Made by a program: the position numbers and the translations under genes
The notes under the pieces: model-generated
Told to the model about the DNA's origin: nothing
The model's input: only the letters and a program-made list of their open reading frames with translations
Databases searched by the model: none
Part shown: piece by piece, positions 1 through 64,000 of the stretch
How the letters are laid out: every line of letters starts with the position of its first letter
Numbering within the stretch: position 1 is the stretch's first letter
From: a virus
Taxonomy: Duplodnaviria > Caudoviricetes
DNA: 64,000 nt
Strand: one strand, 5' to 3'
Virus record (IMG/VR): IMGVR_UViG_3300026549_000039
Span: 1-64,000 of that record

Positions 1-124
1 CTCCCTTGGGCCGTCACTGAGTGAGGGGGCGGCTCCCTTGGGCCGTCACTGAGTGAGGGGGCGGCTCCCTTGGGCCGTCACTGAGTGAGGGGGCGGCTCC
101 CTTGGGCCGTCACTGAGTGAGGGG
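1..124. repeat. 32-bp tandem repeat, about 3.9 copies, running off the window edge
   Basis: CTCCCTTGGGCCGTCACTGAGTGAGGGGGCGG starts at 1, 33 and 65, with a partial copy at 97. Confidence 0.97.
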
Positions 125-129
125 CCACG

Positions 130-212
130 GCGTCACTCAGTGCGTCACTCAGTGCGTCACTCAGTGCGTCACTCAGTGACGTAACTCAGTGATGTAACTC
201 AGTTACATAACT
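130..212. repeat. 12-13-bp tandem repeat GCGTCACTCAGT x4 plus degenerate copies
   Basis: Exact copies at 130, 142, 154, 166, then GACGTAACTCAGT, GATGTAACTCAGT and TACATAACT; the core is the reverse complement of the 32-mer core. Confidence 0.95.
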
Positions 213-247
213 GCTCCCACGTATACATCACGCGGGCGCAGGATATA

Positions 248-284
248 ACGCAATGCGCCTATATATATAGGGGGCGCATTGCGT
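248..284. repeat. Near-perfect palindrome with a (TA)5 centre
   Basis: ACGCAATGCG-CCTATATATATAGG-ggg-CGCATTGCGT. Confidence 0.85.
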
Positions 285-312
285 GCCACATCAGGAAGGG
301 AGGGGGATCGCC

Positions 313-510
313 ATGGACGCGATCCAGGCGCTTCAAAGATTTACCAACATGGCGCGAGACATCCGCGCCTATGAAGCCTCCCTAGGGGATTCACCTACGG
401 AGGATCAGCGGTTGTGGCTGTCGTCTCTGTATTGCCTTCTTCGGGAGGCATGGGACGACGTGAGTTTAGAAATTCCTATGCCCGCGGCCTTTTGGGACCT
501 GCGGACATAG
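313..510 (+). CDS. hypothetical early protein
   Basis: ATG at 313 after GGAGGGGG; first ORF of the co-oriented cassette. Confidence 0.55.
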   Translation: MDAIQALQRFTNMARDIRAYEASLGDSPTEDQRLWLSSLYCLLREAWDDVSLEIPMPAAFWDLRT

Positions 511-588
511 CATAGCACGACAGGGAACAAATCCGCCCATGGCGGGCGGGTAAGAAATCATAAAACAAAATTCGGGAGGACACGTAAC

Positions 589-849
589 ATGAGGATTCAG
601 ATTCAGTACGCGGGCGACGGGTTCATGGGTAAGGTCTACAGCGGCTACAAGGCCAAGAAGGTCCTGCGGGACATCCTGCGTGACACCGAGTTCACCATGG
701 ACGACATCCGCAGCCTCCGCCACGGCCAGGCCCTTGTGAAGCCCGGCCAGGTGGCCGAGGCGCTCTTCTACCGTGGCAGGATGTGGATCTCGGTGTATGA
801 CGACACCGAGATGGGACGCTGGGACCTCTTCACCGTCTACCTCGGGTAG
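589..849 (+). CDS. hypothetical early protein
   Basis: GGAGGA RBS; GC3-biased codons. Confidence 0.8.
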   Translation: MRIQIQYAGDGFMGKVYSGYKAKKVLRDILRDTEFTMDDIRSLRHGQALVKPGQVAEALFYRGRMWISVYDDTEMGRWDLFTVYLG

Positions 850-888
850 ACGGTGAACGTCAACACAACCAAGGAGGAAGCGCATAAC

Positions 889-1239
889 ATGACGACGAAG
901 TTTTCTGAGATTTGCGAGCTCAATATGGACACCATCACGGCGGCGCTGCATCAGGCCGCCCTTGAGGTTGAGGGCGCGGAGGTTGACGGCTACCACGTGG
1001 CCGTCAGCATCGATGCGGAGGGGAACGTCCACACGTTCCCCTGCCCTTACGGGACCATCCCGCCCTCCGTGCGGGATGGGGGCGAGCTGATCATCCGGCG
1101 GTTTGTCTCGGGCGTGGAGTTCGCGCCCGAGGGCTGGGCGGATTCCGTCGATTGGGCGGCGGAGGCCGCCCTGTACATCATGGCGCTCCGCCAGTGGGAG
1201 CGCGAGACGGCGGAGATGGAGGCGGAGGCGGCCTGCTAG
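889..1239 (+). CDS. acidic hypothetical early protein
   Basis: AAGGAGG at 871-877 places the start at ATG 889 rather than 853. Confidence 0.8.
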   Translation: MTTKFSEICELNMDTITAALHQAALEVEGAEVDGYHVAVSIDAEGNVHTFPCPYGTIPPSVRDGGELIIRRFVSGVEFAPEGWADSVDWAAEAALYIMALRQWERETAEMEAEAAC

Positions 1240-1262
1240 GCCGCCACAGTGCAACAAGCGTA

Positions 1263-1332
1263 GGGGTCAGTCCTTCCCCCTCTTCCCTCACAGCAGCAGC
1301 ATAAAAGGGAAGCCTGCCGGAAGGATGACCCC
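1263..1332 (+). promoter_or_regulatory. long intergenic stem-loop, possible RNA processing site
   Basis: Nested pairings GGGGTCA/TGACCCC, TCCTTCC/GGAAGGA, CTTCCCT/AGGGAAG. Confidence 0.55.
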
Positions 1333-1391
1333 ATAAGGGCATGACCCCATAGGCAAAGACCCCCATATGGGGGCAGAAAGGTTGGAGTAGC

Positions 1392-1661
1392 ATGATCGAG
1401 CAGATTAGGAAGACGGTTGTGGAGAATTTCGGCGGCATCTTCAAGAGTGCGGATGAGCATGTGTACCTGCTCATCAAGCGCAATGGTGACATGGCTTGCA
1501 GCTATGACGCCATGCCGGGGACGGCCATCCCCAGCAGCAGGGACCGCTTCTTCAGGCTCCCCGCTGGCCGGGTGAAGAAGAAGACCCGCATGGCCCTGCT
1601 GAAGAGCCACGACTGGCTCTTTGCCCCCTATCTCCTGAAGGAGCTGGGCCTCATCAAGTAG
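1392..1661 (+). CDS. basic hypothetical early protein
   Basis: GGAG RBS; coding-like codon bias. Confidence 0.75.
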   Translation: MIEQIRKTVVENFGGIFKSADEHVYLLIKRNGDMACSYDAMPGTAIPSSRDRFFRLPAGRVKKKTRMALLKSHDWLFAPYLLKELGLIK

Positions 1662-1773
1662 GCCCGGCCCCTTCGGGGGTGACCCCGTGACCCCATGACC
1701 CCGTGACCATCCCAAACCACAGGGGCCACGGGGGTCACCCCATCACAAAGCGCAAGCAGCAAAGCACAATACA

Positions 1774-1830
1774 GGGCGAAACGGGGACAATATGTCCCCG
1801 TCTTGGGGTAAAGCCCCAACTGATGAGCCC
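1774..1830 (+). ncRNA. type II hammerhead ribozyme
   Basis: GGGC-GAAA-CGGGGACA(ATA)TGTCCCCG-TC^-TTGGGG(TAAAG)CCCCAA-CTGATGA-GCCC: full catalytic core, GUC cleavage triplet, three perfect stems. Confidence 0.93.
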
Positions 1831-1848
1831 ATAAGGAGGAATCAACAC

Positions 1849-2259
1849 ATGAGACAGATCATGTTCAAGAAGCCGCGCCAGTTCCGTAAAAGCATGATAG
1901 AGGGGGAGTTGTACAACGTCACCACCGCAGCAGCATCAGACGTTGAGTATGCCCTGCTGTTTACTGGCAAGCAGGGCAGCAATGACCCCAGCAACGAGGA
2001 CGAGGGCGAGGCCCTTGTCTTCAGGAAAGTATCCACGGGGCAGGACATCATTGTCCCCATCAACGAGCCGGGGTTGACCATCGAGTGGGAGTATACCCGC
2101 TCCCCTCAGTCGGAGCCACTCCCCAATGACCCCATGACTGCGGTGGACCTCGCGAGGCTATACGTGAAATACAGCCTCGCCCCAAAGAACAAGACCCCGC
2201 GTGAGGTTGCGCGGGACGTTCAACAGGGATGGCGTCCCTTCCCCGTGGAGGGGCGCTAG
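1849..2259 (+). CDS. hypothetical early protein downstream of the hammerhead
   Basis: AAGGAGG at 1833-1839 and ATG at 1849; the track start 1792 lies inside the ribozyme. Confidence 0.8.
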   Translation: MRQIMFKKPRQFRKSMIEGELYNVTTAAASDVEYALLFTGKQGSNDPSNEDEGEALVFRKVSTGQDIIVPINEPGLTIEWEYTRSPQSEPLPNDPMTAVDLARLYVKYSLAPKNKTPREVARDVQQGWRPFPVEGR

Positions 2260-2302
2260 TCGGGGGCAATGACCCCCACAAAAACACAAGGAGGAAACCA
2301 AA

Positions 2303-2710
2303 ATGGCAAAGAAAGACATGAAGGATAGGGCTCACGGCAATATAGACAAGGCGAGGGAAAAGGTCCAGGTCGCCATAATCCTTGACCCCAATGGGGTCAA
2401 GGTGGGCAGCGTTGTTCACCGCTGGACCTACCCCGCGACGGGGGGTGTTTGCCACACCAGCTTCAAGCTGATGAGCAACAGCAACTACGACCTTGACCCC
2501 GTGGTCCACTACTCCGAATCTGGGGGGTGCGGCTATGACAAGGCAGCCAATAACCTCTGCTGGGTCTTCTTGGATAAGCAGCCCCAAATTGAGGCCATAA
2601 CAGGCCGCCCCTATCCCAAAGACCCCGACGGGGGATTGACCTGCTACCTGGCCAACCACTGGAGGAGTTACTTGGAGGACGCGGGCTACCGCGTCATTGA
2701 CGCCCTGTAG
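2303..2710 (+). CDS. hypothetical phage protein (GGxGYDK motif), paralogue of 3150-3638
   Basis: AAGGAGG RBS; shares V.IILDP and Y.VI.AL with 3150-3638. Confidence 0.85.
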   Translation: MAKKDMKDRAHGNIDKAREKVQVAIILDPNGVKVGSVVHRWTYPATGGVCHTSFKLMSNSNYDLDPVVHYSESGGCGYDKAANNLCWVFLDKQPQIEAITGRPYPKDPDGGLTCYLANHWRSYLEDAGYRVIDAL

Positions 2711-2730
2711 AGGGCGTCAAAGAAAGGAGA

Positions 2731-3117
2731 ATGACCCCTATGATTAGGTACGTCTACGCACATATCGACACCACTTCCTCCCTAGCGGACACCCCGCTAG
2801 GGGGGGCCATGGTCAACGCCGCTTGGAACCATGGCGAGGCGTTTGTGAGGGGCCTGCTTGAGAAGCATGGCCCCGCAGAGTTTAAGGCCAAATGGGAGGG
2901 CCATGACCCCTGGACGTTCAGGGAGGAAATGTACATCAGAACGGAAGTCATGACCCCCCTCTGGCCCCTGTTGGACCTCCTCGAAGAAGCAGAGGAGGAA
3001 AACGCAGGGGAATTGAGGGCCGACATCATGGAGGCGCTGGAGAAAAGTCTGTGGCTTGCCTACACGGAGGCCATGGACACGGTAGGGGGCGACTATTGGG
3101 GCAAAGACCCCGACTAG
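2731..3117 (+). CDS. acidic hypothetical early protein
   Basis: AAAGGAG RBS; alternative in-frame start at 2740. Confidence 0.8.
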   Translation: MTPMIRYVYAHIDTTSSLADTPLGGAMVNAAWNHGEAFVRGLLEKHGPAEFKAKWEGHDPWTFREEMYIRTEVMTPLWPLLDLLEEAEEENAGELRADIMEALEKSLWLAYTEAMDTVGGDYWGKDPD

Positions 3118-3149
3118 CGCCCCCTATGACGTAAGGAGGAAGAGCAGAT

Positions 3150-3638
3150 ATGTCAGCAACATTCCGGTTGGACGCAAGGGTCAGCGATATCAAAGACCCT
3201 GTAGAGGCAGTCGAGGAGTACATCCTCGACACAAGGAAGAAAGTGCGGGTGTTCATTATCCTTGACCCCGCACTCCAGATAGCAGGGCGCATTGTCCAGT
3301 CCTGGGAGATGATACCCTGGACAGTCGGGCACCCAAGCGCCCCGGAAGTTCACCCCGGCGACTTCATGCCAATTCGGGGATGCATGGCCCGCGCAAGCGT
3401 AGAGCTTGACGTAGTGGGCCATGACCCCATCAACGTGACCGTGGAGGTCTGGGACAACCCCAAAGACCCCACGGACACGGCGCTGATGTACGCACTATTG
3501 GAGGCCCGTCAGGGTATCGAGGCCATAACAAACATGGCCTTCCCTGATCGGGATGACCCCCAGAGCTGGGATGAAATCCGCGCCCAATGGGTGGAGTGGT
3601 TCGAGGGCGCGGAATACAGCGTGATTGAGGCCCTCTAA
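3150..3638 (+). CDS. hypothetical phage protein, paralogue of 2303-2710
   Basis: AAGGAGG RBS; shared motifs and shared downstream junction sequence. Confidence 0.85.
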   Translation: MSATFRLDARVSDIKDPVEAVEEYILDTRKKVRVFIILDPALQIAGRIVQSWEMIPWTVGHPSAPEVHPGDFMPIRGCMARASVELDVVGHDPINVTVEVWDNPKDPTDTALMYALLEARQGIEAITNMAFPDRDDPQSWDEIRAQWVEWFEGAEYSVIEAL

Positions 3639-3668
3639 AGGGCCTCAAAGAAAGGAGAATGACCCCCT

Positions 3669-4244
3669 ATGAAGAAGGACACTGACAGCATTATTCGCAT
3701 TATTCGCGAGCAGTTCCACGAAGTCCCCACGAGGGATTACGCCGCGCCCACAAAGGAGACCCTGTATGCAGAGCAGTGGGCGAGCATCAAGCGGACCTGT
3801 GAGACCCTCGCCTATCTCTACGATGGAGATTTGTACGTGGGCGACATGATCACGGAGGCCGCTGTGGATGCAGCCCCCATCGACAACCGGGAGATCATGC
3901 GGGCCTATGAGGATGTGGAGCCGTTCGTGGCCGAAGTCCTGGCCGACGGCTACGACCTTGACCCCAAGAGTTTCAGGATCCCGCAGCTTGTACAGGCGGG
4001 GTATGTGCGCTTCTTGGAGGCGGCGGCCTATGAGAATCTTCAGACGATTTTCTTCAACAGGTTCGCGGCCTGCGCAAATGCTGACCCCGCCTTGACCGGG
4101 GAAGACCCCGACGATGACCCCCCGGTGGACCTGATGAAGCTGGAGGCCGCCCTTGAGGCGGCGGCGGAAAAGGTAGACAATAACATGACCTTCGCGGAGG
4201 CCGATGCAATCTACCGCGAGGCCGTGAAGGGCTTCAAGGCGTAG
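3669..4244 (+). CDS. acidic protein, possible Ocr-like DNA-mimic antirestriction protein
   Basis: GDMITEAAVDAAPI...QLVQA...YENL recalls T7 Ocr HDAIHMAADNAVP...ILQARIYEQL; D/E-rich. ORF is solid, function tentative. Confidence 0.5.
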   Translation: MKKDTDSIIRIIREQFHEVPTRDYAAPTKETLYAEQWASIKRTCETLAYLYDGDLYVGDMITEAAVDAAPIDNREIMRAYEDVEPFVAEVLADGYDLDPKSFRIPQLVQAGYVRFLEAAAYENLQTIFFNRFAACANADPALTGEDPDDDPPVDLMKLEAALEAAAEKVDNNMTFAEADAIYREAVKGFKA

Positions 4245-4279
4245 GGGATGACCCCCTACGCCTATAACACGAAAGGAGA

Positions 4280-4930
4280 ATGCAAGAGATGATCGAGATA
4301 GCGAGAGCAGTTGACCCCAAGATCGGGTATGTAGAGGTGTGCGCAGAAGATTACGCATACGAGAATCCTATGAAGGACTGGGATCACGTCCCTGACATTA
4401 TGCTGATACACCGCTATAGAGGGCTCGCGACCCTGGACGATGACCCCAGAGACTACAGTATCAGGGAGCTAAGTGAGCGCTACGGGCGGGATGGGGGCCT
4501 TGCACTCCCCGTGTACGCCTATGACCACAGCGGGGTATCATTCGCCGTTAGCGACGGCTACCCCTACAATGACCCCTGGGACGCCGGGATTGCTGGCATT
4601 GCCTACGTCAGCCCTGAGAAAGCAAGGGCAACGTGGGGAGAAACCCTGACCCCGCAAGAGCTCAGGGAGAAATGCAGGGACAGCATAGAGAGCCTTGTGG
4701 CTCTGATGAACGCTGTGGCCGACAATGAGTGCTACTTCGTGACGTGGTATGACACGGAGTGCAACCCCGTAGATAGCTGCGGGGGATTCTGGAAGACAGA
4801 CAGATACAGCTACGAGGAAATGTTCCGCGATATGGCAGACATGGCCCCAGCAGAGTATCAGCCCCTCTTTGAACGCCTTGAGGCGTGGAAGATTGACCCC
4901 ATCAAGGTGAGCAGGAAGCTCATAGACTAG
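4280..4930 (+). CDS. conserved phage/mobile-element hypothetical protein
   Basis: LPVYAYDHSG...DPWDAG motif recalled from phage/ICE proteins; AAAGGAG RBS. Confidence 0.75.
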   Translation: MQEMIEIARAVDPKIGYVEVCAEDYAYENPMKDWDHVPDIMLIHRYRGLATLDDDPRDYSIRELSERYGRDGGLALPVYAYDHSGVSFAVSDGYPYNDPWDAGIAGIAYVSPEKARATWGETLTPQELREKCRDSIESLVALMNAVADNECYFVTWYDTECNPVDSCGGFWKTDRYSYEEMFRDMADMAPAEYQPLFERLEAWKIDPIKVSRKLID

Positions 4931-4943
4931 GAGGATAACCCCC

Positions 4944-5150
4944 ATGGTAAAAGGTCGGAAATATTATCTACGCGTTCTCACGCCTTACGGCATGGAGCGC
5001 ATAGCGGGGCGCTACGTGGGTAACAACTCACGTGGCGTCCTTCGTTTCTGTGACCCCGATGATGACAGCATCGAGTATGAGGTCAACGATTGCTGTATCT
5101 TCGGGGTCAGGACGGCCATATGGCCGCAACATCTGGTCATAGGAGGATGA
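4944..5150 (+). CDS. small hypothetical protein
   Basis: AGGAGG RBS; fills the gap between neighbours. Confidence 0.7.
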   Translation: MVKGRKYYLRVLTPYGMERIAGRYVGNNSRGVLRFCDPDDDSIEYEVNDCCIFGVRTAIWPQHLVIGG

Positions 5151-5155
5151 CCCCC

Positions 5156-5590
5156 ATGAGCGATCTATATGGCGGCAAGGTAGCCAGCGCTTGGACAAAG
5201 CTGGCTAAGGGTGTATCGGTCTATGTGGGATTTGTGACCCCATGTGGGCGTGTGCCCCTGGAAGTCCTCCGGGTGCAGATTAACCACAAGACACGCAAGG
5301 ACGGGACACAGGAACACGAGGCGTTCATCCTGTTGACCCCGAAAAACGGTAGGAACGTAAACGTCACAGGATGGGGCGCGGGCGAGACTGAGACATTGGC
5401 GCTAGTCGGAGCTGTGGAGGCGCTGTGGGCCTCCATGAAGGGCAACAACTACCCAGAGATGCCCCTGTTCATGCACTACGACAGGGAGCAGTATAGTGTC
5501 TATGCGCTCTGCGAAGAGCTGAGCGCAGGCAACAGGGATCAGGCCCTGTTGAGGATGAACGGTAGCATTGTATGCTATCAAGCTGTATAG
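5156..5590 (+). CDS. hypothetical protein, possible distant paralogue of 2303/3150
   Basis: AGGAGG-ATGACCCCC-ATG start context. Confidence 0.75.
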   Translation: MSDLYGGKVASAWTKLAKGVSVYVGFVTPCGRVPLEVLRVQINHKTRKDGTQEHEAFILLTPKNGRNVNVTGWGAGETETLALVGAVEALWASMKGNNYPEMPLFMHYDREQYSVYALCEELSAGNRDQALLRMNGSIVCYQAV

Positions 5591-5619
5591 AACGGGCGAA
5601 CATAAGGAGGATGACCCCC

Positions 5620-5955
5620 ATGAAAGGCAACGGAATCAAGGCAAAGACCCCGGTAGAAAAGCCGGACGTAATCAAGGTCCTGAGCGCAGAACAGCTAGAG
5701 CAGGTCAGGGAGTACTTCAGGTGGGAGTTCAGGGAGACAGAGCTGAGGGGAGCCTTGGACTCCCTGATTGACCTCAAACGCGGCAGCGGGGAGGAGCAGG
5801 ATGCGTCCATGATCGAGGACGCACAGGAGATAATCGTGGAGACACTCCTGCCTGAGACGGAGGAATGGGAGGAGAACATCTACAACTACTGCGCTAACAG
5901 GCAAATCTCCTTCCTTGACGAGATTGACGCACGGCTGAAGGGGTGGATCCTGTGA
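5620..5955 (+). CDS. acidic hypothetical protein
   Basis: AAGGAGG-ATGACCCCC-ATG start context. Confidence 0.8.
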   Translation: MKGNGIKAKTPVEKPDVIKVLSAEQLEQVREYFRWEFRETELRGALDSLIDLKRGSGEEQDASMIEDAQEIIVETLLPETEEWEENIYNYCANRQISFLDEIDARLKGWIL

Positions 5956-6064
5956 GGATGACCCCCTGCGCAGCAATTAGGTTGTTGTGCGCTATGCACA
6001 ACGTAGAGCTAATCGAGCAAATCTTGCATATTGCCATTGAGCTGGCAGAAAGGATCGGTTAATC

Positions 6065-6508
6065 ATGATGACTACGAGGATGGAGTACGTAAAGAAAGAC
6101 AGCCACAGCATTGACACCGTGACCCTGAGCGTGAACGTTGATGCAGCCTCTGAGATGGCAGCCCTGGCCCTGAAGCATGACCCCACTCTGCTGAGAATCA
6201 ACATCGTGCCAGAGACCGACGGAGAGGACACACTCTACTACGTGGCCTACCCAGAGGATGCAAAGCCGGTCGCAATCCACATGGATAACCCCGTAGCTCT
6301 GAAAGTCATGGACATTGACGATGACGAGCAGCTTATCCTGAAGATTGCTGACAACTACTTGGCCGAGGCGTTTGAGATTATCGACTACGAGGACAACGAC
6401 GGGGACTTCATCAGGGGGATCGCAATCGGGAACGACTTCATCCCCATGAATGAGTTCATCAGCACTGACAGCCCGTGGGTTGCGGGCAAGATGAAAGGAG
6501 GTAAGTAG
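6065..6508 (+). CDS. very acidic hypothetical protein
   Basis: AAAGGA RBS; Asp/Glu-rich. Confidence 0.8.
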   Translation: MMTTRMEYVKKDSHSIDTVTLSVNVDAASEMAALALKHDPTLLRINIVPETDGEDTLYYVAYPEDAKPVAIHMDNPVALKVMDIDDDEQLILKIADNYLAEAFEIIDYEDNDGDFIRGIAIGNDFIPMNEFISTDSPWVAGKMKGGK

Positions 6509-6510
6509 CA

Positions 6511-6948
6511 ATGTGGGGTAAGCCCATCAGGGGTCAGAGTGACCCCATAGGAGCGTACAAGGCGCGTAGACTGGAGGAAGCAGGTGAGGCCAAGTGCCTC
6601 ACCATCCCTCTTGACAGCACACTTACCCTGACCTTGACCCCGGAGCAGGATGCACAGCTATACCAGTACTACCTGCGTCAAATGGACTGGGAGGAGGCAG
6701 AGAATCAGGTGGCGCGGGCCGTGGAAAGCATGACCCTGTACTCCGATGACCCTGTGTGCATACAGGAAGGGCAGCGCCTAGACCATAACAGGCGAGAGTT
6801 CATCGAGAAACTCTTGCCTGATATCCCTGATATGCGCGAGGAATCCCTCAGATTTGCCGATAGTGAGGGAATAGGTATCTACGATCAGGTCAGGGATAGA
6901 TTGTCTGAATTGCTAGACGATGACCCCATTAGTGAGGGGGAAGACTAG
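6511..6948 (+). CDS. acidic hypothetical protein
   Basis: AAAGGAGGT RBS; tightly packed. Confidence 0.8.
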   Translation: MWGKPIRGQSDPIGAYKARRLEEAGEAKCLTIPLDSTLTLTLTPEQDAQLYQYYLRQMDWEEAENQVARAVESMTLYSDDPVCIQEGQRLDHNRREFIEKLLPDIPDMREESLRFADSEGIGIYDQVRDRLSELLDDDPISEGED

Positions 6949-6951
6949 CAG

Positions 6952-7503
6952 ATGGGGATGGCAGTGGCAGATATGGCACAGCAAGAGCTGGATGGTATCC
7001 TCCCCGGTGGTCTTACATGGACCTGGGTGCAGGGTGAAGGTATCACGGTATACAGAGAGGATGACCCCATCCTCTCTGTAGTATGGAGTTACGGAAAGGT
7101 AAAGATGGAGCACTACGAGGGAGGTGTGATAACACTAGAGCAAAAGTTCCTGCTGGGGAAGGTAGCAGCACAGCTCATGGATATGGAACAGCCTATCGTA
7201 GAGGAAATCTGGCGTATAGTGGAGCCCTACGCACGGATGACCCTGGCCGACAAGGCTAAGGTGTGCCGTAGGGAGGAACTAGCCAACTTCTTCTATGATG
7301 GCAATCCTGTGTACTACAAGACCCTGACAGGCTGTATAGACCGTGTACGCGAGCAACTGGGAATGTGTGGAGAGGAGTGGGATGAAGCATTTGAGCTGTA
7401 TTCCAACGTATACACGTATGCAGATGAGGTCGAGAATTGTATCATTGAGACACTGCGGCCTTACTTTGCGTTTGAATTTGTGCTAAAGGAGCCTGATGAA
7501 TGA
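6952..7503 (+). CDS. hypothetical protein
   Basis: Operon packing; GAGGGGG RBS. Confidence 0.75.
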   Translation: MGMAVADMAQQELDGILPGGLTWTWVQGEGITVYREDDPILSVVWSYGKVKMEHYEGGVITLEQKFLLGKVAAQLMDMEQPIVEEIWRIVEPYARMTLADKAKVCRREELANFFYDGNPVYYKTLTGCIDRVREQLGMCGEEWDEAFELYSNVYTYADEVENCIIETLRPYFAFEFVLKEPDE

Positions 7504-7952
7504 TGAATACTACTGACACAGGAACACCTGAAGAGAGGAGAGAGATCAATATCGGCATACTGCGAGGGCTGGAGGCTGGAGCTACGTACAGGCGCATCAA
7601 AAGCCTACCAGCCCTAGATGATCTGCTGATTCTCAAAAAGAAAGACCCCGAGGGGCTGTATAAGGCAGCCGTCAAGCTGCGCGTGGACCGCGAACAGCTT
7701 GAAAATGACGTGCTTGTCCCCCTGCGCAGGGCGGTAGCCGAGGTTATCAACCTGCGCTCAATCATGATCGATGGCGAACCCCTCTTTGACGATGACCACT
7801 ACGCCACGATAAACCAGGAACACTGGCAGCAAAACGCTATAGCAGGGCTGCTTAGCCAGATGATGCACACAGAGCTGGCCCTGTTAAAGTATGAGAGCAA
7901 GGATACGATGGACCGTCTGGGATTGACCCCGGACACAGACACTAACGCATAA
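7500..7952 (+). CDS. hypothetical protein
   Basis: ATGA overlap with the upstream stop; AAGGAG RBS. Confidence 0.8.
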   Translation: MMNTTDTGTPEERREINIGILRGLEAGATYRRIKSLPALDDLLILKKKDPEGLYKAAVKLRVDREQLENDVLVPLRRAVAEVINLRSIMIDGEPLFDDDHYATINQEHWQQNAIAGLLSQMMHTELALLKYESKDTMDRLGLTPDTDTNA

Positions 7953-7971
7953 CACATAGGAGGATACCAAA

Positions 7972-8367
7972 ATGGCAAAGAAGGCAGCAGCGAAGAAGGT
8001 TGACCCCAAGGAGCAGCAGCGCGAGAACTGGCACGCCCTGGCGAAGATGTGCCGCAGGTACGTCGAGCTTAAGGCCCAGATGGATGAGATGGAGAAGGAG
8101 AAGAAAGCCCTGTCCGCGCTCATTAAGCAGGCTGTACCCGAGAGAGGGCAGGCTAAGGGGATTGGAGACCCCGAGATTGCAGGCAGGGTCTACAACATCA
8201 AGATCACGGAAGTACAGAGTAAGCGCATGGATCAGGACTTGGTGCGCAAATTCTTGACTGATGAGCAGATCGAGGTCTGCACCAAGATCGTGACCTCAGA
8301 GCGCATGACTGTTGATGCTATGGACATTGTGGCGCAGGCGGCCTGCGCCGAGACCAACTTCCTGTAG
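7972..8367 (+). CDS. coiled-coil phage protein, weakly Gam/gp157-like
   Basis: AGGAGG RBS; RRYVELKAQMDEMEKEKKAL coiled coil followed by a beta-rich tail. Confidence 0.6.
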   Translation: MAKKAAAKKVDPKEQQRENWHALAKMCRRYVELKAQMDEMEKEKKALSALIKQAVPERGQAKGIGDPEIAGRVYNIKITEVQSKRMDQDLVRKFLTDEQIEVCTKIVTSERMTVDAMDIVAQAACAETNFL

Positions 8368-8406
8368 GGCCTACCCTACAGGAAGATGACCCCATAAGGA
8401 GGCATA

Positions 8407-8871
8407 ATGATGAGCAGCAAGAAGACGTTGGTAGTTAAGGGTCAAAGCGGAGTTTTACCGAGCGGCATGGCCTGGATGGAGATGGACGGGGAAATCTGGG
8501 TGTACGGCAAGAACGCCATGGGAGAGAATGAGTGGTTAGTTCCTGCTCTCAGCCTGCTTGACCCCGCTGACGCAGACGAGATGGCCTGCCTTGGCACCAT
8601 GCTGAATCAGGAAGCCGAGCAGATGGAGAAAGACGCTCATTGGTACGGTACCACCTGGATGGACAGCATTATTGGAGACGGGGAGCTCGACGAGTGGCAG
8701 GACATGGACTATTTTGCCTTCCAGCAGGCCCTGAGCAACGCTAATGACCCCGCCTTCACACCAGACAGCGAAGACGTAGACTACAGCAGCGTAGATGGTG
8801 AGTTCTATGTGCTGGCTGTAGATGCTGCGTGGAATACCCTGTGCAACGCCCTTGGTGACGATGAGGACTAG
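8407..8871 (+). CDS. very acidic hypothetical protein
   Basis: AAGGAGG RBS; D/E-rich. Confidence 0.8.
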   Translation: MMSSKKTLVVKGQSGVLPSGMAWMEMDGEIWVYGKNAMGENEWLVPALSLLDPADADEMACLGTMLNQEAEQMEKDAHWYGTTWMDSIIGDGELDEWQDMDYFAFQQALSNANDPAFTPDSEDVDYSSVDGEFYVLAVDAAWNTLCNALGDDED

Positions 8872-8876
8872 CGGCT

Positions 8877-9287
8877 ATGATGTACTGGGACCCAGACCTG
8901 CATGAAATGGTGTGTGATGAGGAGGAGACCCCGTTCAAGCTGAATCCACCTAAAGAGGTGCCTAGTTGCCCACAGGTTGACCCCCTCTCACTGTATGCTG
9001 CGTTAAAGCTCGCTAGTGTGCCAAAATCAGAGTACACTAGCTGGAACGTGAAACCTGTCGTGACAACACCCGCCAAGATTCTAGCCTTTTCACTCTTCTT
9101 GGTGGAGGCGCTTTATGGGTGTGCAATACTGCTCTGGATTTTCTGCTCTTTCATACTCCCGATGACCGATCACCTTCCATCGTTTCTAGGGCTAGTTGTA
9201 GCCCCCATAGCTTTAGGCGTATGGGTTTATTACGCAGAAGAAAAGGAGATAGCAAAGGGAGAAGATGAATCACTGTGTGGGCTGTAG
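8877..9287 (+). CDS. membrane protein with 2 predicted TM helices
   Basis: Hydrophobic stretches ILAFSLFL...CSFIL and FLGLVVAPIALGVWVYY. Confidence 0.7.
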   Translation: MMYWDPDLHEMVCDEEETPFKLNPPKEVPSCPQVDPLSLYAALKLASVPKSEYTSWNVKPVVTTPAKILAFSLFLVEALYGCAILLWIFCSFILPMTDHLPSFLGLVVAPIALGVWVYYAEEKEIAKGEDESLCGL

Positions 9288-9604
9288 GCATATGTGAAAG
9301 ATGCGGGACAGTGGTAGCTTTCAGAACAACGACCCCGGTAGTCAAGTCCTTAATGCGGGGTCACAGCTACTACTGTCCCGTATGTGGTATGTACAAGCTG
9401 CTGAAAATCCATGCAATTCCTAATGCGCAGCAGCTTGATAAGGCGTATAATGAGCTCCGTGTAGGAATCATCCTCGAATCCAATACGGAGGTCAGTCAGT
9501 ACAATGCTCAAGAAGACGCAACCGAAGGACTTGTTAAGAAATATAAAGACCCCAACAGCTTGTGGTGGCTCGACGAAGCCAATCAAGCTCCTGAAGGGGA
9601 CTAA
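9275..9604 (+). CDS. zinc-ribbon protein
   Basis: CERC...CPVC. Confidence 0.65.
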   Translation: MWAVGICERCGTVVAFRTTTPVVKSLMRGHSYYCPVCGMYKLLKIHAIPNAQQLDKAYNELRVGIILESNTEVSQYNAQEDATEGLVKKYKDPNSLWWLDEANQAPEGD

Positions 9605-11126
9605 CCCCGGCACATTGACAACCAAAGGAGGAAGTCTGGTAGATACCAGCATGAGGATGAATACACAGAGACAGGTAGTTGAAATCAAAGTAGGATACAC
9701 GTATTCCAGGATAGTGACCCCCAAGGAAGCAATCGCCCTTGCGGCGAAGGAGTTCTCTGCATTCGCCCGCAATGCTCAGTATCAGACTCTCTATCAGCGC
9801 GGGTTGTGGGATGGCCGCTACTCCATGGTCAACAAGAAGGACGGGTCATTCGGTACAGGTATGCTGGCCGACATCAAGGCATACCTAGAGCATGAGATCG
9901 GAGCAGCTATAGAGGTAACCGATCTCAGGGAAATGCCCCCGTCCAGCTACTCCTATGAGTGGCTGTTTGACAAGCCTCTGCGTGAGGCCCAAGTGGGTGC
10001 GCTGGAGAAACTTAACAGCAACACAAGCGGGATAATCCGCATGGTTACAGGGTCAGGAAAAACGAATGCCTTCAGCAAGCTGATTCAAGAAAGAGGGGTC
10101 CGAACTCTGGTATGTGTCCCCAGTAAGGAGCTACTCTACCAAACCGCAGAAGTGTTAAACAGCAACATTGGCGGTAAGGACTTCAAGCTGGGCTTGCTTG
10201 GCGACGGACACTGGCCTGATGAGCGTAGCACAGTGGTTGTAGCGATGTATCAGAGCCTGGTCTCTCTACACGGGAAGACCCCAGAGGAACGGGCGCAGTT
10301 CATCGAAACCATGGGCAGCTTTGACATGCTGATTTGTGACGAGTGCCACAAGGTGTGCTCGAACGACAGCATCACAAAGACTTGGGAGACCATCATGGAC
10401 ATCAACACCTACTACCGCTACGGATTCTCCGCGACCCCGTATGAAAAGAAGGGCACCGTGGCGGAAATGCTACAAAGGTCTGCCTTTGGCAAGATTATCT
10501 ATGACATGAACATGAAAGAGGCACGTGAGGCCGGATACGTGACCCCGTTCACTGTATACATGCTAAAGCCCGAGTATCCCAGAGAGCTGACCCGGCAGGG
10601 CACTACTGGAATGACCTGGAACGAGGCCCATGACTACTACATTGGGAACAACGCTACCAGGAATGACGCCGTAGTGCAGGCTGTAGGCTTGCTCCTGAAG
10701 GATAACAGGAAGGTGATGGTGGTAGCTCAAAGGATACAACACAATGAGCTGCTCGCCAAAATGTTCGCAGAGACCTACGGAGAGGATAATGTGTACCTGC
10801 TGCATGGACAGCTTGACAGTACATACAGGAAGAAGAGTATGAGTGAGTTCAAAGCACGAAAGACCCCCTGCATCATGGTGGCAAGCTCTGTAGGGAATGA
10901 CGGCATCGACATCCCAGACATTGATGGGCTCGTGCTTGCTCATGGTGGCAAGTCCTTCTTCCAGAACGTGCAGAGGACAGGCAGAGGACTGAGGTCTGCA
11001 CAAGGCAAGAAGGACCTTGTGTTTATTGACTTCAATGATGCAGCCTTGGGCCGCTGGTTCCAGAACCACACCAAGAAGAGGGTGGAGTACTATCAGGATC
11101 TGGGCGCTAAGGTTGTATTTGCATAG
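9504..11126 (+). CDS. SF2 DExH helicase, UvsW-like (true start probably near 9636-9657)
   Basis: Motifs MVTGSGKT, DECH, SAT, GIDIP, QRTGRGLR. Confidence 0.92.
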   Translation: MLKKTQPKDLLRNIKTPTACGGSTKPIKLLKGTNPGTLTTKGGSLVDTSMRMNTQRQVVEIKVGYTYSRIVTPKEAIALAAKEFSAFARNAQYQTLYQRGLWDGRYSMVNKKDGSFGTGMLADIKAYLEHEIGAAIEVTDLREMPPSSYSYEWLFDKPLREAQVGALEKLNSNTSGIIRMVTGSGKTNAFSKLIQERGVRTLVCVPSKELLYQTAEVLNSNIGGKDFKLGLLGDGHWPDERSTVVVAMYQSLVSLHGKTPEERAQFIETMGSFDMLICDECHKVCSNDSITKTWETIMDINTYYRYGFSATPYEKKGTVAEMLQRSAFGKIIYDMNMKEAREAGYVTPFTVYMLKPEYPRELTRQGTTGMTWNEAHDYYIGNNATRNDAVVQAVGLLLKDNRKVMVVAQRIQHNELLAKMFAETYGEDNVYLLHGQLDSTYRKKSMSEFKARKTPCIMVASSVGNDGIDIPDIDGLVLAHGGKSFFQNVQRTGRGLRSAQGKKDLVFIDFNDAALGRWFQNHTKKRVEYYQDLGAKVVFA

Positions 11127-11192
11127 TATAGAACGGTGTTGTGCCAAAAGCATGACCCCATAAAACGGAAATAGTTAGACAATTTGCAGGCA

Positions 11193-11220
11193 TTGACATT
11201 ACAGCGTTTGGCTGTATTAT
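11193..11220 (+). promoter_or_regulatory. sigma70-type promoter with overlapping palindrome
   Basis: TTGACA-16 bp-TATTAT; TACAGC/GCTGTA inverted repeat across the spacer. Confidence 0.65.
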
Positions 11221-11290
11221 GGAATGTATAGACAATTCCTTTTCTGTATGGGTAGCGTCTATGCATTCTTGCTTTTTCTGGAGGTATGAC

Positions 11291-11887
11291 ATGTCGAAGT
11301 TCTTAAACAGCAACCCCGTTGATCGCGTTGATATGGTGGACACATCATATCCCGGCCTGATGGCTGGTACGAAGGAGCTAATAGGTGCTGCGTGCGCTGT
11401 CGTGGACAAGCTCAACATCCCTGACAGCAAACACGTGTTCGCAGCCGAGATGCTGTTGCTGTCTGGGCTTAGCCTGTTGATGGTCGCAGACAAAGGGTTC
11501 AGCAGCAACATCCACTACGACAACCTGCACATTGACGGTAAGAAGCTGCCTGTACAGACGGTTAGTGTTCGCATTACTACCAATGCCCCCGCTGATGCAA
11601 ACCTGGATCGTCCGTCCCCGGTACGCAGCATGAAGGAAAATCCCAATCAGGAGGTAGAGGCTGAGGCTGAGCCTACCCCTGTAGAAGACTCTCTTGATGA
11701 TGACTACCCCAATGTGCAGGACGCAAGCGAGTATGAAGAGGCTGTAGCAGAGTGGGAGAGGGACCAGCAAAGGTTTGGGGACAAGCCAAAGATGACTGAT
11801 ACTGGAACCAAGATAGGTAAAAGACCCCCTAGCAAACCCTCGGTGCCTAAGAGACCTGCTGGCAACCTTCACGGAGGTGAGAAGTAG
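11291..11887 (+). CDS. hypothetical protein with a disordered acidic-then-basic tail
   Basis: GGAGGT RBS before ATG 11291. Confidence 0.75.
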   Translation: MSKFLNSNPVDRVDMVDTSYPGLMAGTKELIGAACAVVDKLNIPDSKHVFAAEMLLLSGLSLLMVADKGFSSNIHYDNLHIDGKKLPVQTVSVRITTNAPADANLDRPSPVRSMKENPNQEVEAEAEPTPVEDSLDDDYPNVQDASEYEEAVAEWERDQQRFGDKPKMTDTGTKIGKRPPSKPSVPKRPAGNLHGGEK

Positions 11888-11890
11888 ATT

Positions 11891-13273
11891 ATGCTTTTCG
11901 GAGAGTTTGTAACCAAGCTCGAAAAAGCGAGTGGAAAGAAGGCCAAGGAAAAGATCATCGCTGATGCGTGCAAAGCTGCCCCTTGGATAAAGGACGCCAT
12001 TGTGGCCACCTATGACCCCTTCTGCCAGTATTACATCAAGAATGGGTTGCCAAAGGTGGTAGTAGCGTCTGCCAAGTCGGACAGCACTGTAGACTTTGAC
12101 GAGAAATTCTGGACTGGAACTGTGCAGCCTCTACTGGCTGGTATGAACCAGCGTAGGTGGAACAAGGCAGAGGTGGTAGACCAGCTGAGCCTGGCCTTCG
12201 CTAACCTCAACCAGGGAGACAGGGAGGCTCTAAAACGTATCATTCTCAAGGACTTGAGGGTAGGAGTAGGGCCAAAGGGTTACAATGCAGCACTTGGTGA
12301 GAATACCCTCCCTGTGCCCGATACGCAGCTCTGTAAGACATGGGACCCCGATCTTAATATAAACGTAAAGGGGTGGTGGGTAACGCCCAAACTGAACGGC
12401 CTACGTGGGCGCTGGACGGTAAGAAATGATAGGTTTGCATTCCTTACCAGGGAGGACTATCCGCTCATAGGATTCCCCTTTATTGAGGAGGAACTCAAGG
12501 CTATACAGGAGAAGTATGGCCTAGTTATGATCGACGGTGAGATATTCAGCTTCGACCTCCCCTTCCAAACCATCATGAGCATTGCCAGGACTGAGAAGGA
12601 GGTGTCCCCGCAGGACAAGGCAAAGCTCAAGTTCCATGTGTTCAACATCAGGAAGGAGACCCCGTACAAGACCACAAAGGATATGGTCAACGAGCTGAAC
12701 GCTATCTTCAAGAATAAGGACAGCTATCAGTACGTTACCAAGCTGGACTACGAGTGGATGGGCAACAGGCCCGCAGCCATAATAGCTAAGTGCCAGAGCT
12801 ACACCAACCTAGATTATGAAGGGATTGTACTCCGTCACCCCGATATGGCTTGGGAACCAGCCAAGCGCAACAACCACCTTATGAAGTACAAGATATTCTA
12901 TGAGACCGATCTAAAGGTGGTTGACATACTCTTCGGGGCTGAGGGTAAGAAGTGGGAGTCTACAGTTGCAGCCCTGCTGTGTGAGGGCAAGGTACCAGCA
13001 CGCAGGGCAAGAATAGGCAACCATACGATCTGGAAACCCGTGTCTGGTTCGGTTAAGGATTATGTAGGAGAGGAGATTCGTGAGATCCCTGTGCAGGTTG
13101 AGGCTTCATGCTCGAAATGCACGGATGCTGAACGAATGACCCTCACCAAGGTTGGACGCGACCTCATTGGCCTCACAGCGGAGGTGTCGTTCCAGGCGTT
13201 CGGGGACAAACCGAGCCAGGATGGTGTGTACTCGTTGCAGTTTCCAGTGTTTCAGAAGTTCAAAGACATCTAA
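11891..13273 (+). CDS. lig: ATP-dependent DNA ligase
   Basis: N-terminal DNA-binding region (IILKDLRVGVG); motifs KLNGLR, IDGEI, FHVFN, EGIVLR, MKYK; OB-fold SLQFPVF. Confidence 0.92.
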   Translation: MLFGEFVTKLEKASGKKAKEKIIADACKAAPWIKDAIVATYDPFCQYYIKNGLPKVVVASAKSDSTVDFDEKFWTGTVQPLLAGMNQRRWNKAEVVDQLSLAFANLNQGDREALKRIILKDLRVGVGPKGYNAALGENTLPVPDTQLCKTWDPDLNINVKGWWVTPKLNGLRGRWTVRNDRFAFLTREDYPLIGFPFIEEELKAIQEKYGLVMIDGEIFSFDLPFQTIMSIARTEKEVSPQDKAKLKFHVFNIRKETPYKTTKDMVNELNAIFKNKDSYQYVTKLDYEWMGNRPAAIIAKCQSYTNLDYEGIVLRHPDMAWEPAKRNNHLMKYKIFYETDLKVVDILFGAEGKKWESTVAALLCEGKVPARRARIGNHTIWKPVSGSVKDYVGEEIREIPVQVEASCSKCTDAERMTLTKVGRDLIGLTAEVSFQAFGDKPSQDGVYSLQFPVFQKFKDI

Positions 13274-13286
13274 GGAGGATATTGCT

Positions 13287-13796
13287 ATGCCTATGGGATT
13301 TAAGCCGCACGTGAATCGCGTTTGGGAGTTCAGCAAGCTGATGGGAATACTGAAGGAAGCTATGGGGCCGGAGGTGGTAACAGACCCCGGTTGGTTAGGC
13401 CTCCCCTACAAGTTCTACATGCCCTACCTAGCCTTTGAGAGCAACCCAGAGGATGGGTACGACCAGCTTCACGTGGTAAAGATTAGCGCCACAGGTCTGT
13501 TCTACATACACAGACTCGATAGTATAACAGGCGAGCCTATATCTCAAGACCCCGTTCTGTTTCTTGGGGATGGCAGGAATGAGGGATACGTTGTAGTCAG
13601 GTCCCATGCAGATGATTCTATAGAGCTGGCACGGGCTACTCTTTTTGATAAGGACGGGGTGGCTGTAGCACAGACGTATACCAGGCTTATCAGGCTGTGG
13701 GGGACAGAGGATGTGGAGACCCTGTTAAGCAGCTTCCTTAGCATGAGAGAGTTACAGAAGCTCAAAATAGGGGCGCTTAAGAAGGCAACGTTCTAG
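13287..13796 (+). CDS. hypothetical protein
   Basis: AAGGAGG RBS before ATG 13287. Confidence 0.8.
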   Translation: MPMGFKPHVNRVWEFSKLMGILKEAMGPEVVTDPGWLGLPYKFYMPYLAFESNPEDGYDQLHVVKISATGLFYIHRLDSITGEPISQDPVLFLGDGRNEGYVVVRSHADDSIELARATLFDKDGVAVAQTYTRLIRLWGTEDVETLLSSFLSMRELQKLKIGALKKATF

Positions 13797-13869
13797 GCTG
13801 TGGGGTATAATAGGCTCATCCTAGGCTGTAACAAGCCGCTTATCTTTCAGGAAGGACGTGTTGGCTACT

Positions 13870-14379
13870 ATGGCTGAAAACGATGTTGTATACGGCTACC
13901 ACGAATTTTGGGCAACAGGGGACTGGTTTGACGCCAATGACCCTGTACTGCGTGTAGGCGAGCGTGGGAACGATGTAACGCGCCTTGTTTCAAAATTTGG
14001 GGACGGGTCTACACCGTGGAGCAGGCTGCCCCAATTTACCTTCCAGTCTGCCTACGACTGCTACCTCCGGCTGGAGACACTACAAGGTGTCCCCGTGGCA
14101 AACCTCAAATCCGAGGCTGACTGGCTGAACAGCATGAAAAACCCCAGCATTGACTGGGACTCGCTAACAGCAGCGCAGAAGGCGGAATTGAAGGGGCCTC
14201 CTGGTGAACAGGGCGAACAGGGAGTGGCTGGTAAATCTGCCTTCCAGCTGGCGCAGGACGGCGGGTTCACGGGCACGCAGGCGGAATGGCTGGAGAGCCT
14301 CAAGGGTGAACCAGCGGTCAACGCCGACGTGATCGATGGCAACCTTCCCGTGCAGAGTAGTGGAGGCGGGGGCGCGTGA
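13870..14379 (+). CDS. fibre-type protein with Mtd_N/hyaluronidase-like N-terminus and short collagen segment
   Basis: NDPVLRVGE...KFGDGSTPWSRL; GPPGEQGEQG; GKSAFQLA..GFTGTQAEWLESLKG. Confidence 0.75.
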   Translation: MAENDVVYGYHEFWATGDWFDANDPVLRVGERGNDVTRLVSKFGDGSTPWSRLPQFTFQSAYDCYLRLETLQGVPVANLKSEADWLNSMKNPSIDWDSLTAAQKAELKGPPGEQGEQGVAGKSAFQLAQDGGFTGTQAEWLESLKGEPAVNADVIDGNLPVQSSGGGGA

Positions 14380-14399
14380 CCCCATAGGAAACAGGAATA

Positions 14400-14455
14400 G
14401 GCGGCGGCTTTGAGGGATCTAAAACAGCAACCCCCAGAGCCGCCGCCAAGTTTTT
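14400..14455 (+). terminator. intrinsic terminator
   Basis: GGCGGCGGCTTTG/CAGAGCCGCCGCC stem followed by AAGTTTTT. Confidence 0.7.
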
Positions 14456-14520
14456 AAAACAGCAACCCATAGCTGTAGGCTTATGCTACGGCTGCTGGTC
14501 CTTTTAACCCCGAAGGGGTG

Positions 14521-14542
14521 CCCGCCCGTTAGGGCGGGTTTT
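14521..14542 (+). terminator. second intrinsic terminator
   Basis: CCCGCCC-GTTA-GGGCGGG-TTTT. Confidence 0.7.
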
Positions 14543-14590
14543 ATACTCCTATATACCTACTCCTATACCTACTCCTATATATACTTCTAT
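14542..14590. repeat. AT-rich short repeats beside the iterons, possible unwinding element
   Basis: TACTCCTATA x3 plus TACTTCTATA. Confidence 0.65.
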
Positions 14591-14636
14591 AAGGGCCCCG
14601 TAAACGGTTCAGCCGCAGCGGTTTAGGTGCTGTTTT

Positions 14637-14816
14637 TGGCGTCCACGAAATCACGTTTTTGGCGTCCACGAAATCACGAAAATGGCGTCCACGAAATCAC
14701 GGTTTTTGGCGTCCACGAAATCACGATTGGCGTCCACGAAATCACGTTTTTGGGTTTGACCCCCTATACCGTACCGTGATTTCGTGGACGCCATTTTCGT
14801 GATTTCGTGGACGCCA
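14637..14816. repeat. iteron array, putative replication origin
   Basis: TGGCGTCCACGAAATCACG exact at 14637, 14660, 14683, 14707, 14728 and inverted at 14775, 14798; 21-24 bp period; abuts the rep stop codon. Confidence 0.88.
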
Positions 14817-15614
14817 CTACTGCTTTGCACCTATGAATATCCTATCCCCATAGAGGGAGGGTACCAGCATACCGTAGTGATCTGCCGACCTATCTACACA
14901 CCGCTCATACCACCTTTGTACACCCTCATGCCTCCTCCTGTTTGAGTTGGATGTCCACTCTGTAGGCTTCGGTATACCTGTTATCCTACAGAATGTTTCT
15001 ATGGACAGATTTACAACAGGCATATCAGGCTGCTGATTCATTTTGTAATGCACAAGCATCTTACGCAGCAACATGAACGCATATACAGGTATCTTGTTCC
15101 TACCCCTCTGGAATCTGTACAGGCACACAGGAGCATCAATGGGTGAAGGCTGGTTTACATCACCCCACTTACCAAAATGGTACAGATACCTAAGCTCAAG
15201 GATTCCTGTTTCAGTGTCCAGGTTGAAGCTGTGAAGGATAATTCCTAATTCACAAAGGATAGTGCAAGCCTCAAGGAAGCGGTTAGCCCATGCAGTACGT
15301 GACCTGCCTATAGCGGTAGCCTGGCACCCTTTTGGGTATACCTGCTGTGCTAACTCATTTAGTTTCACAGGTATGTCCAGCTTCGGTCTATACCGCTTCT
15401 TACCATCCAAGTATCCTGATTTATCCTGCTGTTGTACGCAGTTGTGCATAATGAATAAAGAAAGCAGCAAATCAGCAACCGGGGTACACCAATACTGACC
15501 CGATGCTACCAGAGTATCATGGATCCAGTTGAGTAACCTGTTGCTACGGCTGTTTTGATAGACTTTTATGGTGTGAGAAAGTACACCTGCTCCACCGCTA
15601 TTCCTGATCTTCAT
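14817..15614 (-). CDS. putative plasmid-type replication initiator (Rep_3/TrfA-like tandem winged helix)
   Basis: YAFMLLRKMLVHY...NLSIETFCRITGI resembles the second winged-helix domain of initiators; directly adjacent to the iterons. Confidence 0.65.
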   Translation of the reverse strand: MKIRNSGGAGVLSHTIKVYQNSRSNRLLNWIHDTLVASGQYWCTPVADLLLSLFIMHNCVQQQDKSGYLDGKKRYRPKLDIPVKLNELAQQVYPKGCQATAIGRSRTAWANRFLEACTILCELGIILHSFNLDTETGILELRYLYHFGKWGDVNQPSPIDAPVCLYRFQRGRNKIPVYAFMLLRKMLVHYKMNQQPDMPVVNLSIETFCRITGIPKPTEWTSNSNRRRHEGVQRWYERCVDRSADHYGMLVPSLYGDRIFIGAKQ

Positions 15615-15660
15615 GACAAACTACACCCCTACTTTCGTAGAATTTGCCATCTCAGATCGG

Positions 15661-15690
15661 TTGGCGGTACACAGGCAGATATGATATAAT
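15661..15690 (+). promoter_or_regulatory. promoter antisense to the rep leader
   Basis: TTGGCG-18 bp-TATAAT with extended -10 TGn. Confidence 0.7.
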
Positions 15691-15696
15691 CTAGCA

Positions 15697-15780
15697 CAGT
15701 GAGTCACCGACCTCAGCGCTATCTGAGATGGTGAATAGGTAGGTCTGACTTTGAGGGGTCTGGGCCTACCGTTCCTTTTG
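15697..15780 (+). ncRNA. putative ~80-nt counter-transcript (copy-control antisense RNA)
   Basis: Upstream promoter; ends in GGTAGGTC/GGCCTACC hairpin plus TTCCTTTT; lies opposite the rep 5' UTR. Confidence 0.55.
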
Positions 15781-15807
15781 ATTATAACATAGCATCCAAT
15801 GGATGCT
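15781..15807 (-). promoter_or_regulatory. rep promoter with operator-like palindrome
   Basis: Minus-strand TGTTATAAT at 15789-15781; AGCATCC-AAT-GGATGCT at 15791-15807. Confidence 0.65.
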
Positions 15808-15825
15808 GATGAAAAGAACGCACAT

Positions 15826-15864
15826 AAAACAAGAGCCGGATGCTGTTCAAAAGCATCCGGCTCT
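15826..15864 (-). terminator. intrinsic terminator
   Basis: 13-bp stem AGAGCCGGATGCT/AGCATCCGGCTCT followed by a T-rich tract on the minus strand. Confidence 0.8.
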
Positions 15865-15929
15865 CGCTCATTAGGAGGTTTTTCCGTATGAAGGAATCGC
15901 TGTGTATGTCGGCGCTGTGCCTGCGGGTA

Positions 15930-16310
15930 CTAGATAGCAGGATCGGGAACGGAGACACTCTCCCCGCCGAACTGGTTGCGCTCAGGCAGCCCAAGCTCGC
16001 CATCGGGGGACTTCTCCTTGCCAGAGAAGTTGATGACATTCGGGAACTTGTTCCCAGCCATAACCGTTACGGTAAAGCCGGAACTAGCATCACCCGTCAC
16101 ATCAGGATAGAATCCAGGCGTCATCAGCTTCTTTAGGTCAGCCTCGCTGAGAGAAGCAAAAGCAGCCTTCAAGGAATCAGCAGCAACCCCAACCAGCTCG
16201 TGCCACCGCTCGGCAGCAAACGCAGCCCAGTCAGTGGTAGTAGCCTCCAGCGGGGTATTGTTAATAGCATATTTAGTCTTATCCCAAACGAAATCGCCAG
16301 GAATAGCCAT
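15930..16310 (-). CDS. hypothetical protein
   Basis: AAAGGAG RBS; upstream TTGTCT-18-TATACT promoter; downstream terminator. Confidence 0.8.
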   Translation of the reverse strand: MAIPGDFVWDKTKYAINNTPLEATTTDWAAFAAERWHELVGVAADSLKAAFASLSEADLKKLMTPGFYPDVTGDASSGFTVTVMAGNKFPNVINFSGKEKSPDGELGLPERNQFGGESVSVPDPAI

Positions 16311-16414
16311 CGCAAAATCGCTCCTTTCAATACAAGCAAAGATACATCAACTTCAATCTGTCTATCGACTGCTGGCCGCAACTCGATATGCTAAGTATAC
16401 CACACGAAAGCTGG

Positions 16415-16594
16415 TCAAGACAATACATCAATGTAATGCTGCCTGTAATCGTCCAGCTTCAGATGGTTTTCACATCTCGGGCAGCGAAAGTACTGCCTGC
16501 GAGATGATAACGCCCTTAGCCAGTTATCTCTTGCCCCTCCAGACAGCAGGAAGTCGCAATATGGACAGCGATCCATGCGTGGGTATCTTCGCAA
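16415..16594 (-). CDS. 59-aa zinc-ribbon protein missing from the ORF track
   Basis: Manual translation MRRYPRMDRCPYCDFLL...FRCPRCENHLKLDDYRQHYIDVLS; TTG start after GGCGGTGA, alternative ATG at 16576. Confidence 0.7.
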   Translation of the reverse strand: MRRYPRMDRCPYCDFLLSGGARDNWLRALSSRRQYFRCPRCENHLKLDDYRQHYIDVLS

Positions 16595-16624
16595 AGTAGA
16601 TCACCGCCATAGATGAAAATTTCG

Positions 16625-17248
16625 TCAGCTGATGGTAACTGTTACAGACTTACTATCCGTTCCGTTATTCGTGGTGACAACCACAACGAAGCTGAACGTC
16701 TGACCCGTAGTCAGCGTGTCAGGGACAGTTCCAGACACCTTTCCATCATTGCTAATAGACAACCAGTCAGGAGCCCCACTACCCAGAGTGTAGCTCAGCG
16801 ACGTGACACCAGTACCGCTGGTGTTATCAGCAACAGTCTGATACTCGAAAGCTGCGCCAGAAGCGACGGTAGCCGTATCAGGGCTGGTAATGCTAGGCGC
16901 AGGGGTAAGAATGGACGACGTGTTCATACCCAGCAGGCCTGCTTCCTGCTCAGCCTCAGACTTGTTGTTGGTAATCTCGGTGTCAATCAGGGCAATGATA
17001 TCCGGTGCAACAATGCGAATGTTGCGCTTGAGCCACAACGCCGCATACTTATTGAACGCCTGACTAATCAGATTGGCCCCTGTTGCGGGTTTCAGGGACG
17101 CCTGCATCGTAATGGTTAGATTAGTTTCAATTACAGAGTTTTCAAGGGCAAGAGCAGCATTGACAAGCCCCATGGCATCATCTCTGGCATTCAGCAGGTC
17201 CCTGTACTCAGTAATCTCTTTCAAGGATCTCGGATTCTCAACCGGCAT
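16625..17248 (-). CDS. virion protein with a C-terminal putative Ig (He_PIG) domain
   Basis: APSITSP...APDWLSISNDGKVSGT; GAGGTGA RBS. Confidence 0.85.
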   Translation of the reverse strand: MPVENPRSLKEITEYRDLLNARDDAMGLVNAALALENSVIETNLTITMQASLKPATGANLISQAFNKYAALWLKRNIRIVAPDIIALIDTEITNNKSEAEQEAGLLGMNTSSILTPAPSITSPDTATVASGAAFEYQTVADNTSGTGVTSLSYTLGSGAPDWLSISNDGKVSGTVPDTLTTGQTFSFVVVVTTNNGTDSKSVTVTIS

Positions 17249-17316
17249 TATTTTTTCACCTCTCTGTTTGTTATAGCGGGGGAGGCATACCCTCCCCCGC
17301 ACAGTTCTCTACTACA

Positions 17317-18258
17317 TCAAGCGCTTACAGTAATGGTGAGGGTCTCGGTGTCCTCGCCAGCAGGCGTGATCACCTTGAGTGTGACCGTGTACGGGCTGCT
17401 GGACTCCGTTCCAGCATCCGGCGTGCCACTGATCTCACCAGTCGCTGCGTCGATATCCAGGCCGCTAGGCAGCCCGGTAGCGCTCCAAGTGACCCCGACA
17501 TTGCCCGAGGGCAGGTTGCTGGCGCTGCACTGGAACGTGAACGCATCGCCCTCCCTGGCAGAAGCGCTCAGCCCACCATAGATAGTGGGAAGATTGGTTG
17601 CAGGCACAGACGGCGTGCTGACCTGCGCGATCGCAATCTGAAGAACCTTCTGGTCCTTACCAGCGACGTTCTTAGCGATAATGGTGACGGGGAACACCCC
17701 GGCCTTCGCCACAGTTCCGCTGATAATACCAGTGACGGGATCGATGGCCAGGCCATCAGGCAGGTTCTTCGCATCAAACGTGGTAGGTGCAGACGGATCA
17801 ATGTTGCTGTTAGCAGCAATGATGTAGTACGTAAGCGCCTCGCCAACATGAGACGTAGCCAGCAGCGGGCTGGTAATAACGGGCGCGGGGATAGCAGGCG
17901 GGGTAGCGCCAGGATCCATAACGGACAGATCAAGCTGGCTGTTGACCTCCGCCGCAGCCTGAAGCTGCTGCGCCTTGGTCATCTCCAACGCCTTCTGCAT
18001 GGTCCGGCTGAACATCTCATCGGCATTGTCCTTCAAAAACTCCTGGAAGAAGAAGTTAAAGGCCTCCGACGTATGAATGCGCGTGCTGGACCCGTCGTTG
18101 TACTGAACCCGAGGCACGGCAGTGACATCCGTTACGATACCCAGATTACCATCTTTATCAGGGGTGAACAGCATATTGGCGTATTTTCGAGCCTGCTCCT
18201 CCTGGGTCTGGATCTCGTAGAATTTCTGAGTCTCGGGGATAATCAAGCTATCAGCCAT
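17317..18258 (-). CDS. virion protein with two He_PIG Ig domains
   Basis: LPDGLAIDPVTGIISGT and LPSGLDIDAATGEISGTP; N-domain resembles 16625-17248. Confidence 0.9.
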   Translation of the reverse strand: MADSLIIPETQKFYEIQTQEEQARKYANMLFTPDKDGNLGIVTDVTAVPRVQYNDGSSTRIHTSEAFNFFFQEFLKDNADEMFSRTMQKALEMTKAQQLQAAAEVNSQLDLSVMDPGATPPAIPAPVITSPLLATSHVGEALTYYIIAANSNIDPSAPTTFDAKNLPDGLAIDPVTGIISGTVAKAGVFPVTIIAKNVAGKDQKVLQIAIAQVSTPSVPATNLPTIYGGLSASAREGDAFTFQCSASNLPSGNVGVTWSATGLPSGLDIDAATGEISGTPDAGTESSSPYTVTLKVITPAGEDTETLTITVSA

Positions 18259-18375
18259 CTTTATTTACCTCCTCGTTAATATCGTATTCCTAGTTTCTAG
18301 CGAGCCTTTGCTTTGGCGCTGCACAGTATCGGGAAGTACTGTATAACGCCAAGGACATTGTATCACATCCACACG

Positions 18376-21300
18376 CTAACTGGTCCTATTGTTTGTAGGG
18401 ATAACGCTGTAGACAACAGGCGGAGAGATCTGCCCCAATCCACCCTTGTATGTGAATATGGCCCTATTGTTATAGTATCTCTTTCCAAAATACTCTGAGA
18501 TATCCTCCCAGAACCCATCCTCTGTAAAGGTCCACGTATAGCCGTGAACCTCTGGCGACAGTAGTGTAGAGCTAGTCTTCAGGTTAAAGCAAACTGTAAT
18601 GTAAGACGAGTTAGTTTGGGCTAGTATTCGCAGCTCGTCCCAACAGGCACTAGACCATGTTGCCAACTCTGTATGCTGAGGAGCATTAGACATTTGCAGC
18701 ATGGTTGACTCTCCAGGAAGTGTGTCCCAGGTTAAAGTACTATTATTCCATGTTCGCCAAGCAGACGACCCATTAACGCTAAAGGCGACTTGAAGATTAG
18801 TCCCTGTTGGAACATCAGCATCTAGTGTAAATGAAGCTATGTTGCTGATACCGAACACCTGTAGAGATGAGGCATACTGAGCCTTGGAGTGAAAGAAGTA
18901 GGCCCTGTTAGTAGGATGCTCGTTATAGATGTTCAAACCTAATATTACACCAGTAAGTGTGAACAACGTTCCAAGACCAGCTACCTGGTTGCTGTCGTAT
19001 TCCTGGTGGTACTCATCGAAGTAGTCCTCATTAGACAGCACGACCTTATTTCGCACCGTAGGATCAAATACTCTACGCACCACTGAGCTAACGTAGCCAT
19101 GTCCAGTCCAAGTGATGGGCATGTCGGTCATAGCTAAAGGATCTGGCGGCTCTGGAACGGCTGTGTTACGCTGATAAACCTGCATCTTATCATCCAGGTT
19201 TATCATAGAGGACGAAAGCAGGGTCTCGGCATCGACTTCAATGTGGTACTTATACGAGCCTAGTGTACCAGACTGCACTATAGCCCTCTTCAGACCCTTG
19301 CCCATTTCCAGTTTCTCTTCCAGTGTGCCCGGTAGGGTATCAGTACCCCGCTCCGTAAGCACTGTGTCTGCACCAGGTATCAGTTCATAATATGGACCAA
19401 ACAGCCCGGTAGTAGTGGTGTCTGATGACCTAGCAGCTCTGCTCATGTTGTAGCACTCTACACCATACCTATAGTTTAGGCTACCCTTACACTTGACCAT
19501 CTCAATACTACAAGCCTGGTCTGCATAGATACCAGACAGTGTATTACCAGACAGGTCTACATTGTACAGGTAGGCTGTGCAGTTAAAGCTCATGTCTATC
19601 CCGTGTCTCTGCGACCTATAGATTGAGCAGTCTGTCATCCACAGTAGCGATCCCTGATGCAGTGTGATAGCGCTACCCACCACACTATCCAAATTCACAT
19701 GTGTCATAACCAGCACGTTCTCACCATGACAGTTGAAGAACGGTGGGAGATTGCTGCCCCTAGCCTGTGTTATATTTGCTACAGACACATAGCTGTTCAA
19801 GAAGTAGCCGGAGCCTGTTATGGATACATTATCCAGGTCCAGATAAGACCCAGAAAACCTAGCCATCTCAGTAATAGACCCCATGTGCATAATAAGAATG
19901 CCCCCATAGGAGCTGTACACAGTAGCGATATCACTACGCTCCAAAAACAGGTACGACCCAGAGTTTACTTCTAGCAGGCTAAAGGAGCACCTGTTTCCTC
20001 TCACTATCGCACCGTTAATCAGCGTAAACGGCGATCCCACAGACTCATTGGTGTATCGCACATGGTCTAATGTAGACGTACCACCAACCAGCTCCACCTG
20101 GTCCGCAAGGTCGCAGTCTGTAAATTCTGATACGCAGTCTATTAGGATAATCTGATGGCGTAGATCCCTACCGGCATACACTACAGTACTTACACGCCTG
20201 AGTGAGTAAACCGCATTCATGATAGAGTTATCCCACTCGAAATTGTTCTCTATCATAATCTCCAGTGCGACCATCTGTTTGCCGTTCATCCAGCCAAAGC
20301 ATGTGTCGCCCCAATTAGACGTTACCCTGTCATCCAGCTTCAAATTCTTAGCATGAACCCTGTAGATATGGTTGCTGAATATAGGTATGGAATCAAATGC
20401 TCGCTGTAGCGTCTTAAATGGGTTTATCTCCGAACCCTCAAAAGCGTCACTGCCAAGCTCACCATCAACCCAAATTTCATGAACCTGTACAGCATTGAAT
20501 GAGGTTTCTGGAGAGTATGCCTGTGCTAAGAACGGGTTTCGCATAACCACAACACGCTGTCCTGGTGCAAGATTGTAAGTAAACATCAGGTATGCCGCCT
20601 GTCCTACCATAACACGGTAGTCCTTATTCAGCAGCATCAGCTGGCCATCCCTAAACACAACAAGTTCAACGGGTGTCTTAACAGGCCATGGAAGGTCCAC
20701 TCTAGGCGTCCAGGCTTCGATGTCCGTATAGTATGCCGTATTGTCAAATGTGGGTGTGCCCACTGTTCTCCATGCCCCATTGTGGTAATAGTAATAGGTG
20801 CCTGTTGAAATTACAAAGCACTGTGCCCCTTCTGGTACATCTTCGTAATTATCCAGCTCATCTGATGAATAGACAGGTGGATATTGCCACTTCGCACCAG
20901 GCGCATAGCCAGGTCTGATGCTCCTCCAGTTTACTATATTCTCTTGTTCAATACGCACAACGCCTGGTTTAATTTTAACCAAAGCCAGGGGTACCCCATC
21001 ATGGGGTATCTCAGGGTAACCAGCACTAGGATGGGCATGAGCCCAAAACAGTTCGTGGTTGCCTAATACATTCTTCTTTATACACAGCAGGGACCAGCGG
21101 ATTGGATCAACGATTGAGGGATCACAGTCAGCTGTAGAGTACGCTGGTAGTATGGGGGACTCTACAGGGGCATCAAACTGTATGATGGTCCCATACCACT
21201 GGACTTTACCCTCCAACACAACAACCTTGTCGTCAGCTGGGTCGTGGGCTTTCACCGTCATTGAATCCAAACAGGCATCTGTGGTGCATCTTATCTCACT

Positions 21301-21432
21301 CACATGGTGGACTTTATCTGTAGTAGTATGCTGTGTCATGAACTCCGCAGCCATATCAGTCTCACGGATGTCCACAATAAACGCACGCCTAGTCCACTTC
21401 TCTAGTAAGAGTATTACGTCGTTTGGCCGCAC
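18376..21432 (-). CDS. tail fibre/spike with a pectin-lyase-like beta-helix
   Basis: VDGELGSDAFEGSEINPFKTLQRA cap motif; G[IV]x repeats. Confidence 0.8.
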   Translation of the reverse strand: MRPNDVILLLEKWTRRAFIVDIRETDMAAEFMTQHTTTDKVHHVSEIRCTTDACLDSMTVKAHDPADDKVVVLEGKVQWYGTIIQFDAPVESPILPAYSTADCDPSIVDPIRWSLLCIKKNVLGNHELFWAHAHPSAGYPEIPHDGVPLALVKIKPGVVRIEQENIVNWRSIRPGYAPGAKWQYPPVYSSDELDNYEDVPEGAQCFVISTGTYYYYHNGAWRTVGTPTFDNTAYYTDIEAWTPRVDLPWPVKTPVELVVFRDGQLMLLNKDYRVMVGQAAYLMFTYNLAPGQRVVVMRNPFLAQAYSPETSFNAVQVHEIWVDGELGSDAFEGSEINPFKTLQRAFDSIPIFSNHIYRVHAKNLKLDDRVTSNWGDTCFGWMNGKQMVALEIMIENNFEWDNSIMNAVYSLRRVSTVVYAGRDLRHQIILIDCVSEFTDCDLADQVELVGGTSTLDHVRYTNESVGSPFTLINGAIVRGNRCSFSLLEVNSGSYLFLERSDIATVYSSYGGILIMHMGSITEMARFSGSYLDLDNVSITGSGYFLNSYVSVANITQARGSNLPPFFNCHGENVLVMTHVNLDSVVGSAITLHQGSLLWMTDCSIYRSQRHGIDMSFNCTAYLYNVDLSGNTLSGIYADQACSIEMVKCKGSLNYRYGVECYNMSRAARSSDTTTTGLFGPYYELIPGADTVLTERGTDTLPGTLEEKLEMGKGLKRAIVQSGTLGSYKYHIEVDAETLLSSSMINLDDKMQVYQRNTAVPEPPDPLAMTDMPITWTGHGYVSSVVRRVFDPTVRNKVVLSNEDYFDEYHQEYDSNQVAGLGTLFTLTGVILGLNIYNEHPTNRAYFFHSKAQYASSLQVFGISNIASFTLDADVPTGTNLQVAFSVNGSSAWRTWNNSTLTWDTLPGESTMLQMSNAPQHTELATWSSACWDELRILAQTNSSYITVCFNLKTSSTLLSPEVHGYTWTFTEDGFWEDISEYFGKRYYNNRAIFTYKGGLGQISPPVVYSVIPTNNRTS

Positions 21433-21484
21433 CAGCCTTCTCCTCCTTTCTTACCACAATACTACTTTCCATGTGGTATCAAAC

Positions 21485-21742
21485 CTATGAGAGAAAGTAA
21501 CAGAGGTAGAATAAAAAGGTGATCAGCCCTATGCCAATAGGATAAAGCATAGAGAAGGTGAACATCCTCTTCCAGAAAGGGTCGGTCTCTATGTCCTGTG
21601 AGGTAGGCATCATCCTGCTGATTAGCCTGTTAAGCATCGAGTCAAACAGCGACTTCAACAGAGCATAGCTTATAGACCACCAAAAGAAGAACACAACGAA
21701 CACCGTAAACGCCTCTGTAATTCCCAAAATCCAACTTATCAT
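21485..21742 (-). CDS. small 2-TM membrane protein
   Basis: Two hydrophobic segments; AAAGGGGA RBS. Confidence 0.65.
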   Translation of the reverse strand: MISWILGITEAFTVFVVFFFWWSISYALLKSLFDSMLNRLISRMMPTSQDIETDPFWKRMFTFSMLYPIGIGLITFLFYLCYFLS

Positions 21743-21851
21743 TAGTACAATCCCCTTTCGAGAGACAAGTATAAGTTATATGCTGGTTATTCTACCATTC
21801 TGTGTGGTAGACTTGAAGCAGTAAGCACTGCCAAAGAGGAGGAGTTTCATT

Positions 21852-23885
21852 ATGGATGTGCAGGGATTGGCACTGCTTTTAGACCAGCAGGCCAAGGGTG
21901 AAATAGATGCTAGGCTGTGGTTCACATCTGATAATGGCGGTATCGCGAATACCACCAGGAACACTGTGTATGCTGTTGACCCTTTAAAGGATATATCCAC
22001 ACCGATGGAGTCAATGATGACGGTGCCGACAGACCCGCCGTCAAAGCGTCTCCATCTGATAGGTGGACACTTCTTTGCAAATGGAAAGCTGTACTCATTC
22101 CCTGGTATGGAGTCTGACCCAATCGTTATAGACGGGAATGTTGACACCTATGTACTGACTGGCGTGCGAATTGACCCATACACAGACTACACGAGCTTCT
22201 ACTGCGAGACGTACTACGGAGAGTGGCCTTTTATGGACCCGGCTGTAATCCCTTCCGCGCTGGTAAAAATACCAGCAGGGCAGGGTAAGATACTCAGCCA
22301 GTTCATAATAGACCTTCGACCTTTCATACACTACAACGTGTCTAGCGCGGAGGACAGGGTAGTTGTGGATGTAGCCTGCGTCAATCCTTACGAGAGTATT
22401 GCGTTCTCGCTTATCAGGAATCACAGGCTGCCCCCTATCATGAATTTCTACCAGAAAAGGCCGCCAGCAGGAACCAGCACTATCGTACATACGTTTGATA
22501 GTATGGACGCTATCACTGTGCTGACGAAGGATGAGCCTGAGTACGATGCTGATCAGAATGGTATCAGGCTGAAATACCACATGTCCACAATACCTGTAGA
22601 TATACCAACCGGACCTACAGTGCTGGTTGTGTCTGCTGAGTATGGTAGGGACTCAAATCCTGGCACCTATGATGATCCCATGGGCACCATAGAGGGTGCT
22701 ATAGACAGGCTAAACAGCAATGTATTATACGAAACAATCTTTGTTCTGGCCGGGCGGTACAGCCCAAAGAAAACGCTGAACATTACTAGACCTGTCGTAA
22801 TAATTGGGAAAGACCCACATACTTGTATTTTTGACCTGAAAGAGGATCGAGTATTTATAGATGCCACGGATAGGCTTACCATTAGGACCATGCAGTTCTC
22901 GTGGACCACACCAGAAACTGCTAACGTTCCTGATTTAATACAGGCTAAAGATGATGTACGCATCCTAAACTGCCTGTTTAAGCAGGCTTCTATAAATAGA
23001 GTAGCGCGTGTATTACAGTTTTATAAGAACAGCTGGATATCGAACTGCGTGATAGACAATCCATTCTCTACAGATCACCCTGGGTCTATTTCGGAGTTCT
23101 ATAGGCGTGCTCCAGGCTGGGATGCTACCACATATGTGGATAGGGTGGAAAACTGCATAATCACTGGGCAGTGGAACCAAGCGTTCATATCAGGCATTTC
23201 TACCAGGAACCTGATAGAGCAGAATGGCGACGTTTTGGATATTGAGGACCGGACGTACTTCTATCCTGCTGACAACAGCAAGGCTAGGGACTACGGACAC
23301 TCCTACCTGGTAGGATTAGACTTAGACAGCAGCCCGACAGATACTGGTCTGTACGGTGGGCAGTATGCTTCAGGGTCTAGGGTTAAGCAGTACTCTCTGT
23401 CGGACCTGCCTGTATTCAAGTACAAGATACAAACCATGTTCTCTCCTGTTATCGGGAGGTTTGTGAATGTAGTTCCCATCTACAGTAACTTCAATAATGC
23501 TGGTGAAGTGTATGGGGCTATATCGTTTGATGGCGGACATGTATGGGTAGCTTGGGACGAGCCTCTTGGGGCATGGCGAAAGATATCCTCTTTAGACAGG
23601 TTAGATATAGAGGGTAACACAGCCCATGATCTAGCTCAGAGGGTCATTAACATGGGTCCAATACCCACAAAAGGAGAGATATGCTTCGCGTGGGGATTAA
23701 AGACTACAAACAGGAAGCAGTCCCCTGTACTAAAAGGTGTTAGGTACATAGTCAAGGCTAATGGGGACAGCTTGGTGCCTCTCTATCCAGAGAATCAGCT
23801 GTCCGTTGTTGTAGCCGAGGATACAGTTATGGTTACCAATCTGACAGCGGAACGTATAACCGATCTTGTGATAGTTGCTTATTAA
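21852..23885 (+). CDS. tail fibre/spike with beta-helix, paralogue of 18376-21432
   Basis: GRDSNPGTYDDPMGTIEGAI cap; shared ALVKI and S.[DN]G..W..W...LKT....SP motifs. Confidence 0.8.
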   Translation: MDVQGLALLLDQQAKGEIDARLWFTSDNGGIANTTRNTVYAVDPLKDISTPMESMMTVPTDPPSKRLHLIGGHFFANGKLYSFPGMESDPIVIDGNVDTYVLTGVRIDPYTDYTSFYCETYYGEWPFMDPAVIPSALVKIPAGQGKILSQFIIDLRPFIHYNVSSAEDRVVVDVACVNPYESIAFSLIRNHRLPPIMNFYQKRPPAGTSTIVHTFDSMDAITVLTKDEPEYDADQNGIRLKYHMSTIPVDIPTGPTVLVVSAEYGRDSNPGTYDDPMGTIEGAIDRLNSNVLYETIFVLAGRYSPKKTLNITRPVVIIGKDPHTCIFDLKEDRVFIDATDRLTIRTMQFSWTTPETANVPDLIQAKDDVRILNCLFKQASINRVARVLQFYKNSWISNCVIDNPFSTDHPGSISEFYRRAPGWDATTYVDRVENCIITGQWNQAFISGISTRNLIEQNGDVLDIEDRTYFYPADNSKARDYGHSYLVGLDLDSSPTDTGLYGGQYASGSRVKQYSLSDLPVFKYKIQTMFSPVIGRFVNVVPIYSNFNNAGEVYGAISFDGGHVWVAWDEPLGAWRKISSLDRLDIEGNTAHDLAQRVINMGPIPTKGEICFAWGLKTTNRKQSPVLKGVRYIVKANGDSLVPLYPENQLSVVVAEDTVMVTNLTAERITDLVIVAY

Positions 23886-23900
23886 CAGCGGACAATAATG

Positions 23901-23937
23901 GGTGGGCGGGTCCATTCCTCTCAAAGACCCGCCCACC
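23901..23937. terminator. 12-bp hairpin between convergent genes
   Basis: GGTGGGCGGGTC/GACCCGCCCACC; no clear U tract. Confidence 0.55.
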
Positions 23938-24110
23938 GCCAAAGGAGTGCTTCTTGGTAAATGAGCACTACAAGTATAGCACAATAGCTATGCAGATGTA
24001 CGCTTACGTAAAACCATAATCCTACGCGCTACACAAATAACGACAAAGATACCATACAAGGCTGTCACAGCACCAAAACCATAAAACAGATAAATAACCA
24101 GCACCCCCAT

Positions 24111-24935
24111 CTAGTAATTTGTAATCAATACCTCGCGCCCTGTGCGTTTGCTGGCATCCCTGTTTACCAACCGTTTTGCTGTAAGGGATTCTATATTATA
24201 ACCAGCGTACAGCTCATGGACTAATGGCACGTCATTATTAGACAGCATCAGCAAAGCTCCCTTATAATCCAGTTCTTTGAACACTTTTGCTAATCGCTGA
24301 TGGTCTTCCAAGCCAAAGCCACCCTTCGTATAACGCACAAAATTTGCTGTTCCGCCTTCGGGCACATATGGGCTATCCAGGTATACAAAATCGCCGTCCC
24401 CTACATCAGATAGCGTGTCCTCGAAGTCACAACACCGCAATGTTATATCGGCAGACTGCAAGTACTCCGCTACAGCCGTCACCCCAGCTATATCCATCTT
24501 TACAGACTCATTGTTGTAGGCTGCGTTGAATAGTCCTTTTCTGTTTGTCCTATACAAACCATTAAAGCAGTGTTTGTTCACCCACAGCATTAAGGCAGCG
24601 CATTCCACATCCAGCTCATAAGAAGCTATTTTCTCATTGAACCTGTCCCTAAGATCTAGGTACATTGCTTTATCAGCAGGATGCTGGTTCAATAGTTCCA
24701 AAGCTGATACTACATCGGCAAGGTTCGCCTGTAGCTGTTTATACAGGTTGATAAGCTGCGGATTTATATCTGCTACAATAGCCCGTTTAGGCTGGAAATG
24801 AAACAGCACGGCCCCACCTCCAACGAAAGGCTCAAAGTAGCGTTTTATCCACTTAGGCATTTTATTCCTGATTGGCTCTAACAGCTGTGTTTTGCCGCCA
24901 ATCCATTTAAGAACAGGACACAGGTTACTACTCAT
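24111..24935 (-). CDS. dam: Dam-family (D12 class) N6-adenine DNA methyltransferase
   Basis: KWIGGK, EPFVGGGAV, DIN, CFNGLYR, YLDSPY, EVLITNY; GGAGGG RBS before ATG 24935. Confidence 0.93.
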   Translation of the reverse strand: MSSNLCPVLKWIGGKTQLLEPIRNKMPKWIKRYFEPFVGGGAVLFHFQPKRAIVADINPQLINLYKQLQANLADVVSALELLNQHPADKAMYLDLRDRFNEKIASYELDVECAALMLWVNKHCFNGLYRTNRKGLFNAAYNNESVKMDIAGVTAVAEYLQSADITLRCCDFEDTLSDVGDGDFVYLDSPYVPEGGTANFVRYTKGGFGLEDHQRLAKVFKELDYKGALLMLSNNDVPLVHELYAGYNIESLTAKRLVNRDASKRTGREVLITNY

Positions 24936-24970
24936 ACACCACACCCTCCCCCTTATACACGCACACGGAT

Positions 24971-25018
24971 AAAAAAAGAAACGGTCGGTAAGTAGTCGTC
25001 CCATCTACCCACCGACCG
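24971..25018 (-). terminator. intrinsic terminator just upstream of the methylase
   Basis: CGGTCGGT/ACCGACCG stem followed by TTTCTTTTTTT on the minus strand. Confidence 0.8.
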
Positions 25019-25240
25019 CTCCCCATCGAAAGAAAGGAAAATGAAAAGAAGGAGGATCGTCTGAACAAGTCCCATTGCGTATCGCGTCCGCTGCTGGAGG
25101 CTTGCCAGAGAGTATACACGCTCTTGGGTAGGTTGTCAAATGAGCAACCGTTTGAATATTCAGACTACTTTTATTTTTAACCCTGCCAGATTTTTGCCGA
25201 ATCACTATTAGCAAAAAGCCAGCAAGGGTTTTGTCTAACG

Positions 25241-25996
25241 CTAATCAATCTCGCTAGAACCATTAGAGGCCAAGAACTGATCCACCTTAGCATCTAGGTC
25301 AACAGCAACCTTTTTAAAACCAAAGGGTTGCTCGCAGGCTTTCTTTAGGTCGTCTCCGCTCTTATCAAGCCTGTAGATCAATGTGGATCGTCCAACACCA
25401 AGCCAGTTGGCCCAATCAGCAGACCTACCACTGACACCGCGATAGGTTATTATCTTTACGTTGTAGGTGTAATGCCTTTCGCCCTCCCCTTCAAGCCACA
25501 AGCCTCCAGTCTCAGCCCAGTAGCAGTTATCTGGACTAAACCCCAGACTGATGTCTTTAACAGCTAACTTGGTTATACCGTTGTCCTCGTTATAACCGCT
25601 AGTCTTGGCCCATTCTCTAAAGACTTTGAAACCAGTATCGGAACGCCACTCAGGGCATACAGTAACACCCTTAGCACCAAACCTCTTGTACCACCTATGC
25701 TCAGGGTCATAACAGCCATGCACCATACCATACCATCTACGGTAGAGCAGAGGATCATGACCTACACTTGTTCCCACCAATTTGCCCTTCCTGACCATGT
25801 ATCTCTGGCATCCACAGGATTTAGCCCTACCAGATATCAGGTTAGCCCTTGATACCGACGTTTCCTTACCACAAGCACACTTGCACACCCAAAACTTATG
25901 TGATTTGGTGCTACGACTTTCATCAAGCCTAATAACTGTCAAATCACCAAACGCAATACCTGTCAAATCTTTAGGCATGTAATGTTTACCAGGCAT
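25241..25996 (-). CDS. HNH homing-endonuclease-like protein, possibly inactive
   Basis: DLTG..FG.LTV...WVCKCACG...SCGC; W..M...C...GVTVCPEW; FSPDNCYW. Confidence 0.8.
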   Translation of the reverse strand: MPGKHYMPKDLTGIAFGDLTVIRLDESRSTKSHKFWVCKCACGKETSVSRANLISGRAKSCGCQRYMVRKGKLVGTSVGHDPLLYRRWYGMVHGCYDPEHRWYKRFGAKGVTVCPEWRSDTGFKVFREWAKTSGYNEDNGITKLAVKDISLGFSPDNCYWAETGGLWLEGEGERHYTYNVKIITYRGVSGRSADWANWLGVGRSTLIYRLDKSGDDLKKACEQPFGFKKVAVDLDAKVDQFLASNGSSEID

Positions 25997-26000
25997 CGTC

Positions 26001-26192
26001 TTACAGAACCATCCTTTCTATGTACTCCAATAGCTGATGATCATCATTGTGATCATATGTATTCTCATGCTGTTCATCAGCGCAGCATTCCGCGCAGCAT
26101 TCCATGCCGGACTTTCTGTGTACAGTCTCTAAGTTGTTAAGGAATCGCTTAGCGAACTCATCACCCGTACTCCACATCATGCTACCCACCAC
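26001..26192 (-). CDS. small Cys/His-rich hypothetical protein
   Basis: Short ORF filling the gap before the HNH gene. Confidence 0.4.
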   Translation of the reverse strand: MVGSMMWSTGDEFAKRFLNNLETVHRKSGMECCAECCADEQHENTYDHNDDHQLLEYIERMVL

Positions 26193-26263
26193 CTGTATAA
26201 GTGTAAAAAAATCCCCCCGATGACCTTCAGAACTAGTGGCCTGTCCTAAAGGTCATCGAGGGT

Positions 26264-26292
26264 ATTGTATGGCATTTTGCTTACGTTGTCAA
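26264..26292 (-). promoter_or_regulatory. near-consensus sigma70 promoter
   Basis: TTGACA-17 bp-TACAAT on the minus strand. Confidence 0.8.
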
Positions 26293-26408
26293 GTATAAAT
26301 CACAGGGTAAAATCTGGCATGAATGTCAGCCATTCTCATCGCGTCTCTTCAGCATCAAGCCCAAACCATCCTCATAACGATGCGAAAATTACAAGATGCA
26401 TTTTGGAC

Positions 26409-27731
26409 CTAACCCACTCTGGCCGTTATGATTAGGGGACATACAAATGGGCCATCGTCTACGGTGACAGCCTTAGTATTATCATAACTGTAGTATTCTG
26501 GTATCTCAACCTGAATCCAAAACTCGCGCTCACCATCCGGTTCTATAATCGGATCAGCCGGGGTAACAACAGTAGCTATACTAATGCTATCCTCCCAGTT
26601 AGCCCCACCAGGACCATTTGGATTGTCAGTGCTCAGCTTAACCCAGTTGGTTGCATCCTTTGCGGGACAATTAGCGCTAGGTCCACCGGGACACACAACA
26701 CCATTGTGATCCACGGTAATTACTACGTTCTTAAGCCTGTAAATGTCAGCAATGTTCTTCAGCACAACACGCTTGATCTTGGAATCACCAATCAGGATGC
26801 TGCCCATGTCAATATCATCGTTGGGAAGGTCATCAACAATGAACATGAAATAACACATCCTGTAGGTGTACACGTTATCAGCATAACAGGCTGCCATGCG
26901 GTCCTGGAAGATAGTGATATCTCCATTGAACCCTGTAAGGAAGAAAGGCTCAATGCTCATCAACGGAACCATTCTACCCCTGTCGATGTTCTCTGTTAGG
27001 AACTTAGCCAGCACCCTTGAACCGATATCGGGGTCAGAGGTCATGTCAATGGTGGTGTACACCCGCTGGTTGATGTACTGTACACCGCAGAGTTTATCCG
27101 CAACAGTGAAGCTAGGATACTGAGCCAGCGGCATACCATAGTAGTCAAGATTGGCAATGGTGTCAACACCGTGCCATGCACCCACAACCAACAGGTCATT
27201 CCTGTACTCAGACATACCCCTGCCGTTAGCTTTGAAGTCAAAAGCCGCACCGCCTGCTGCTGTGTTTACAATGTACCAGTTTTGGATGTCCAAGCTGGCC
27301 GATACCCCATGCGCCGCATCAGGTGGTGTAAACCTCAAATGGTATAAGACAGGGTTGCCCTCGATCTGTTTCTCAGACAGGAAGGCTATGATGCAGTCGG
27401 TGGGTTCGTTCAAGATCGCGAGTCCGTAGCATTTGTTGGCTGGTGGTGTAGGCACAAGGGAAGAGTTCTTCAGCTCCGGGTAGTCAAAGCTCACCCACAC
27501 CTCCATAGTCTCACTGTCGCAGAAGTATATCTTCCTGTTTACATCGCCTGCCAAGATGAGTATAGGTTTATTTGTTATAGGATGCCTATGCCTGGTATCA
27601 TAAGCCACAGCTACCAGCTGAGTCTCACCAGCAATCTCAGTGGTCAGCTTGCTGAGCCCGTCAAACCTTTTATCAGGGACAGGCCGCTCAGTCAATAAGT
27701 TTCGACCTGCAAGTATCTCTGCACGAGCCAT
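26409..27731 (-). CDS. virion protein, propeller-like plus C-terminal Ig-like domain (paralogue family)
   Basis: C-terminal VVLKN...WVKLS...IEPDGEREFWIQV shared with the family. Confidence 0.75.
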   Translation of the reverse strand: MARAEILAGRNLLTERPVPDKRFDGLSKLTTEIAGETQLVAVAYDTRHRHPITNKPILILAGDVNRKIYFCDSETMEVWVSFDYPELKNSSLVPTPPANKCYGLAILNEPTDCIIAFLSEKQIEGNPVLYHLRFTPPDAAHGVSASLDIQNWYIVNTAAGGAAFDFKANGRGMSEYRNDLLVVGAWHGVDTIANLDYYGMPLAQYPSFTVADKLCGVQYINQRVYTTIDMTSDPDIGSRVLAKFLTENIDRGRMVPLMSIEPFFLTGFNGDITIFQDRMAACYADNVYTYRMCYFMFIVDDLPNDDIDMGSILIGDSKIKRVVLKNIADIYRLKNVVITVDHNGVVCPGGPSANCPAKDATNWVKLSTDNPNGPGGANWEDSISIATVVTPADPIIEPDGEREFWIQVEIPEYYSYDNTKAVTVDDGPFVCPLIITARVG

Positions 27732-27796
27732 TATGGATCACATTCCTTTCTATAGGTTGATATCAACCAGTCATTAGGTAGCACTGATCTTGAATC

Positions 27797-28828
27797 TTAG
27801 AAGATGGCACAAGCGGGCGCGGCCCGAATAGTGTTGCCAGCGCTGTTGTTGCTGAGGTAGCCACTGCTGCTCAGAATCCACACATAGTAAGAGTTGGAGC
27901 GGTAAGCTGAACGGAGCCACACATAGCTGGTACTGGTAGGGTTCTCTACGCAGTAGGTGATCCGCTTTGAGTTTGTGCTGCTATTGTTGTCCGCTGCCGG
28001 GCTACTGGTTCCCATGCGGGTTTTCCAGTACTCCCAGTATGGCCCTTCCACCCCGCTGATGTTCACGCTGGTGTTGGTGTCTACCACACTGTACAGCTCT
28101 TCCTTGGAGGGCAGCCACACCTTATCGTAAGTGGTATCTACTACGTTGGAGTCTACGTTGGCAGTGGCGGTCTGCACTTTTACAGGCTGTAGCCTACTGA
28201 CAAATCCGTCCGGTAGGCACTTCAGGAAACCTGGCCAGTCTACCCAAGCTGCCGGGTTAGTTGGCGCTGCGTCGGTGCTAGTCTGTGCTGTCCACCAACC
28301 CGCATTGGCTTCGGCATTACTGTTCAGCCACTGCCTGATCGCAGAGTCTCTCCACCGGTTGCTACCATATTTCTGACGGTTAGAGTCGTCAGAGTTGGAT
28401 GGCTCAGGTGCGTCGAACTGAATGTAGGCAGAGGGTATAGCATAGTGTGCCTGTATAATGGCAGCATCATGCTCTACATTGTCTTCTGTTGTCACCTTTC
28501 TATAGGACACGATATTCCAAGGTAGATCATACTCTGTACTGTTTGCAGGATCAGCGTACTTGAGCACAACTTGAGTTCCAATGGGATAAGCTGTGCTGGC
28601 TGTTCCATTGGTAATAGCATCACGTAGGTTCCCTAAAGGGTCAGGCTTGGGGTACCAGCCAATGTCCGTGTGAATGATATCCGTCAAGTCCTCGAAGACG
28701 TTTACACCATCACCTATTCTAATCTCGTGTGCAACAGGGTCAAACATCATCTCCCTGTCCTTCAGTACAGAGTTCTCACCAGACTTACGAACTCGCATCC
28801 ACAAGCGTTTGTACTCAATATCTGGCAT
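27797..28828 (-). CDS. receptor-binding protein with Mtd_N-like start and DUF6273/CLec-type C-terminus
   Basis: IRIGDG; NRWRDSAIRQWLN; DKVWLPSKEE; WLRSA...RAAPAC. Confidence 0.8.
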   Translation of the reverse strand: MPDIEYKRLWMRVRKSGENSVLKDREMMFDPVAHEIRIGDGVNVFEDLTDIIHTDIGWYPKPDPLGNLRDAITNGTASTAYPIGTQVVLKYADPANSTEYDLPWNIVSYRKVTTEDNVEHDAAIIQAHYAIPSAYIQFDAPEPSNSDDSNRQKYGSNRWRDSAIRQWLNSNAEANAGWWTAQTSTDAAPTNPAAWVDWPGFLKCLPDGFVSRLQPVKVQTATANVDSNVVDTTYDKVWLPSKEELYSVVDTNTSVNISGVEGPYWEYWKTRMGTSSPAADNNSSTNSKRITYCVENPTSTSYVWLRSAYRSNSYYVWILSSSGYLSNNSAGNTIRAAPACAIF

Positions 28829-28841
28829 TGTTATACCCCTC

Positions 28842-29681
28842 CTAATGCGTTACAAGACTTAGGCTGAGAGACCCAGACCTGTTCTCATTGCAGCTTACCT
28901 GGGCGTAGATAACATCACCAGTCTTTAGCTGCACTAGGTCGCCAGTACTAGCTATGCCTGTATTAGAAGTGTACTTAATATACCCTCTGTAGTCCACCAC
29001 GATCCTGTCTTTACCATCACGTATCCTTCGTATGACTATGCGATAAACTGCATTTGCCTCATTTAGCGAGCCGGATTCCCACGCATTTAAAGTAGCACAT
29101 ACCGTAACAGTAGCTAGGCAATCTTCCTTCACTAGAACCCTGCCAGCACTGGACAGCTCAAATGCAGTTCCTTCTAGGATAGTAGGTGACGACAGAACAG
29201 CAGGAGTTAAGCTAGAACCTATGGTTAAATTTTTGTCATCAGCCATGATAGCTGACGTTACTTTGCTGGTACCTTTTAAAGAGTTCAGCCACTCCTCTTC
29301 TGTACCCTCAAAGCCATAATCCTGCGCTATCTCATATGCGCTAAGACCATCTGCGCCATCATTACCAGGCAAGCCACGCTGACCTCTTGGCCCCTCTGGT
29401 CCTTCCGGTCCCTGCGGCCCCTCTGGTCCCTGCGGCCCCTCTGGCCCCTGCGGTCCTTCTGGTCCCTGTGGTCCTTCCGGCCCTTGTGGCCCTTGTGGCC
29501 CTTCCGGTCCGGGCGGTCCTACCACGATGGGATCGTCCACTTCATCTTCTGCAATAATCTCCAAACAGGGATGTTCCCTGTAAATAGACGACTGCTTAGT
29601 CTCACCAGGCCCGATACTAGTTGAAGCGTCTAGGGTGAACCTAATCCGTGAGCTGGTGTTCAAATAAGTGTACATAATCAT
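28842..29681 (-). CDS. collagen-repeat fibre with a C1q-like head
   Basis: (GPEGPQ)n; SAYEIA...[10 protein letters not shown]; [11 protein letters not shown]. Confidence 0.85.
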
Positions 29682-29699
29682 AGACCATACACCCCCAGC

Positions 29700-30704
29700 T
29701 TATGTGTTTGCTCTGTATTTAAGTGTAGCTTCAGCACTGTTAGCTGCCTGCTCTGCGGATTTAACAATCCTAGCCAGGTCCTCCCACTCCAATACAACCT
29801 TCATATGAACAGGCTCGGTGTTGCTCTTTTGGAACTCCTTCACCTCTACATATGCAGCGTGCTCAGCCTGGATAGCTGAACCCTCCTTGAGATACCCTGC
29901 AAAGGTAACAGAAACCTCGCCAGTATTGTAGTCAATATAGTTCTTGCCAGACGGGTCAATGTTCCCAACCAGCTTGCCTGCCCCGTCATCCGTAACTTTC
30001 ATGGTGGAACCTTCTGGAGTCAGTGCGGTCAGTGTCACAGTACCAGGAGCCACAGGGAAGTGTTGATTCAATTTAACATCAAACACCTTCAAAGTGAATC
30101 CATACTCCCTGGTGCTAATATATGGTACCAGCCCAGGTATCTTTACTTGTAAAGGCGAAGCAGGATTAGTAGAAGGTACCGTGAACCTCTTCATGTATGT
30201 TATAGCCTGCCCAGGCTGTAGAGGACGCATGAAGGTTATCTCACACTTGCCTGTATTTGGATCGTATTTAGACAGCAGGGTATCTACATCACCTACAATA
30301 GCACCAGCATCTGTAACTGTAGCCACCATCAAAGTACCGTTGACATCACTGGCATTGATGTCAAACAATTCAGTCTTTAAATCTACAGGGTAACCAGGAA
30401 CCTTATCAATCGTGATCGCAAAGGAAGGTATGGATTTGGCTGTTTCAACGCTATACACAGGTCTAGCCATCTCAATACACTTCTTTGTACCTGGCAAATC
30501 CTCTGGAACCTGTGCGTCGAAACAAATCACCAATGGATTCATCCTGATAGAGTTCAGGACACCAGCAGCACCTCTGTCTACAGTCATATTCATCTGAGCT
30601 ATACCAGATCCACGACTGCTTGCCTTCAGCCTGCCATCCTCGCTCTCTACAGTAACGTTAATCCCATACTCGGTTATACCACGGTTGCCTACACTTGCAG
30701 CCAT
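29700..30704 (-). CDS. virion structural protein
   Basis: Two repeats of the DDGAG...IDYNTGEVSVTF type, recalled from large-phage structural proteins. Confidence 0.65.
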   Translation of the reverse strand: MAASVGNRGITEYGINVTVESEDGRLKASSRGSGIAQMNMTVDRGAAGVLNSIRMNPLVICFDAQVPEDLPGTKKCIEMARPVYSVETAKSIPSFAITIDKVPGYPVDLKTELFDINASDVNGTLMVATVTDAGAIVGDVDTLLSKYDPNTGKCEITFMRPLQPGQAITYMKRFTVPSTNPASPLQVKIPGLVPYISTREYGFTLKVFDVKLNQHFPVAPGTVTLTALTPEGSTMKVTDDGAGKLVGNIDPSGKNYIDYNTGEVSVTFAGYLKEGSAIQAEHAAYVEVKEFQKSNTEPVHMKVVLEWEDLARIVKSAEQAANSAEATLKYRANT

Positions 30705-30739
30705 TTTGTCTAACCTCCTGTTCTTTTTTACCTATGGAC

Positions 30740-31849
30740 TTAGGACCAAACCTCAGCCCTAATCTTAACATTAAACTTTTCAACGAATCGCGCTAACGCC
30801 CACGGTGTTATGCACGTCATCGTTTTCATTAGTATATCAGTAGTACTCCCTTTCGGGAGATACTTTATCCCTAAGTGCGACAGGGAATCATCTGGTAGGT
30901 CACCAGGAAACCTGAAGGACACCGGAAGATCAGCATGTATTTCAAATGATTCCAAAATTTCCTTGGCCTCAACCTTCAATGGCCGGTCTACTTCTGTAGG
31001 TACAAGGTAAAGCGTATCATTAGGCTGTACATCTCTACCATCAATGTTTAGCTTTACCCAATCCTTTTTGTTGCGCTCGATCTGGTCCAGAGGATCGTAC
31101 TTCATCATCATGTGATTGTTATTGATCTGCACCAGCATATCCCAACAGTCAAACTGAACCCTGGATGGGAAACCATGGACGTTTGGATCAGACCACCCTG
31201 TATTATATATTAGAGGCGCATCCAACAAGTTATCTGTAAACTTGTTCAGATTGTAGTAGGGCTTAAGAGAGTAGAACTTTATACCCAGAGGCGACAACAC
31301 AGCCACCACCCCAAACTGACGTGGCATGTGTGGTATTGCTAGGATGCGCTCATACTCCTGTCTGATAAATACCTTCTGCCTGCCATAATCATCATAGTAG
31401 GTTAGTGGCTTGTAGTCGAAACGGAAAGCGTCCCTACCACTAACCATACCTATGTATACAGGACCCATGCAATCAGCGTGCCATATACAGTTAATATTAG
31501 CGCCATAGTTTCCTATGGTTACTGATGACACCGACTGCTTGTCAACAGGTTCCATAGGAAACTTTGTATAGATTACACCGCTGTGTGGTGTATTGCGGCA
31601 GATATACAGCCCGGCTGGTTCGACGGTAGCTACAGCCACTAGATCATGGCTAACAGCAAAGTCAACAGGCCGCCCCATATCAATATAGATTTCAGCTATA
31701 AGCTCGTCATCCCTGTAGAGACCCAATGGTGAGTTGCCTTTGGTCTCGTCGTCAGGCTGTAATCTATAGATATGACCATAGGACAGTGACACAAGAGTGC
31801 GTTCTCGTTTGCTGATTACAGTAGGCCAAGAAGTATATCTGCCACTCAT
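30740..31849 (-). CDS. putative virion protein, propeller-like
   Basis: Long ORF in a packed minus-strand operon. Confidence 0.7.
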   Translation of the reverse strand: MSGRYTSWPTVISKRERTLVSLSYGHIYRLQPDDETKGNSPLGLYRDDELIAEIYIDMGRPVDFAVSHDLVAVATVEPAGLYICRNTPHSGVIYTKFPMEPVDKQSVSSVTIGNYGANINCIWHADCMGPVYIGMVSGRDAFRFDYKPLTYYDDYGRQKVFIRQEYERILAIPHMPRQFGVVAVLSPLGIKFYSLKPYYNLNKFTDNLLDAPLIYNTGWSDPNVHGFPSRVQFDCWDMLVQINNNHMMMKYDPLDQIERNKKDWVKLNIDGRDVQPNDTLYLVPTEVDRPLKVEAKEILESFEIHADLPVSFRFPGDLPDDSLSHLGIKYLPKGSTTDILMKTMTCITPWALARFVEKFNVKIRAEVWS

Positions 31850-31854
31850 GGTTT

Positions 31855-34800
31855 CTACTCTTCCTCTCCAAGTCTCAATCTGTAGCCAAAGAACTCCGTG
31901 GTTCTACCAAACTTAGCATTAAGGTACAAGAAGAATGTCTTTTCAATAGGCTGATTAGGCTCAACATGTAAGTAGAACGTAACATAACCAGCGGGATCAA
32001 TAGTAGTGTCGCCGCTCGGGTGGTTGTTGAGCTCCAAAACCTTAACCTTATCGGCATCTTGACCCGTCCAAGACAAGTACAGCATATCGCTACCTGGTAA
32101 GTCAGCGGGGTCTGGCACTATCAGCTCTACGTTCGACAATCTATCACGTAGCAGATTGTTTTTCAGTCGGCACTTCCTAAGCAGCTTTGTGCCATTTGAT
32201 GCATCTGTAACATCAATACCAGCCCCATAGCTGTTCGGTGGCAGACCATCTCCAATGCACACATGGAAGAATGGATGTACCGTATAGAAGTGTTTTCCTC
32301 CAAACAGAGAAATAGCTGATACCAGGTCCCCATTTGATGCTACGTTAGAATTAAACGGATAGCTAAACGGGAATATGTTAGTGCCTAGAGTTTCAACAGC
32401 CCCTGTTAGAGGATTGATTAGCACCAGCTTCTCATGGTAGTTCGAGAACGCCATCAGCTGTCCCGACACATGGCAGATACCAGCAAGGCTTGGGAACTCA
32501 TAAGACTTACTGATCTTAGGAAGTTCAGTGGATACAGGCAGCTTGTTGGTGTTGTCAGGACCAAAGCTATACTTCCTAACTGCCCCAAGAGTGTTGTAGT
32601 CGCTGCGGTACATTCTATTTGCTTCCTTGTTTAGAGCTGGTATGCCATAGGTGTACCTAAACGTTGCTACATCGCGTAGGGCTATTACATCGTTGATGAT
32701 TCCACTGGTGATATCAACCTTCCACAGAGCCATCTGCCATCCTTCACCAGTAATCTCAATACCGTCAGCCACAAGAGGATCTATGATGGGCTGTTTCGGG
32801 GCAACCTCCCAATGGAACCCAAGGATGTAAGTATAAGGATACATAACAGCAATACCTTTAGGCCAGTTAATGTCATCATCGATCTGGAAATCCTCTGGCA
32901 TAACATCGCTGATTCGTACCCTAGACATTGTATCCTTGTGCAGGTCCCACTCCATGTACGTCCGGCAAGTACCAACCACCAAGTTGGACCCCTCGACCTT
33001 AGCGCTATCAGCATACTCAGTACGGCCATACAGAACCAGGTGGTCATCCTCTTCACCATCAAGGTAATGGATGTCTCTGGTATGACATAGGCCATATACA
33101 TCTACCAGTCTGCCATAGGGTGTATCAAATAGCTCCTTGGAGTCAATGACCTCTTTAAACCTGGTTACATACCGTCCTACGTACTCCTTTGGATCACTGG
33201 CGGTGACACCATCCACGTCATTGACCTCAACTCTTATCCTGTAGAACTTCTGCATCTGAGCTGAAGCAGCCACCACAACCCAATCCTTTATATCAGGATC
33301 GTAGAACGGTGTGGTCATAGCTAGGTCGCCCACGTCGCAGGCCTTATCCCCTGTCCAGTCATCCAGGTCCATCATCATAGGCTTATCTGCTATGGGATAC
33401 CCAACCAGCGGTACAGTATCCTGATCAATGGTCATAAGAATAGTCCCAGTAATCTGCGTTGGTTGTAGATTGTTGAGCTGAACCATCTTCATAACTTGCC
33501 AGTACTTGTAATCACCGTCAGAGTCTTGCCTCTGCTCAGCCAGCCAGTCTATACTCGGACCCTCAGCCGTTAAGATGTTCATACCAAGATAGGGTGCCAT
33601 CGTAGTTGCTGGCTTCAGCTTTGCCTGCATAGAGGTAGGCATATGTTCGCTGTTTACTACAGACAAGCAATCCGGCGCTGTTTCAACAGACCAGAACGGT
33701 TTCCATAGATATGTACCAGCAGGGGTACCCTGGGGTAAGAACCCTACAAATGCCATAATCATTCCACCAAGTATTACTCCCTGCGTTTTAGTATTACTAT
33801 TAGAATCCAAGCCAAAAGTAGGGTTCATCGAAGGATTACACCAGTTGATATAAGCCGTACCATGCCATGTGTACCCCACCTGTGCGCCTCCACTAACATA
33901 ATCCGCCATACCTATATGGTACCCAAACTGATCCCTGTCATACCCACCCATTGGATTATTGCGGCTTCCATAGCTCATAGTTGGATCCATAGATATCTTC
34001 TTTGGTACATACAGGTCTGCGTTACCGTTAGTGTGATTATTAGTAGTAACCTGAGTCCACGAAGAATCAGCTTTAAGCACTAGATTTACCTCATCCTCAA
34101 GGTCGTAGGCCTGAAGGATAGTGACACGGGTTGCTGTATTAAAATTTAGAACTGGGCTATAGCAATGTTGACCTATAGCTACTGGAATATACGTTGGTGT
34201 GATAGAAGAAGGCAGCAATGTGTTATGGTACATGTAAGTATAGTTGTACTGTGGATCAGAGGGCATTCTAAATGAACCGGCAGGACCTTCCCTATGGCTG
34301 ACGTATTCTAACTCGGAAGCACAAAAGGGTAATACCATGCCGTCAGGTAAGTAGTCTGCTTCAAAGCCAACTTTAGCAACTTGCTCAAAATATTGATCAC
34401 CGCAGTCTAACATATCACCCATTTTTGCGGACTTGAACACACCATTAGCTTGTGAGGCAATATGCTTATGTGTTATACCAGAACCGGCCTTACCATAGGA
34501 CAGTGCGCACGGTTTATTGGTATCTCTGACAAAGATACCTGTGCCTACAGTAGTGCATCCAGTTTTATACCCACACGCATACCACTCAGTCTCGTCGTCA
34601 ACCATACCCTTTATGATCTGGTAGTGAGGTAAGTTGTGCAGAGTATCTGTTTCCACTACTTTGTACCAGGCAGCCGGTTGCTGACCACCCTGGCTACCCG
34701 ACTGGCGGTATAGGGTCATCGTACTCTGAGTGATCGCATTCAGCTGGTCTCCTGTTACAAGGTATGTCCCACTCTTGGAATCCAGCACAACCTCACCACG

Positions 34801-35457
34801 CATCTTAATAAGACCTGCTGTAGCTCCAGGAGGTAATGTACTTTCATAACCCATCTTTCCCCAGGTTGTGTTGGACATACCTTTAGCACTGCTTACAGGT
34901 ATATAGAACCACTGGTCCTGACTAAGATTGCTCTTCACCTCTATCTCATACTCAAAGGGGGACAAGCATGTTACCTCAACAGCGTCCTCGTCAATAATTT
35001 TTGACAGAAAGGTTTTATACCCAGTCTGACCAGGCTTCTTTGTCTCTAACGCTTCACCATAGTAGTGTATAGGAATGTTATCCATAGCCAGTAGGCTGAT
35101 TGAAGACGGAGCAGAAGCTCCAGCCATAGTCCTAGCCTGACCAGCCTTCTTAGAATTAGGTACAAACACATTAGCGGGTATACCCAGATCGGCTCGATGC
35201 TGCCTAAAACTGGCTGTCAGGCGCACCGAATCATCGTCATAGTGCAGACCGGAATGCAGCCAAGCTGGGTGTGTTGCAATAATTTTCAGTGCTATGATGT
35301 CACCCTGCTTAAGCGTGTATGAATTTGGGGCAGCCATTATACGCCCAATACCAGGGTACATAAATTCTCGAACATCAGCAGCACTGCCTAGCTGAACAAA
35401 ATCCTCCAGCTGAAACAGTGAATCTACTGGGCGTATTACTTCAGGTCTAACTGGCAT
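31855..35457 (-). CDS. 1200-aa virion protein, propeller plus C-terminal Ig-like family domain
   Basis: CRLKNN...LYLSW...IDPAGYVTFYLHV. Confidence 0.8.
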   Translation of the reverse strand: MPVRPEVIRPVDSLFQLEDFVQLGSAADVREFMYPGIGRIMAAPNSYTLKQGDIIALKIIATHPAWLHSGLHYDDDSVRLTASFRQHRADLGIPANVFVPNSKKAGQARTMAGASAPSSISLLAMDNIPIHYYGEALETKKPGQTGYKTFLSKIIDEDAVEVTCLSPFEYEIEVKSNLSQDQWFYIPVSSAKGMSNTTWGKMGYESTLPPGATAGLIKMRGEVVLDSKSGTYLVTGDQLNAITQSTMTLYRQSGSQGGQQPAAWYKVVETDTLHNLPHYQIIKGMVDDETEWYACGYKTGCTTVGTGIFVRDTNKPCALSYGKAGSGITHKHIASQANGVFKSAKMGDMLDCGDQYFEQVAKVGFEADYLPDGMVLPFCASELEYVSHREGPAGSFRMPSDPQYNYTYMYHNTLLPSSITPTYIPVAIGQHCYSPVLNFNTATRVTILQAYDLEDEVNLVLKADSSWTQVTTNNHTNGNADLYVPKKISMDPTMSYGSRNNPMGGYDRDQFGYHIGMADYVSGGAQVGYTWHGTAYINWCNPSMNPTFGLDSNSNTKTQGVILGGMIMAFVGFLPQGTPAGTYLWKPFWSVETAPDCLSVVNSEHMPTSMQAKLKPATTMAPYLGMNILTAEGPSIDWLAEQRQDSDGDYKYWQVMKMVQLNNLQPTQITGTILMTIDQDTVPLVGYPIADKPMMMDLDDWTGDKACDVGDLAMTTPFYDPDIKDWVVVAASAQMQKFYRIRVEVNDVDGVTASDPKEYVGRYVTRFKEVIDSKELFDTPYGRLVDVYGLCHTRDIHYLDGEEDDHLVLYGRTEYADSAKVEGSNLVVGTCRTYMEWDLHKDTMSRVRISDVMPEDFQIDDDINWPKGIAVMYPYTYILGFHWEVAPKQPIIDPLVADGIEITGEGWQMALWKVDITSGIINDVIALRDVATFRYTYGIPALNKEANRMYRSDYNTLGAVRKYSFGPDNTNKLPVSTELPKISKSYEFPSLAGICHVSGQLMAFSNYHEKLVLINPLTGAVETLGTNIFPFSYPFNSNVASNGDLVSAISLFGGKHFYTVHPFFHVCIGDGLPPNSYGAGIDVTDASNGTKLLRKCRLKNNLLRDRLSNVELIVPDPADLPGSDMLYLSWTGQDADKVKVLELNNHPSGDTTIDPAGYVTFYLHVEPNQPIEKTFFLYLNAKFGRTTEFFGYRLRLGEEE

Positions 35458-35969
35458 TAGAGCTCCTCCTGTTCATCCTGAGTCGGTATAATTCTAAACT
35501 TGCAGCGAAGAGTGTATGACCACTCTCCACGCTGTAACTTAACAGGCTCTACGGTAGCCGACTCAGCAAACGCTACATTGTAGGTCATGCCACTAGGCAG
35601 AGTCAGCACGTAATCTTCTTCGCGAATTACCAGGTACTCAGTAGGGAATGGTTCGTCATCACCAATCAGGTTGCTATGGTATATCTTAATAAAGTTTACA
35701 TAGTCCTGTTTGGACAGGAATATCCCGTTCCCTACTTCAATAACTCGCAGATAGTTCAAAGGCCTGTTGAGCTGTATAGCCTCGCCCTTGATGAGCTTTA
35801 TCCGTGATAGCCTAGCAGGCACATGATAGTCGGGCAGAAAAGTATCATCATAGAACCTGCACTTCGTTACATCATCAGCACTAGGGTGAGCCAAGGCGCT
35901 CAGGATGAACGGCTTGGCTCCAGTGCTGCTGATATTACCATAATACTGAGGGTCGATAGAATTAGGCAC
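35457..35969 (-). CDS. putative tail protein
   Basis: GGAGGTG RBS favours GTG at 35969 over the track start 36026. Confidence 0.65.
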   Translation of the reverse strand: MPNSIDPQYYGNISSTGAKPFILSALAHPSADDVTKCRFYDDTFLPDYHVPARLSRIKLIKGEAIQLNRPLNYLRVIEVGNGIFLSKQDYVNFIKIYHSNLIGDDEPFPTEYLVIREEDYVLTLPSGMTYNVAFAESATVEPVKLQRGEWSYTLRCKFRIIPTQDEQEEL

Positions 35970-37689
35970 CTGTATCGTCACCTCCAGTAAACGGATCACT
36001 GGCCTTGTTCCAGTACATCTGTACATTACTCAACCAATCCTGAACGGATGGTGAACCATACCCTGTACTGTTGTCAGCCGGTATATATCCTACGCCCTTG
36101 AACGGATCCTCAACCCAACCGCCCTGCCACTGCCTAGATGGAACAGGAGGAATAGGTCCAATAGGATCAACATCGCCAAGATCAAAAATGACTTCGTTAC
36201 CCTTACCGTAGTTGGATATACGGCCACCATGGATAAACCACTGTATGATTGAGGACATCTCATGGCTGCATGTAGACATCCTAACATTGATCTCCCCAAG
36301 CAGCTCATCAGGTACGAAGTTCAAGTAAGCCAGCACCCACGTTTCACATACAGTTATCATAACGTTAGCCCTAGCAGCCCGAGGAAGGTTATCTGGATTG
36401 AACTTAACGTAGGCTTCACCCAGCCACGATATAGGGTTCATCTCCAGCAGCACATCCTCCTCACGGAACTGTTCAGTATGTATGAACAACGTGGTCTTGG
36501 CCCTGAAGGACTCAGCCCTAGTATGCACATCCACTGTGCGCTCTATCTTTTCGGGCGCACTCCAAATGCGCAGAGCTGTATTCTTAATAGAACGCATCAG
36601 GCTAAAGCTAAGTAGCTTCTGGAACGCAGACGCTGTAAGCTGAATAATAGTCCAGATATTCTCCTTTATATCTCTTCGTACAGCATGGGCTTTAACAGCA
36701 ACTTCCTTCTTGTGCGTCTGGGCTTCTACATGGATCATGTTCTTCATATTCTGTACATTCTGTGAGGCTGTAGAATGCACTCCTATAGTGTGCTCGACAT
36801 CATAACCCTCAAGCAGGAACTGAATGTAGGATAGAATCCCCACCAGGTCCTTACCAGTCAGGTCCACACTCAGCTTGAACATAGCTTCAAGCTGAGTGTT
36901 TAATGTCCTAACACACATCTTGAACATAGATTCCAGCTCTACGCTCCATAGATGTACCTGTAGTTTGGCTATGTTGCGTAGATCTGATGTTCCAGCATTA
37001 GCTATCAGCTTAGCAATATGAACATGGTCCTGATTCCTGGTATGAACCAGCATATTGCACTGCCTAACTATCTCATCCAGCACATTGCTAACCCTTAGAG
37101 CAATCATCCTATTGGTACTGAGAGTATTAACACTGACCCTAGCTTTGTTGATTATCTCGTTCATAAGCGTGCTGAACTTCAGTTTGTACTGTTCATGCAG
37201 AGTATGGCTGTGGTTAAACATAGTAAATATTAACCGCTTAATACCTGTTACAGTAAAGCATAGTTTAATCCAGTCAGTAGTCTCAATACCACCCATGTGC
37301 ATGTAAGCATGATGCAATTCGCCTGTGTTGTGGCTGCTGGTAGCAATAACCTCCACCCGATCATTTGCTGATATGATGTTAGCTATGACATTTATGCCTG
37401 TCAGGACATAATTCCATATCCTAACAATCAGTGGAATCCTGAACCTGGTTGCACCTACCATAGACTGAACAGGTAGGTGGAAACCATGTATGTATATCCT
37501 CCCCCGATGATCCAAACCTGTATAACGGACAGGGATAAACAGGACAATCTGTGTTCCTGCTATCACACTACCATATACTGGTAGGAGGGTAGCGGTTCCT
37601 ACCACATTACCGCGCATACTTATTGCAGACAACGAGGGCTGCCAAACATATACGGGCTGGTTAGGAACCGGAACAACTACAGATGCCAT
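35962..37689 (-). CDS. fibre/shaft-like protein with ~15-aa beta repeats
   Basis: IAKLIANAGTSDLRN/IAKLQVHLWSVELES/MFKMCVRTLNTQLEA/MFKLSVDLTGKDLVG. Confidence 0.7.
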   Translation of the reverse strand: MASVVVPVPNQPVYVWQPSLSAISMRGNVVGTATLLPVYGSVIAGTQIVLFIPVRYTGLDHRGRIYIHGFHLPVQSMVGATRFRIPLIVRIWNYVLTGINVIANIISANDRVEVIATSSHNTGELHHAYMHMGGIETTDWIKLCFTVTGIKRLIFTMFNHSHTLHEQYKLKFSTLMNEIINKARVSVNTLSTNRMIALRVSNVLDEIVRQCNMLVHTRNQDHVHIAKLIANAGTSDLRNIAKLQVHLWSVELESMFKMCVRTLNTQLEAMFKLSVDLTGKDLVGILSYIQFLLEGYDVEHTIGVHSTASQNVQNMKNMIHVEAQTHKKEVAVKAHAVRRDIKENIWTIIQLTASAFQKLLSFSLMRSIKNTALRIWSAPEKIERTVDVHTRAESFRAKTTLFIHTEQFREEDVLLEMNPISWLGEAYVKFNPDNLPRAARANVMITVCETWVLAYLNFVPDELLGEINVRMSTCSHEMSSIIQWFIHGGRISNYGKGNEVIFDLGDVDPIGPIPPVPSRQWQGGWVEDPFKGVGYIPADNSTGYGSPSVQDWLSNVQMYWNKASDPFTGGDDTGA

Positions 37690-37713
37690 TTGTTCTTCCC
37701 CTCCTACTCTATA

Positions 37714-38787
37714 CTACGGTAACTTTGTATAGTCCACCACTAACTCAATAGCAAACGTGCCAAGATCAATGCCATACTCAGGATGGAATCTCACAAAGAA
37801 GTCTATAACAGAGTGACCAGACACATCACCCAGAGAGATGGTCTTCTCCCACGGTCCTACCTGCGTCGTAGACAACCAGGTCCTGTCATCAGCCATTATC
37901 TTGGGATCATCAGTCACGCTGATTGTGATTGCCTGTCTCATGAGGTCTGTCTTATTGTCCAGACGCAGGTGCTTGACAACGTTCTCGCCAACTTCAACGT
38001 TGTCCATAATGATCGCCTCAATCTCTACAGCCGTACCTGTCAGATCGTCTACCTCGTACAACTTGTACCAAGGCTCACCATACTGGAGGATCAGATTGTC
38101 CACACACGCCAGGAAGAAATCCTTCCCAGGCTCGCTGGGTAGAGGTACTCGACTCCAGGTGATGTCTCCATCAAAGCACCTGTTATAAATCTCGTAGGTA
38201 TACCGCTCGCGCCCAGTCTCGTTAAACACATCCGTCATGTATACGAGGTCACCCTTGACTGGATCAACTACCACAAACCGTCCATTCACACCGTCCCAAG
38301 AGATAGCAGCAGGAGGGTATGGAGACTGTGTGGGTACACCTGTATACCCCTGATCCACAACAGCTAAGGTGCCAAGAGCCAGCTTTCGGATCATATTGAA
38401 CTGAGGAAAAGTAACCCAAAGGGAGTTATCCTTATACTCCACTCCTGAAGCTCCTCGGCACTCAGGGAAGTCGGAGAGTGGGTCGCCCCACTTCTCCTCT
38501 GTAAAGTCAACCAGGTCCTTGCGCCACACTTCCCCATTCTTCAACAGCATAATTATACTAGGATGATAGGCTGCTGCTTCGAGATAGCATATACTCTGTA
38601 CTTCACAGAATGTGGCGTACCCTAAAGCATTTGCACTCCACATAATTGCGTCGGAGAGAAGGTCATAGCAGACCAGCTTGTTGCAGCCATTTACAACAAC
38701 AAACAGCTCGTTCTTGGATGTCAGGCATAATCCACCATAATTATACCTGTTACCCATCAGTGCTATGCCTTTGACTGGTGTTCTCAT
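37714..38787 (-). CDS. virion protein, propeller plus C-terminal Ig-like family domain
   Basis: LRLDN...WLST...WEKTISLG...IDFFVRF. Confidence 0.8.
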   Translation of the reverse strand: MRTPVKGIALMGNRYNYGGLCLTSKNELFVVVNGCNKLVCYDLLSDAIMWSANALGYATFCEVQSICYLEAAAYHPSIIMLLKNGEVWRKDLVDFTEEKWGDPLSDFPECRGASGVEYKDNSLWVTFPQFNMIRKLALGTLAVVDQGYTGVPTQSPYPPAAISWDGVNGRFVVVDPVKGDLVYMTDVFNETGRERYTYEIYNRCFDGDITWSRVPLPSEPGKDFFLACVDNLILQYGEPWYKLYEVDDLTGTAVEIEAIIMDNVEVGENVVKHLRLDNKTDLMRQAITISVTDDPKIMADDRTWLSTTQVGPWEKTISLGDVSGHSVIDFFVRFHPEYGIDLGTFAIELVVDYTKLP

Positions 38788-39233
38788 CAGATAACCCCCT
38801 CAACCCAAACAGTGTCCTCCTCACGGTCAATGGCTACAACTGCCCAAGTGATAGCTTTAACTCTACGCCCCTGAGCATCTGGATCACCTGAAGAGACCTG
38901 CTGCATTGGAACATTCTCAAGCTCCTGCTTTGTGATATCCTGTAGCAGAGTGCTCTTAATGCTGCGGTCATTTAAATCCAAAGCAGCGCCGACTACCGAC
39001 GAGTTCCAGTTACCAGATGGATGTGTTCCTAGTACCATCTGACGCGCTTCATCTGTTGGATAAATAACGCCCTCCAGCAGGAAGTGTCCTGTATCCTTAT
39101 CCCTTAGTGTGTAATGTAGCTTCTTCAGATTAAGACAGCCGTCTGTCTCAGTTCTGTAGTCGATGAAATCTACAGTGGTGGCATTACACCTCATACTAAA
39201 TCCCTCCCTACTATATCGACAGTGGTACTTCAA
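38787..39233 (-). CDS. hypothetical protein
   Basis: Coupled to both neighbours; true start may be the internal ATG after AGGGAGG. Confidence 0.65.
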   Translation of the reverse strand: MKYHCRYSREGFSMRCNATTVDFIDYRTETDGCLNLKKLHYTLRDKDTGHFLLEGVIYPTDEARQMVLGTHPSGNWNSSVVGAALDLNDRSIKSTLLQDITKQELENVPMQQVSSGDPDAQGRRVKAITWAVVAIDREEDTVWVEGVI

Positions 39234-42200
39234 ACCTAGGAATGTACATACACTCCTTAACCATGTTGATATACTTCGATTCCCAGTAAGTATAATGGAA
39301 CCTAAACGTTACCTCAAGCTCAGCCACGTCTCCTGGAGCCAAGGTAGGATTGGTGTTGATCGTGACATCCTGGATCGATATACCATGCACCACAGAGGCC
39401 CCATACATCAGCTTCAGCGGTAGTGTTCTAGTACCACGATTCTTCACGTACAGTGTCCTCTTAAAGATGTAGTCATTCTCTGTAGCCAGCTTCTTTACCG
39501 ACTCCTCAAAATCCCCAGAGACAGGCCAGAAGTCCTCCAGAAGCCAACCAGCTAGTTCAGTCCCTCCAGAATCACACGGTATAAGTTCGGAACCTGGATC
39601 ATCATACACATTAAAGTCCATAACCATAACGTTAGCTACGGTCTCAGACTGCAACACAACGTTCCCAACAAACAGCGTTGCCATGTAAGGATCCGAGTAT
39701 ATCTTATTGAATGGCGTCAGCTGGTAGGGATTCGGAGTATCGCCATTAAACAGGAACTCGGGGTTTGGCCTAAACTTGTGGTCAATATATGCAGGAAGTA
39801 TAGGAAGACCGGAAGCTGGGCTTAGCCACTCAACATACGCAAACATATCCTCTGGTTTAACTCCAGGAGGAATAAGCAGGTCGTTGACAGAATCATCATC
39901 CCTGATTCCTCCCCATATACCACCCGGAATCAGCCACCTGAATTTATCCGGCACAGTATCCAGATCAACATCAAGGTACGTCATAGTCTCGTAGACATTA
40001 TCACCGAGCAGCTTAACGTCAAACTTCTGTAGCGGCTGGTCTGGCTTCACTGGGATATCCATACCATCGCCTTTAATCTTTTCAGAATAAAGGTGTGTCA
40101 ACCTAGCAGTCATACCAGTAGGCATGGTATAGATAATATGGTTGAAGAATCCTGGATTCTGATCCCATATAGTGCCGACAGCACCATCCTGGCTATTGTT
40201 GTTGATGGTGTAGTCCTCTACCTTATGTGTCATCTCTTCTCCAGACGGGTTAAAGATAGCCTGCCAATACATCTCAACAGGGACAGACTGGCCGGGCTTG
40301 ATAATGTTACCCTCCGGGTAGTTAATAAGGATGAATCCCATACCGGCATGGTTGGGTAAAGAATCCTGTGTAAGAACAACGTGCCCAACGTAGGACCTAG
40401 AGTCAGACTGGTTGACTATGTACCACGTCTTCTTGTTGTACTTCAGTTCATAGTCCCTGTTTGTCTCCCAGTAAAGAGGCCCGCGCACTTTCAACCAGCA
40501 GCATCCAGTGGTGCTTATATTCTGACCAGCAATTCCATTTATAGACCCTGGAGAAATACTCTCATACTTCTTGCTCTGTAGGATTTTATCTGTCAGAACA
40601 TAAAGCCTCTTGTTAATCCAAGACTGCTGATAGGTAGCGTCTCCCTCTTCATAGGAAGTAGCTGTCACATAGGCCAGTGTGTAGAGAGGATCAAAGGCTA
40701 TCTGCTTGCTCAACCCAGGTATAAAGTTCCCCTGCTGAGTATCCTCAACAAAGTACAGGTCATAGAACGGCTGCTCGTAGTCCGGTACAGCTCCACCATA
40801 GGCGCACGATAAGATGTGCTGCATCCAATAGGATACTTTGTAATGGATATCCAGATGCCTAGTACCAGCGTCAGTATTTGATGGATTATAGGCTACCTCT
40901 ACAGCAAGGACCGCTGTTTCCTTTGGGCCAAGCTCTGTCGGAAAACCGTTAAGCGTAACAGTAACATCATCCGGTTTGTCAAGCAGCTCTATCTCCATAC
41001 GCTTCATCGTTCCTGTGTTGGACTCATTACGCACCAGGAACGACATATTCATAGTTTCACCAGGTATCAAACCGGGGCAGTAAAGGCTATCCTGTGGCCT
41101 TCCTCCAGATGCTGGATAGTCATCATAGATGGTGAGGAAGTTCACCGTGTTCCTATAAACAGACCCGTTCGATATGTAGCTGATGTTCTCATGGTAGGCA
41201 GTTACATAGCTATTGGTTGCAAAATCAGTGGCTGGCGTATACTGGTACAGGATCGTAGGCTGCCAGGCAGCTGCTACTGTAGACCACCAATCTTGGGTTT
41301 CTCCAGAAGCTCCAGCCTCAACAGCAATCTTCTCAGCCATATCAAAAGCCATAACTGGACCCCAAGCTCCAGCCATGCTGGTTAGAGTTCCACCAGTTTG
41401 GGTAAACAACGGGTCAAAATACTTGCCAGGGTTGTTGCCTACCACACAGACCTTAATATCCTGATCGTTTAAGTAAGCAATAGCGGACGCCATAGAAATC
41501 GGGTCATCTTCATCACCAGCATCCGTTATCAGGATAATGTACTTGGTCCTGGACTTCATTGTCCTGTACTTGTACTGGGATGCAGCCCAAGTTAAGGCTG
41601 ACCAGTGCCAAGCCTGTGAGCCTGAATTGATGTAACCAACCCTCAGTGTATCTGCCATAGACTGAGCCCCTGAAGTAGAGGTTGTCCACATGGACATGCT
41701 TGCTGTAGACGTATCGTATATAGATCGCTGTCTGGTAGTATAAGCAGCCACTCCTATACGCAAGTCCGTAACATGTAGGGCGTGTAGTGTGTTCATGAAG
41801 TTTTTGATGTTGCCCTGTATCTGGGAGATATGGGGACCCATCGATCCAGACGTATCAACCAGGAATACGATGTCAGCCTGGTAAGGAGCAGTAGGAGGCT
41901 GTAGCTCAGGGCTAAGACCCGCAAACAGGTCGCATACATCAATGATAGTCCACACAGCCTCGCGCTCGGTAGGCTCTGGATTGGATGTGGCCTCCCATTC
42001 CGTAGCATATCCAATATAGGTTACATTTCCACCACCAGGAGGCCCAGCTGATATTTCCCTAGCTGGGTAGTACTTATCAGCAACAGCACCCCCACCCCAG
42101 GCTTTGTCACTAAAGATGTAGGAATCATGAGGGTCGTCAGTGTTAGCACCCATGGATACTCGCTTCGGATTCAAGAACCTTGACTTTTTATCCTCCAGCG

Positions 42201-43128
42201 TAAGGATGTACCTACCGTCAAACATAGTAAGACTGTATTTATATGGCTGGTGCTCTTCGCCTTCATCGAAGCTGAGACAGTTATGCGTCGGCCCCAGCAG
42301 GGCAAAACGCATATTCATACCACCCTTATCCAGCACAACAATATACTGCGTGTCTACATTAGCCGAGAGATGTGGCCCAAGCCATACCTTTATGCGGCTG
42401 CCAATCAGCACTACATACCTTCCGGCCTCGTCTATGGCTATATTGCAGTACTTGGTATTGAAGGTGCCTACAAAGAACGACGACTTCAAGATGTTTACGA
42501 TTGTGTCAACCTTGGGTTCTGGGTACACACAGGTTCGACCTGGCGCTGATGCAGTCTTCAACTCGTAGCCTAAAGCAATCTCATCGGGCTTACCCGAAGC
42601 TACAAGATTAGCGAAGAACTGTAGACCGCTCAGCTTAATCTGGTAGCGGGGGTTGGTGGAATCGGCGTCATGCTCAAGCCCCATATCCTTGAAGTCAAGC
42701 TGATACCTAGCAATAGAAGCCGTTCTGGTATAGCTGTTGCATATCAGGAAGGACACAGTTATCTTATCAAACGACTCCTCATGATGAACACACATATCAG
42801 TGATCTCATCATACTGTGTGTAGTTTGGGCATGTTTCGACAAGGTAGGTATAGCTACCAACTACCTCATGCGATTCACCGTTTACCAGGTAGATCGTAGC
42901 CATGGTGGGCTGCGCCAAATCCAAAATGAGGTAGTGTTTTATCTCGTCAATGTAAATACACCGCCTAGGCTGGAAGTGCCAGTCCTGTGGAACATTCCCG
43001 TGAATCTTAAATGTCTCTTCTATATTAAGAGACACAGGAAGATACTGCCCAAAGAAGTTATAAGGCAGTAGCCTGGACGGATCCACAGAATTAGCATTTC
43101 TGGATCTGTAAATTAGGTCCTTAAGCAT
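39211..43128 (-). CDS. 1305-aa virion protein with a vWA domain and Ig-like repeats
   Basis: DIVFLVDTSGSM (MIDAS) and IILITD; several Ig-like segments of the [VI].N...L.PG type. Confidence 0.85.
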   Translation of the reverse strand: MLKDLIYRSRNANSVDPSRLLPYNFFGQYLPVSLNIEETFKIHGNVPQDWHFQPRRCIYIDEIKHYLILDLAQPTMATIYLVNGESHEVVGSYTYLVETCPNYTQYDEITDMCVHHEESFDKITVSFLICNSYTRTASIARYQLDFKDMGLEHDADSTNPRYQIKLSGLQFFANLVASGKPDEIALGYELKTASAPGRTCVYPEPKVDTIVNILKSSFFVGTFNTKYCNIAIDEAGRYVVLIGSRIKVWLGPHLSANVDTQYIVVLDKGGMNMRFALLGPTHNCLSFDEGEEHQPYKYSLTMFDGRYILTLEDKKSRFLNPKRVSMGANTDDPHDSYIFSDKAWGGGAVADKYYPAREISAGPPGGGNVTYIGYATEWEATSNPEPTEREAVWTIIDVCDLFAGLSPELQPPTAPYQADIVFLVDTSGSMGPHISQIQGNIKNFMNTLHALHVTDLRIGVAAYTTRQRSIYDTSTASMSMWTTSTSGAQSMADTLRVGYINSGSQAWHWSALTWAASQYKYRTMKSRTKYIILITDAGDEDDPISMASAIAYLNDQDIKVCVVGNNPGKYFDPLFTQTGGTLTSMAGAWGPVMAFDMAEKIAVEAGASGETQDWWSTVAAAWQPTILYQYTPATDFATNSYVTAYHENISYISNGSVYRNTVNFLTIYDDYPASGGRPQDSLYCPGLIPGETMNMSFLVRNESNTGTMKRMEIELLDKPDDVTVTLNGFPTELGPKETAVLAVEVAYNPSNTDAGTRHLDIHYKVSYWMQHILSCAYGGAVPDYEQPFYDLYFVEDTQQGNFIPGLSKQIAFDPLYTLAYVTATSYEEGDATYQQSWINKRLYVLTDKILQSKKYESISPGSINGIAGQNISTTGCCWLKVRGPLYWETNRDYELKYNKKTWYIVNQSDSRSYVGHVVLTQDSLPNHAGMGFILINYPEGNIIKPGQSVPVEMYWQAIFNPSGEEMTHKVEDYTINNNSQDGAVGTIWDQNPGFFNHIIYTMPTGMTARLTHLYSEKIKGDGMDIPVKPDQPLQKFDVKLLGDNVYETMTYLDVDLDTVPDKFRWLIPGGIWGGIRDDDSVNDLLIPPGVKPEDMFAYVEWLSPASGLPILPAYIDHKFRPNPEFLFNGDTPNPYQLTPFNKIYSDPYMATLFVGNVVLQSETVANVMVMDFNVYDDPGSELIPCDSGGTELAGWLLEDFWPVSGDFEESVKKLATENDYIFKRTLYVKNRGTRTLPLKLMYGASVVHGISIQDVTINTNPTLAPGDVAELEVTFRFHYTYWESKYINMVKECMYIPRFEVPLSI

Positions 43129-43145
43129 CTAGCTACCATCCTTTC

Positions 43146-44375
43146 CTAGCTAAATTCATAATCTGCCTTCTGCTTGGGCAGGAAGTTAATCTTATCGTAG
43201 TACTGGTAGGGCGTAAAGCTGTCATCATTGACAACTGGAGCTGTCAGACATACACAGAATGTAAACACATCACCTGGACGCAGCGGTCCTGGTATGGATA
43301 TGGTATCGTTGTACCTATTTATATCAGAACTCTCATCCCTGGACAGTAACAGCATAGAATCCCGAGACGTGATAACCATATCATAATAAGTAGTAACAGG
43401 AGCTATATTCTTACAGCGGACCCTCCTAAATGCCACCTGAGCAGAAGAAAGGTTTCCAAGATCAAGAGTATTCGTATTAGGCCAGCCGTCTTCCATTTCC
43501 AGTTTGATCATCATTATTTCAGACTTATATATCCGACCCTCTATCAAGCTGTATACCCATCTACCAGCTGCAAGGATATCCGATCCCTTCATTAACTCCC
43601 CAGACACATACCACGATGTATCATAGGATAGTGGCGAGCCTAATTTATATTTCAACGAGTGTATCACATTAGGCTGGCTAGTAACGACCTCACGACACAG
43701 CAAGTCCATAACGCCATCATGGTATGTACAAGCAACAGCTGTACCATTAGGCTTATCTATAGTGTACCCTCTGTTACCACGAGTGCTGAGATCTATCAGG
43801 ACTGGATTACGAAATAACCCGATCAAATCAAACTCAACTATATACTGACCAAGGTTAGCTGGTACCGTGTCAGACTCTATATCATCTGACAAACCAGCGA
43901 GCAGATATACAGTTGGGCCAATGTTGAATATGTTCGTATACTTCGGATGGTACTTAAGGTATCTGGTAACAGCTGCATGTGTCATATTCCAGACATTGTT
44001 ACCGGGCGGTACCCTGTCGCTGAATGGTACCTCAAATCGCGATACACGCATCACACCATCCGACCGCCCCTGCTGTAGAGAGCCTGTATAAACGGCCATC
44101 TTGCCACCGCCCTCGTGGTTGAGGATGTAGCAGTAGTCGTTGAATTGACTGATACCCAACACATCATCTACTGGACTATCCACAAGGCAGGATGCTCTGA
44201 CAGACGCATCGTCGCGAGATATCCACATCAGCTTGGTCTCTACAGTATCATACGTTATTATTGAATGATCCGTATAATCATAGGCTAGACCTCGCAGATC
44301 AGCTGTTTCTGGAATCTGGTACTCAGCATTATAAGAACCTATAGGCCACAACAGCCTAGTATTTGCATAGTACAC
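43146..44375 (-). CDS. virion protein, propeller plus C-terminal Ig-like family domain
   Basis: LRGLAYD; VRCKN...LLLS...LRPGDVFTFCV. Confidence 0.8.
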   Translation of the reverse strand: MYYANTRLLWPIGSYNAEYQIPETADLRGLAYDYTDHSIITYDTVETKLMWISRDDASVRASCLVDSPVDDVLGISQFNDYCYILNHEGGGKMAVYTGSLQQGRSDGVMRVSRFEVPFSDRVPPGNNVWNMTHAAVTRYLKYHPKYTNIFNIGPTVYLLAGLSDDIESDTVPANLGQYIVEFDLIGLFRNPVLIDLSTRGNRGYTIDKPNGTAVACTYHDGVMDLLCREVVTSQPNVIHSLKYKLGSPLSYDTSWYVSGELMKGSDILAAGRWVYSLIEGRIYKSEIMMIKLEMEDGWPNTNTLDLGNLSSAQVAFRRVRCKNIAPVTTYYDMVITSRDSMLLLSRDESSDINRYNDTISIPGPLRPGDVFTFCVCLTAPVVNDDSFTPYQYYDKINFLPKQKADYEFS

Positions 44376-44427
44376 CTGCCAACTCTCCCCTTTCTTCCAT
44401 CAGACATAATATACATCCCGGTCTCCT

Positions 44428-44452
44428 ATTATACCGGCATACAAGCTATAAT
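44428..44452. promoter_or_regulatory. back-to-back -10 boxes between two divergent structural operons
   Basis: ATTATA at 44428-44433 (TATAAT on minus) and TATAAT at 44447-44452; no clear -35. Confidence 0.45.
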
Positions 44453-44478
44453 TAACCTATAAGATCTAAGAAAGGCGT

Positions 44479-47400
44479 GTGGTATCTATGCCGGGTTATC
44501 AGCGTCAGAGGATATGGGACGAAAGACCTCTAACTGACGAAATAAAAGCAAGCATCCTGGCGAAGCCAGATGCACACATTATAGCATCCTCAACCTCCAA
44601 TGCTCAGTTTGAGCCTTGCTGTCTGGTAGTGGTGGATCATTCCTACCCGCTGATAGGAGTACTGTCTGTAACTGTCAAACGAAGCAGGAATACTGAGAGT
44701 AACACAGCATCTATTTCTCTGCTTAATACTGGTGTTCGCTATTCTGGTCCTAACAAACAGAAGATATCAGCGAACACGCCCATATCTATTTATATGGGCT
44801 ACTCGAAACGCTACATCCAGAGGTTTGAGGGGTATATAGACTCTACCTCTATGTCTACAACAGGGGACGGGTCTACCATACAGATTGAGTGCAGGGACAG
44901 AGCTAAGGACCTGATTGAGAATGAAATATCTTGTGGCATATACTCGGACAAATCTGAATATCTAGGCGAAGGCGACTGGCATTTCCAGATGGGATATGAC
45001 CGGTTCTCTACTCAGATGAACCCAGAACCTAGAGCCTGGAAAGTATCTGATGTTCTTAGGGATGTTTGCTATGTACTTGGGCTTAGGGATATTGTTCCTT
45101 TTATACATATAGAAGAGAACTACAACACGGTTACAGGATTTACTACCTACGACCGTGTAGTTACCTATGGGCCTGAGTACGTGTTAGACATTGACCCAGA
45201 GTGGGATAAGGAGATCGTTTGCAACTTCGTGGAAGAGAACGCCCTCGATGTGATAGCTCAGCTTGCTCAGAGTATCTGCCATGAAGCCTTCTTTGACCAG
45301 CTGGGCCGTCTTGTCGTGCGTAAGGTTCAAACAGCAGCCGACCCATCCGTCTTCTATTATAAGGAAGAAAGGGATATTGAGTCCCTAACCAATAAGGTAG
45401 ACGATGATAATGTTTCTAATATTATAACCATCACAGGACAGACCGCTGATGAAACAGCTGTCATCTACCCGTTCGGCGCTGTGGCTGTTACGGATAATGT
45501 ATCTCTTGAGAAGGGCCAGGATAAGTATGGCTGGACTATGACATACCCCAAGATTGTCGGCCCAGAGAACATTAACACTCTGAAGCACCCATCTCTCTAT
45601 GCCCACACCATGGCCCCTGGTGCTGAACCTGTTACGGACTACCATGACAACCCAGAGAACGGACCGTCTTACGACGTGAGGATACACTATCCTAACTTCG
45701 CTCAGCCTTATGAAAAGCAGCTGTGCCTTGAGGCCACCTGCCCTATTATCACGGACGAGGCGGCCAAAGCCAACACCAATAACCTTAGAACATGGGGCTA
45801 TCATGGTGAAGTAGATAGTGCTGTTTCATATGAGAACCAGCCCATCATGCTGGAGGACAGATTCCGTAAACCGCTGTTGGTGGTATGTAAAGAGCGGTCT
45901 ATGGATGACGATCTAATAAAGGCCTGTGATGCTACAGTCAGTAACCCAGAGGCTAAAGATGATCCAGATGAGGATGCTGATCCAGTACCGATGCCGTCTG
46001 TCCTGGACCACATTACCTATTCGGTAGACGGTGGTACTATCTACGACTACAATACGGATCCTAACTACCCGTCCAACCCATTACCTACGCCTAATTATGG
46101 TGGACTGCCTACCCCCGGTGTAGCAAACTCCTACTATCTAGTAGGTACAAAGGACGTAGACAGCTTACCTTCTGACGCAACAGCATTTGTGCCTAAAGGT
46201 TTGACAGCGGCAGACTTCCAAGGTAAAGGTAAAGAAATAACGCAGTTTTCTGTGGTGCAGGGTGTGTCACCCTGGGCATCTCTGCCTAACTACATATATG
46301 ATATGGCATCCATGTCCACACTTACGCCATACATAGCCATGGTGAAGGTAAAGCGTAAGATCAAAACTAAGATGTATCAGGACCCAACAAATCCTGCTGT
46401 CACGTATCGGGCTGTTGAGAATCTTATCGATCCTACTGCTTACGATGAGATCGAAGTGATCCCGTTTGACCTGAATCCACAGAACCTGTACGTGAACTGC
46501 CAGGTTGTTGACAACCAGATTGAGTCTATGTATACACCTTGGCGAGATCTACCAAGTGGAGCTATAGACATGGGTGGAGATCAGGTTGAAGAGATAGAAT
46601 ACCCGTTGATCTATCATAACCCATTGGCTGGTTTGACAGGTACACAACCGAACTATTTGCTGGCTCCCATCTCTGATGACTGGATGGATACCATTACCAG
46701 CATCAAGGATAGCTGTGGCAAGTCTATGGAAGTATTCATAACCAAGATAGACCCTAGGTATGTGTCTAACAGTGACCCAGATGTAAACTGTGTCTACTGG
46801 AAATGGCGTGGCACCTACAAGAAGGACCCAACAAAATCGGACAGAGGCGTCGTTGTTCAAACCGACATGGGTGCTGATGCCAATGGCAACCCAAAGGTCA
46901 GCATAAAGAAGGACGAGTTCTACAGGCTGGCCGCTGATCCTAATACTGTAGTTATTGAATGCACAACAGCTGGTATTGACCATAAGTCCTGGGCAGAGGT
47001 AGTAGAGCTGAACGAGTACAACATCATCTGCAAGGGGCATAACCAGTATGGCAGTATGAAAGACTCTTGGGAAAAATTTATTAAGGAACTGGAAAAGATA
47101 CTTACTCTGATTGGAGCAGCTCTGGTAATTATAGGTATAGCATTCTTATGTATGCCATTTGGAGGAGCAGCAGCCTCTGGAGTGGCACAAGGTGGTATTG
47201 CACCTGTTACAGCAGCACTAGCAATACTATTGGGTGTATTCCTAATACTGCTTGACCTCGACGATAACATAGGGGCTAATATCTCTAAGGTAATGGAAGA
47301 TATGTCCTGCCGTCTGACGGGTGTGCGCCGACCTGAGATCGAACTCTGGCATAACTCTTCTAAGGCAGCACAGTGGTATATCAGGGATCAATCTAATCAG

Positions 47401-50193
47401 GTGGCAGGGAGTATGGCTGCTGATACCACAGCTACACCTCCTAGTCCGTTTGGTGTACCTGATGGCTACTTTGGGTATGAAGAGGGGTCCACGCTTAATA
47501 CTATATACCAACCGAATAATCAGGAGAGCGTGGCCTCGACTGGTCTGTCTAGGGCTTACACCTGGGTGTTCCTTATGGACCTGACCAAAGCTGGTTCGTC
47601 TGGGCCTGCTCTTTGGCCCAATGGCCCTTGGGTCACTGCTGTCGGCTGGGAGACACCCGAGGTTGGAGACCGCAGACCTATTGAGTACTACACTCAAAAG
47701 GACTACGACGGTAACGAGTTGGAGAAGAAGGAGATCATTACCCGGTTCGCTATTGAAGCCTTCGGTGATGATACCAGGGACCCGATCTACACCGCTGAGG
47801 AGCTGGTTGGCCTTAGATTCGAGAACAATACAGACATAGGCATCGTTCCTGGAACTGCTGAGACCTGGTACAACTCTACTGGTTATGAACTTCTGGTTGA
47901 TAGGTCTATGAATGAAATGGCCGTCTCAGACAACGGGTTCTGGTTTGATTTCTTTGAAAAGAAAGATAACTTTGTTGACCGCAGGTACAAGTACATCGCC
48001 TTGGTTATCTATTCTTGGAGAGTGAAAACCTACAATCCTGACGGCACACTCAAGGATGATACCGAGTACATAACAAGAGGTAGTACACCTGACCCGAAGG
48101 TAATATTTGCTCACACTGATGCTGGTGAGCCTTGCCGCTGGGGCCTGTTTGTTCCTCGTGGATTGAACCCACAACACTATAACCGCTGGAGATGGCTAGA
48201 ACAGGATACTTTAGGTAATGACAAAGAAGAGCAAAACTACACACACGTAAGCATACTGTGGGCAGGTCAGGAGAAGCTGATTGCTAACCTGATCAACAAC
48301 TTTAAGTACTCAGCGGTACAGCTGGACTTCAGAGTATGGGGCAAGGCTTATGGTACGTTTGCGCCTACTATTGTGTACTACTCCGAAGCCAATCTTCTCT
48401 CTTGGGGATCCTATGGGAACAGGGAGCTGTCTTTGAATAACAACTGCATCAACGACTTCAAAACAGCTCGTAAGCTGGCTAACATGCTTACAGCCCAGTC
48501 CAATGAGACGTACAACATGGTGACCACTGGCAAACCGTATGTCTTTGAGGGCGATGTAGTCATGGTGAAAGAGGAGACATCAGGATCAATAGCCGGTATG
48601 TTCAGAAACTGGGAGAACATATGGAAGGATCCCGAGAGGAAGAACTGTGTCGATCCTGGCAACCAGCTCACCTTCAGAAGTATACCTGGAGTATACCAGC
48701 CTCAGTACTCTACACCCACCTACGGTAATAATACCTTGGTGGCATGTAGTGACGGGACCAGGAACACATACTTGGTGGAGATTGATAAAGCATACAATCC
48801 CATCTGGTATGCCATAGACACAGCCAACACTAGACCAGTGTTCTGTATGCGCTGGGAAGGTGTTGGTGGACAGTATAATGCAAATGTAGCGACACATACC
48901 CTGGCTGGACTAGCTGACGGATCATTCATCCAGATTGATTACACCATAGCCAATCTGGTAAACAGCCTCACCCTACCTGCTGTGCCCACCTGTGGTACCA
49001 TGGATGAGGAACAGCTTTGGGTCTTTGTTGGTTCTGACACTGGCGTGTACGGCATCAACCTGGCGACATTCACGGTTGATATCATAGATAACTCAGGAGG
49101 ATGTACTGGTATATCAGCAGCCCAGTGGAAGGTTTATGATCCCATACTAGAGGAGGAAGCCTACCGAGAGTACGGCGTGCTGTTTACCGTAGGTTCGGGT
49201 GGAATCACATGCAGGCAGTTGTACCAGGATAGGAACCGCACTGCAATAGGGCCAGTATTGGCTACCTATACAGGCAACCTACCATTTGATGAGCCTGGAA
49301 CACTTGAGTATGACAAGAGCCTTGGTGAGCTGATCTACGTACACAAGGCACAACCTAACAAGGCAGCGTCCATACACAGCATAAAGGTTGAGGTGGAGAT
49401 TGACCCTTCGTATCCTGACGCTGGTTTCGACGTTGAGTTTATAGGCGAGCTGTGGAAGATTGACTATATGGATGACGGCGAGCTGATAGCTACATTCCCC
49501 AATACAGCAGACCGTACAGCTTACATCAATCAGTTCTTCAGGCCAGTTCATGCTATCTATGATGTAAACAAAGACCTGCTGATTACTGATGAGCACAACA
49601 ACAGGGTGTACAAAGTTAATCCTAGTGGTAAGTTCTACATTACATCTATCACTGATAACTTTGACATTGGAGACAACGCTGTTACCTATAAGCAGCAGGT
49701 AGAAATGGTAACAGTGGCTGCCGCTGGGTCACTTCAGCTCACAAACTTTGGTAAGAACTTCCTCAATACCAAGACAGACCAGCAGATAACAGCTGCCATG
49801 AACACTGGTATGGGAAGAATCATCAGTGAGCTGGGTAGAGACAAGTACCTGTGCAAGCTGCTAACATCAGCAACCGTAGTCGAGGCCATCAACAACTCTG
49901 CACAGGCTCTTAGGGTGCGCGACACTGTTATAATCATGTTTGGCTTCAATGGCGATATGTCCGGCGTTGGTACAATCATAGCTAAGAAGGCATTGAATGA
50001 CTGGCTGGTTGAGACTGGTGATCCCTATGTGTACACCGATGCTACGTCCATTGATGTAACAAAATATGGACAGGCGGCTACGGAGACAACATCAGGAGGC
50101 AGCACGGCAGACCTCACAGTGTATAATTCTAGGATACGCACCATAGAGAACAGGCTGAAGACACTTGCTGGCCTGCATGGATTGAGGTGGTAG
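44479..50193 (+). CDS. baseplate hub/tail-tip protein (gp27-like) with a large insertion and C-terminal OB-like domain
   Basis: ISIYMGY..FEGYID..IECRD; FFDQLGRLVV; NIITITG...YGNREL...ARKLA; internal double hydrophobic helix. Confidence 0.75.
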   Translation: MVSMPGYQRQRIWDERPLTDEIKASILAKPDAHIIASSTSNAQFEPCCLVVVDHSYPLIGVLSVTVKRSRNTESNTASISLLNTGVRYSGPNKQKISANTPISIYMGYSKRYIQRFEGYIDSTSMSTTGDGSTIQIECRDRAKDLIENEISCGIYSDKSEYLGEGDWHFQMGYDRFSTQMNPEPRAWKVSDVLRDVCYVLGLRDIVPFIHIEENYNTVTGFTTYDRVVTYGPEYVLDIDPEWDKEIVCNFVEENALDVIAQLAQSICHEAFFDQLGRLVVRKVQTAADPSVFYYKEERDIESLTNKVDDDNVSNIITITGQTADETAVIYPFGAVAVTDNVSLEKGQDKYGWTMTYPKIVGPENINTLKHPSLYAHTMAPGAEPVTDYHDNPENGPSYDVRIHYPNFAQPYEKQLCLEATCPIITDEAAKANTNNLRTWGYHGEVDSAVSYENQPIMLEDRFRKPLLVVCKERSMDDDLIKACDATVSNPEAKDDPDEDADPVPMPSVLDHITYSVDGGTIYDYNTDPNYPSNPLPTPNYGGLPTPGVANSYYLVGTKDVDSLPSDATAFVPKGLTAADFQGKGKEITQFSVVQGVSPWASLPNYIYDMASMSTLTPYIAMVKVKRKIKTKMYQDPTNPAVTYRAVENLIDPTAYDEIEVIPFDLNPQNLYVNCQVVDNQIESMYTPWRDLPSGAIDMGGDQVEEIEYPLIYHNPLAGLTGTQPNYLLAPISDDWMDTITSIKDSCGKSMEVFITKIDPRYVSNSDPDVNCVYWKWRGTYKKDPTKSDRGVVVQTDMGADANGNPKVSIKKDEFYRLAADPNTVVIECTTAGIDHKSWAEVVELNEYNIICKGHNQYGSMKDSWEKFIKELEKILTLIGAALVIIGIAFLCMPFGGAAASGVAQGGIAPVTAALAILLGVFLILLDLDDNIGANISKVMEDMSCRLTGVRRPEIELWHNSSKAAQWYIRDQSNQVAGSMAADTTATPPSPFGVPDGYFGYEEGSTLNTIYQPNNQESVASTGLSRAYTWVFLMDLTKAGSSGPALWPNGPWVTAVGWETPEVGDRRPIEYYTQKDYDGNELEKKEIITRFAIEAFGDDTRDPIYTAEELVGLRFENNTDIGIVPGTAETWYNSTGYELLVDRSMNEMAVSDNGFWFDFFEKKDNFVDRRYKYIALVIYSWRVKTYNPDGTLKDDTEYITRGSTPDPKVIFAHTDAGEPCRWGLFVPRGLNPQHYNRWRWLEQDTLGNDKEEQNYTHVSILWAGQEKLIANLINNFKYSAVQLDFRVWGKAYGTFAPTIVYYSEANLLSWGSYGNRELSLNNNCINDFKTARKLANMLTAQSNETYNMVTTGKPYVFEGDVVMVKEETSGSIAGMFRNWENIWKDPERKNCVDPGNQLTFRSIPGVYQPQYSTPTYGNNTLVACSDGTRNTYLVEIDKAYNPIWYAIDTANTRPVFCMRWEGVGGQYNANVATHTLAGLADGSFIQIDYTIANLVNSLTLPAVPTCGTMDEEQLWVFVGSDTGVYGINLATFTVDIIDNSGGCTGISAAQWKVYDPILEEEAYREYGVLFTVGSGGITCRQLYQDRNRTAIGPVLATYTGNLPFDEPGTLEYDKSLGELIYVHKAQPNKAASIHSIKVEVEIDPSYPDAGFDVEFIGELWKIDYMDDGELIATFPNTADRTAYINQFFRPVHAIYDVNKDLLITDEHNNRVYKVNPSGKFYITSITDNFDIGDNAVTYKQQVEMVTVAAAGSLQLTNFGKNFLNTKTDQQITAAMNTGMGRIISELGRDKYLCKLLTSATVVEAINNSAQALRVRDTVIIMFGFNGDMSGVGTIIAKKALNDWLVETGDPYVYTDATSIDVTKYGQAATETTSGGSTADLTVYNSRIRTIENRLKTLAGLHGLRW

Positions 50194-50196
50194 GAA

Positions 50197-51246
50197 GTGT
50201 ATTACAACAAATACTTACGTAAACCAGATGTACCTGGTGCATCACGATGCTCATTTACATTTGATGCTAATGCAGACCTGCTCACTCGGGATGATAACTA
50301 CCGAGGTAAGAAACGGTATAGGTTCAACAAATGGCAACCTATATCTGAAGCGTTTCCCAAGCCCTCTTCGGGGGGCTTGATATTTAATCCTAATCAGGAG
50401 CATCCACTAGCTGGCATCATATCAGCATGGCATATCAACCCAGCGGATGAGGGCTATGTGGATTTCCTGATTAGCCCCATAACGGTTAATAAGTTTGATG
50501 CAGCCGCTGGGGATGCAATAGAGGTTGGGGTTGGGTTCCTTAAATACATATCGGACTACTGGGCTCTGGTACAGGGTTGCGAGTTTGTGTGCAGGCGTAG
50601 GTCAATGCTACCCAGCGCACAGCGTCAATACTATACGATTGGGAACAACGAGATACCATTTACTCAGCAGGTGTTCAACCCAGATAACTATGCCAGCTTT
50701 CAGCTCAGGTACGACGTGACCGGGATGGATATAGTCTATACAGAGTATGACGCAACTGGTACAGCGTTATCTTCTGATGCTACCCACCTGGATTATGATA
50801 ATACGGTAGGAAACCTATACAGGCCTGTACTATACTTCTATGCTAATGGAGATTGCAATTTTGAGTGCAGCTTGATTAGAAGCAAGATAGAGTTCCCAAT
50901 GCTAAGGTTGGCACATAGTGAGACCATATGGTTCCTAGAGAATCCCAGCACTTATGTACCACCTGTGGCTCCTATCAGGGACCCTGGTAATCATATGTAC
51001 TACCAACCAACCAAAGCTATGATAGAGGACGCTACGATTAGGGTAGCCAATAACTGGTGCAGCCACGAATGGTTACGCACCATAGACTACCTTATATCCG
51101 CTGGATTGGAAACATTTATATTTACAGATCCAGATGGTAGACGCTTTAGATGCTGCTTTGAGGATCTACAGGCTAATACAGCTAGATTGACTGGCACCAA
51201 GGGTGTGGGGTATGAACTTACCATGCCCGTTATGGTTTTACATTAG
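50197..51246 (+). CDS. putative tail/baseplate protein
   Basis: GAGGTGG RBS; operon position. Confidence 0.7.
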   Translation: MYYNKYLRKPDVPGASRCSFTFDANADLLTRDDNYRGKKRYRFNKWQPISEAFPKPSSGGLIFNPNQEHPLAGIISAWHINPADEGYVDFLISPITVNKFDAAAGDAIEVGVGFLKYISDYWALVQGCEFVCRRRSMLPSAQRQYYTIGNNEIPFTQQVFNPDNYASFQLRYDVTGMDIVYTEYDATGTALSSDATHLDYDNTVGNLYRPVLYFYANGDCNFECSLIRSKIEFPMLRLAHSETIWFLENPSTYVPPVAPIRDPGNHMYYQPTKAMIEDATIRVANNWCSHEWLRTIDYLISAGLETFIFTDPDGRRFRCCFEDLQANTARLTGTKGVGYELTMPVMVLH

Positions 51247-51249
51247 GAG

Positions 51250-53487
51250 GTGTTGGGTGTGCCTGTAACAAAGGTAGACAATGTAGATTATCAAAATAAT
51301 ATCCCAATAGATAATATTGTGCGCGGCGTACAATTTCACAACCAGTCTATAGGGCTAGATGCTGGGAGCTGGTGGTGGCTAGTACCAAAAGGATCCAGAA
51401 ACATTCAATTCTATACACCGTTTGCTAGTAGCCTACCGGGTGGTGACCAGTATATTAAGCTGCCTAAAAGTCCAACTATAAAGTTAGAAGATGTCGCTTC
51501 GACTCCTGGTACCGTTACCATACCACGCTCCAACATACAATTTACTTTCACAGGTAATAATACTTGGCACTGTTGGGGTGTTTATGGTGTACCTGATACT
51601 GACTTCTACTGGTTGAACCATTCTGGGCCTGGGGGCCAGCCATGGCCAACCTCTGTTCCGATTCCTGAAGCAGACGTTGTTGCTTATGGATTTGGGTACT
51701 GCCCTCTACATAACGCGAGTATACAAGTTTTTCATATGGATGGAGCACAATTAGTAGGTACACCATTTACAGGATTCAATGAGGATTGGGTTTGGGAACA
51801 GGGTGATAACTTTATTGGTAACCCATCCGACCCAGCTGATTGGGTCAAATATCACAAAACTAGTATATGGTCTAGGATACTAGGATCAGCATTACGATCT
51901 GCTAATGCCTACAACGGAAACGCTGTTCTTCCAAATAACACCAGCTTTGAAGTAGGTATGGTGGTGCCTGTGCAAGAATTGACAGACTTCTTGCGTCTAA
52001 TAAACCCGTCTTTGTTTACATCTACGTTTACATTTGACGACTCGAAAACAAATGGGTTTGGTGGAGAGCTGATAAAACATGATGATGTTAATTTCTATAA
52101 GATTCTTGTTAATGGTGAAGAAATATACTGGACTGGTAATAATGCAGGGGTATGTTGTAATAGCATAAACAGGTCGCAGTACGAAAACCTATTTTGGGGT
52201 ATAAATGGATACTACGCACCTCACACCACTACCGATGCTTTAGCAATCAAACAAGTATCAGCCCCATTTGAAATGTTATATATCCCTGAAGCTCAAGACG
52301 ATCTGATTATAGGAATGATAACATCTCATACTGGTTTCGTATATGGGCAATGGGAAGATGCCTCCGACCCACTAGATCCGTTTCTACCACCTTACATTGA
52401 GCCTCCAGAGCCTCCTAAGCCTCCTGAGCCTCCAAAGCCTGTACCCGTTCCGGCTAAGTGTGACAGACCTAGAGTGTATGCAGTATCAACACCCTCCTCC
52501 TCACAGTCACACTTTGGTTTATCATCATGTGTGGATGAGCACCTTGTGGGTCCAACTTTGGTATCGATGGCATCTAAAAGGTGCAAGTGTGGTCGTATGA
52601 TGCCTAGCAAGATACCGGCTATACGAACCACTACAGGCAACAAAGTAGAGCTCAAGGATTTCAACACATCCACTGTAATGCCTGAAATCCATTATATTCC
52701 AAAGGGGTCAAAGAATATAAAGTTTACTGGCACACCCGCCTGCCTAGTGGACTGTGTAGTGGTGCCCCAAGTATTCCATTTGGATGGTAAGCTGCTTGTT
52801 GGATCACCTGTGATACAGGATCCTAGAGTTTCTAATCGTAACTACAATGGATCAAATGTATGGGGCTTTGTTACAGGCGCAACAGCATCACCTGACCCAA
52901 GACCCGTGCAGGACATAAAGGACGCTGTTACACAGTATGTAAAGACAAATGCTCCTGCCAGGTACACCAGGAGCTTTGTATTTGATGATTCACAGGTCAA
53001 CGGCACAGGTGCCTTCATGGCCTACTCCACTTCAATGTATACCGTTACGGTGGCTGGAGAAACTATACAGTGGAATGGTGATCAGCTTGACACTTGGCCT
53101 GGGCGGGGCGATTCCCTTCAGGACAACATCGTCAATATCTCTACGTGGCTGTCTAACTTCGGCACTAACCCTGATTATGATCCACCAGCAGCAATAAAGT
53201 GCAAGCTGAGTATAGATGAGGCCAAGGACGACCTGTTCATAATGATGATTGGTACATGCTGGCATGTGTATGTCGCTTCCTGGGATTTACCATCCTCTGA
53301 TCCCCCAGAGCCTCCAGAGCCTCCTGAACCACCCGAGCCTCCAGAGCCTCCTGAACCTCCAGAGCCCCCCGAACCACCAGAGCCTCCTGAACCCCCAGAG
53401 CCTGTACCTGTTCCAGCTACGTGTGCCAGGCCTAGGATGTGGCAAAAACGAGAAGCTAACGAAGGTAAACACCATTTTGGAATATAG
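51250..53487 (+). CDS. protein with two copies of an unrecognised repeated domain and PEP linkers
   Basis: PKGS.NI.F...QVFH.DG...GE.I.W.G...I.EA.DDL occurs twice. Confidence 0.85.
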   Translation: MLGVPVTKVDNVDYQNNIPIDNIVRGVQFHNQSIGLDAGSWWWLVPKGSRNIQFYTPFASSLPGGDQYIKLPKSPTIKLEDVASTPGTVTIPRSNIQFTFTGNNTWHCWGVYGVPDTDFYWLNHSGPGGQPWPTSVPIPEADVVAYGFGYCPLHNASIQVFHMDGAQLVGTPFTGFNEDWVWEQGDNFIGNPSDPADWVKYHKTSIWSRILGSALRSANAYNGNAVLPNNTSFEVGMVVPVQELTDFLRLINPSLFTSTFTFDDSKTNGFGGELIKHDDVNFYKILVNGEEIYWTGNNAGVCCNSINRSQYENLFWGINGYYAPHTTTDALAIKQVSAPFEMLYIPEAQDDLIIGMITSHTGFVYGQWEDASDPLDPFLPPYIEPPEPPKPPEPPKPVPVPAKCDRPRVYAVSTPSSSQSHFGLSSCVDEHLVGPTLVSMASKRCKCGRMMPSKIPAIRTTTGNKVELKDFNTSTVMPEIHYIPKGSKNIKFTGTPACLVDCVVVPQVFHLDGKLLVGSPVIQDPRVSNRNYNGSNVWGFVTGATASPDPRPVQDIKDAVTQYVKTNAPARYTRSFVFDDSQVNGTGAFMAYSTSMYTVTVAGETIQWNGDQLDTWPGRGDSLQDNIVNISTWLSNFGTNPDYDPPAAIKCKLSIDEAKDDLFIMMIGTCWHVYVASWDLPSSDPPEPPEPPEPPEPPEPPEPPEPPEPPEPPEPPEPVPVPATCARPRMWQKREANEGKHHFGI
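53303..53403 (+). repeat. degenerate 9-bp coding repeat, (PPE) about x11
   Basis: CCNCCNGAR tandem units. Confidence 0.9.
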
Positions 53488-53500
53488 GTGGTGAGCAGAG

Positions 53501-54796
53501 GTGGCTTTAATTAAACAATCTTGGTCCTCTCTAAAGCAGCTTGGTACACCGAGTATTCCGTATGGATTCTCAGATTTTGTGACTGTACCAAAAGGGGCCA
53601 AATATATACACTTTGAAATAGCTTATGGAGAAGGGTCGAGTAGTATAGTTGACCAGCTTATTCAGATAGACCAAGATATACAACTAGAAGTTATACAGGA
53701 CGCTATAAATGGGCGTCTGCCGTTTGATACTTCTGACCCCAACTACATGCAGCTTATTGAGGAGGAAACCCAACGTAGAGTGGATGCTGATCCACGAGCA
53801 ATAGACCTGTACAATCAATGGGACGGGCGAATTTATCCTATTGGTGGTATTGTGGACAACCTTGTAGGTTTTCCCGACCTCAAAAATGGATGGACTACCC
53901 TAGTACATCGTCTAGGTATGGGTGTCAACTGCGCCTTTAATACTGTACCTATAGCAACAGTTATATCAATGTGTTTTGACCATAGTTGTTCATTACAGGT
54001 ATTTCATCCAGATGGTACTCTGTTGGTTGGATCCCCTCTACACCAGCGGGACTGGTGTAGAGGGGAGCCGTATGGTGATTCATCTGGCCCGTCTGCATTG
54101 AGATGGCCTGCTGGTATAGAGTATGATAAGAGTGGGCAATGGGCTGAGTGGTACAGTTGGGCTACCGCAGGTTTGATAGCTATGGCTACTGATGGTAATC
54201 TAAACAATATAGTGCGGTATTTTCCATCGAGAGGCACCATTGCCACACCATCAGATATAACTGATGTGTTAAAAACAAAGCACCCAACTGTATTTTTACC
54301 GTCTTTCCAATTTAACGATTCACAAGTTAATGGGAATCGGAAAGTACTTGTAAAGATGGACGATACAACCTTCTACAACTTGACAGTGGACGGCGAGCAG
54401 ATATCCTGGACAGGAGACCCTACAGCAGATGCCCCGCTTCTTTTTCCTCATCAAATGTTAGCACTAGGTTTATATCCGTCTCTAGTCATTCATCCAACTG
54501 ATCCGCCAGATGTAGCCTCAGCAATGAATAATATGACCAGGGAGAAGATAAGATCAAGGCCCTTCCAATCTCTGGATATCGAACAAGCTACAGAGGATTT
54601 AATAATCGGTACTGTCTCATGTGACATGGGAACTGTTTATGGAGAATGGTATATCGATGACGGGACACCAGAGCCCCCTCCATGGCCCCCTGAACCCCCA
54701 GAGCCCGCACCTGTACCTGTTCCAGCTAGGTGTGACAGGCCTAGGATGTGGCGGAAACGTGATGCTAATGAAAACAAACAACATTTTGGATTATAG
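53501..54796 (+). CDS. protein with one copy of the repeated domain and a CxRPR...HFG tail
   Basis: Same motifs; GGTGGTGA RBS. Confidence 0.85.
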   Translation: MALIKQSWSSLKQLGTPSIPYGFSDFVTVPKGAKYIHFEIAYGEGSSSIVDQLIQIDQDIQLEVIQDAINGRLPFDTSDPNYMQLIEEETQRRVDADPRAIDLYNQWDGRIYPIGGIVDNLVGFPDLKNGWTTLVHRLGMGVNCAFNTVPIATVISMCFDHSCSLQVFHPDGTLLVGSPLHQRDWCRGEPYGDSSGPSALRWPAGIEYDKSGQWAEWYSWATAGLIAMATDGNLNNIVRYFPSRGTIATPSDITDVLKTKHPTVFLPSFQFNDSQVNGNRKVLVKMDDTTFYNLTVDGEQISWTGDPTADAPLLFPHQMLALGLYPSLVIHPTDPPDVASAMNNMTREKIRSRPFQSLDIEQATEDLIIGTVSCDMGTVYGEWYIDDGTPEPPPWPPEPPEPAPVPVPARCDRPRMWRKRDANENKQHFGL

Positions 54797-54809
54797 GTGG
54801 TGAAGCAGT

Positions 54810-57800
54810 ATGGCATGGGTTAAGACTAGTGTACATAATGATCCTGTACAACCTGGGGCTCCTGGAACTATAGCATTGTCTGGCCATCGAATTAGCTACT
54901 TTTGGACAGTGCCTAGAGGATCTAAAGATATAAGGTTTGAGATACCCTACATGGTTAGAACACCCGAGGCTGCTAATGCCGAATCGGCCTTGCTAGGTAA
55001 GTACGATTCTGAAGTTAGGGATGATATTATATCCGGGGTTCTAAATTTTGATTCCAATGACCCTAACTATATGAACCTTATAGAAGAAGAAGTGAAGAGA
55101 AGGTTTGAGGCAGACCCAGATTATTACAGAATTGTAACTGATGGCTATACCGTGTATCCTAGAAACGGTATAGCGGAATCACTATTTGATCCACCTTCCC
55201 AGTATCTTGATACCTATGGATCTCTTCGGTATGGGGGATCTACTTCGTATCAAGATTACTGGATTATGCCGTTCATGTGTTATAGCCATGGAGCCAGCAT
55301 TCAAGTTTTTCATACCAATGGTAAGCTACTAACAGGAAGTCTACTTACAGGGTATGACAAAAGTAGAGGCGGTCTATATGATGATTCGCACTACCCAGTA
55401 AACGTTTCTACATACTATACAGATGGTAGAAAATGGTTTGCATCCGGGTTGTGGGCAGATTTTCATGACTTCCATACTGTGGACAGGAATTTGCCACCGG
55501 GCGCACCTAGCAGCAGTTACGTTTGGCCCACCCCAGGTAGAACAGTTACACCTTCCATGGTAACTGATGTCCTACGTGAAAGACATCCGAATGTCTTTGG
55601 TTCTGCATTTAATTTCGATGACACATTAGTCAATCAGGGAAGAGGAGAACAGATTAAGTATGATGACTCTACAGAGTATGCATTTACCGTAGATGGTGAA
55701 GAAATAATATGGACCGGGTGTATATTTGGTACAGGACCTTGCAATCTCTCAGCACGGGCCTATATGCTGGGTTTGTATCCATACCTGGAAGACCTGGGTG
55801 TTGGTTATCCGGTAGACCCAATCATATCCAGACCATATGAAGTCCTGCGCATCTCTGAAGCAAAAGAGGACCTTATTATTGGATTCATATCAGACGATGG
55901 TGGGTACGTGTATGGGGAATGGTACACAGATGACGGGACACCAGATCCAGAGCCTCCAGAACCTCCTGAGCCACCAACTCCGCCAGATCCTCCTACACCT
56001 CCGGATCCTCCTACACCTCCTACACCTCCGGATCCTCCTACGCCTCCTACTCCCGAACCTCCAGCCTACCCCAATCAGATCAGGTATACGAATCTGGAAG
56101 AGGTTACACCTGTCCGAAGAGGAGACGATATAGTAATACCACAACCATATGCAGGTATAGCTGTATTTAGGGATGGTAGGTACATCGTAGCAGGTAGAGA
56201 GAAGGGCCGACTTGTCCTGGTAGGTCCTGACGATCTAGTCATCTCTTCTGGTGATCCATTCTCCCTACGCCATGACTACGATAAGCTCATCTGCTATGGC
56301 ATAGCTATGCACGTCAGTGAAGAAAGCCTGTACCTACTAGTAGGAGAAGAAGGTTCCACTGATCTCTACATAACCAGGATAGAGATAATTGGCAGACCAT
56401 CAGGTTGCAGCGCAAAGTGTGACTGTGATGATGATTGTGACTGTACCACTATGTCCAAAATACCTGCTGACGCTGTAGCGTTCCAAGGGAACTATTACAA
56501 AGTCTATGACCAGGTTGTAACCTGGGAAGAAGCCAGGATTGAATGCGAGCGCTTAGGAGGCCATCTCTGCACAATTATGTCCAAAGAGGAGAATAATTGC
56601 GTTAAAGAGCTGGTGACAAAGGCGATTGGAACACCGCCTAGCCGATGGTATGGTGCCTGGATTGGATGCTATGGTGATCGAACACAATGGTATTGGGTAA
56701 ACGGTGCAAAGGTTAATTATGCAAGCTGGACTCCAGGCCAACCTGATTATGTTGGCAGTGGCCCAGTGTACCAGGGAGTAATAATGGTTGATGGTCTATG
56801 GCATGACTACTCCATAGGTGGCAAATGCAACCACTTCGTATGCAAATGGACTGGGTACCCACAGCCTAAGAGCATACCTCACGATGCAGTTAAGTTCCAG
56901 AGACACTACTACAAGGTCTATAAACAAAACGTGACCTGGGAAGAAGCACGTACACTGTGTAGTGATTTGGGTGGACATTTGGCCATAATTACATCTCAGG
57001 AAGAAAATAATTTAGTCCAAAGTCTAGTCTCCAAAGCTATAGGTACACCCACTGGTCGCTATTATGGTGCCTGGATAGGGTGTGAGAGGCGCGACAATGG
57101 ATGGTATTGGGTAGATGACTCTAAGGTAAACTACACAAATTGGGATGCTGGACAACCTGATGCTGCTGGTGGAACAGAATGCTATGGAGAAATAATCGTT
57201 GATGGTCATTGGAATGATTACCATCCATACACAAAGTTGGATTACTTCGTCTGTGAATGGCCTGAAATTGATCCTGGTTCCCCTAGATTCAAATGGAATC
57301 CTGCCTTTGATATCAGGCTGCCATCAATGACTGCTAAGAACATCGACTACAACGACTTCCAGCCCATATATTGGGGTCAGGGCTGGGAACTTGGTGGGTA
57401 TTCTCCTAATGGATTACAGTGGATAACCCACCTACTTAAGAAGAAACAGCCAGAGGTTAAGAATGACTGGTCAAAACTTCATGACGATCTGGCTGTCAAC
57501 CTTACCCAGTTCCCTATGATTGGTCCAGTACTACCCGAGTACAAACCCTGTATTACCGGAGTAGGCGCTAGGGTTATGGTCAGCGTAGTCAATGTTCAGG
57601 TGTACCAGTGCAGCTTCGATATGAAAGTGTGGTACGAAAACACAGCATGGAAGGATGAACCCTGGAGGTGGAGAAATTCACCAAGCAGCATACGGTCAAT
57701 GTGGGAGTCTACGCTAAGATCCATTCTAAAGAAGCGTAAACTGATTGATGAAACAAAACAGCAGACTACCTTAGATGGACCTGGAATCAGAACTCCGCCG

Positions 57801-58967
57801 GTACTGGAAGATTGGTTCCCAGAGGGTAAAGACAAGTCATGGTGGGTCGAGCCTATCTACACATACAACAAGTATGGTGAGATCGTTTACTATTATGGCT
57901 GCTGGTTACACCAGAAGGTAACATTCCAGTACCCATTCCCGGCTTCCTCTGTTGTCACAGTCTACCCAGACTTAGGTATGATTGATGGCATTGCACATGT
58001 CGGTAGTGGTACAGTGTGTGCTGTTCCTCGCGATGTCGATGTTACAGAGGAGTTCTCGTGGTCTAGGTATACTAAGTATCCAGCATCGTTAGATGCAGAC
58101 CACAAGGATCTCAACAAGTATATGGCAACAGGCATCATGGCAGCTGAGGCAGATATTGACCTTATGCTATCCCCGCTGGATTACTACATACCGTCGAACG
58201 TACTGGCATGGGCTGATGGCATCTTGCCCTTGAAGTGGAAGGGTGGTGAAGTAACAACAACCACAGCCCTAACACAGTTCATGGAAGAGTACTGGCTTGA
58301 TGTATACTTGTATCAGCAAAAGTTGGACCCTGTTGCCTATGTTAGAAAGAGACAGCAGGATACAACCCTAGCAAAACTTGGTAGTCTAAAAGAGAACAAA
58401 CTCTGTAGGACTCGAAGAGATGGGGCGCGTAAAGGAGAAAGCGCTGCTGAAGACTATGTTGCTGGTCCATTAGTCTATCCATGGTCAGCTATAGATGGTA
58501 TACAGTCAGCCTGCACTGAAATATGCTCTGGTGTCATAATGGCAGTTACCCCAACAAAGATTTACCGTGGGGACATAGCCCTCCACAAGTTCATCTCGAT
58601 ATACAATGATCGAGTAATAGGTGAGGGGCTGGACATCTACATTGGGAAGGTTCTAATTGGTAAGGAGAAGATCGTGAAGGTGAAGCTACAGCACGCCGGT
58701 TACTCATTGATGCAGCTGAAGAACTTCAAGATTGAAATCATACCTGATATGAACTTCCCCTACTGGCAGTACGTTGAGTTGTCCCTGGATAAGACTACCT
58801 GGAGCAGAAGTTTCACATGGAATAAGCGACAGTTGATGCCTGTGTCTGAGCTGTACAACGCAGAGCATTATGAGTTCGAGTTCTGGGTGAAGGTGCTATG
58901 CTCTTCTACCTATGATGATCCAAAACCTGTAAAGGTTAAAACTACTTACGAAAGGACGGGAAGCTGA
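54810..58967 (+). CDS. adhesin: repeated domain, Pro linker, two C-type lectin domains, C-terminal Ig-like domain
   Basis: TWEEAR..C..LGGHL..I.S.EEN, WIG, W..GQPD, W[HN]D all occur twice. Confidence 0.9.
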   Translation: MAWVKTSVHNDPVQPGAPGTIALSGHRISYFWTVPRGSKDIRFEIPYMVRTPEAANAESALLGKYDSEVRDDIISGVLNFDSNDPNYMNLIEEEVKRRFEADPDYYRIVTDGYTVYPRNGIAESLFDPPSQYLDTYGSLRYGGSTSYQDYWIMPFMCYSHGASIQVFHTNGKLLTGSLLTGYDKSRGGLYDDSHYPVNVSTYYTDGRKWFASGLWADFHDFHTVDRNLPPGAPSSSYVWPTPGRTVTPSMVTDVLRERHPNVFGSAFNFDDTLVNQGRGEQIKYDDSTEYAFTVDGEEIIWTGCIFGTGPCNLSARAYMLGLYPYLEDLGVGYPVDPIISRPYEVLRISEAKEDLIIGFISDDGGYVYGEWYTDDGTPDPEPPEPPEPPTPPDPPTPPDPPTPPTPPDPPTPPTPEPPAYPNQIRYTNLEEVTPVRRGDDIVIPQPYAGIAVFRDGRYIVAGREKGRLVLVGPDDLVISSGDPFSLRHDYDKLICYGIAMHVSEESLYLLVGEEGSTDLYITRIEIIGRPSGCSAKCDCDDDCDCTTMSKIPADAVAFQGNYYKVYDQVVTWEEARIECERLGGHLCTIMSKEENNCVKELVTKAIGTPPSRWYGAWIGCYGDRTQWYWVNGAKVNYASWTPGQPDYVGSGPVYQGVIMVDGLWHDYSIGGKCNHFVCKWTGYPQPKSIPHDAVKFQRHYYKVYKQNVTWEEARTLCSDLGGHLAIITSQEENNLVQSLVSKAIGTPTGRYYGAWIGCERRDNGWYWVDDSKVNYTNWDAGQPDAAGGTECYGEIIVDGHWNDYHPYTKLDYFVCEWPEIDPGSPRFKWNPAFDIRLPSMTAKNIDYNDFQPIYWGQGWELGGYSPNGLQWITHLLKKKQPEVKNDWSKLHDDLAVNLTQFPMIGPVLPEYKPCITGVGARVMVSVVNVQVYQCSFDMKVWYENTAWKDEPWRWRNSPSSIRSMWESTLRSILKKRKLIDETKQQTTLDGPGIRTPPVLEDWFPEGKDKSWWVEPIYTYNKYGEIVYYYGCWLHQKVTFQYPFPASSVVTVYPDLGMIDGIAHVGSGTVCAVPRDVDVTEEFSWSRYTKYPASLDADHKDLNKYMATGIMAAEADIDLMLSPLDYYIPSNVLAWADGILPLKWKGGEVTTTTALTQFMEEYWLDVYLYQQKLDPVAYVRKRQQDTTLAKLGSLKENKLCRTRRDGARKGESAAEDYVAGPLVYPWSAIDGIQSACTEICSGVIMAVTPTKIYRGDIALHKFISIYNDRVIGEGLDIYIGKVLIGKEKIVKVKLQHAGYSLMQLKNFKIEIIPDMNFPYWQYVELSLDKTTWSRSFTWNKRQLMPVSELYNAEHYEFEFWVKVLCSSTYDDPKPVKVKTTYERTGS

Positions 58968-61900
58968 TGCCTGGTGATGAAAACCTCCTTAAGATCATAA
59001 ACTACCCAGCACCGTGCTATCCGTTTGGTATGCGGTATCATCCCACCCATACCTACACGTTCCCTTATAGGGTACAAGCATTCGCTTATACCGATAGGCT
59101 GCATGGCAAATCGGCTATCTATTACCCGGATAGGGACAAGACGGGTGTCATTGAGATAACTACCTTCAAAGAGGGTAGCACTGTAGCGCCAGTGAGGAAA
59201 AGATTCCATGTGGATCATAGCACTTGGTATGAGTCTGATATCGGTGATGTGGTAGCAGTAGATATGGCCTTTGGGTACGACTACCAAAGGCTGTATATAC
59301 TGTTTAAGCAGAACCTATCCAATGGCAAAACCTACAGAGCATGGCTGTCCATGTACGATACCAATAAACCCTCAGAAACCCTGTTTGACCACTCGTGGGG
59401 CATACCTATGTATGGGTTTATCAAGGATATGGTACACCTGCATCCGTTCTCACCAGAGAATTTGGATACGGTTATAGACTACATCAAGGTCTGCGGTATG
59501 ACAGGAGATCTGATCCAGCGTCCAGAGCTGGATCAGACCTTCAACCTACTCTGTGCTCACGATAAGATTTTTGTTACCTTACCGGTAATGTTTAAGCCTA
59601 GAACAATGCCGTGGGATAAGGAAACAGAATGGACTGCCATGGACGCTAGGTGTCTGTATCAGGTATTGTTTATGTTCGACGAGACGGCTGCTACATTCAA
59701 CGCAGCAGCCGTCATCGGCGCTCTTTCTACGTGGCCCGAAGGCTGGGAAACGCCTATACCTGATATATTCCCTAGGCAACCATTGAAGACTAGGATGTTT
59801 TTTATGGATGACTGCGTAGGCTGGCAGCTTGCCCATTGTAGGGTGTTCCCTAAAGAATGGTTCACTGATAGAACTACTAGGTACAACAACTACAACATAT
59901 GGTACCTGAAGGGTGAATGGGATGCAGCTAATATGGTTGACCACTACTGGCAACCCTTGACCACTGAGGCTGTTCACATTGATGATCTAATCAGCACCCT
60001 TACTAAAGAGGGATCCACATTCCTAAAGCCTATGTCCTTTAGAACCCAGCAGTACTACGGTCAGACACCATTAGTTTCTGATTTGTACTATAAGGCTGCT
60101 TCGGATTGGAGCTTCCAGAGGGTGTATGGGTCTTGGGACCATCATATCCAGGAGTACGAAGTAAAGTATCATAATTTCAAGAGGAAGATACTGACTGGAT
60201 TTGAGGTTGAAACCACAGAGGTACGAACTGACTATACTCTCGAAAAACAGGAGTTCCATGTCTTACCTGGAGCTGGATTAGACCTTGCTGATCATATGCA
60301 AACAGTAGAGCTCCGCCAAGGCCACTATAGGGTAGAAATGCGTGGGGCAGACGGCGGCCCATCAAGGTACGTAGAAGGTAGTGACCCTGAGACTTTCCCA
60401 TCTTCGGGTGGAGCCGGTGCATCCGTATCCTTCGAGTTTGATATAAGTAGTACATCTCAGGCTCAGATATATGTTGGGCAAGCCGGGCAGGTTCGTGTAG
60501 GAGGAGTCTGTGGTGGCGGGAATGCTGGTACTTACCCAGCAGATCCTGTAGATCCAAACGGTATACCATCGATTGATGGCTTCTTGGTAAACCGTGGTCT
60601 AAAGTCTGGAAACCCAAGTATTGAAGGAGACTGCAAACTACTAAGGGTTCCAGCTGGCTACAAGCATATACGCCTTGTTTTAGCCGGTGTCTGCCCTGGT
60701 CATGGTATTACTCTTGTTGCCCTTAATCTAAATGGTTATCTATTGGTTGGGGCACCCGCTACACGGTACCCATCCCAGTATACAAACTGGCCCAACCGAG
60801 ACCTTGTACGGGCGTCTAGTCCAACCAGACCACCAAAAGACCCATCCTGGCGTGCAGCATGGTCTAGTCTAGGAAACGAGTATTTATATGGTATAGGTTT
60901 GGATAGCGTTCGTAACGAATACTGTAATGCCTGGTATCCGTACCTGTATATGAAATACTCACCAACTAGCTCGTTCCTAGACCCTACAACACTAGCACCT
61001 GATCTACCACCAAGTGCTGATTTAATCTCAGAGATTCTAAAGGCTCAGTTTCCTGGAACTATACCGTCTACATTCTCTTTTAATGACCGGATAGTAAATG
61101 GTACTGGTTCAGAAGCTCCTTATGTAATTCCAACCACGTCAATAGTTCCTCCTGCTTCACCATATACATTGGGATCCCTACCCAGTTACCTAGTAGGCGG
61201 AGAAACCATTGAGTGGAGTGGATCCGTAAAAGGATCTAACATAATAGCACCTGGTGTGCCTAACGGTTCTGTCTGGGAAGAAATGTACATTGATGAGGCT
61301 AAAAATGATATTCTGATAGGTCTAGTTGGCCTTCACCACTGGACTATGTATGCTGAATGGGAACCGCCAGAACCGACACCGCCCAACGCTGACATAATGG
61401 GTGGAGGAGGAGGAGGGTTCACAGGGTTCTTCCTGAATGGTATACCTTTGGGTATAGCCGGTGCAGGTGGTGGGGCTGGAGGCTCATTTGGTACCGGCGA
61501 CGCAAACGGTGGGCACGGAGGAGGAGTATCAGGAGGCTGGGGTCAGTATGATAACAAGGATGCACAGGAGCCTGGAACACAATCTACAGGATACGGTCTG
61601 TACAAGGGCCAGAGTGCTGTCACAGATGAGAACTCAAATGGCGGTGGAGGTGCTGGTTTTTACGGTGGAACAGCCAACAGGTCCAATGGATCCAGAATAG
61701 GATCTGGTGGTGGAGGTGGATCCTCGTTTGTACTGGGCGCATCTGGATATAATACAGGATACGCCTATCCTGATGTAACCATGAGCAATATAAGCGTTAC
61801 CCCTGGGTCTGGTACACCTGGTACCAACCCACAGGATGGATGGGTTACTATTGAAGGTTCCTACTATGAAATAAACCATCAGTACAAACCTATCTACTCA

Positions 61901-63175
61901 TTATTTGATCATGAGCTAGGCGACTTCTATTATCAATGCGCTGGTAAGTTTATCACACCAGACCGAATGCCGGTTCCTCCAGCTCCTCCACCTAGTCCAT
62001 CAATCTTTCAATGGAAAGACGGAGGATGTACTTACCCAGATCCAATAGAGGATCCAGGTGTACCAGTTACACCAATAGCTTATTTTGAGTATACGCCGCC
62101 TACTCCACCGTTACCAGACTTGGATATTATGTTCCTGGCAGACATGACTGGTTCTATGGATGCGCTCGTGTCAACCATTGGCTCATCCATGAAGTCCTTT
62201 GTTGACAAAATGCAGGCCAAAGGTTACATCAATACACAGTACGCCTTTGGTGTGTTTAACGACAACAATATACGACATATACCAATGACTGGTGGCGCTG
62301 TCTTTACCAAGGATGGACAAGAATTACAGAATGCTTTCAGTAGAGCTAGGTCAGCAGCGGGTTCAGCTGGTGGTCTTGAAAAGGGGGGGCAAGCTATATT
62401 AGATATGTATAATGTGGCACGGCCCACCATGATAAACCCGACTGGATCCCCAGGACAACCCAGCAAGTTGGTCCACTTTGTGATGATCACGGATGAGCCA
62501 TGCGACGATTCTGGGGCAACTACAGATGCAAACGCCGTCACCTTGCTGACTAGCCTAAATGCTGGTATACACTGGATTGTACCAGCGGCCACTGGTAGTT
62601 ATTTGTCTAGCACTCCATTTATCAATCGTACAGTAAATGCCGTCAATGGTTCTGTGATACCAGTAATGCAGATGGGTGGGTCTTGGGGCAATGAAGCAGC
62701 AGAGCGCATTATACAATCTATTGAGTCCACTATAGAGATCATAGAGGATGATACCAAGTATCAAGATTGGGCTCATGCTTTCCCTGGATTACCCGTGTTA
62801 GACTTAACACCCCCAAATACCGTTACATTCAAAAAGCATACTGCATTCAAGTTGGACCCTCCAGGACCTGAAGAGCGGCCAGTTGTACCGGGTTACACAG
62901 TGTATCACACATTCGCCATAGAGAATCTGGCCTGCCATGCCTACATGGTGGATGTACACTTGAAATCAAGAAGTGATAAACTGAAGCTAGGGTATCTTGC
63001 TGAATATGATCCAAACAAACCTGATCCAATCTTACCCCCCGACAAGAGCGAGGTGTCGTGGGATGAAATACCGCCTCATAGTGAAGCAGTTTTCACCATA
63101 CACACTGAGCTTGAGGGCTGCAACATTGAGGACATGCTGGAGTTCAGCTACCACCTTGAATTGAGGGATGATTGA
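58967..63175 (+). CDS. adhesin: Gly-rich domain with inserted repeated domain, vWA, C-terminal Ig-like domain
   Basis: GHYRVEMRGADGG...IYVGQAG...GGGGAGFYGG; DIMFLADMTGSM; MITDE. Confidence 0.88.
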   Translation: MPGDENLLKIINYPAPCYPFGMRYHPTHTYTFPYRVQAFAYTDRLHGKSAIYYPDRDKTGVIEITTFKEGSTVAPVRKRFHVDHSTWYESDIGDVVAVDMAFGYDYQRLYILFKQNLSNGKTYRAWLSMYDTNKPSETLFDHSWGIPMYGFIKDMVHLHPFSPENLDTVIDYIKVCGMTGDLIQRPELDQTFNLLCAHDKIFVTLPVMFKPRTMPWDKETEWTAMDARCLYQVLFMFDETAATFNAAAVIGALSTWPEGWETPIPDIFPRQPLKTRMFFMDDCVGWQLAHCRVFPKEWFTDRTTRYNNYNIWYLKGEWDAANMVDHYWQPLTTEAVHIDDLISTLTKEGSTFLKPMSFRTQQYYGQTPLVSDLYYKAASDWSFQRVYGSWDHHIQEYEVKYHNFKRKILTGFEVETTEVRTDYTLEKQEFHVLPGAGLDLADHMQTVELRQGHYRVEMRGADGGPSRYVEGSDPETFPSSGGAGASVSFEFDISSTSQAQIYVGQAGQVRVGGVCGGGNAGTYPADPVDPNGIPSIDGFLVNRGLKSGNPSIEGDCKLLRVPAGYKHIRLVLAGVCPGHGITLVALNLNGYLLVGAPATRYPSQYTNWPNRDLVRASSPTRPPKDPSWRAAWSSLGNEYLYGIGLDSVRNEYCNAWYPYLYMKYSPTSSFLDPTTLAPDLPPSADLISEILKAQFPGTIPSTFSFNDRIVNGTGSEAPYVIPTTSIVPPASPYTLGSLPSYLVGGETIEWSGSVKGSNIIAPGVPNGSVWEEMYIDEAKNDILIGLVGLHHWTMYAEWEPPEPTPPNADIMGGGGGGFTGFFLNGIPLGIAGAGGGAGGSFGTGDANGGHGGGVSGGWGQYDNKDAQEPGTQSTGYGLYKGQSAVTDENSNGGGGAGFYGGTANRSNGSRIGSGGGGGSSFVLGASGYNTGYAYPDVTMSNISVTPGSGTPGTNPQDGWVTIEGSYYEINHQYKPIYSLFDHELGDFYYQCAGKFITPDRMPVPPAPPPSPSIFQWKDGGCTYPDPIEDPGVPVTPIAYFEYTPPTPPLPDLDIMFLADMTGSMDALVSTIGSSMKSFVDKMQAKGYINTQYAFGVFNDNNIRHIPMTGGAVFTKDGQELQNAFSRARSAAGSAGGLEKGGQAILDMYNVARPTMINPTGSPGQPSKLVHFVMITDEPCDDSGATTDANAVTLLTSLNAGIHWIVPAATGSYLSSTPFINRTVNAVNGSVIPVMQMGGSWGNEAAERIIQSIESTIEIIEDDTKYQDWAHAFPGLPVLDLTPPNTVTFKKHTAFKLDPPGPEERPVVPGYTVYHTFAIENLACHAYMVDVHLKSRSDKLKLGYLAEYDPNKPDPILPPDKSEVSWDEIPPHSEAVFTIHTELEGCNIEDMLEFSYHLELRDD

Positions 63176-64000
63176 TGCACTTTTCATTCACCAGGGAGAG
63201 ACACCTTCTTCACCCACTAGGTACCCCTGATGATAACTATGTTATGGCAGCAGCAAAGATGCCTTGTTCATCTTTGCTGCTGGTCACTGACTCCCATCTC
63301 CACCGTATGTACCTGTACGACATGCGCAATCCGAACCTTGAAGTGCAGGACGAGAGGGAAGGTTATCACAGGAACGACCTGTCAATATCCAGCATACAGC
63401 TTCGTGATGAAATAGATGGCGAAGCTGTATGTGCTGATCTCTGCGTAGATGATGCGGGCTATAACATCTACGCCCTTATGCTTAGCACAAACAATGGTGG
63501 AGCTTGGATCAAGGTATACAGGCACATCAACAGGAAGCTGTATGACCTTAATTTGAGATACAGGCTAACTGAGAACAGGACACCTCTGACAGTTGTTAGA
63601 GATAAATGTTCTGACCTGGACCTGATAGGCCCCACCACACACATAGGCGAACCGTTCAGATACAATGACCTATGCTATGGAGCAGGCATAACGATTCTAA
63701 ATGGATATCTCTATGTACTTACAAGGCGTAGGGTACAAGCCGAATTTGTAACACGCGCTAGATATAATATGATTGGTCATGATCAGACCGTTACCTTAAC
63801 CCAAGAGGAAGCTGAAGGGCAACAGGGTGAAGAGAAGTATCGTGGATCCAGCAAACTTTATAAGCTCAGGCTGTATGAAAAGAGAACAGCAGAGTTACAA
63901 TTCAGCCTACTAACAAAGATGACGGCAGACTCTGGAGAGGTGATGGGTAATTACTACCTGTCTTATCCTGGTACAACAGATAATTTTAGTAAGGATGCTG
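63175..64000 (+). CDS. partial ORF running off the window, probably another propeller-type virion protein
   Basis: TGATG coupling; manual translation MHFSFTRERHLLHPLG...GAGITILNGYLYVLT, no stop seen. Confidence 0.75.
   Translation, partial: MHFSFTRERHLLHPLGTPDDNYVMAAAKMPCSSLLLVTDSHLHRMYLYDMRNPNLEVQDEREGYHRNDLSISSIQLRDEIDGEAVCADLCVDDAGYNIYALMLSTNNGGAWIKVYRHINRKLYDLNLRYRLTENRTPLTVVRDKCSDLDLIGPTTHIGEPFRYNDLCYGAGITILNGYLYVLTRRRVQAEFVTRARYNMIGHDQTVTLTQEEAEGQQGEEKYRGSSKLYKLRLYEKRTAELQFSLLTKMTADSGEVMGNYYLSYPGTTDNFSKDA

Follow-up and report, generated by a model that had tools for sequence, protein, structure and literature searches.

A strand-polar octamer marks the early operon of a clade of human-gut phages

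The early operon of this large, uncultured gut phage carries one short word, GACCCC, again and again on a single strand, which raises the question of what reads it. Cis signals at genome scale are few (among them Chi, KOPS, uptake sequences, and RegB sites), and behind each such polar word a machine was found that moves along DNA or RNA as it reads. The word described here, which carries about as much information as Chi, is restricted to the host-takeover operon in a family of ~147-kb human-gut phages and marks an undescribed cis signal. If its reader is found, it could bear on the timing or protection of first gene expression, or the word could prove to be a new Chi-type word of an uncultured gut host.

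The window that we analyzed is a 64,000-nt stretch (positions 1 to 64,000 of IMG/VR record IMGVR_UViG_3300026549_000039), and the word was counted over the 146,263-bp genome. A sequence-only reading of the window had put about 69 polar GACCCC copies in the early region. Exact counting gave 69 on the plus strand, at 1327 to 14763, versus 7 on the minus strand within 1 to 15 kb, where local base composition predicts ~4 per strand. The scarcity claimed beyond the early block was borne out: the remaining 131 kb contain 10 plus-strand and 16 minus-strand copies. In its extended form the word reads A-[T/A]-G-A-C-C-C-C and then any base but T (position −1 is T in 49, A in 17, C in 2, and G in 1 of the 69 copies, 40 of which have A at position −2), with an information content of ~13.5 bits. 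Its sixth position is required, as early-region counts were 69 for GACCCC, 12 for GACCCT, 2 for GACCCG, and 1 for GACCCA. Single-mismatch variants stayed at about background, with a slight rise only for AACCCC (10:1) and GACCCT (12:4). The features of the region are collected in Table 1.

Table 1. Features in and around the early operon, by position in the window
Feature	Position	Strand	Evidence or remark
32-bp ×4 and 12-bp ×4 tandem arrays	1..180	.	At contig break
Candidate early promoter/operator	229..290	+	Palindrome ACGCAATGCGCC...GGCGCATTGCGT around TATATATATA; inferred
Three small GC-rich first genes, same strand, without a plus-strand copy	283..1239	+	Unconserved in relatives
Long inverted repeat pairing GGGGTC (minus-strand copy, 1263-1268) with first plus-strand copy	1261..1332	+	Predicted RNA hairpin
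Run of 68 GACCCC copies (extended A-W-GACCCC)	1327..14383	+	Across co-directional early operon
First tandem cluster, three copies, 16- and 15-nt spacing	1327..1363	+	Intergenic, before gene 1392-1661
Second tandem cluster, three copies, 8-nt period	1681..1702	+	5' arm of hairpin with GGGGGTCACC at 1727-1739
Probable type II hammerhead ribozyme	1774..1834	+	RF02276; after second cluster, before RBS of gene 1849-2259
Word occupying SD-to-ATG spacer (AGGAGGATGACCCCCATG)	5140..5158	+	Copy at 5149
More SD-ATG spacer copies	5604-5622, 2722-2742, 3650-3671	+	Copies at 5613, 2733, 3661
Ocr-like anti-restriction gene within run	3669..4244	+	phrog_2568, E 1e-6
SF2 (UvsW/recombination-type) helicase, six word copies	9504..11126	+	Three sites shared with relatives
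ATP-dependent DNA ligase	11891..13273	+	Run ends in ligase gene in every lineage examined
Intrinsic terminator-like hairpin and T run closing plus-strand block	14520..14539	+	Sequence
19-bp repeats, five direct and two inverted (GGCGTCCACGAAATCACG)	14632..14816	.	Sequence

Copies were densest at 2 to 6 kb (~8 per kb), falling to 3 to 7 per kb (mean, ~4.7) at 6 to 9 kb and 2 to 3 per kb at 9 to 14 kb, with a typical interval in the early block of this phage and its relatives of one copy per ~150 to 350 bases. Spacing was more regular than random (CV 0.66, P ~0.002). The metagene profile across early genes was flat, and copies were roughly twice as dense in intergenic DNA as in coding DNA. Position −7 from the start codon, within the SD-ATG spacer, is a repeated site for the word; a copy between −45 and +12 of the start is present in just 26 of the 123 early genes, and there is no concentration in translation initiation regions. 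Both triplets that had been noted between genes are real, and tandem spacings (8, 15 to 16, and 23 nt) showed no helical phasing. The final, isolated copy was found at 14758 to 14763, between the direct and the inverted 19-bp repeats as the sequence-only reading had placed it.

Selection acts on this word at the nucleotide level, not on the proteins. The word had been said not to be simple codon bias, and the shuffle test set for that claim failed to refute it: coding sequences of 21 early genes held 50 GACCCC, versus 19.9 ± 3.2 in synonymous shuffles (maximum, 30 in 500), while the minus strand gave 4 observed versus 2.1 expected. The word is therefore not codon bias. It is also strong enough to alter early protein sequences, which contain 36 DP dipeptides where 14.6 are expected and 25 TP where 10.0 are expected, with GACCCC encoding 32 of the 36 DP. 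Word sites are retained in orthologues with just 28 to 30% identity, and a T-P to D-P frame change between relatives leaves them in place; in the SF2 helicase, three sites are common to relatives, and two survive such a change. The helicase of relative L008 contains an intein, which sits in a 2-kb word-free gap between copies at 7936 and 9956.

Conservation in related phages, a check proposed for the word, was found: six divergent gut-metagenome relatives have this polar word, too, in the syntenic operon, with strand ratios of 179:11 in five genomes pooled, 61:0 for ATGACCCC, and 20:1 in the sixth lineage. The enriched copies all lie on the coding strand. The early genes of these relatives are mostly replaced, and the word is nonetheless kept. 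It is specific to this phage clade and could serve in practice as a simple marker of early, anti-defense gene blocks in the group's metagenomic contigs. In every lineage with visible ends, one to three motif-free first genes, located downstream of the promoter region, precede the run; here, the first 1.3 kb has zero plus-strand copies. The run then opens with a tandem intergenic cluster in three of four lineages (here at the first cluster, in L008 at 1688-1734, and in L013 at 2737-2788), and in L035 it opens at the first gene past a promoter-like array. The ACGCAAT half-site of our candidate promoter palindrome reappears in that array, which has ~10 units. Run lengths are 11 kb (L008 and L013), 13 kb (here), and 18 kb (L035+L006). 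Because the stop at the ligase gene is constant over these lengths, the limits of the run follow gene content, not distance. The array of 19-bp repeats beyond the operon could represent an origin or, alternatively, a boundary like T5 iss.

Outside the operon, the word family was about twofold under-represented, most strongly on sense strands. In non-early genes, RACCCC was observed 16 times versus 37.7 expected on sense strands and 29 times versus 41.4 expected on antisense strands, and the control YACCCC showed no depletion. The resulting ratios were 0.42 versus 0.70 when split by sense and 0.51 versus 0.64 when split by DNA strand, a modest contrast. GACCCC alone ranked only 316 among 3994 depleted hexamers.

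The leader of the operon has features expected of RNA. A predicted RNA hairpin separates motif-free gene 3 from the motif run. The hammerhead candidate matched RF02276 at 29.1 bits, short of the gathering score (37), with E 2.8e-4 in a scan of 221 nt; its core nucleotides are complete, a three-way junction is predicted, and it indicates that this stretch works as RNA. Because both clusters lie in predicted GGGGUC-pairing hairpins beside this probable ribozyme, the leader would be a processed RNA. Predicted RNA accessibility of the word was not above that of same-composition hexamers.

Our best explanation, which we hold tentatively, is that (A)WGACCCC labels early transcripts as a class and that this label is read on RNA or while transcription is under way. 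The word would be a cis-acting, strand-specific label of the early operon whose sense strand is read, either on early mRNA or on the nascent RNA or non-template strand as transcription proceeds, by a sequence-specific factor common to the whole phage clade. Copies lie every 150 to 350 nt in ORFs, intergenic gaps, and SD-ATG spacers, so every early cistron would be reached, and the word has been purged elsewhere in the genome, so the effect would be limited to the early class. The likeliest outcome would be a timed, class-wide shut-off, that is, cleavage, decay, or arrest of early messages after host takeover, on the same logic as T4 RegB. Of the options raised for the word, an mRNA tag best fits the boundaries and the sense-strand purge. 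Beyond the observed polarity, nucleotide-level selection, gene-content boundaries, conservation through gene turnover, and depletion elsewhere, we infer three parts of this explanation: RNA as the molecule read, the identity of the reader, and shut-off rather than stabilization. Among the proteins scanned against Pfam and PHROGs, no ribonuclease or RNA-binding protein was recognized, and most are orphans, including all of the small early proteins. Against a label, the first three early genes lack the word, and the drop in density from the operon start is equally natural, or more so, for a DNA-end function.

T4 RegB acts on GGAG in early mRNAs, and the word resembles RegB sites in being a short sense-strand word that is enriched in early transcripts and scarce in later genes, as for class-wide message control, and in having copies in translation initiation regions. 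Unlike RegB sites, it is 7 to 8 nt long, lies outside the SD, runs evenly across ORFs at 1 per 150 to 350 nt, and reshapes proteins; its reading at the RNA level is presumed. More generally, we may be looking at an undescribed regulatory grammar, a possibility somewhat short of an even chance, in which a polar octamer addresses a whole temporal class via a dedicated clade-specific RNA or single-stranded DNA reader. Unrelated incoming genes would then have to gain the word to join the early class.

The other functions proposed would have the word read on DNA, and some depend on where the molecule ends. The region had been called terminal, but our contig stops at an assembly break within a ~2-kb noncoding, repeat-rich divergent region. 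A near-identical strain, L037 (99.7 to 99.9% identical; 147,006-bp contig), joins the right end to the left end across a junction that spans ~750 bp missing from our contig. The tandem arrays at the break belong to this noncoding region, which continues from 145.6 kb. A mirror-image enrichment at the other contig end had been proposed as a check, and none was found, with 0 minus-strand copies in 125 to 146 kb.

Chi words (E. coli GCTGGTGG and B. subtilis AGCGG) are read by RecBCD/AddAB. By analogy, 5'-GGGGTCW-3', on the strand with its 3' end toward the operon start, could attenuate a host AddAB/RecBCD-class helicase-nuclease entering from the operon-start side, which would shield the first-expressed anti-defense genes and reduce how many CRISPR spacers or pAgo guides the entering end gives rise to. 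We regard this as doubtful. Like Chi, the word is short, exact, G-rich, orientation dependent, and over-represented even within genes; its strict polarity suits entry from the left, its density peaks near the start and falls with distance, its spacing is even, and the unphased tandem spacings suit a tracking enzyme reading single strands. As with Chi, the reader would, in this one reading, be an enzyme tracking from a DNA end. DNA-level defense has heavily shaped the genome (27 of the 64 hexanucleotide palindromes are absent or nearly absent, and the run includes an Ocr-like gene), and the terminase beyond the noncoding region would fit an early operon that is packaged last and ejected first. 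However, given the assembly break, the entry end that the word faces is a supposition, and an entering nuclease would meet the promoters and one to three genes (in L035, ~1.8 kb of promoter-like array) before the first copy and destroy them first. Nor would a purely beneficial site be expected to be under-represented elsewhere. The stop at the ligase gene whatever the distance and the lack of enrichment at the other end also speak against a Chi-like site. Unlike Chi, the word is limited to one 11- to 18-kb phage operon, where it is 20 to 50 times denser than Chi in E. coli, and is purged from the rest of the same genome. Among 401 sampled genomes of one Clostridia-containing class, ATGACCCC gave no clear outlier; the highest count, 166 against 36 with the reversed control, came from a fragmented MAG of 1.9 Mb. 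The Chi-like option of the sequence-only reading is thus weakened by the unprotected promoters and first genes, the purge, and the Clostridia sampled. Furthermore, Chi alone may fail to protect DNA without a homologue for recombination (10.1101/2021.07.08.451572).

It is unlikely that the word acts on DNA as a polar signal to a phage or host protein that translocates along, or binds, the first-entering or last-packaged DNA, whether as a T5-like first-step-transfer block, an entry ratchet, a graded packaging-motor approach signal, or an oriented roadblock that silences the early operon. Density does rise toward the noncoding repeat region, the probable holder of pac or cos, the layout is like T7 class I (ocr-like gene near the start, ligase, and terminator), and depletion elsewhere affects both strands. 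Yet T5 and T7, both of which we checked, have no comparable word, the first genes, where an early reader might have been encoded, are unconserved across lineages, tandem copies 8 bp apart would be hard to occupy on duplex DNA, and the physical ends and entry order are themselves presumed. The word is like KOPS/SRS, the guide words of FtsK/SpoIIIE, in being a G-rich polar octamer that becomes denser toward a target site. Unlike KOPS, which occupy two converging arms at ~1 per 10 kb, the word is on a single arm and 50-fold denser, and its G-rich strand is directed at the operon start, opposite to what a motor drawing DNA in from that end would need.

A role as a primase site, with the phage primase priming the lagging-strand template of a fork moving leftward from the repeats at 14.6 to 14.8 kb, is quite improbable. 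The T7 gp4 site is 5'-GGGTC-3' (cryptic C, primer pppACCC), and the likeness to it that had been pointed out stood at the sequence level: the minus-strand 5'-GGGGTC-3' is that site, within the complement of the word, plus one G. In T7 itself, however, counts around the origin gave neither enrichment nor polarity of the primase sites. In the phage primase (83964-84950, minus strand, 328 aa), a catalytic part that looks AEP-like (DxD and GNGWH by eye) is joined to a C-terminal, DnaG-type CHC2 zinc ribbon at residues 250 to 308 (PF01807, 25.9 bits in the genome scan with a cutoff of 24.9 and 23.5 bits in the whole-protein scan), which also weakly matches the DnaG ZBD 1D0Q. Neither a TOPRIM nor a Prim-Pol family was found in the primase, and the AEP-like call is by motifs only. 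The CHC2 zinc ribbon reads the template in DnaG and T7 gp4, and a phage-encoded reader would account for the clade specificity of the word; the right limit of the run is also close to the candidate origin, with even spacing. The enrichment is nevertheless on one arm only, the shorter forms GACCC and GACC are not biased toward either strand beyond the operon, density climbs away from the supposed origin, priming of Okazaki fragments in prokaryotes is far sparser than one site per 150 nt, and the depletion elsewhere goes unexplained. Known primase sites are shorter than this word, and we know of none as informative.

That the word is a by-product of composition, codon or dipeptide preference, or regional mutation bias, with no signaling, is scarcely credible: the early block is GC-rich here (0.51 to 0.60 versus 0.46) and DP is raised ~1.4- to 1.5-fold in the other proteins of the phage too, but relatives with an early-block GC of only 0.43 to 0.47 carry the same run, and the codon-preserving shuffles, the background level of single-mismatch variants, the denser intergenic copies, the word-free intein gap, and the sites that survive frame changes all contradict it. 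Strand bias of a hexamer in a phage genome has a precedent in the T7 EcoP15I sites (CAGCAG), which occur in one orientation only (0:36, reproduced here). Unlike that genome-wide removal, one orientation of the word is 17-fold enriched in one operon, with the other at background.

The plus strand, which is the coding strand of the early operon, carries 69 copies of GACCCC between positions 1327 and 14763, against 7 on the minus strand of the same 15 kb; the remaining 131 kb of the genome hold 10 plus-strand and 16 minus-strand copies. In full, the word reads A-[T/A]-GACCCC and then any base but T (about 13.5 bits), and single-mismatch variants of GACCCC occur at background level. When synonymous codons were permuted inside each of 21 early genes (500 shuffles), 19.9 ± 3.2 coding copies were expected and no shuffle exceeded 30, whereas 50 are observed; counts on the opposite strand match expectation. 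Thus, the view taken from the sequence alone, that this is a nucleotide-level signal rather than simple codon bias, withstood a codon-preserving control. The early proteins' own sequences are bent by the word: DP occurs 36 times against 14.6 expected, with 32 of the 36 written GACCCC, and TP 25 times against 10.0. Because DP is raised about 1.4- to 1.5-fold across the phage's proteins, part of the early DP excess is generic. The 19 intergenic copies lie at about twice the coding density, and several copies exactly fill the spacer between the Shine-Dalgarno sequence and the ATG. Between 1.9 and 9.8 kb, copies are spaced more regularly than by random placement (CV, 0.66; 0.16% of simulations as low).

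Syntenic loci from human gut metagenome assemblies, reached through helicase homologues of 57 to 99% identity, carry the same run. Plus- and minus-strand counts of GACCCC were 33 and 7 in L008, 27 and 4 in L013, 21 and 2 in L014, and 20 and 1 in L158; L006 (23 and 4) and L035 (33 and 2) are two stretches of one scaffold (sample ERZ28593764), and TGACCC in L035 is 42:0. With five genomes pooled, GACCCC reached 179:11 and ATGACCCC 61:0, and the word was the most asymmetric 6-, 7-, and 8-mer, outranking the Shine-Dalgarno words. Since early-block GC in these relatives is only 0.43 to 0.50, high GC is not the cause of the run; together with the synonymous shuffles and the background-level mismatches, this excludes an artifact of composition or codon usage. 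Between lineages, small early genes mostly lack an orthologue or are 25 to 49% identical, and individual sites are kept even in orthologues at 28 to 30% identity, which bears out the conservation in related phages that the sequence-only reading had proposed to check. Two helicase sites are kept by a switch from xxG-ACC-CCx (Thr-Pro) to GAC-CCC (Asp-Pro). Among more distant helicase-bearing loci, L012 has a weak run (10:0) and L010 and L011 have none; in the lineages behind P0018-P0027, the run is likewise weak or missing. Scanning IMG/VR for triple clusters gave tandem repeats and unrelated contigs of high GC and revealed no further phage family carrying a run of this kind, and literature matches to the word were primers only. 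The early SF2 helicase carries an intein in some lineages (homologues P0002, P0008, P0016, P0017, P0019, and P0024) and none in this genome; the intein of L008 lies within a 2-kb gap without copies.

In every lineage showing it, the run starts after one to three same-strand genes without copies, which are unrelated between lineages, and ends in the ATP-dependent ligase gene, after 11 kb in L008 and L013, 13 kb in the window, and 18 kb in L035 plus L006. Copy density falls along the operon from about 8 per kb to 2 to 3 per kb, and the distribution of copies within genes is flat. Tandem copies lie 8, 15 to 16, 23, or 28 nt apart; no convincing helical phasing was found (best R, 0.19 at 9.3 bp). 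Both window clusters at the run start fall within predicted hairpins that pair a copy with GGGGUC. The probable hammerhead after them matched RF02276 along the whole model with 29.1 bits, short of the gathering score (37), and with an E value of 2.8e-4 in a short 221-nt scan; it was missed in a 17-kb scan, and all of its core nucleotides are present. Three relatives yielded no hammerhead at an E value of ≤0.5. With its Ocr-like gene, UvsW-type helicase, and ligase, the operon is laid out much like the T7 class I region. In L035, the motif-free first genes come after an array of about 10 promoter-like repeats, tandem units of about 120 to 150 bp directly upstream of the run. Each unit combines a promoter-like element (..ACGCAAT..GCAAAAC..GATGGTAATATGAT) with ACCCC words (17:0 in the array), and the same half-site, ACGCAAT, borders a TATATATATA box in the window.

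Features of the early operon and related loci, with their positions
Feature	Position (window unless stated)	Strand	Remark
First copies (intergenic tandem clusters)	1327-1363, 1681-1702; L008 1688-1734; L013 2737-2788		
Probable type II hammerhead	1774-1834	+	RF02276; between early genes 4 and 5, after second cluster
TATATATATA box	247-290		
Hairpin	5006-5041	+	16 bp, strong, T-rich tail
Last plus-block gene	13858-14379	+	Past dense part of run
Strong terminator	14520-14539		Beyond run end
Repeat array	L035:3300-5050		
DnaB-like helicase with insertion	genome 77,034-79,820 (L001:13034-15820)	-	Hint/LAGLIDADG type, after Walker A motif
Primase	genome 83,964-84,950 (L155:165-1151)	-	Unusual build
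Sequence missing from own contig	L037:8745-9490		About 750 bp, noncoding

Outside the operon, the word is not neutral, because it is depleted relative to synonymous shuffles of 93 non-early genes. RACCCC was observed 16 times in sense (37.7 expected) and 29 times in antisense (41.4), and GACCCY 38 times in sense (61.0) and 35 times in antisense (46.2); the control YACCCC was not depleted in either orientation. Plus-strand genes gave the strongest contrast, with sense RACCCC at 6 versus 20.7 (0 of 300 shuffles as low) and antisense at 12 versus 17.2. GACCCC alone is modestly depleted (z = -2.5; rank, 316 of 3994).

The word fits no known family cleanly. The reading that covers most of these features together is a sense-strand label marking the early operon as a class, which we hold tentatively as a real possibility. 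It accounts for the sense-strand polarity, the gene-anchored boundaries, and the flat, even coverage of every cistron; for the copies in ribosome-binding-site spacers and the RNA structures and ribozyme at the run start; and for the survival of the word while genes turned over, its restriction to the clade, and the sense-strand purge in other genes. Such a label would be read on RNA or cotranscriptionally, and its simplest outcome would be a timed shut-off of the early class, comparable to T4 RegB. Against it, no reader was identified among the proteins scanned, and predicted RNA accessibility of the word was the same as that of controls. Two conserved early proteins had no usable match in the Protein Atlas.

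A Chi-like signal protecting the entering DNA end, one of the options in the sequence-only reading, is unlikely. The exactness and polarity of the word, an orientation that suits entry at the operon start, and the decay of copy density with distance are all consistent with it, as is a genome otherwise dominated by DNA-level defense, with 27 of 64 hexanucleotide palindromes absent or nearly so. However, promoters and first genes would be left without protection on the side of entry, the run stops at a gene and not at a distance, and a site of benefit would not be expected to be depleted in the rest of the genome. Protection by Chi alone without a homologue has also been questioned (10.1101/2021.07.08.451572). 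A survey of ATGACCCC in 401 genomes gave no clear excess and little information; its top candidate was a fragmented MAG with unreadable replichore polarity. In the search for the host, a scan of genome contigs gave only a 25%-identity match in a Clostridia MAG, and among 399 scored genomes the phage NrdD had a single match, at 33% identity, and so gave no host lead.

The phage contig is 146,263 bp, and its first 64 kb form the window. The contig encodes a long tape-measure protein (2163 amino acids), a portal, a prohead protease, a terminase (131 to 136 kb, minus strand), a family A polymerase fused to a UDG domain, RecA-like and SbcCD-like proteins, an anaerobic ribonucleotide reductase, and a DnaB-like helicase interrupted by an intein. 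Neither the cultured phages in GenBank nor IMG/VR yielded a close relative by DNA or helicase pattern (best matches, ≤27% identity). A 147,006-bp contig from a different sample (L037; ERZ27252065), 99.7 to 99.9% identical to the phage, runs from genome 137.4 to 146.2 kb through about 750 bp missing from the phage's own contig to window position 67; the broken tandem repeats lie at genome 146,170-146,263 and window 1-124. Judged from this join, the complete genome measures about 147.0 kb and its assembly is circular. Because L037 bridges the break and the operon of L006/L035 sits midscaffold (148 kb), the contig end is a break in tandem repeats inside a divergent noncoding region of about 2 kb. 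The motif run first noticed is real, highly nonrandom, and clade-conserved, and its "terminal" location is not established; the sequence-only interpretation is borne out in part. The divergent region may well hold pac/cos; if so, gene order would place the early operon last in packaging and first in ejection. An entry or packaging signal on such DNA is quite improbable, as nothing comparable occurs in T5 or T7 and there is no conserved early reader, the first genes being unrelated between lineages.

That the word is a primase recognition site is very doubtful. GGGGTC contains the T7 site, and the 328-amino-acid phage primase has a DnaG-type CHC2 zinc ribbon (PF01807) at its C terminus, behind an AEP-like N-terminal part (motifs AMDFDYD and GNGWHLYW); no TOPRIM or Prim-Pol family match was found. 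However, there is no mirror-image arm, for which the sequence-only reading had proposed a test at the other end, T7 does not enrich its own primase sites, and copy density is far above any priming need.

A promoter role (-35 or activator box) was rejected for lack of conserved positions downstream of the word, and the operon has no more sigma-70-like sites than expected by chance. A conserved first-gene reader fails on the unrelated first genes. A reading through Rho, as a C-rich PBS ligand or a RARE-like trap (PMC12360218), was set aside because pentamers scattered singly cannot make up a rut site and because the sense strand as a whole is rich in G. An explanation by type III restriction was ruled out, as the bias comes from enrichment of one orientation and not from removal of the other.

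Restriction-site avoidance is extreme across the whole genome (the window and L001-L005): about 27 of 64 six-base palindromes occur 0 to 2 times in 146 kb, against 20 to 50 expected, in early and late regions alike (including CTGCAG, AAGCTT, GAATTC, CAATTG, GCTAGC, GTTAAC, TTCGAA, ATTAAT, GCATGC, TCTAGA, CTCGAG, and GTCGAC). Tail-fiber/Mtd_N-like matches in PHROGs and Pfam make the last plus-block gene a probable structural gene and not an early one. The hairpin inside the early operon overlaps a doubtful 68-amino-acid ORF, weakly resembles plasmid ctRNA (RF00236; E value, 0.17), is immediately followed by a copy of the word at 5052, and may be an internal attenuator.

Follow-up and report, generated by a model that had tools for sequence, protein, structure and literature searches.

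A pseudoknot-free type II hammerhead ribozyme ahead of a small early gene in an uncultured gut phage and its relatives

Type II hammerhead ribozymes (Rfam RF02276) have been known since 2011 from the gaps between co-directional phage genes (PMC3088659). Members clustered in prophages cleave both in vitro and in E. coli, and were proposed to process long phage transcripts; in such clusters, which flank single genes, for example around ardA in Agrobacterium tumefaciens, the ribozymes sit in consecutive gaps of an operon with anti-restriction-type genes, ardA being noted downstream of hammerheads (PMC3088659, Fig. 3). In the haloviruses HF1 and HF2, a variant hammerhead lies 13 nt upstream of the start codon of an early helicase gene, and its cleavage site is no more than 3 nt away from a mapped 5′ end (PMC3088659). 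In D. vulgaris, three hammerheads of type II were found active in vivo (PMC8782182), and a 2019 review described the purpose as still undefined (PMC6765202). A pseudoknot between loop I and the 3′ tail is present in the majority of type II members, not in all, and most need it for fast cleavage at low Mg2+ (PMC3088659).

We analyzed a stretch of 64,000 nt (the window), which is the first 64 kb of the 146,263-bp record of an uncultured gut phage in IMG/VR. It carries, on the + strand between two co-directional genes, a complete type II hammerhead with the same core, the same permutation, the same G10.1-C11.1 and A15.1-U16.1 pairs and the same GUC triplet as the described family. In contrast to the RF02276 model, it is without the loop I/3′-tail pseudoknot, has a loop I of only 3–5 nt and scores below the gathering threshold. 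As in ardA-type clusters, a gene for an Ocr-like candidate lies near the ribozyme, and in relatives two copies flank one gene; unlike those clusters, the window genome has a single copy, and the genes on either side belong to no known family. With HF1 and HF2 it shares the location in the early region of a linear double-stranded DNA phage immediately before a start codon, here at a distance of 19 nt. The halovirus ribozyme has an atypical core insertion and a mapped 5′ end, whereas the ribozyme of the window has a canonical core.

RiboJ, a synthetic part engineered from a satellite-RNA hammerhead with a different topology, is placed before ribosome-binding sites. In insulators of this type, cleavage removes the upstream context and leaves a defined 5′ UTR led by a hairpin; the likeness to the present locus would be one of function only, by analogy. 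We conclude that the locus is a clean further example of a known layout and not a new kind of system. What it adds is modestly new: a subtype that scores below the Rfam threshold, a presence/absence series at three sites within one clade, and numbers for the coupling of hammerheads to stop and start codons.

Anatomy, fold and genomic setting

The hammerhead spans 57 nt (1774–1830), with stems of 4 bp (II), 9 bp (III) and 6–7 bp (I) (Table 1). Its elements follow the order stem II strand, GAAA (1778–1781), stem III hairpin, C17, stem I hairpin, CUGAUGA, stem II strand, which fits the type II circular permutation: both ends lie in stem II, and stems I and III are closed by loops. The catalytic core reads C3 U4 G5 A6 N7 G8 A9 and G12 A13 A14, with a non-G at position 17; the three helices meet at this core, with the A15.1-U16.1 pair closing stem III, and the preferred G10.1-C11.1 pair is present as well. 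The GUC triplet occupies 1800–1802, and the scissile bond is predicted between C1802 and U1803. Hammerhead cleavage produces a 5′-OH and a 2′,3′-cyclic phosphate. On re-reading the sequence, all positions given in an earlier note for the ribozyme, the AAGGAGG and the ATG proved correct, and sequence, conservation and covariation all support the claim that the + strand carries a complete type II hammerhead.

Table 1. Features at the ribozyme locus and hammerhead copies in relatives; positions are those of the window unless a locus is named
Feature	Position	Strand	Remark
Upstream gene, 89 aa	1392-1661	+	Without known family (Pfam/PHROG)
Intergenic spacer	1662-1773	+	UUCG-loop hairpin, long TGACCCC hairpin, A/C-rich linker (from sequence and fold)
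Stem II, 5′-side strand GGGC	1774-1777	+	Pairs with 1827-1830; open end of the type II topology
Core GAA (G12 A13 A14)	1778-1780	+	Unchanged in 13/13 distinct copies
Stem III hairpin, 9 bp including A15.1-U16.1	1781-1801	+	Loop AUA at 1790-1792
C17, cleavage-site nucleotide	1802	+	Hammerhead consensus (GUC, H17 = C); invariant among copies
Stem I hairpin, 6-7 bp	1803-1819	+	Loop UAAAG/AAA
Core CUGAUGA (C3 to A9)	1820-1826	+	Invariant save free position 7
Stem II, 3′-side strand GCCC	1827-1830	+	Pairs with 1774-1777
Shine-Dalgarno AAGGAGG of the downstream gene	1833-1839	+	Formed at the junction of a 34-nt deletion
Downstream gene, 136-aa conserved protein	1849-2259	+	21 homologues, 67-100% identity; without known family
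Ocr-like anti-restriction candidate, 191 aa	3669-4244		PHROG 2568, E = 1e-6
Hammerhead copies in relatives	L001:2866-2926, 3440-3498; L016:1202-1264, 1769-1825; L005:70-132, 607-663; L008:800-856		

RNAfold was applied to the ribozyme with and without its surroundings. For 1765–1840, the minimum free energy structure and the centroid are both the three-way hammerhead junction (−31.5 kcal/mol; z = −4.2), and none of 200 shuffles folded equally well. The fold is kept in a 196-nt context with 120 nt added upstream. When coding sequence is included (1760–1890), RNAfold no longer pairs the stem II 5′ strand with 1827–1830 but draws it into the ORF, to a GC-rich stretch near 1874; this predicted competing fold would matter only if folding were not co-transcriptional.

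A descriptor scan of the whole genome returned this single site, with stems of 4/9/7 bp, and neither the scan nor further searches of the 146 kb found a second hammerhead. Across 300 dinucleotide-preserving shuffles of the genome, the best total was 15 bp, compared with 20 bp at the real site, and stems of at least 3/5/5 bp occurred in only 2 of the 300. With looser settings (stems of 2/3/3 bp or more), the descriptor matched 0.46 times per shuffled genome.

The Rfam model Hammerhead_II (RF02276) aligns to 1774–1834 over its full length (model positions 1–66 of 66; E-value 3.8e-4 on a 301-nt stretch), with a score of 29.1 bits, below the gathering value of 37. Searching the whole window at the gathering score, the first 16 kb by E-value and the phage's own genome with RF02276 each failed to list the ribozyme; routine annotation would therefore miss it. 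The score is probably below threshold because the usual loop I/tail pseudoknot is absent. The model expects a loop I of 10 nt and a pairing 3′ tail. No such pseudoknot of at least 4 bp is present in the window copy: between loop I and the 14-nt tail, the longest contiguous complementarity is 2 nt here and in the other copies of the same subtype (A, below), and 4 nt in the sister subtype B of relatives.

The 112 nt between the end of the upstream gene and the ribozyme contain, at about 1676–1745, a long hairpin formed from three TGACCCC repeats and an inverted copy. This heptamer occurs 61 times in the window, where 10.8 occurrences are expected, nearly all on the + strand between 1263 and 14763. 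It is found inside ORFs and directly before Shine-Dalgarno sequences alike, and in relatives also in loop I, the 5′ flank or stem III of subtype B hammerheads. Since it occurs regardless of coding, TGACCCC suggests a polar signal at the DNA level. The complement of the heptamer is G-rich and belongs to the strand that has its 3′ end at the left edge of the contig, as a Chi-like site would require; we mention this only as an idea. Small ORFs that overlap the ribozyme (1703–1834 on the + strand, 1628–1819 on the − strand, and an extension of the downstream gene from an ATG at 1792) were rejected as coding, because there are length differences of 4 and 6 nt between copies of the ribozyme and all homologues of the downstream protein start at the ATG equivalent to 1849.

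The ribozyme belongs to a 14-kb block of + strand genes and is 1.8 kb away from the left end of the contig. This early, anti-defence-type block consists mostly of small genes without known families and also includes the Ocr-like candidate, a helicase and a DNA ligase. The Ocr-like gene lies 1.8 kb downstream of the ribozyme, and a Pfam search with its 191-aa product gave no match. Counterparts of the 89-aa upstream protein in relatives have 86–88 aa and are likewise encoded upstream. For the 136-aa downstream protein, Pfam and PHROG searches returned no family; its homologues (n = 21) all begin M[RK]Q, and their alignment has 65 invariant columns. An AF2 model (pLDDT 72) predicts six strands and two helices and matched no PDB fold at E ≤ 0.001. 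No sigma-70-like promoter was found on the + strand of positions 1–4000, and no other Rfam family or tRNA was found across the whole 146 kb.

Megablast of positions 1–6000 against cultured phage genomes gave no match, and tblastn with the helicase gave only matches below 30% identity to cultured phages; IMG/VR scans with the 136-aa protein, the helicase and the exact ribozyme pattern returned no relatives. By these sequence comparisons, the phage is very distant from cultured phages. Further along the window (44479–63175) runs a series of very large + strand ORFs (1904, 1385 and 1402 aa) with almost no family matches; the 1904-aa ORF matches a tail-protein PHROG over a 110-aa stretch, and the 1402-aa ORF matches a PHROG of unknown function (7388).

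Conservation and covariation at three intergenic sites

Relatives were drawn from a protein database, in which the 136-aa protein has 20 metagenomic homologues (67–93% identity), and 17 contigs encoding homologues were examined. A hammerhead lies upstream of the gene at 15 of these 17 loci, and a 16th ends just upstream of the gene. The copies fall into two subtypes: subtype A resembles the window copy, and in subtype B the outer pair of stem II is A-U, stems I and III differ and loop I reads UAUGAC. A covariance model (R1) built from the copies upstream of the 136-aa gene picked up more copies in these relatives at two nearby intergenic sites, one following the 136-aa gene (L001–L003, L008, L009 and L016) and the other before the preceding 88-aa gene (L005, L010 and L012). 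Relatives thus have either one hammerhead or two, drawn from two subtypes and placed at any of three alternative gaps between genes. Two copies stand at neighbouring gaps in L001–L003, L005, L010, L012 and L016, with the 136-aa gene flanked by both in L001–L003 and L016. At each of the three sites the ribozyme is present in some close relatives and absent from others, which implies that any single copy is dispensable; the window genome has one copy only.

In 13 distinct copies, all 228 base-pair cells hold standard pairs. Compensatory double changes occur at five pairs, at least one in each helix: the outer pair of stem II, which is A-U instead of G-C in 5 of the 13, two pairs in stem III and two in stem I. 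The covariation values were reached by no column shuffle and by no slid register, and an alignment of 8 sequences gave the same picture. The double changes trace to few events, namely the split between subtypes A and B and one change in L016; the number of covariation events is small, although the pattern is clean.

Variation was also counted in ten subtype A copies, with each column marked as flank, loop, stem or core. Variable columns numbered 22 of 24 in the flanks, 5 of 8 in the loops, 2 of 36 in the stems and 0 of 13 in the marked core. Both stem changes are from A to G and give G.U pairs, which are tolerated only on the + strand, indicating that the RNA is that of the + strand. Position 7, free in the consensus, is U, and C in one further copy (L001:3440-3498, CUGACGA). 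Copies are 57, 59, 61, 63 or 64 nt long, which excludes a conserved reading frame. We conclude, as judged from these patterns of variation, that the ribozyme is a selected, structured + strand RNA with a hammerhead core.

Distance to the ribosome-binding site

The earlier note had placed the ribozyme just before the ribosome-binding site of an early gene. The positions are exact (stem II ends 2 nt from the Shine-Dalgarno sequence, and the ATG at 1849 lies 19 nt after stem II), but the closeness stems from a 34-nt deletion. In relatives, the Shine-Dalgarno sequence is 35–65 nt and the start codon 49–77 nt from stem II. Compared with the closest relative (L013), the window genome has lost 34 nt between two short AGGA repeats (window 1831–1838, L013:1048-1099). 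The deletion took out the usual spacer, including CATGACCCC, and joined the 3′ tail of the ribozyme to the Shine-Dalgarno sequence. Among the 15 loci compared, only the window genome has it; a DNA-type contig from another sample (X4) carries the undeleted spacer. The deletion is not an assembly slip, because an RNA-library contig that matches 1824–2075 at 100% identity spans the junction.

To see which spacing is usual in phages at large, a pattern scan of IMG/VR for type II hammerheads with a GGC/GCC stem II, which returned 100 stretches, was used as a survey of 96–97 distinct, well-formed sites, with random positions in the same loci as the control. In 79% of cases, no more than 30 nt separate the start of the hammerhead from the preceding stop codon of an ORF on the same strand, compared with 12% of random positions. 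A Shine-Dalgarno sequence and a start codon (ORF of at least 50 aa) follow stem II within 40 nt in 73%, compared with 5%, and the distance from stem II to the start has its mode at 20–30 nt. We conclude that phage type II hammerheads typically occupy the gap between two cistrons, directly before the ribosome-binding site, and that the spacing in the window is the common one, arrived at by a secondary route. These figures put numbers on a layout known in the literature only by example. Two of the IMG/VR contigs (L090 and L097) carry five type II hammerheads each within about 4 kb; these are gene-by-gene punctuation arrays, unrelated to the window phage.

The RNA data are assembled contigs from two metatranscriptome runs of one bovine-gut sample, which show neither RNA ends nor strand nor level. 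Upstream contigs, 100% identical to the window, cover 1399/1440–1723 at depths of 12.5 and 31, and the next contig is the one that starts at 1824 (depth 5.4). No RNA-library contig bridges 1724–1823, and DNA-type contigs of related strains cross the ribozyme. The upstream contigs end at 1723, whereas simple cleavage would predict an end at 1802. The contig end at 1723 lies inside the long TGACCCC hairpin and is followed directly by Illumina adapter in one run, which suggests a discrete RNA end at this position. The gap between contigs is compatible with processing in the spacer; as uncovered stretches prove nothing, we take it as a weak hint.

Proposed role, alternatives and meaning

We consider it probable that the hammerhead is active and processes the message of two co-directional small early genes into parts that are separately stable and separately translated. 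As + strand RNA is synthesized, the three helices would fold, and the 2′-OH of C1802 would attack its own 3′ phosphate. The products, joined solely by the 4-bp stem II, would then separate. The upstream RNA, with the 89-aa gene, would end in the 9-bp GC-rich stem III hairpin followed by UC with a 2′,3′-cyclic phosphate, and the downstream RNA would start with a 5′-OH where the stem I hairpin begins, leaving 30 nt to the Shine-Dalgarno sequence of the 136-aa gene. In the predicted fold of this 3′ product, 13 unpaired nucleotides separate the stem I hairpin from the Shine-Dalgarno sequence. Each of the two message parts would gain independent stability and translation, with a terminal hairpin on each, and the ribosome-binding site would gain a fixed leader, the ribozyme acting like a natural insulator before it. 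Terminal hairpins and non-phosphorylated ends affect bacterial exonucleases and 5′-end-dependent decay. A polycistronic precursor is assumed because no promoter or terminator was identified; we infer this precursor, cleavage in vivo and the effects on stability and translation. The proposal of the earlier note, that polycistronic early RNA processes itself into a hairpin-led mRNA without host RNases, is plausible, and the same hypothesis was put forward for clustered prophage hammerheads by Perreault et al. 2011 (PMC3088659).

An unlikely alternative is that the hammerhead cleaves mainly as a passenger in a portable leader module (hammerhead, GC hairpin, TGACCCC and Shine-Dalgarno sequence) that spreads between intergenic sites by recombination or marks cassette boundaries, the flanking genes gaining little or nothing in stability or translation. 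The same two subtypes recur at three sites, where the sequence on the 5′ side differs and the leader is homologous up to the Shine-Dalgarno sequence; among phages with 67–93% identity in the neighbouring protein, a given site may or may not hold the ribozyme, and the window genome has lost the leader spacer through its deletion. However, the conserved core and the compensatory changes show selection on the fold, which would also be expected if cleavage served the spread of the module. How closely hammerheads of unrelated phages are tied to stop and start codons points to a role in expression.

We give somewhat less credence to the window copy being a slow or inactive minimal hammerhead, further damaged by the 34-nt deletion and a relic on its way out. 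The missing loop I/tail pseudoknot, the Rfam score under threshold, the competing RNAfold structure, in which stem II loses its 5′ strand to the coding region, and the lack of a hammerhead at the other intergenic sites of the genome are consistent with this, and disruption of the tertiary contact cut the rate 20- to >100-fold in a model type II hammerhead (PMC3088659). Nevertheless, many natural hammerheads have no recognisable tertiary contacts (PMC3088659), the ten pseudoknot-free subtype A copies keep core and stems while their flanks diverge, and the deletion left all 57 nt of the ribozyme untouched.

A translational switch, in which the Shine-Dalgarno sequence is masked in uncut RNA by an upstream anti-Shine-Dalgarno sequence or by the adjacent junction and freed by cleavage, is very improbable. 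CCUUC at 1670–1674 pairs with GGAGG at 1835–1839 in the 196-nt fold, and only 2 nt separate stem II from the Shine-Dalgarno sequence. But CCUUC belongs to the competing UUCG-loop hairpin and is missing or different in L001, L014, L015 and L016, which all still have the ribozyme; in addition, the Shine-Dalgarno sequence of relatives stands well away from stem II (35 nt or more). As it is not conserved in relatives, the anti-Shine-Dalgarno pairing was rejected. Still more improbable is the excision by two ribozymes of a gene-length RNA with 5′-OH and 2′,3′-cyclic phosphate ends, to be circularised or spliced by an RtcB-type ligase. This possibility was raised earlier (PMC3088659), and the 136-aa gene of four relatives does lie between two hammerheads; the window genome, however, has one hammerhead and no other Rfam ribozyme in 146 kb, and Perreault et al. 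sought such products and found none (PMC3088659). Chance resemblance, with ordinary intergenic hairpins beside short core-like words, could appeal to the loose-descriptor matches in shuffled genomes and to the Rfam score below gathering, but is excluded by covariation, genome shuffles and the pattern of column variation: no shuffle came near 20 bp, and an invariant core with covarying helices recurs in 13 copies with divergent flanks.

Processing of the message between the two early genes is the reading we retain. More tentatively, the type II hammerheads of phages may make up half of a portable cassette, the other half being a ribosome-binding leader, an idea that we regard as possible rather than likely. 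It is based on the two subtypes, each with a homologous leader ending in a Shine-Dalgarno sequence, at three sites; in unrelated IMG/VR phages, about three-quarters of hammerheads fit between a stop codon (at most 30 nt upstream) and a start codon (13–41 nt downstream).

The locus adds a well-supported, covarying, pseudoknot-free hammerhead subtype that standard Rfam annotation overlooks. The presence/absence series at shared sites is a natural experiment on whether phage hammerheads set mRNA boundaries and leader structure, and makes testable an idea that has stood unproven since 2011. If the cassette idea is general, each early gene would receive a standard, context-free, hairpin-led leader with a 5′-OH, a natural insulator, and the conserved cassettes would also be recombination joints for the shuffling of early and anti-defence genes.

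Follow-up and report, generated by a model that had tools for sequence, protein, structure and literature searches.

A candidate iteron-type replication origin with its own divergent initiator gene in a large uncultured tailed phage

Our analysis indicates that positions 14400-15790 of a large uncultured tailed phage genome form an iteron-type replication origin (ori1) together with its own initiator gene (rep1), a reading to which we give a probability of roughly two in three. The sequence is an IMG/VR viral contig (IMGVR_UViG_3300026549_000039) of 146,263 bp that is classed as linear and estimated to be 86% complete, and the window analyzed here is the stretch made up of its first 64,000 nucleotides. 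An initial annotation had proposed an iteron origin with a divergent winged-helix initiator at this site. That proposal is now supported by the predicted fold of the protein, by the co-variation of Rep proteins and repeat arrays among homologous loci, and by the instability of the adjoining AT-rich tract. The mechanism class, an iteron origin with its initiator, is textbook. What is new is a Rep family that is undetectable by sequence, an origin located downstream of rep, and the replacement of DnaA boxes by other conserved elements, as well as a module that is duplicated with diverged specificity and a cassette that is swapped between near-identical phages. Apart from a few model systems, most large phages have no mapped replication origin, and this locus provides a concrete and testable candidate origin and initiator for an uncultured phage lineage of ~150 kb.

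The core of ori1 is an array of seven exact copies of the 19-mer TGGCGTCCACGAAATCACG within positions 14637-14816. Repeat searches and TRF placed five direct copies on the + strand at 14637-14746, with starts at 14637, 14660, 14683, 14707 and 14728 (spacings of 23, 23, 24 and 21 bp). Following a 28-bp spacer (14747-14774), two reverse-complement copies are found at 14775-14793 and 14798-14816, again with a spacing of 23 bp. The overall spacing of 21-24 bp amounts to about two helical turns, and the array contains more than the three direct repeats of 17-22 bp in helical phase by which iteron origins are recognized. A search of the whole 146,263-bp genome that allowed up to three mismatches returned no copy of TGGCGTCCACGAAATCACG besides these seven, and a reversed control pattern gave 0 matches. 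TRF identified only two non-coding arrays of 22-23-bp period in the genome, one at ori1 and the other at 82.5 kb. The last iteron ends at 14816 and is directly adjacent to the rep1 stop codon (14817-14819). The initial annotation had described five direct and two inverted exact repeats, which the positions and the genome-wide uniqueness of the 19-mer confirm, and a 265-aa gene whose stop codon touches the last repeat, which is indeed the arrangement seen. Searches against Rfam returned sub-threshold microRNA matches only, arising from the inverted repeat. The spacer contains TTTGACCCCC, the last copy of the left arm's polar GACCCC motif.

On the side of the array away from rep1 lies an AT-rich tract of 57 bp (14540-14596; 67% A+T) with about three 12-nt repeats of the TACTCCTATA type, as found by TRF and duplex stability calculations; the initial annotation had noted an AT-rich repeat tract on one side of the repeats. 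By nearest-neighbor free energy, its least stable 40-bp window falls at the 99.97th percentile of the genome. An adjacent AT-rich DNA-unwinding element is a further feature of iteron origins, and this tract is probably such an element. Between the tract and the iterons, locus comparison revealed a conserved box, CCGTAAACGGTTCAGCCGCAGCGGTTTAGG (14598-14628), that is common to the second module of this genome and to three homologous loci (L015, L016 and L024) and has the core TGCGGCTGAAC.GTTTAC. We considered whether the box might act as an ssi-like hairpin; when four versions were folded, however, no consistent or unusually stable structure was obtained (z of +0.3 to -1.8), and we describe it only as a conserved duplex box. 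On the far side of the AT tract, a terminator-like hairpin (GCCCGCCCGTTAGGGCGGGT followed by TTTAT) was predicted on the + strand at 14519-14539. This hairpin would shield ori1 from + strand transcription, and the second module, L015 and L024 have an equivalent GC hairpin after their AT tracts. In the far flank of the origin (14400-14468) there is a GC-rich hairpin (GGCGGCGGCTTTGAGGG / CCCCCAGAGCCGCCGCC), and TAAAACAGCAACCC occurs twice, at 14420-14433 and 14455-14468. At the matching place in the second module, a similar motif, TTTAAACCAGCAA, occurs inside 37-bp repeats with GGCGGCGG stems.

The protein encoded by rep1 (P0001; 265 aa; 14817-15614, - strand) is a sequence orphan. It had no match in Pfam or PHROG even at E = 10, and the Pfam Rep families run against 14 members of its family gave no match at E <= 5. 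A six-frame search of the genome with PF01051 returned nothing at E <= 1, and the family profile matched no Pfam family and no Rep among PDB sequences. By sequence, Rep1 is not a member of Rep3_N PF01051/Rep3_C PF21205, RPA, TrfA or RepC as these families are currently defined, and this failure of family membership counts against the origin reading. A search of 5.8 billion proteins retrieved only two close relatives with P0001 and only 4 with the second Rep of this genome (Rep2); 13 relatives of P0001 emerged when 1.84 billion cluster representatives were searched exhaustively with HMMER. Conserved motifs in the resulting 14-sequence alignment include DLLLS..N, YPKG, PSPxxVPxxLYR, KMN and G..W.

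The structural model of Rep1 points to plasmid initiators. AlphaFold (AF2) modeled P0001 confidently, with a pLDDT of 85.5 and a pTM of 0.84 from a shallow alignment of 14 sequences. The model contains two helix-strand-helix...helix-hairpin units that form two winged-helix domains, so that the tandem WH1-WH2 arrangement in a single chain of ~250-300 aa that characterizes Rep_3/Pi/RepE initiators is present. A VIA-align structural search with this model against 48,161 PDB representatives gave as its best match Pi with iteron DNA (2nra_C), with a Z of 10.5 and 202 residues aligned over positions 13-265 (rmsd 4.2). The next matches were RctB domains 2-3 (Z 7.5), RepE (6.8) and pPS10 RepA WH1 (6.7), and generic winged-helix proteins reached a Z of 5.6 at most. 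In Foldseek searches of the PDB, the best 41 matches were all RepE or Pi, with probabilities of 0.75-1.0 and E-values that were marginal, near 1e-3. The nearest viral models (BFVD) are annotated as 'Replication initiator protein' or 'COG5527 ... initiation of plasmid replication', and the nearest Atlas clusters are Rep3_N/Rep3_C, RPA, TrfA and RepC (TM 0.46-0.53). Judging from the model, Rep1 has the fold of iteron initiators, and the suggestion that the gene encodes a winged-helix initiator without a sequence match to known Rep families, i.e. a divergent one, has held up on both counts. The Rep1 family thereby extends the proteins of plasmid-initiator fold by a group that profile searches miss. 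We infer that each 19-bp repeat would be bound by a Rep1 monomer, its two winged-helix domains contacting one half-site each, and that neighboring repeats would be bound on the same helix face. The Rep1-iteron complex would then melt the adjacent AT-rich tract and recruit helicase and primase there.

Arrays of direct repeats can function as centromeres too (R1 parC, F sopC), many repressors are winged-helix proteins, and initiators of the Rep family double as autorepressors. The array could accordingly be viewed as a partition centromere or a cluster of transcriptional operators, with the 265-aa protein as its centromere binder or repressor. We regard this as highly improbable, because neither a ParA motor nor a ParB was found when the contig was searched for them, and because the four best structural matches of Rep1 are all replication initiators and span both domains. 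In addition, the array is located at the 3′ end of the gene with no promoter detected in it, and the adjoining AT tract, the conserved box and the DnaA boxes of L015 are features of origins.

A second, paralogous module (ori2/rep2) lies at about 82.2-83.4 kb of the contig, outside the window. Its iterons are six copies of the 20-mer CCCCACATCAGATAGACCAG with a 22-bp period (contig 82,510-82,640), and the rep2 ORF (contig 82,682-83,602, - strand) has its stop codon close to them. Rep2 is a full-length paralogue of P0001 (25% identity, E 1e-15), and a profile search of the genome detected exactly two Rep copies, rep1 and rep2. The non-coding regions of ori1 and ori2 align element by element. The order shared by the two, starting from rep, is iterons, a box of the form TGCGGCTGAAC(C)GTTT(T)AC, the AT tract, a GC hairpin, and TTGCTG(G)TTTAA repeats in GGCGGCGG stems. 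Of all 40-bp windows in the genome, the one with the lowest stability lies in the ori2 AT tract. Genes for a DnaB-like helicase (928 aa) and a primase (328 aa, with a CHC2 zinc ribbon) flank ori2/rep2, and this replication block also holds PolA and is followed by SbcC-like, NrdD and RecA genes. From its sequence, we take the primase to carry AEP motifs as well. The neighbors of ori1/rep1 are an SF2 helicase, a DNA ligase and an Mtd_N-like gene on one side and tail-fiber-like genes on the other. The phage's own replication proteins thus comprise PolA, the DnaB-like helicase, the primase, RecA and the ligase. In other samples, gene callers start the rep2 ORF at an internal Met, giving a product of 251 aa.

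Homologous loci provide further evidence that Rep and repeats belong together. Contigs carrying homologues were obtained by exact-protein look-up and oriented with rep on the + strand. In L013, L014, L015, L016/17, L018, L022, L023 and L024, an array with a period of 21-24 bp comes after the rep stop codon. The repeats are CGGACTTTCGTGGCAGC in L013 (at least three full copies and one inverted), GGGACATCAGTGGGGG in L014, CGACGTAAGTGGGGGCTG in L015 (2 copies and an inverted partial copy) and ACTTCCGCGGCGGGTGG in L016/17 (4 copies at spacings of 141, 33 and 23 bp). L022 has 23-bp units, L023 at least 11 units and L024 3 units, and in L018 the array only just begins at the contig end. Relative to rep, every one of these arrays points the same way, and a GTGG(G) core is common to them. 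Rep1 is 42% identical to P0004, and TTTCGTGG is common to their repeats; Rep2 is 52% identical to P0018, and here the repeats match at 16 of 20 positions. Among the loci compared, the more alike the Rep proteins, the more alike are their repeats. Many of the homologue contigs end inside the repeat array, as expected for short-read assembly, and a caution for future work is that short-read assemblies of such phages tend to break at the arrays.

The non-coding elements beside the arrays are conserved as well. In L024 the box and AT tract are nearly identical to those of ori2, although Rep2 is 52% identical and the flanking proteins are 82-87% identical, and these elements are therefore under strong constraint. 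L015 displays the complete textbook order of iterons, box, AT tract, hairpin and three TGTGGATAA DnaA boxes. No TTATCCACA-like site (<=1 mismatch) was detected in either intergenic region of the present genome, and the lack of DnaA boxes in both modules counts against the origin reading. Accessory factors probably bind at the conserved box and the TAAAACAGCAA repeats, which occupy the place where one homologue has DnaA boxes. DNA and protein searches of cultured phages returned no match to the locus or to either Rep, and pattern scans of IMG/VR and JGI metagenomes yielded no further relatives.

Comparison with L018 indicates that the specificity-determining part of the locus can be exchanged. 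In this relative, the three genes upstream of rep encode proteins that are 98%, 97% and 94% identical to those of our phage, while its Rep (P0009) is <30% identical to P0001 and its repeats differ. The DNA of the two phages is near-identical across the upstream terminator, the rep promoter and the first leader hairpin, and the similarity breaks near 15755, inside the rep leader. Beyond ~15755, short islands are kept in L018, among them the -10 of an opposing promoter and the region before the start codon. A milder case is L013, where a neighboring protein is 83% identical and Rep 42% identical. With near-identical flanks and divergent Rep proteins and repeats, Rep and iterons thus behave as an exchangeable specificity cassette whose two parts evolve together, and the rep1/iteron cassette has been replaced outright between phages with 94-98% identical flanking genes. 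Lambdoid phages (lambda, 434, phi80, P22, Stx) have lytic origins composed of ~19-bp iterons and an AT-rich stretch and recognized by a phage initiator. Within their ori/O regions, the specificity of the initiator changes together with the iterons, and phages that are otherwise alike exchange the two as one module. O-iteron complexes of Stx phages have been described (PMC7466680). The rep1/iteron cassette resembles the lambdoid ori/O modules in its exchangeability; it differs from lambda, where the O gene contains ori, host DnaB is brought in by O via P, and each genome has one origin.

The closest mechanistic parallels are with Rep_3-type plasmid replicons. Like Rep1, the initiators of R6K gamma (Pi), F ori2 (RepE), and pPS10 and pSC101 (RepA) have two winged-helix domains, and the Pi-iteron complex is the best match of all. 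Rep_3-type replicons also have repeats of 19-22 bp about two helical turns apart, an adjoining AT-rich element with short repeats, and an inverted iteron copy. In R6K, F, pPS10 and pSC101, the iterons carry the sub-motif TGAGnG; a sub-motif is likewise conserved within the present Rep family, where it is GTGG(G). However, there are several differences. There is no detectable sequence similarity to Rep3_N/Rep3_C, RPA, TrfA or RepC, the conserved box and TAAAACAGCAA repeats take the place of DnaA boxes, and the module resides in a phage genome of 146 kb or more that encodes a polymerase, a helicase and a primase of its own. Moreover, the origin is downstream of rep and not upstream, and the inverted copies are at the 3′ end of the gene and not over its promoter. 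IncQ plasmids (RSF1010) offer another comparison, as their oriV has 20-bp iterons with a 22-bp period beside GC-rich and AT-rich segments and they encode their own helicase and primase. Clusters of IncQ RepC are among the structural neighbors of Rep1, without a sequence match to RepC. In contrast to IncQ, with its ssi hairpins as the point of comparison, the conserved box does not fold consistently here, and the gene order differs.

The downstream location of the array counts against the origin reading. Arrays placed downstream in F (incC) and P1 (incA) control copy number and are not origins. With this in mind, we considered whether ori1/rep1 could be a control or competition cassette that acts by Rep titration or handcuffing, as in P1 incA or F incC, or through incompatibility with, or exclusion of, co-infecting relatives. 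Such a role would fit an array that follows rep and includes an inverted pair, in a genome with a complete second module already located within the replication gene block. An incompatibility or exclusion role would also explain the free swapping of the cassette between phages whose flanks are 94-98% identical. We nevertheless find this reading quite improbable. Every element of ori2 recurs in ori1, with box, AT tract, hairpin and distal repeats arranged alike, and the AT tract of ori1 is extremely unstable. Furthermore, the ori1 iterons match no other site in the genome, which leaves nothing else for ori1 to handcuff, and the repeat sequences of the Rep1 and Rep2 modules are unrelated.

Control of rep1 expression was examined in the region upstream of the gene. 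A predicted promoter with an extended -10 (TGTTATAAT at 15781-15789), which would give a structured leader of ~165 nt, precedes rep1 on the - strand (15615-15789). Promoter prediction and folding also suggest a candidate counter-transcript on the + strand (15661-15785). Its promoter, TTGGCG-18-TATAAT with TG, lies within the rep1 leader at 15661-15690, and the predicted antisense RNA is ~90 nt long with two hairpins and a T run (folding z of only -1.8). The same layout is seen at the second module, where a + strand TTGATA-17-TATAAT promoter is followed by a strong terminator ~200 nt downstream. An opposing promoter within the rep1 leader suggests that Rep supply is controlled by an antisense RNA. 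The palindrome GCATCCATTGGATGC at the rep1 promoter was evaluated as Rep1's own operator and as a relative of the iterons. It is not related to the iterons, and it is not Rep1's own operator because it is kept with small changes in L018 despite the different Rep of that phage.

The initial annotation had gone further and called the element a phage-plasmid. In such a scheme, one Rep/iteron module, plausibly ori1/rep1, would maintain a low-copy plasmid or carrier-state episome, and the other, next to the primase and helicase, would serve lytic replication, in the manner of P1 oriR/oriL or of the RepL pair proposed for crAssphage. The genome does have two initiators ~25% identical, each with its own origin, and the initiator fold is of the plasmid type. 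The candidate antisense-RNA control of both rep genes would be of a kind that plasmids typically use to set their copy number. Six-frame profile searches of the contig (~86% complete) identified no tyrosine or serine recombinase, and the expected absence of an integrase was in this respect upheld. The accompanying expectation of parA/parB was not: the same kind of search in the same ~86% of the genome detected no AAA_31 or CbiA ParA, no ParB_N and no HTH_3 repressor. The sole CbiA match was sub-threshold and lies in the RecA gene, and a search of the contig for StbA/ParM gave no match, with its controls silent too. In addition, no relative of either Rep was present among the 72,556 plasmids of PLSDB. 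A pattern scan, an insensitive type of search, covered 185,579 species with one genome each and found no rep1-type relative; a resident episome would be expected to turn up occasionally in such assemblies. Beyond the plasmid-type module itself, the phage-plasmid claim received no positive support, and we consider it unlikely.

Pairs of initiators are known from other phages. Both P1 (oriR/RepA and oriL/RepL) and crAssphage (two RepL) resemble the present phage in having two initiator genes and two origins, and the crAssphage RepL pair is ~25% identical, as are Rep1 and Rep2 (PMC10983915). A preprint on crAssphage argues for a dual lifestyle from its two RepL genes, which are 24.6% identical (PMC10983915). 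P1, however, carries parAB, a toxin-antitoxin pair and a repressor circuit, none of which was found in our contig. RepL belongs to a different family. In the present phage the two modules share one architecture, and each has the appearance of a complete iteron origin.

A bolder version of the origin reading, which we hold to be unlikely, is that the phage has two mutually orthogonal Rep/iteron origins with two jobs, and that diversifying selection acts on the rep1/iteron cassette, which would determine inter-phage incompatibility or guard against hijacking. The jobs may be those of a lytic origin in the replication block and a second origin for a par-less episomal or carrier state. Alternatively, the second origin may fire toward the compositionally distinct left arm. 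If true, diversifying selection would explain the replacement of the cassette between phages with 94-98% identical flanks, and large virulent-looking phages would have in origin specificity an 'immunity-like' trait that evolves fast. What sets this phage apart from ordinary iteron replicons is the presence of two paralogous initiator/origin pairs with different repeats in one genome, one pair of which has been replaced wholesale between near-identical phages. This makes it a natural system for asking how initiator-iteron specificity diverges and how two origins avoid cross-talk.

Transcription converges on ori1, as had been noted from the initial annotation. On one side, a + strand gene stops at 14379, and hairpins with T runs come after it at 14400-14447 and 14519-14539; rep1, on the - strand, approaches from the other side. 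The cumulative GC skew at ori1 is a maximum, not a minimum. An inflection in GC skew had been put forward as a check on the origin, but it proved uninformative: the skew simply tracks gene orientation throughout the genome, and it peaks at ori1 because transcription converges there. GC content falls across the array from 0.50-0.60 to 0.45-0.47. A chimeric assembly joined at the array was considered and rejected, since the relative L016 also has a DNA ligase on one side and tail-fiber-like genes on the other. As to the wider affinities of the phage, its portal protein is ~28% identical to those of 120-130-kb Streptomyces phages.

Besides ori1/rep1, the putative iteron origin of the window and its Rep1 gene, the contig carries a second, paralogous putative origin module, ori2/rep2, which lies outside the window at contig positions 82,170-83,602 (4170-5602 of L009, a stretch of the same contig). 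In addition to rep2, this module comprises six 20-mer iterons (CCCCACATCAGATAGACCAG), a conserved box, an AT tract that is the least stable in the genome, and 37-bp repeats that contain GGCGGCGG stems. Rep1 and Rep2 share 25% identity, and rep2 adjoins a gene predicted to encode an AEP/zinc-ribbon primase. A long leader precedes each of the rep genes and contains an opposing, near-consensus promoter on the + strand followed by a terminator (window 15661-15785 for rep1; L009 5519-5760 for rep2). The presence of this arrangement inside both leaders suggests that synthesis of each initiator is under counter-transcript control.

At the rep1 promoter, a perfect 15-bp palindrome, GCATCCATTGGATGC (window 15794-15808), overlies the -35 region. 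It adjoins a bidirectional terminator (window 15832-15864), with which it has GGATGC/GCATCC words in common. Both elements are kept in L018, a contig from a near-identical phage that encodes a different Rep; they are therefore part of the flank rather than of the rep1 cassette.

Elsewhere on the contig, a 928-aa DnaB-like protein is encoded on the - strand at 77,034-79,820 (17034-19820 of L008, another stretch of the contig). Its matches to DnaB-like helicases fall in two parts, residues ~233-474 and 599-843, with the first segment showing further matches to terminase-like and DnaC-like P-loop families. One possibility is that the protein is a helicase that has been interrupted or fused.

The left arm of the contig is marked by the motif GACCCC, found mostly on the + strand between window positions 1327 and 14763 and usually in the form (A/T)TGACCCC or AAGACCCC. 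Motif counts for the first 15 kb of the contig gave 69 copies on the + strand versus seven on the - strand, while the other 131 kb holds only ~10 on the + strand. GC content is also higher in the left arm (0.50-0.60 versus ~0.46). The majority of left-arm copies fall within coding sequence, where they are read in frame 0 (Asp-Pro) or frame 2; some occupy the gap between ribosome-binding site and start codon, and the final copy is located in the ori1 spacer that separates the direct from the inverted iterons. The complement, GGGGTC, includes GGGTC, a T7-type primase site, and would fall on the lagging-strand template of a leftward fork leaving ori1. We can speculate that the motif is a primase site or, alternatively, a Chi-like end-protection signal.

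Tandem arrays are present at both contig ends. The left array (window 1-212) consists of 3.9 copies of a 32-bp unit followed by 12-bp units with a reverse-complementary core, and the right one (contig 146,164-146,260) of 13-bp units. These arrays may mark the actual ends of the genome or packaging sites; alternatively, they may simply be points where assembly broke. Five contigs from other metagenomes that carry Rep homologues (L013, L014, L018, L022 and L023) end within the iteron array or just at its start. The putative origins are thus systematic breakpoints in short-read assemblies of this phage group.
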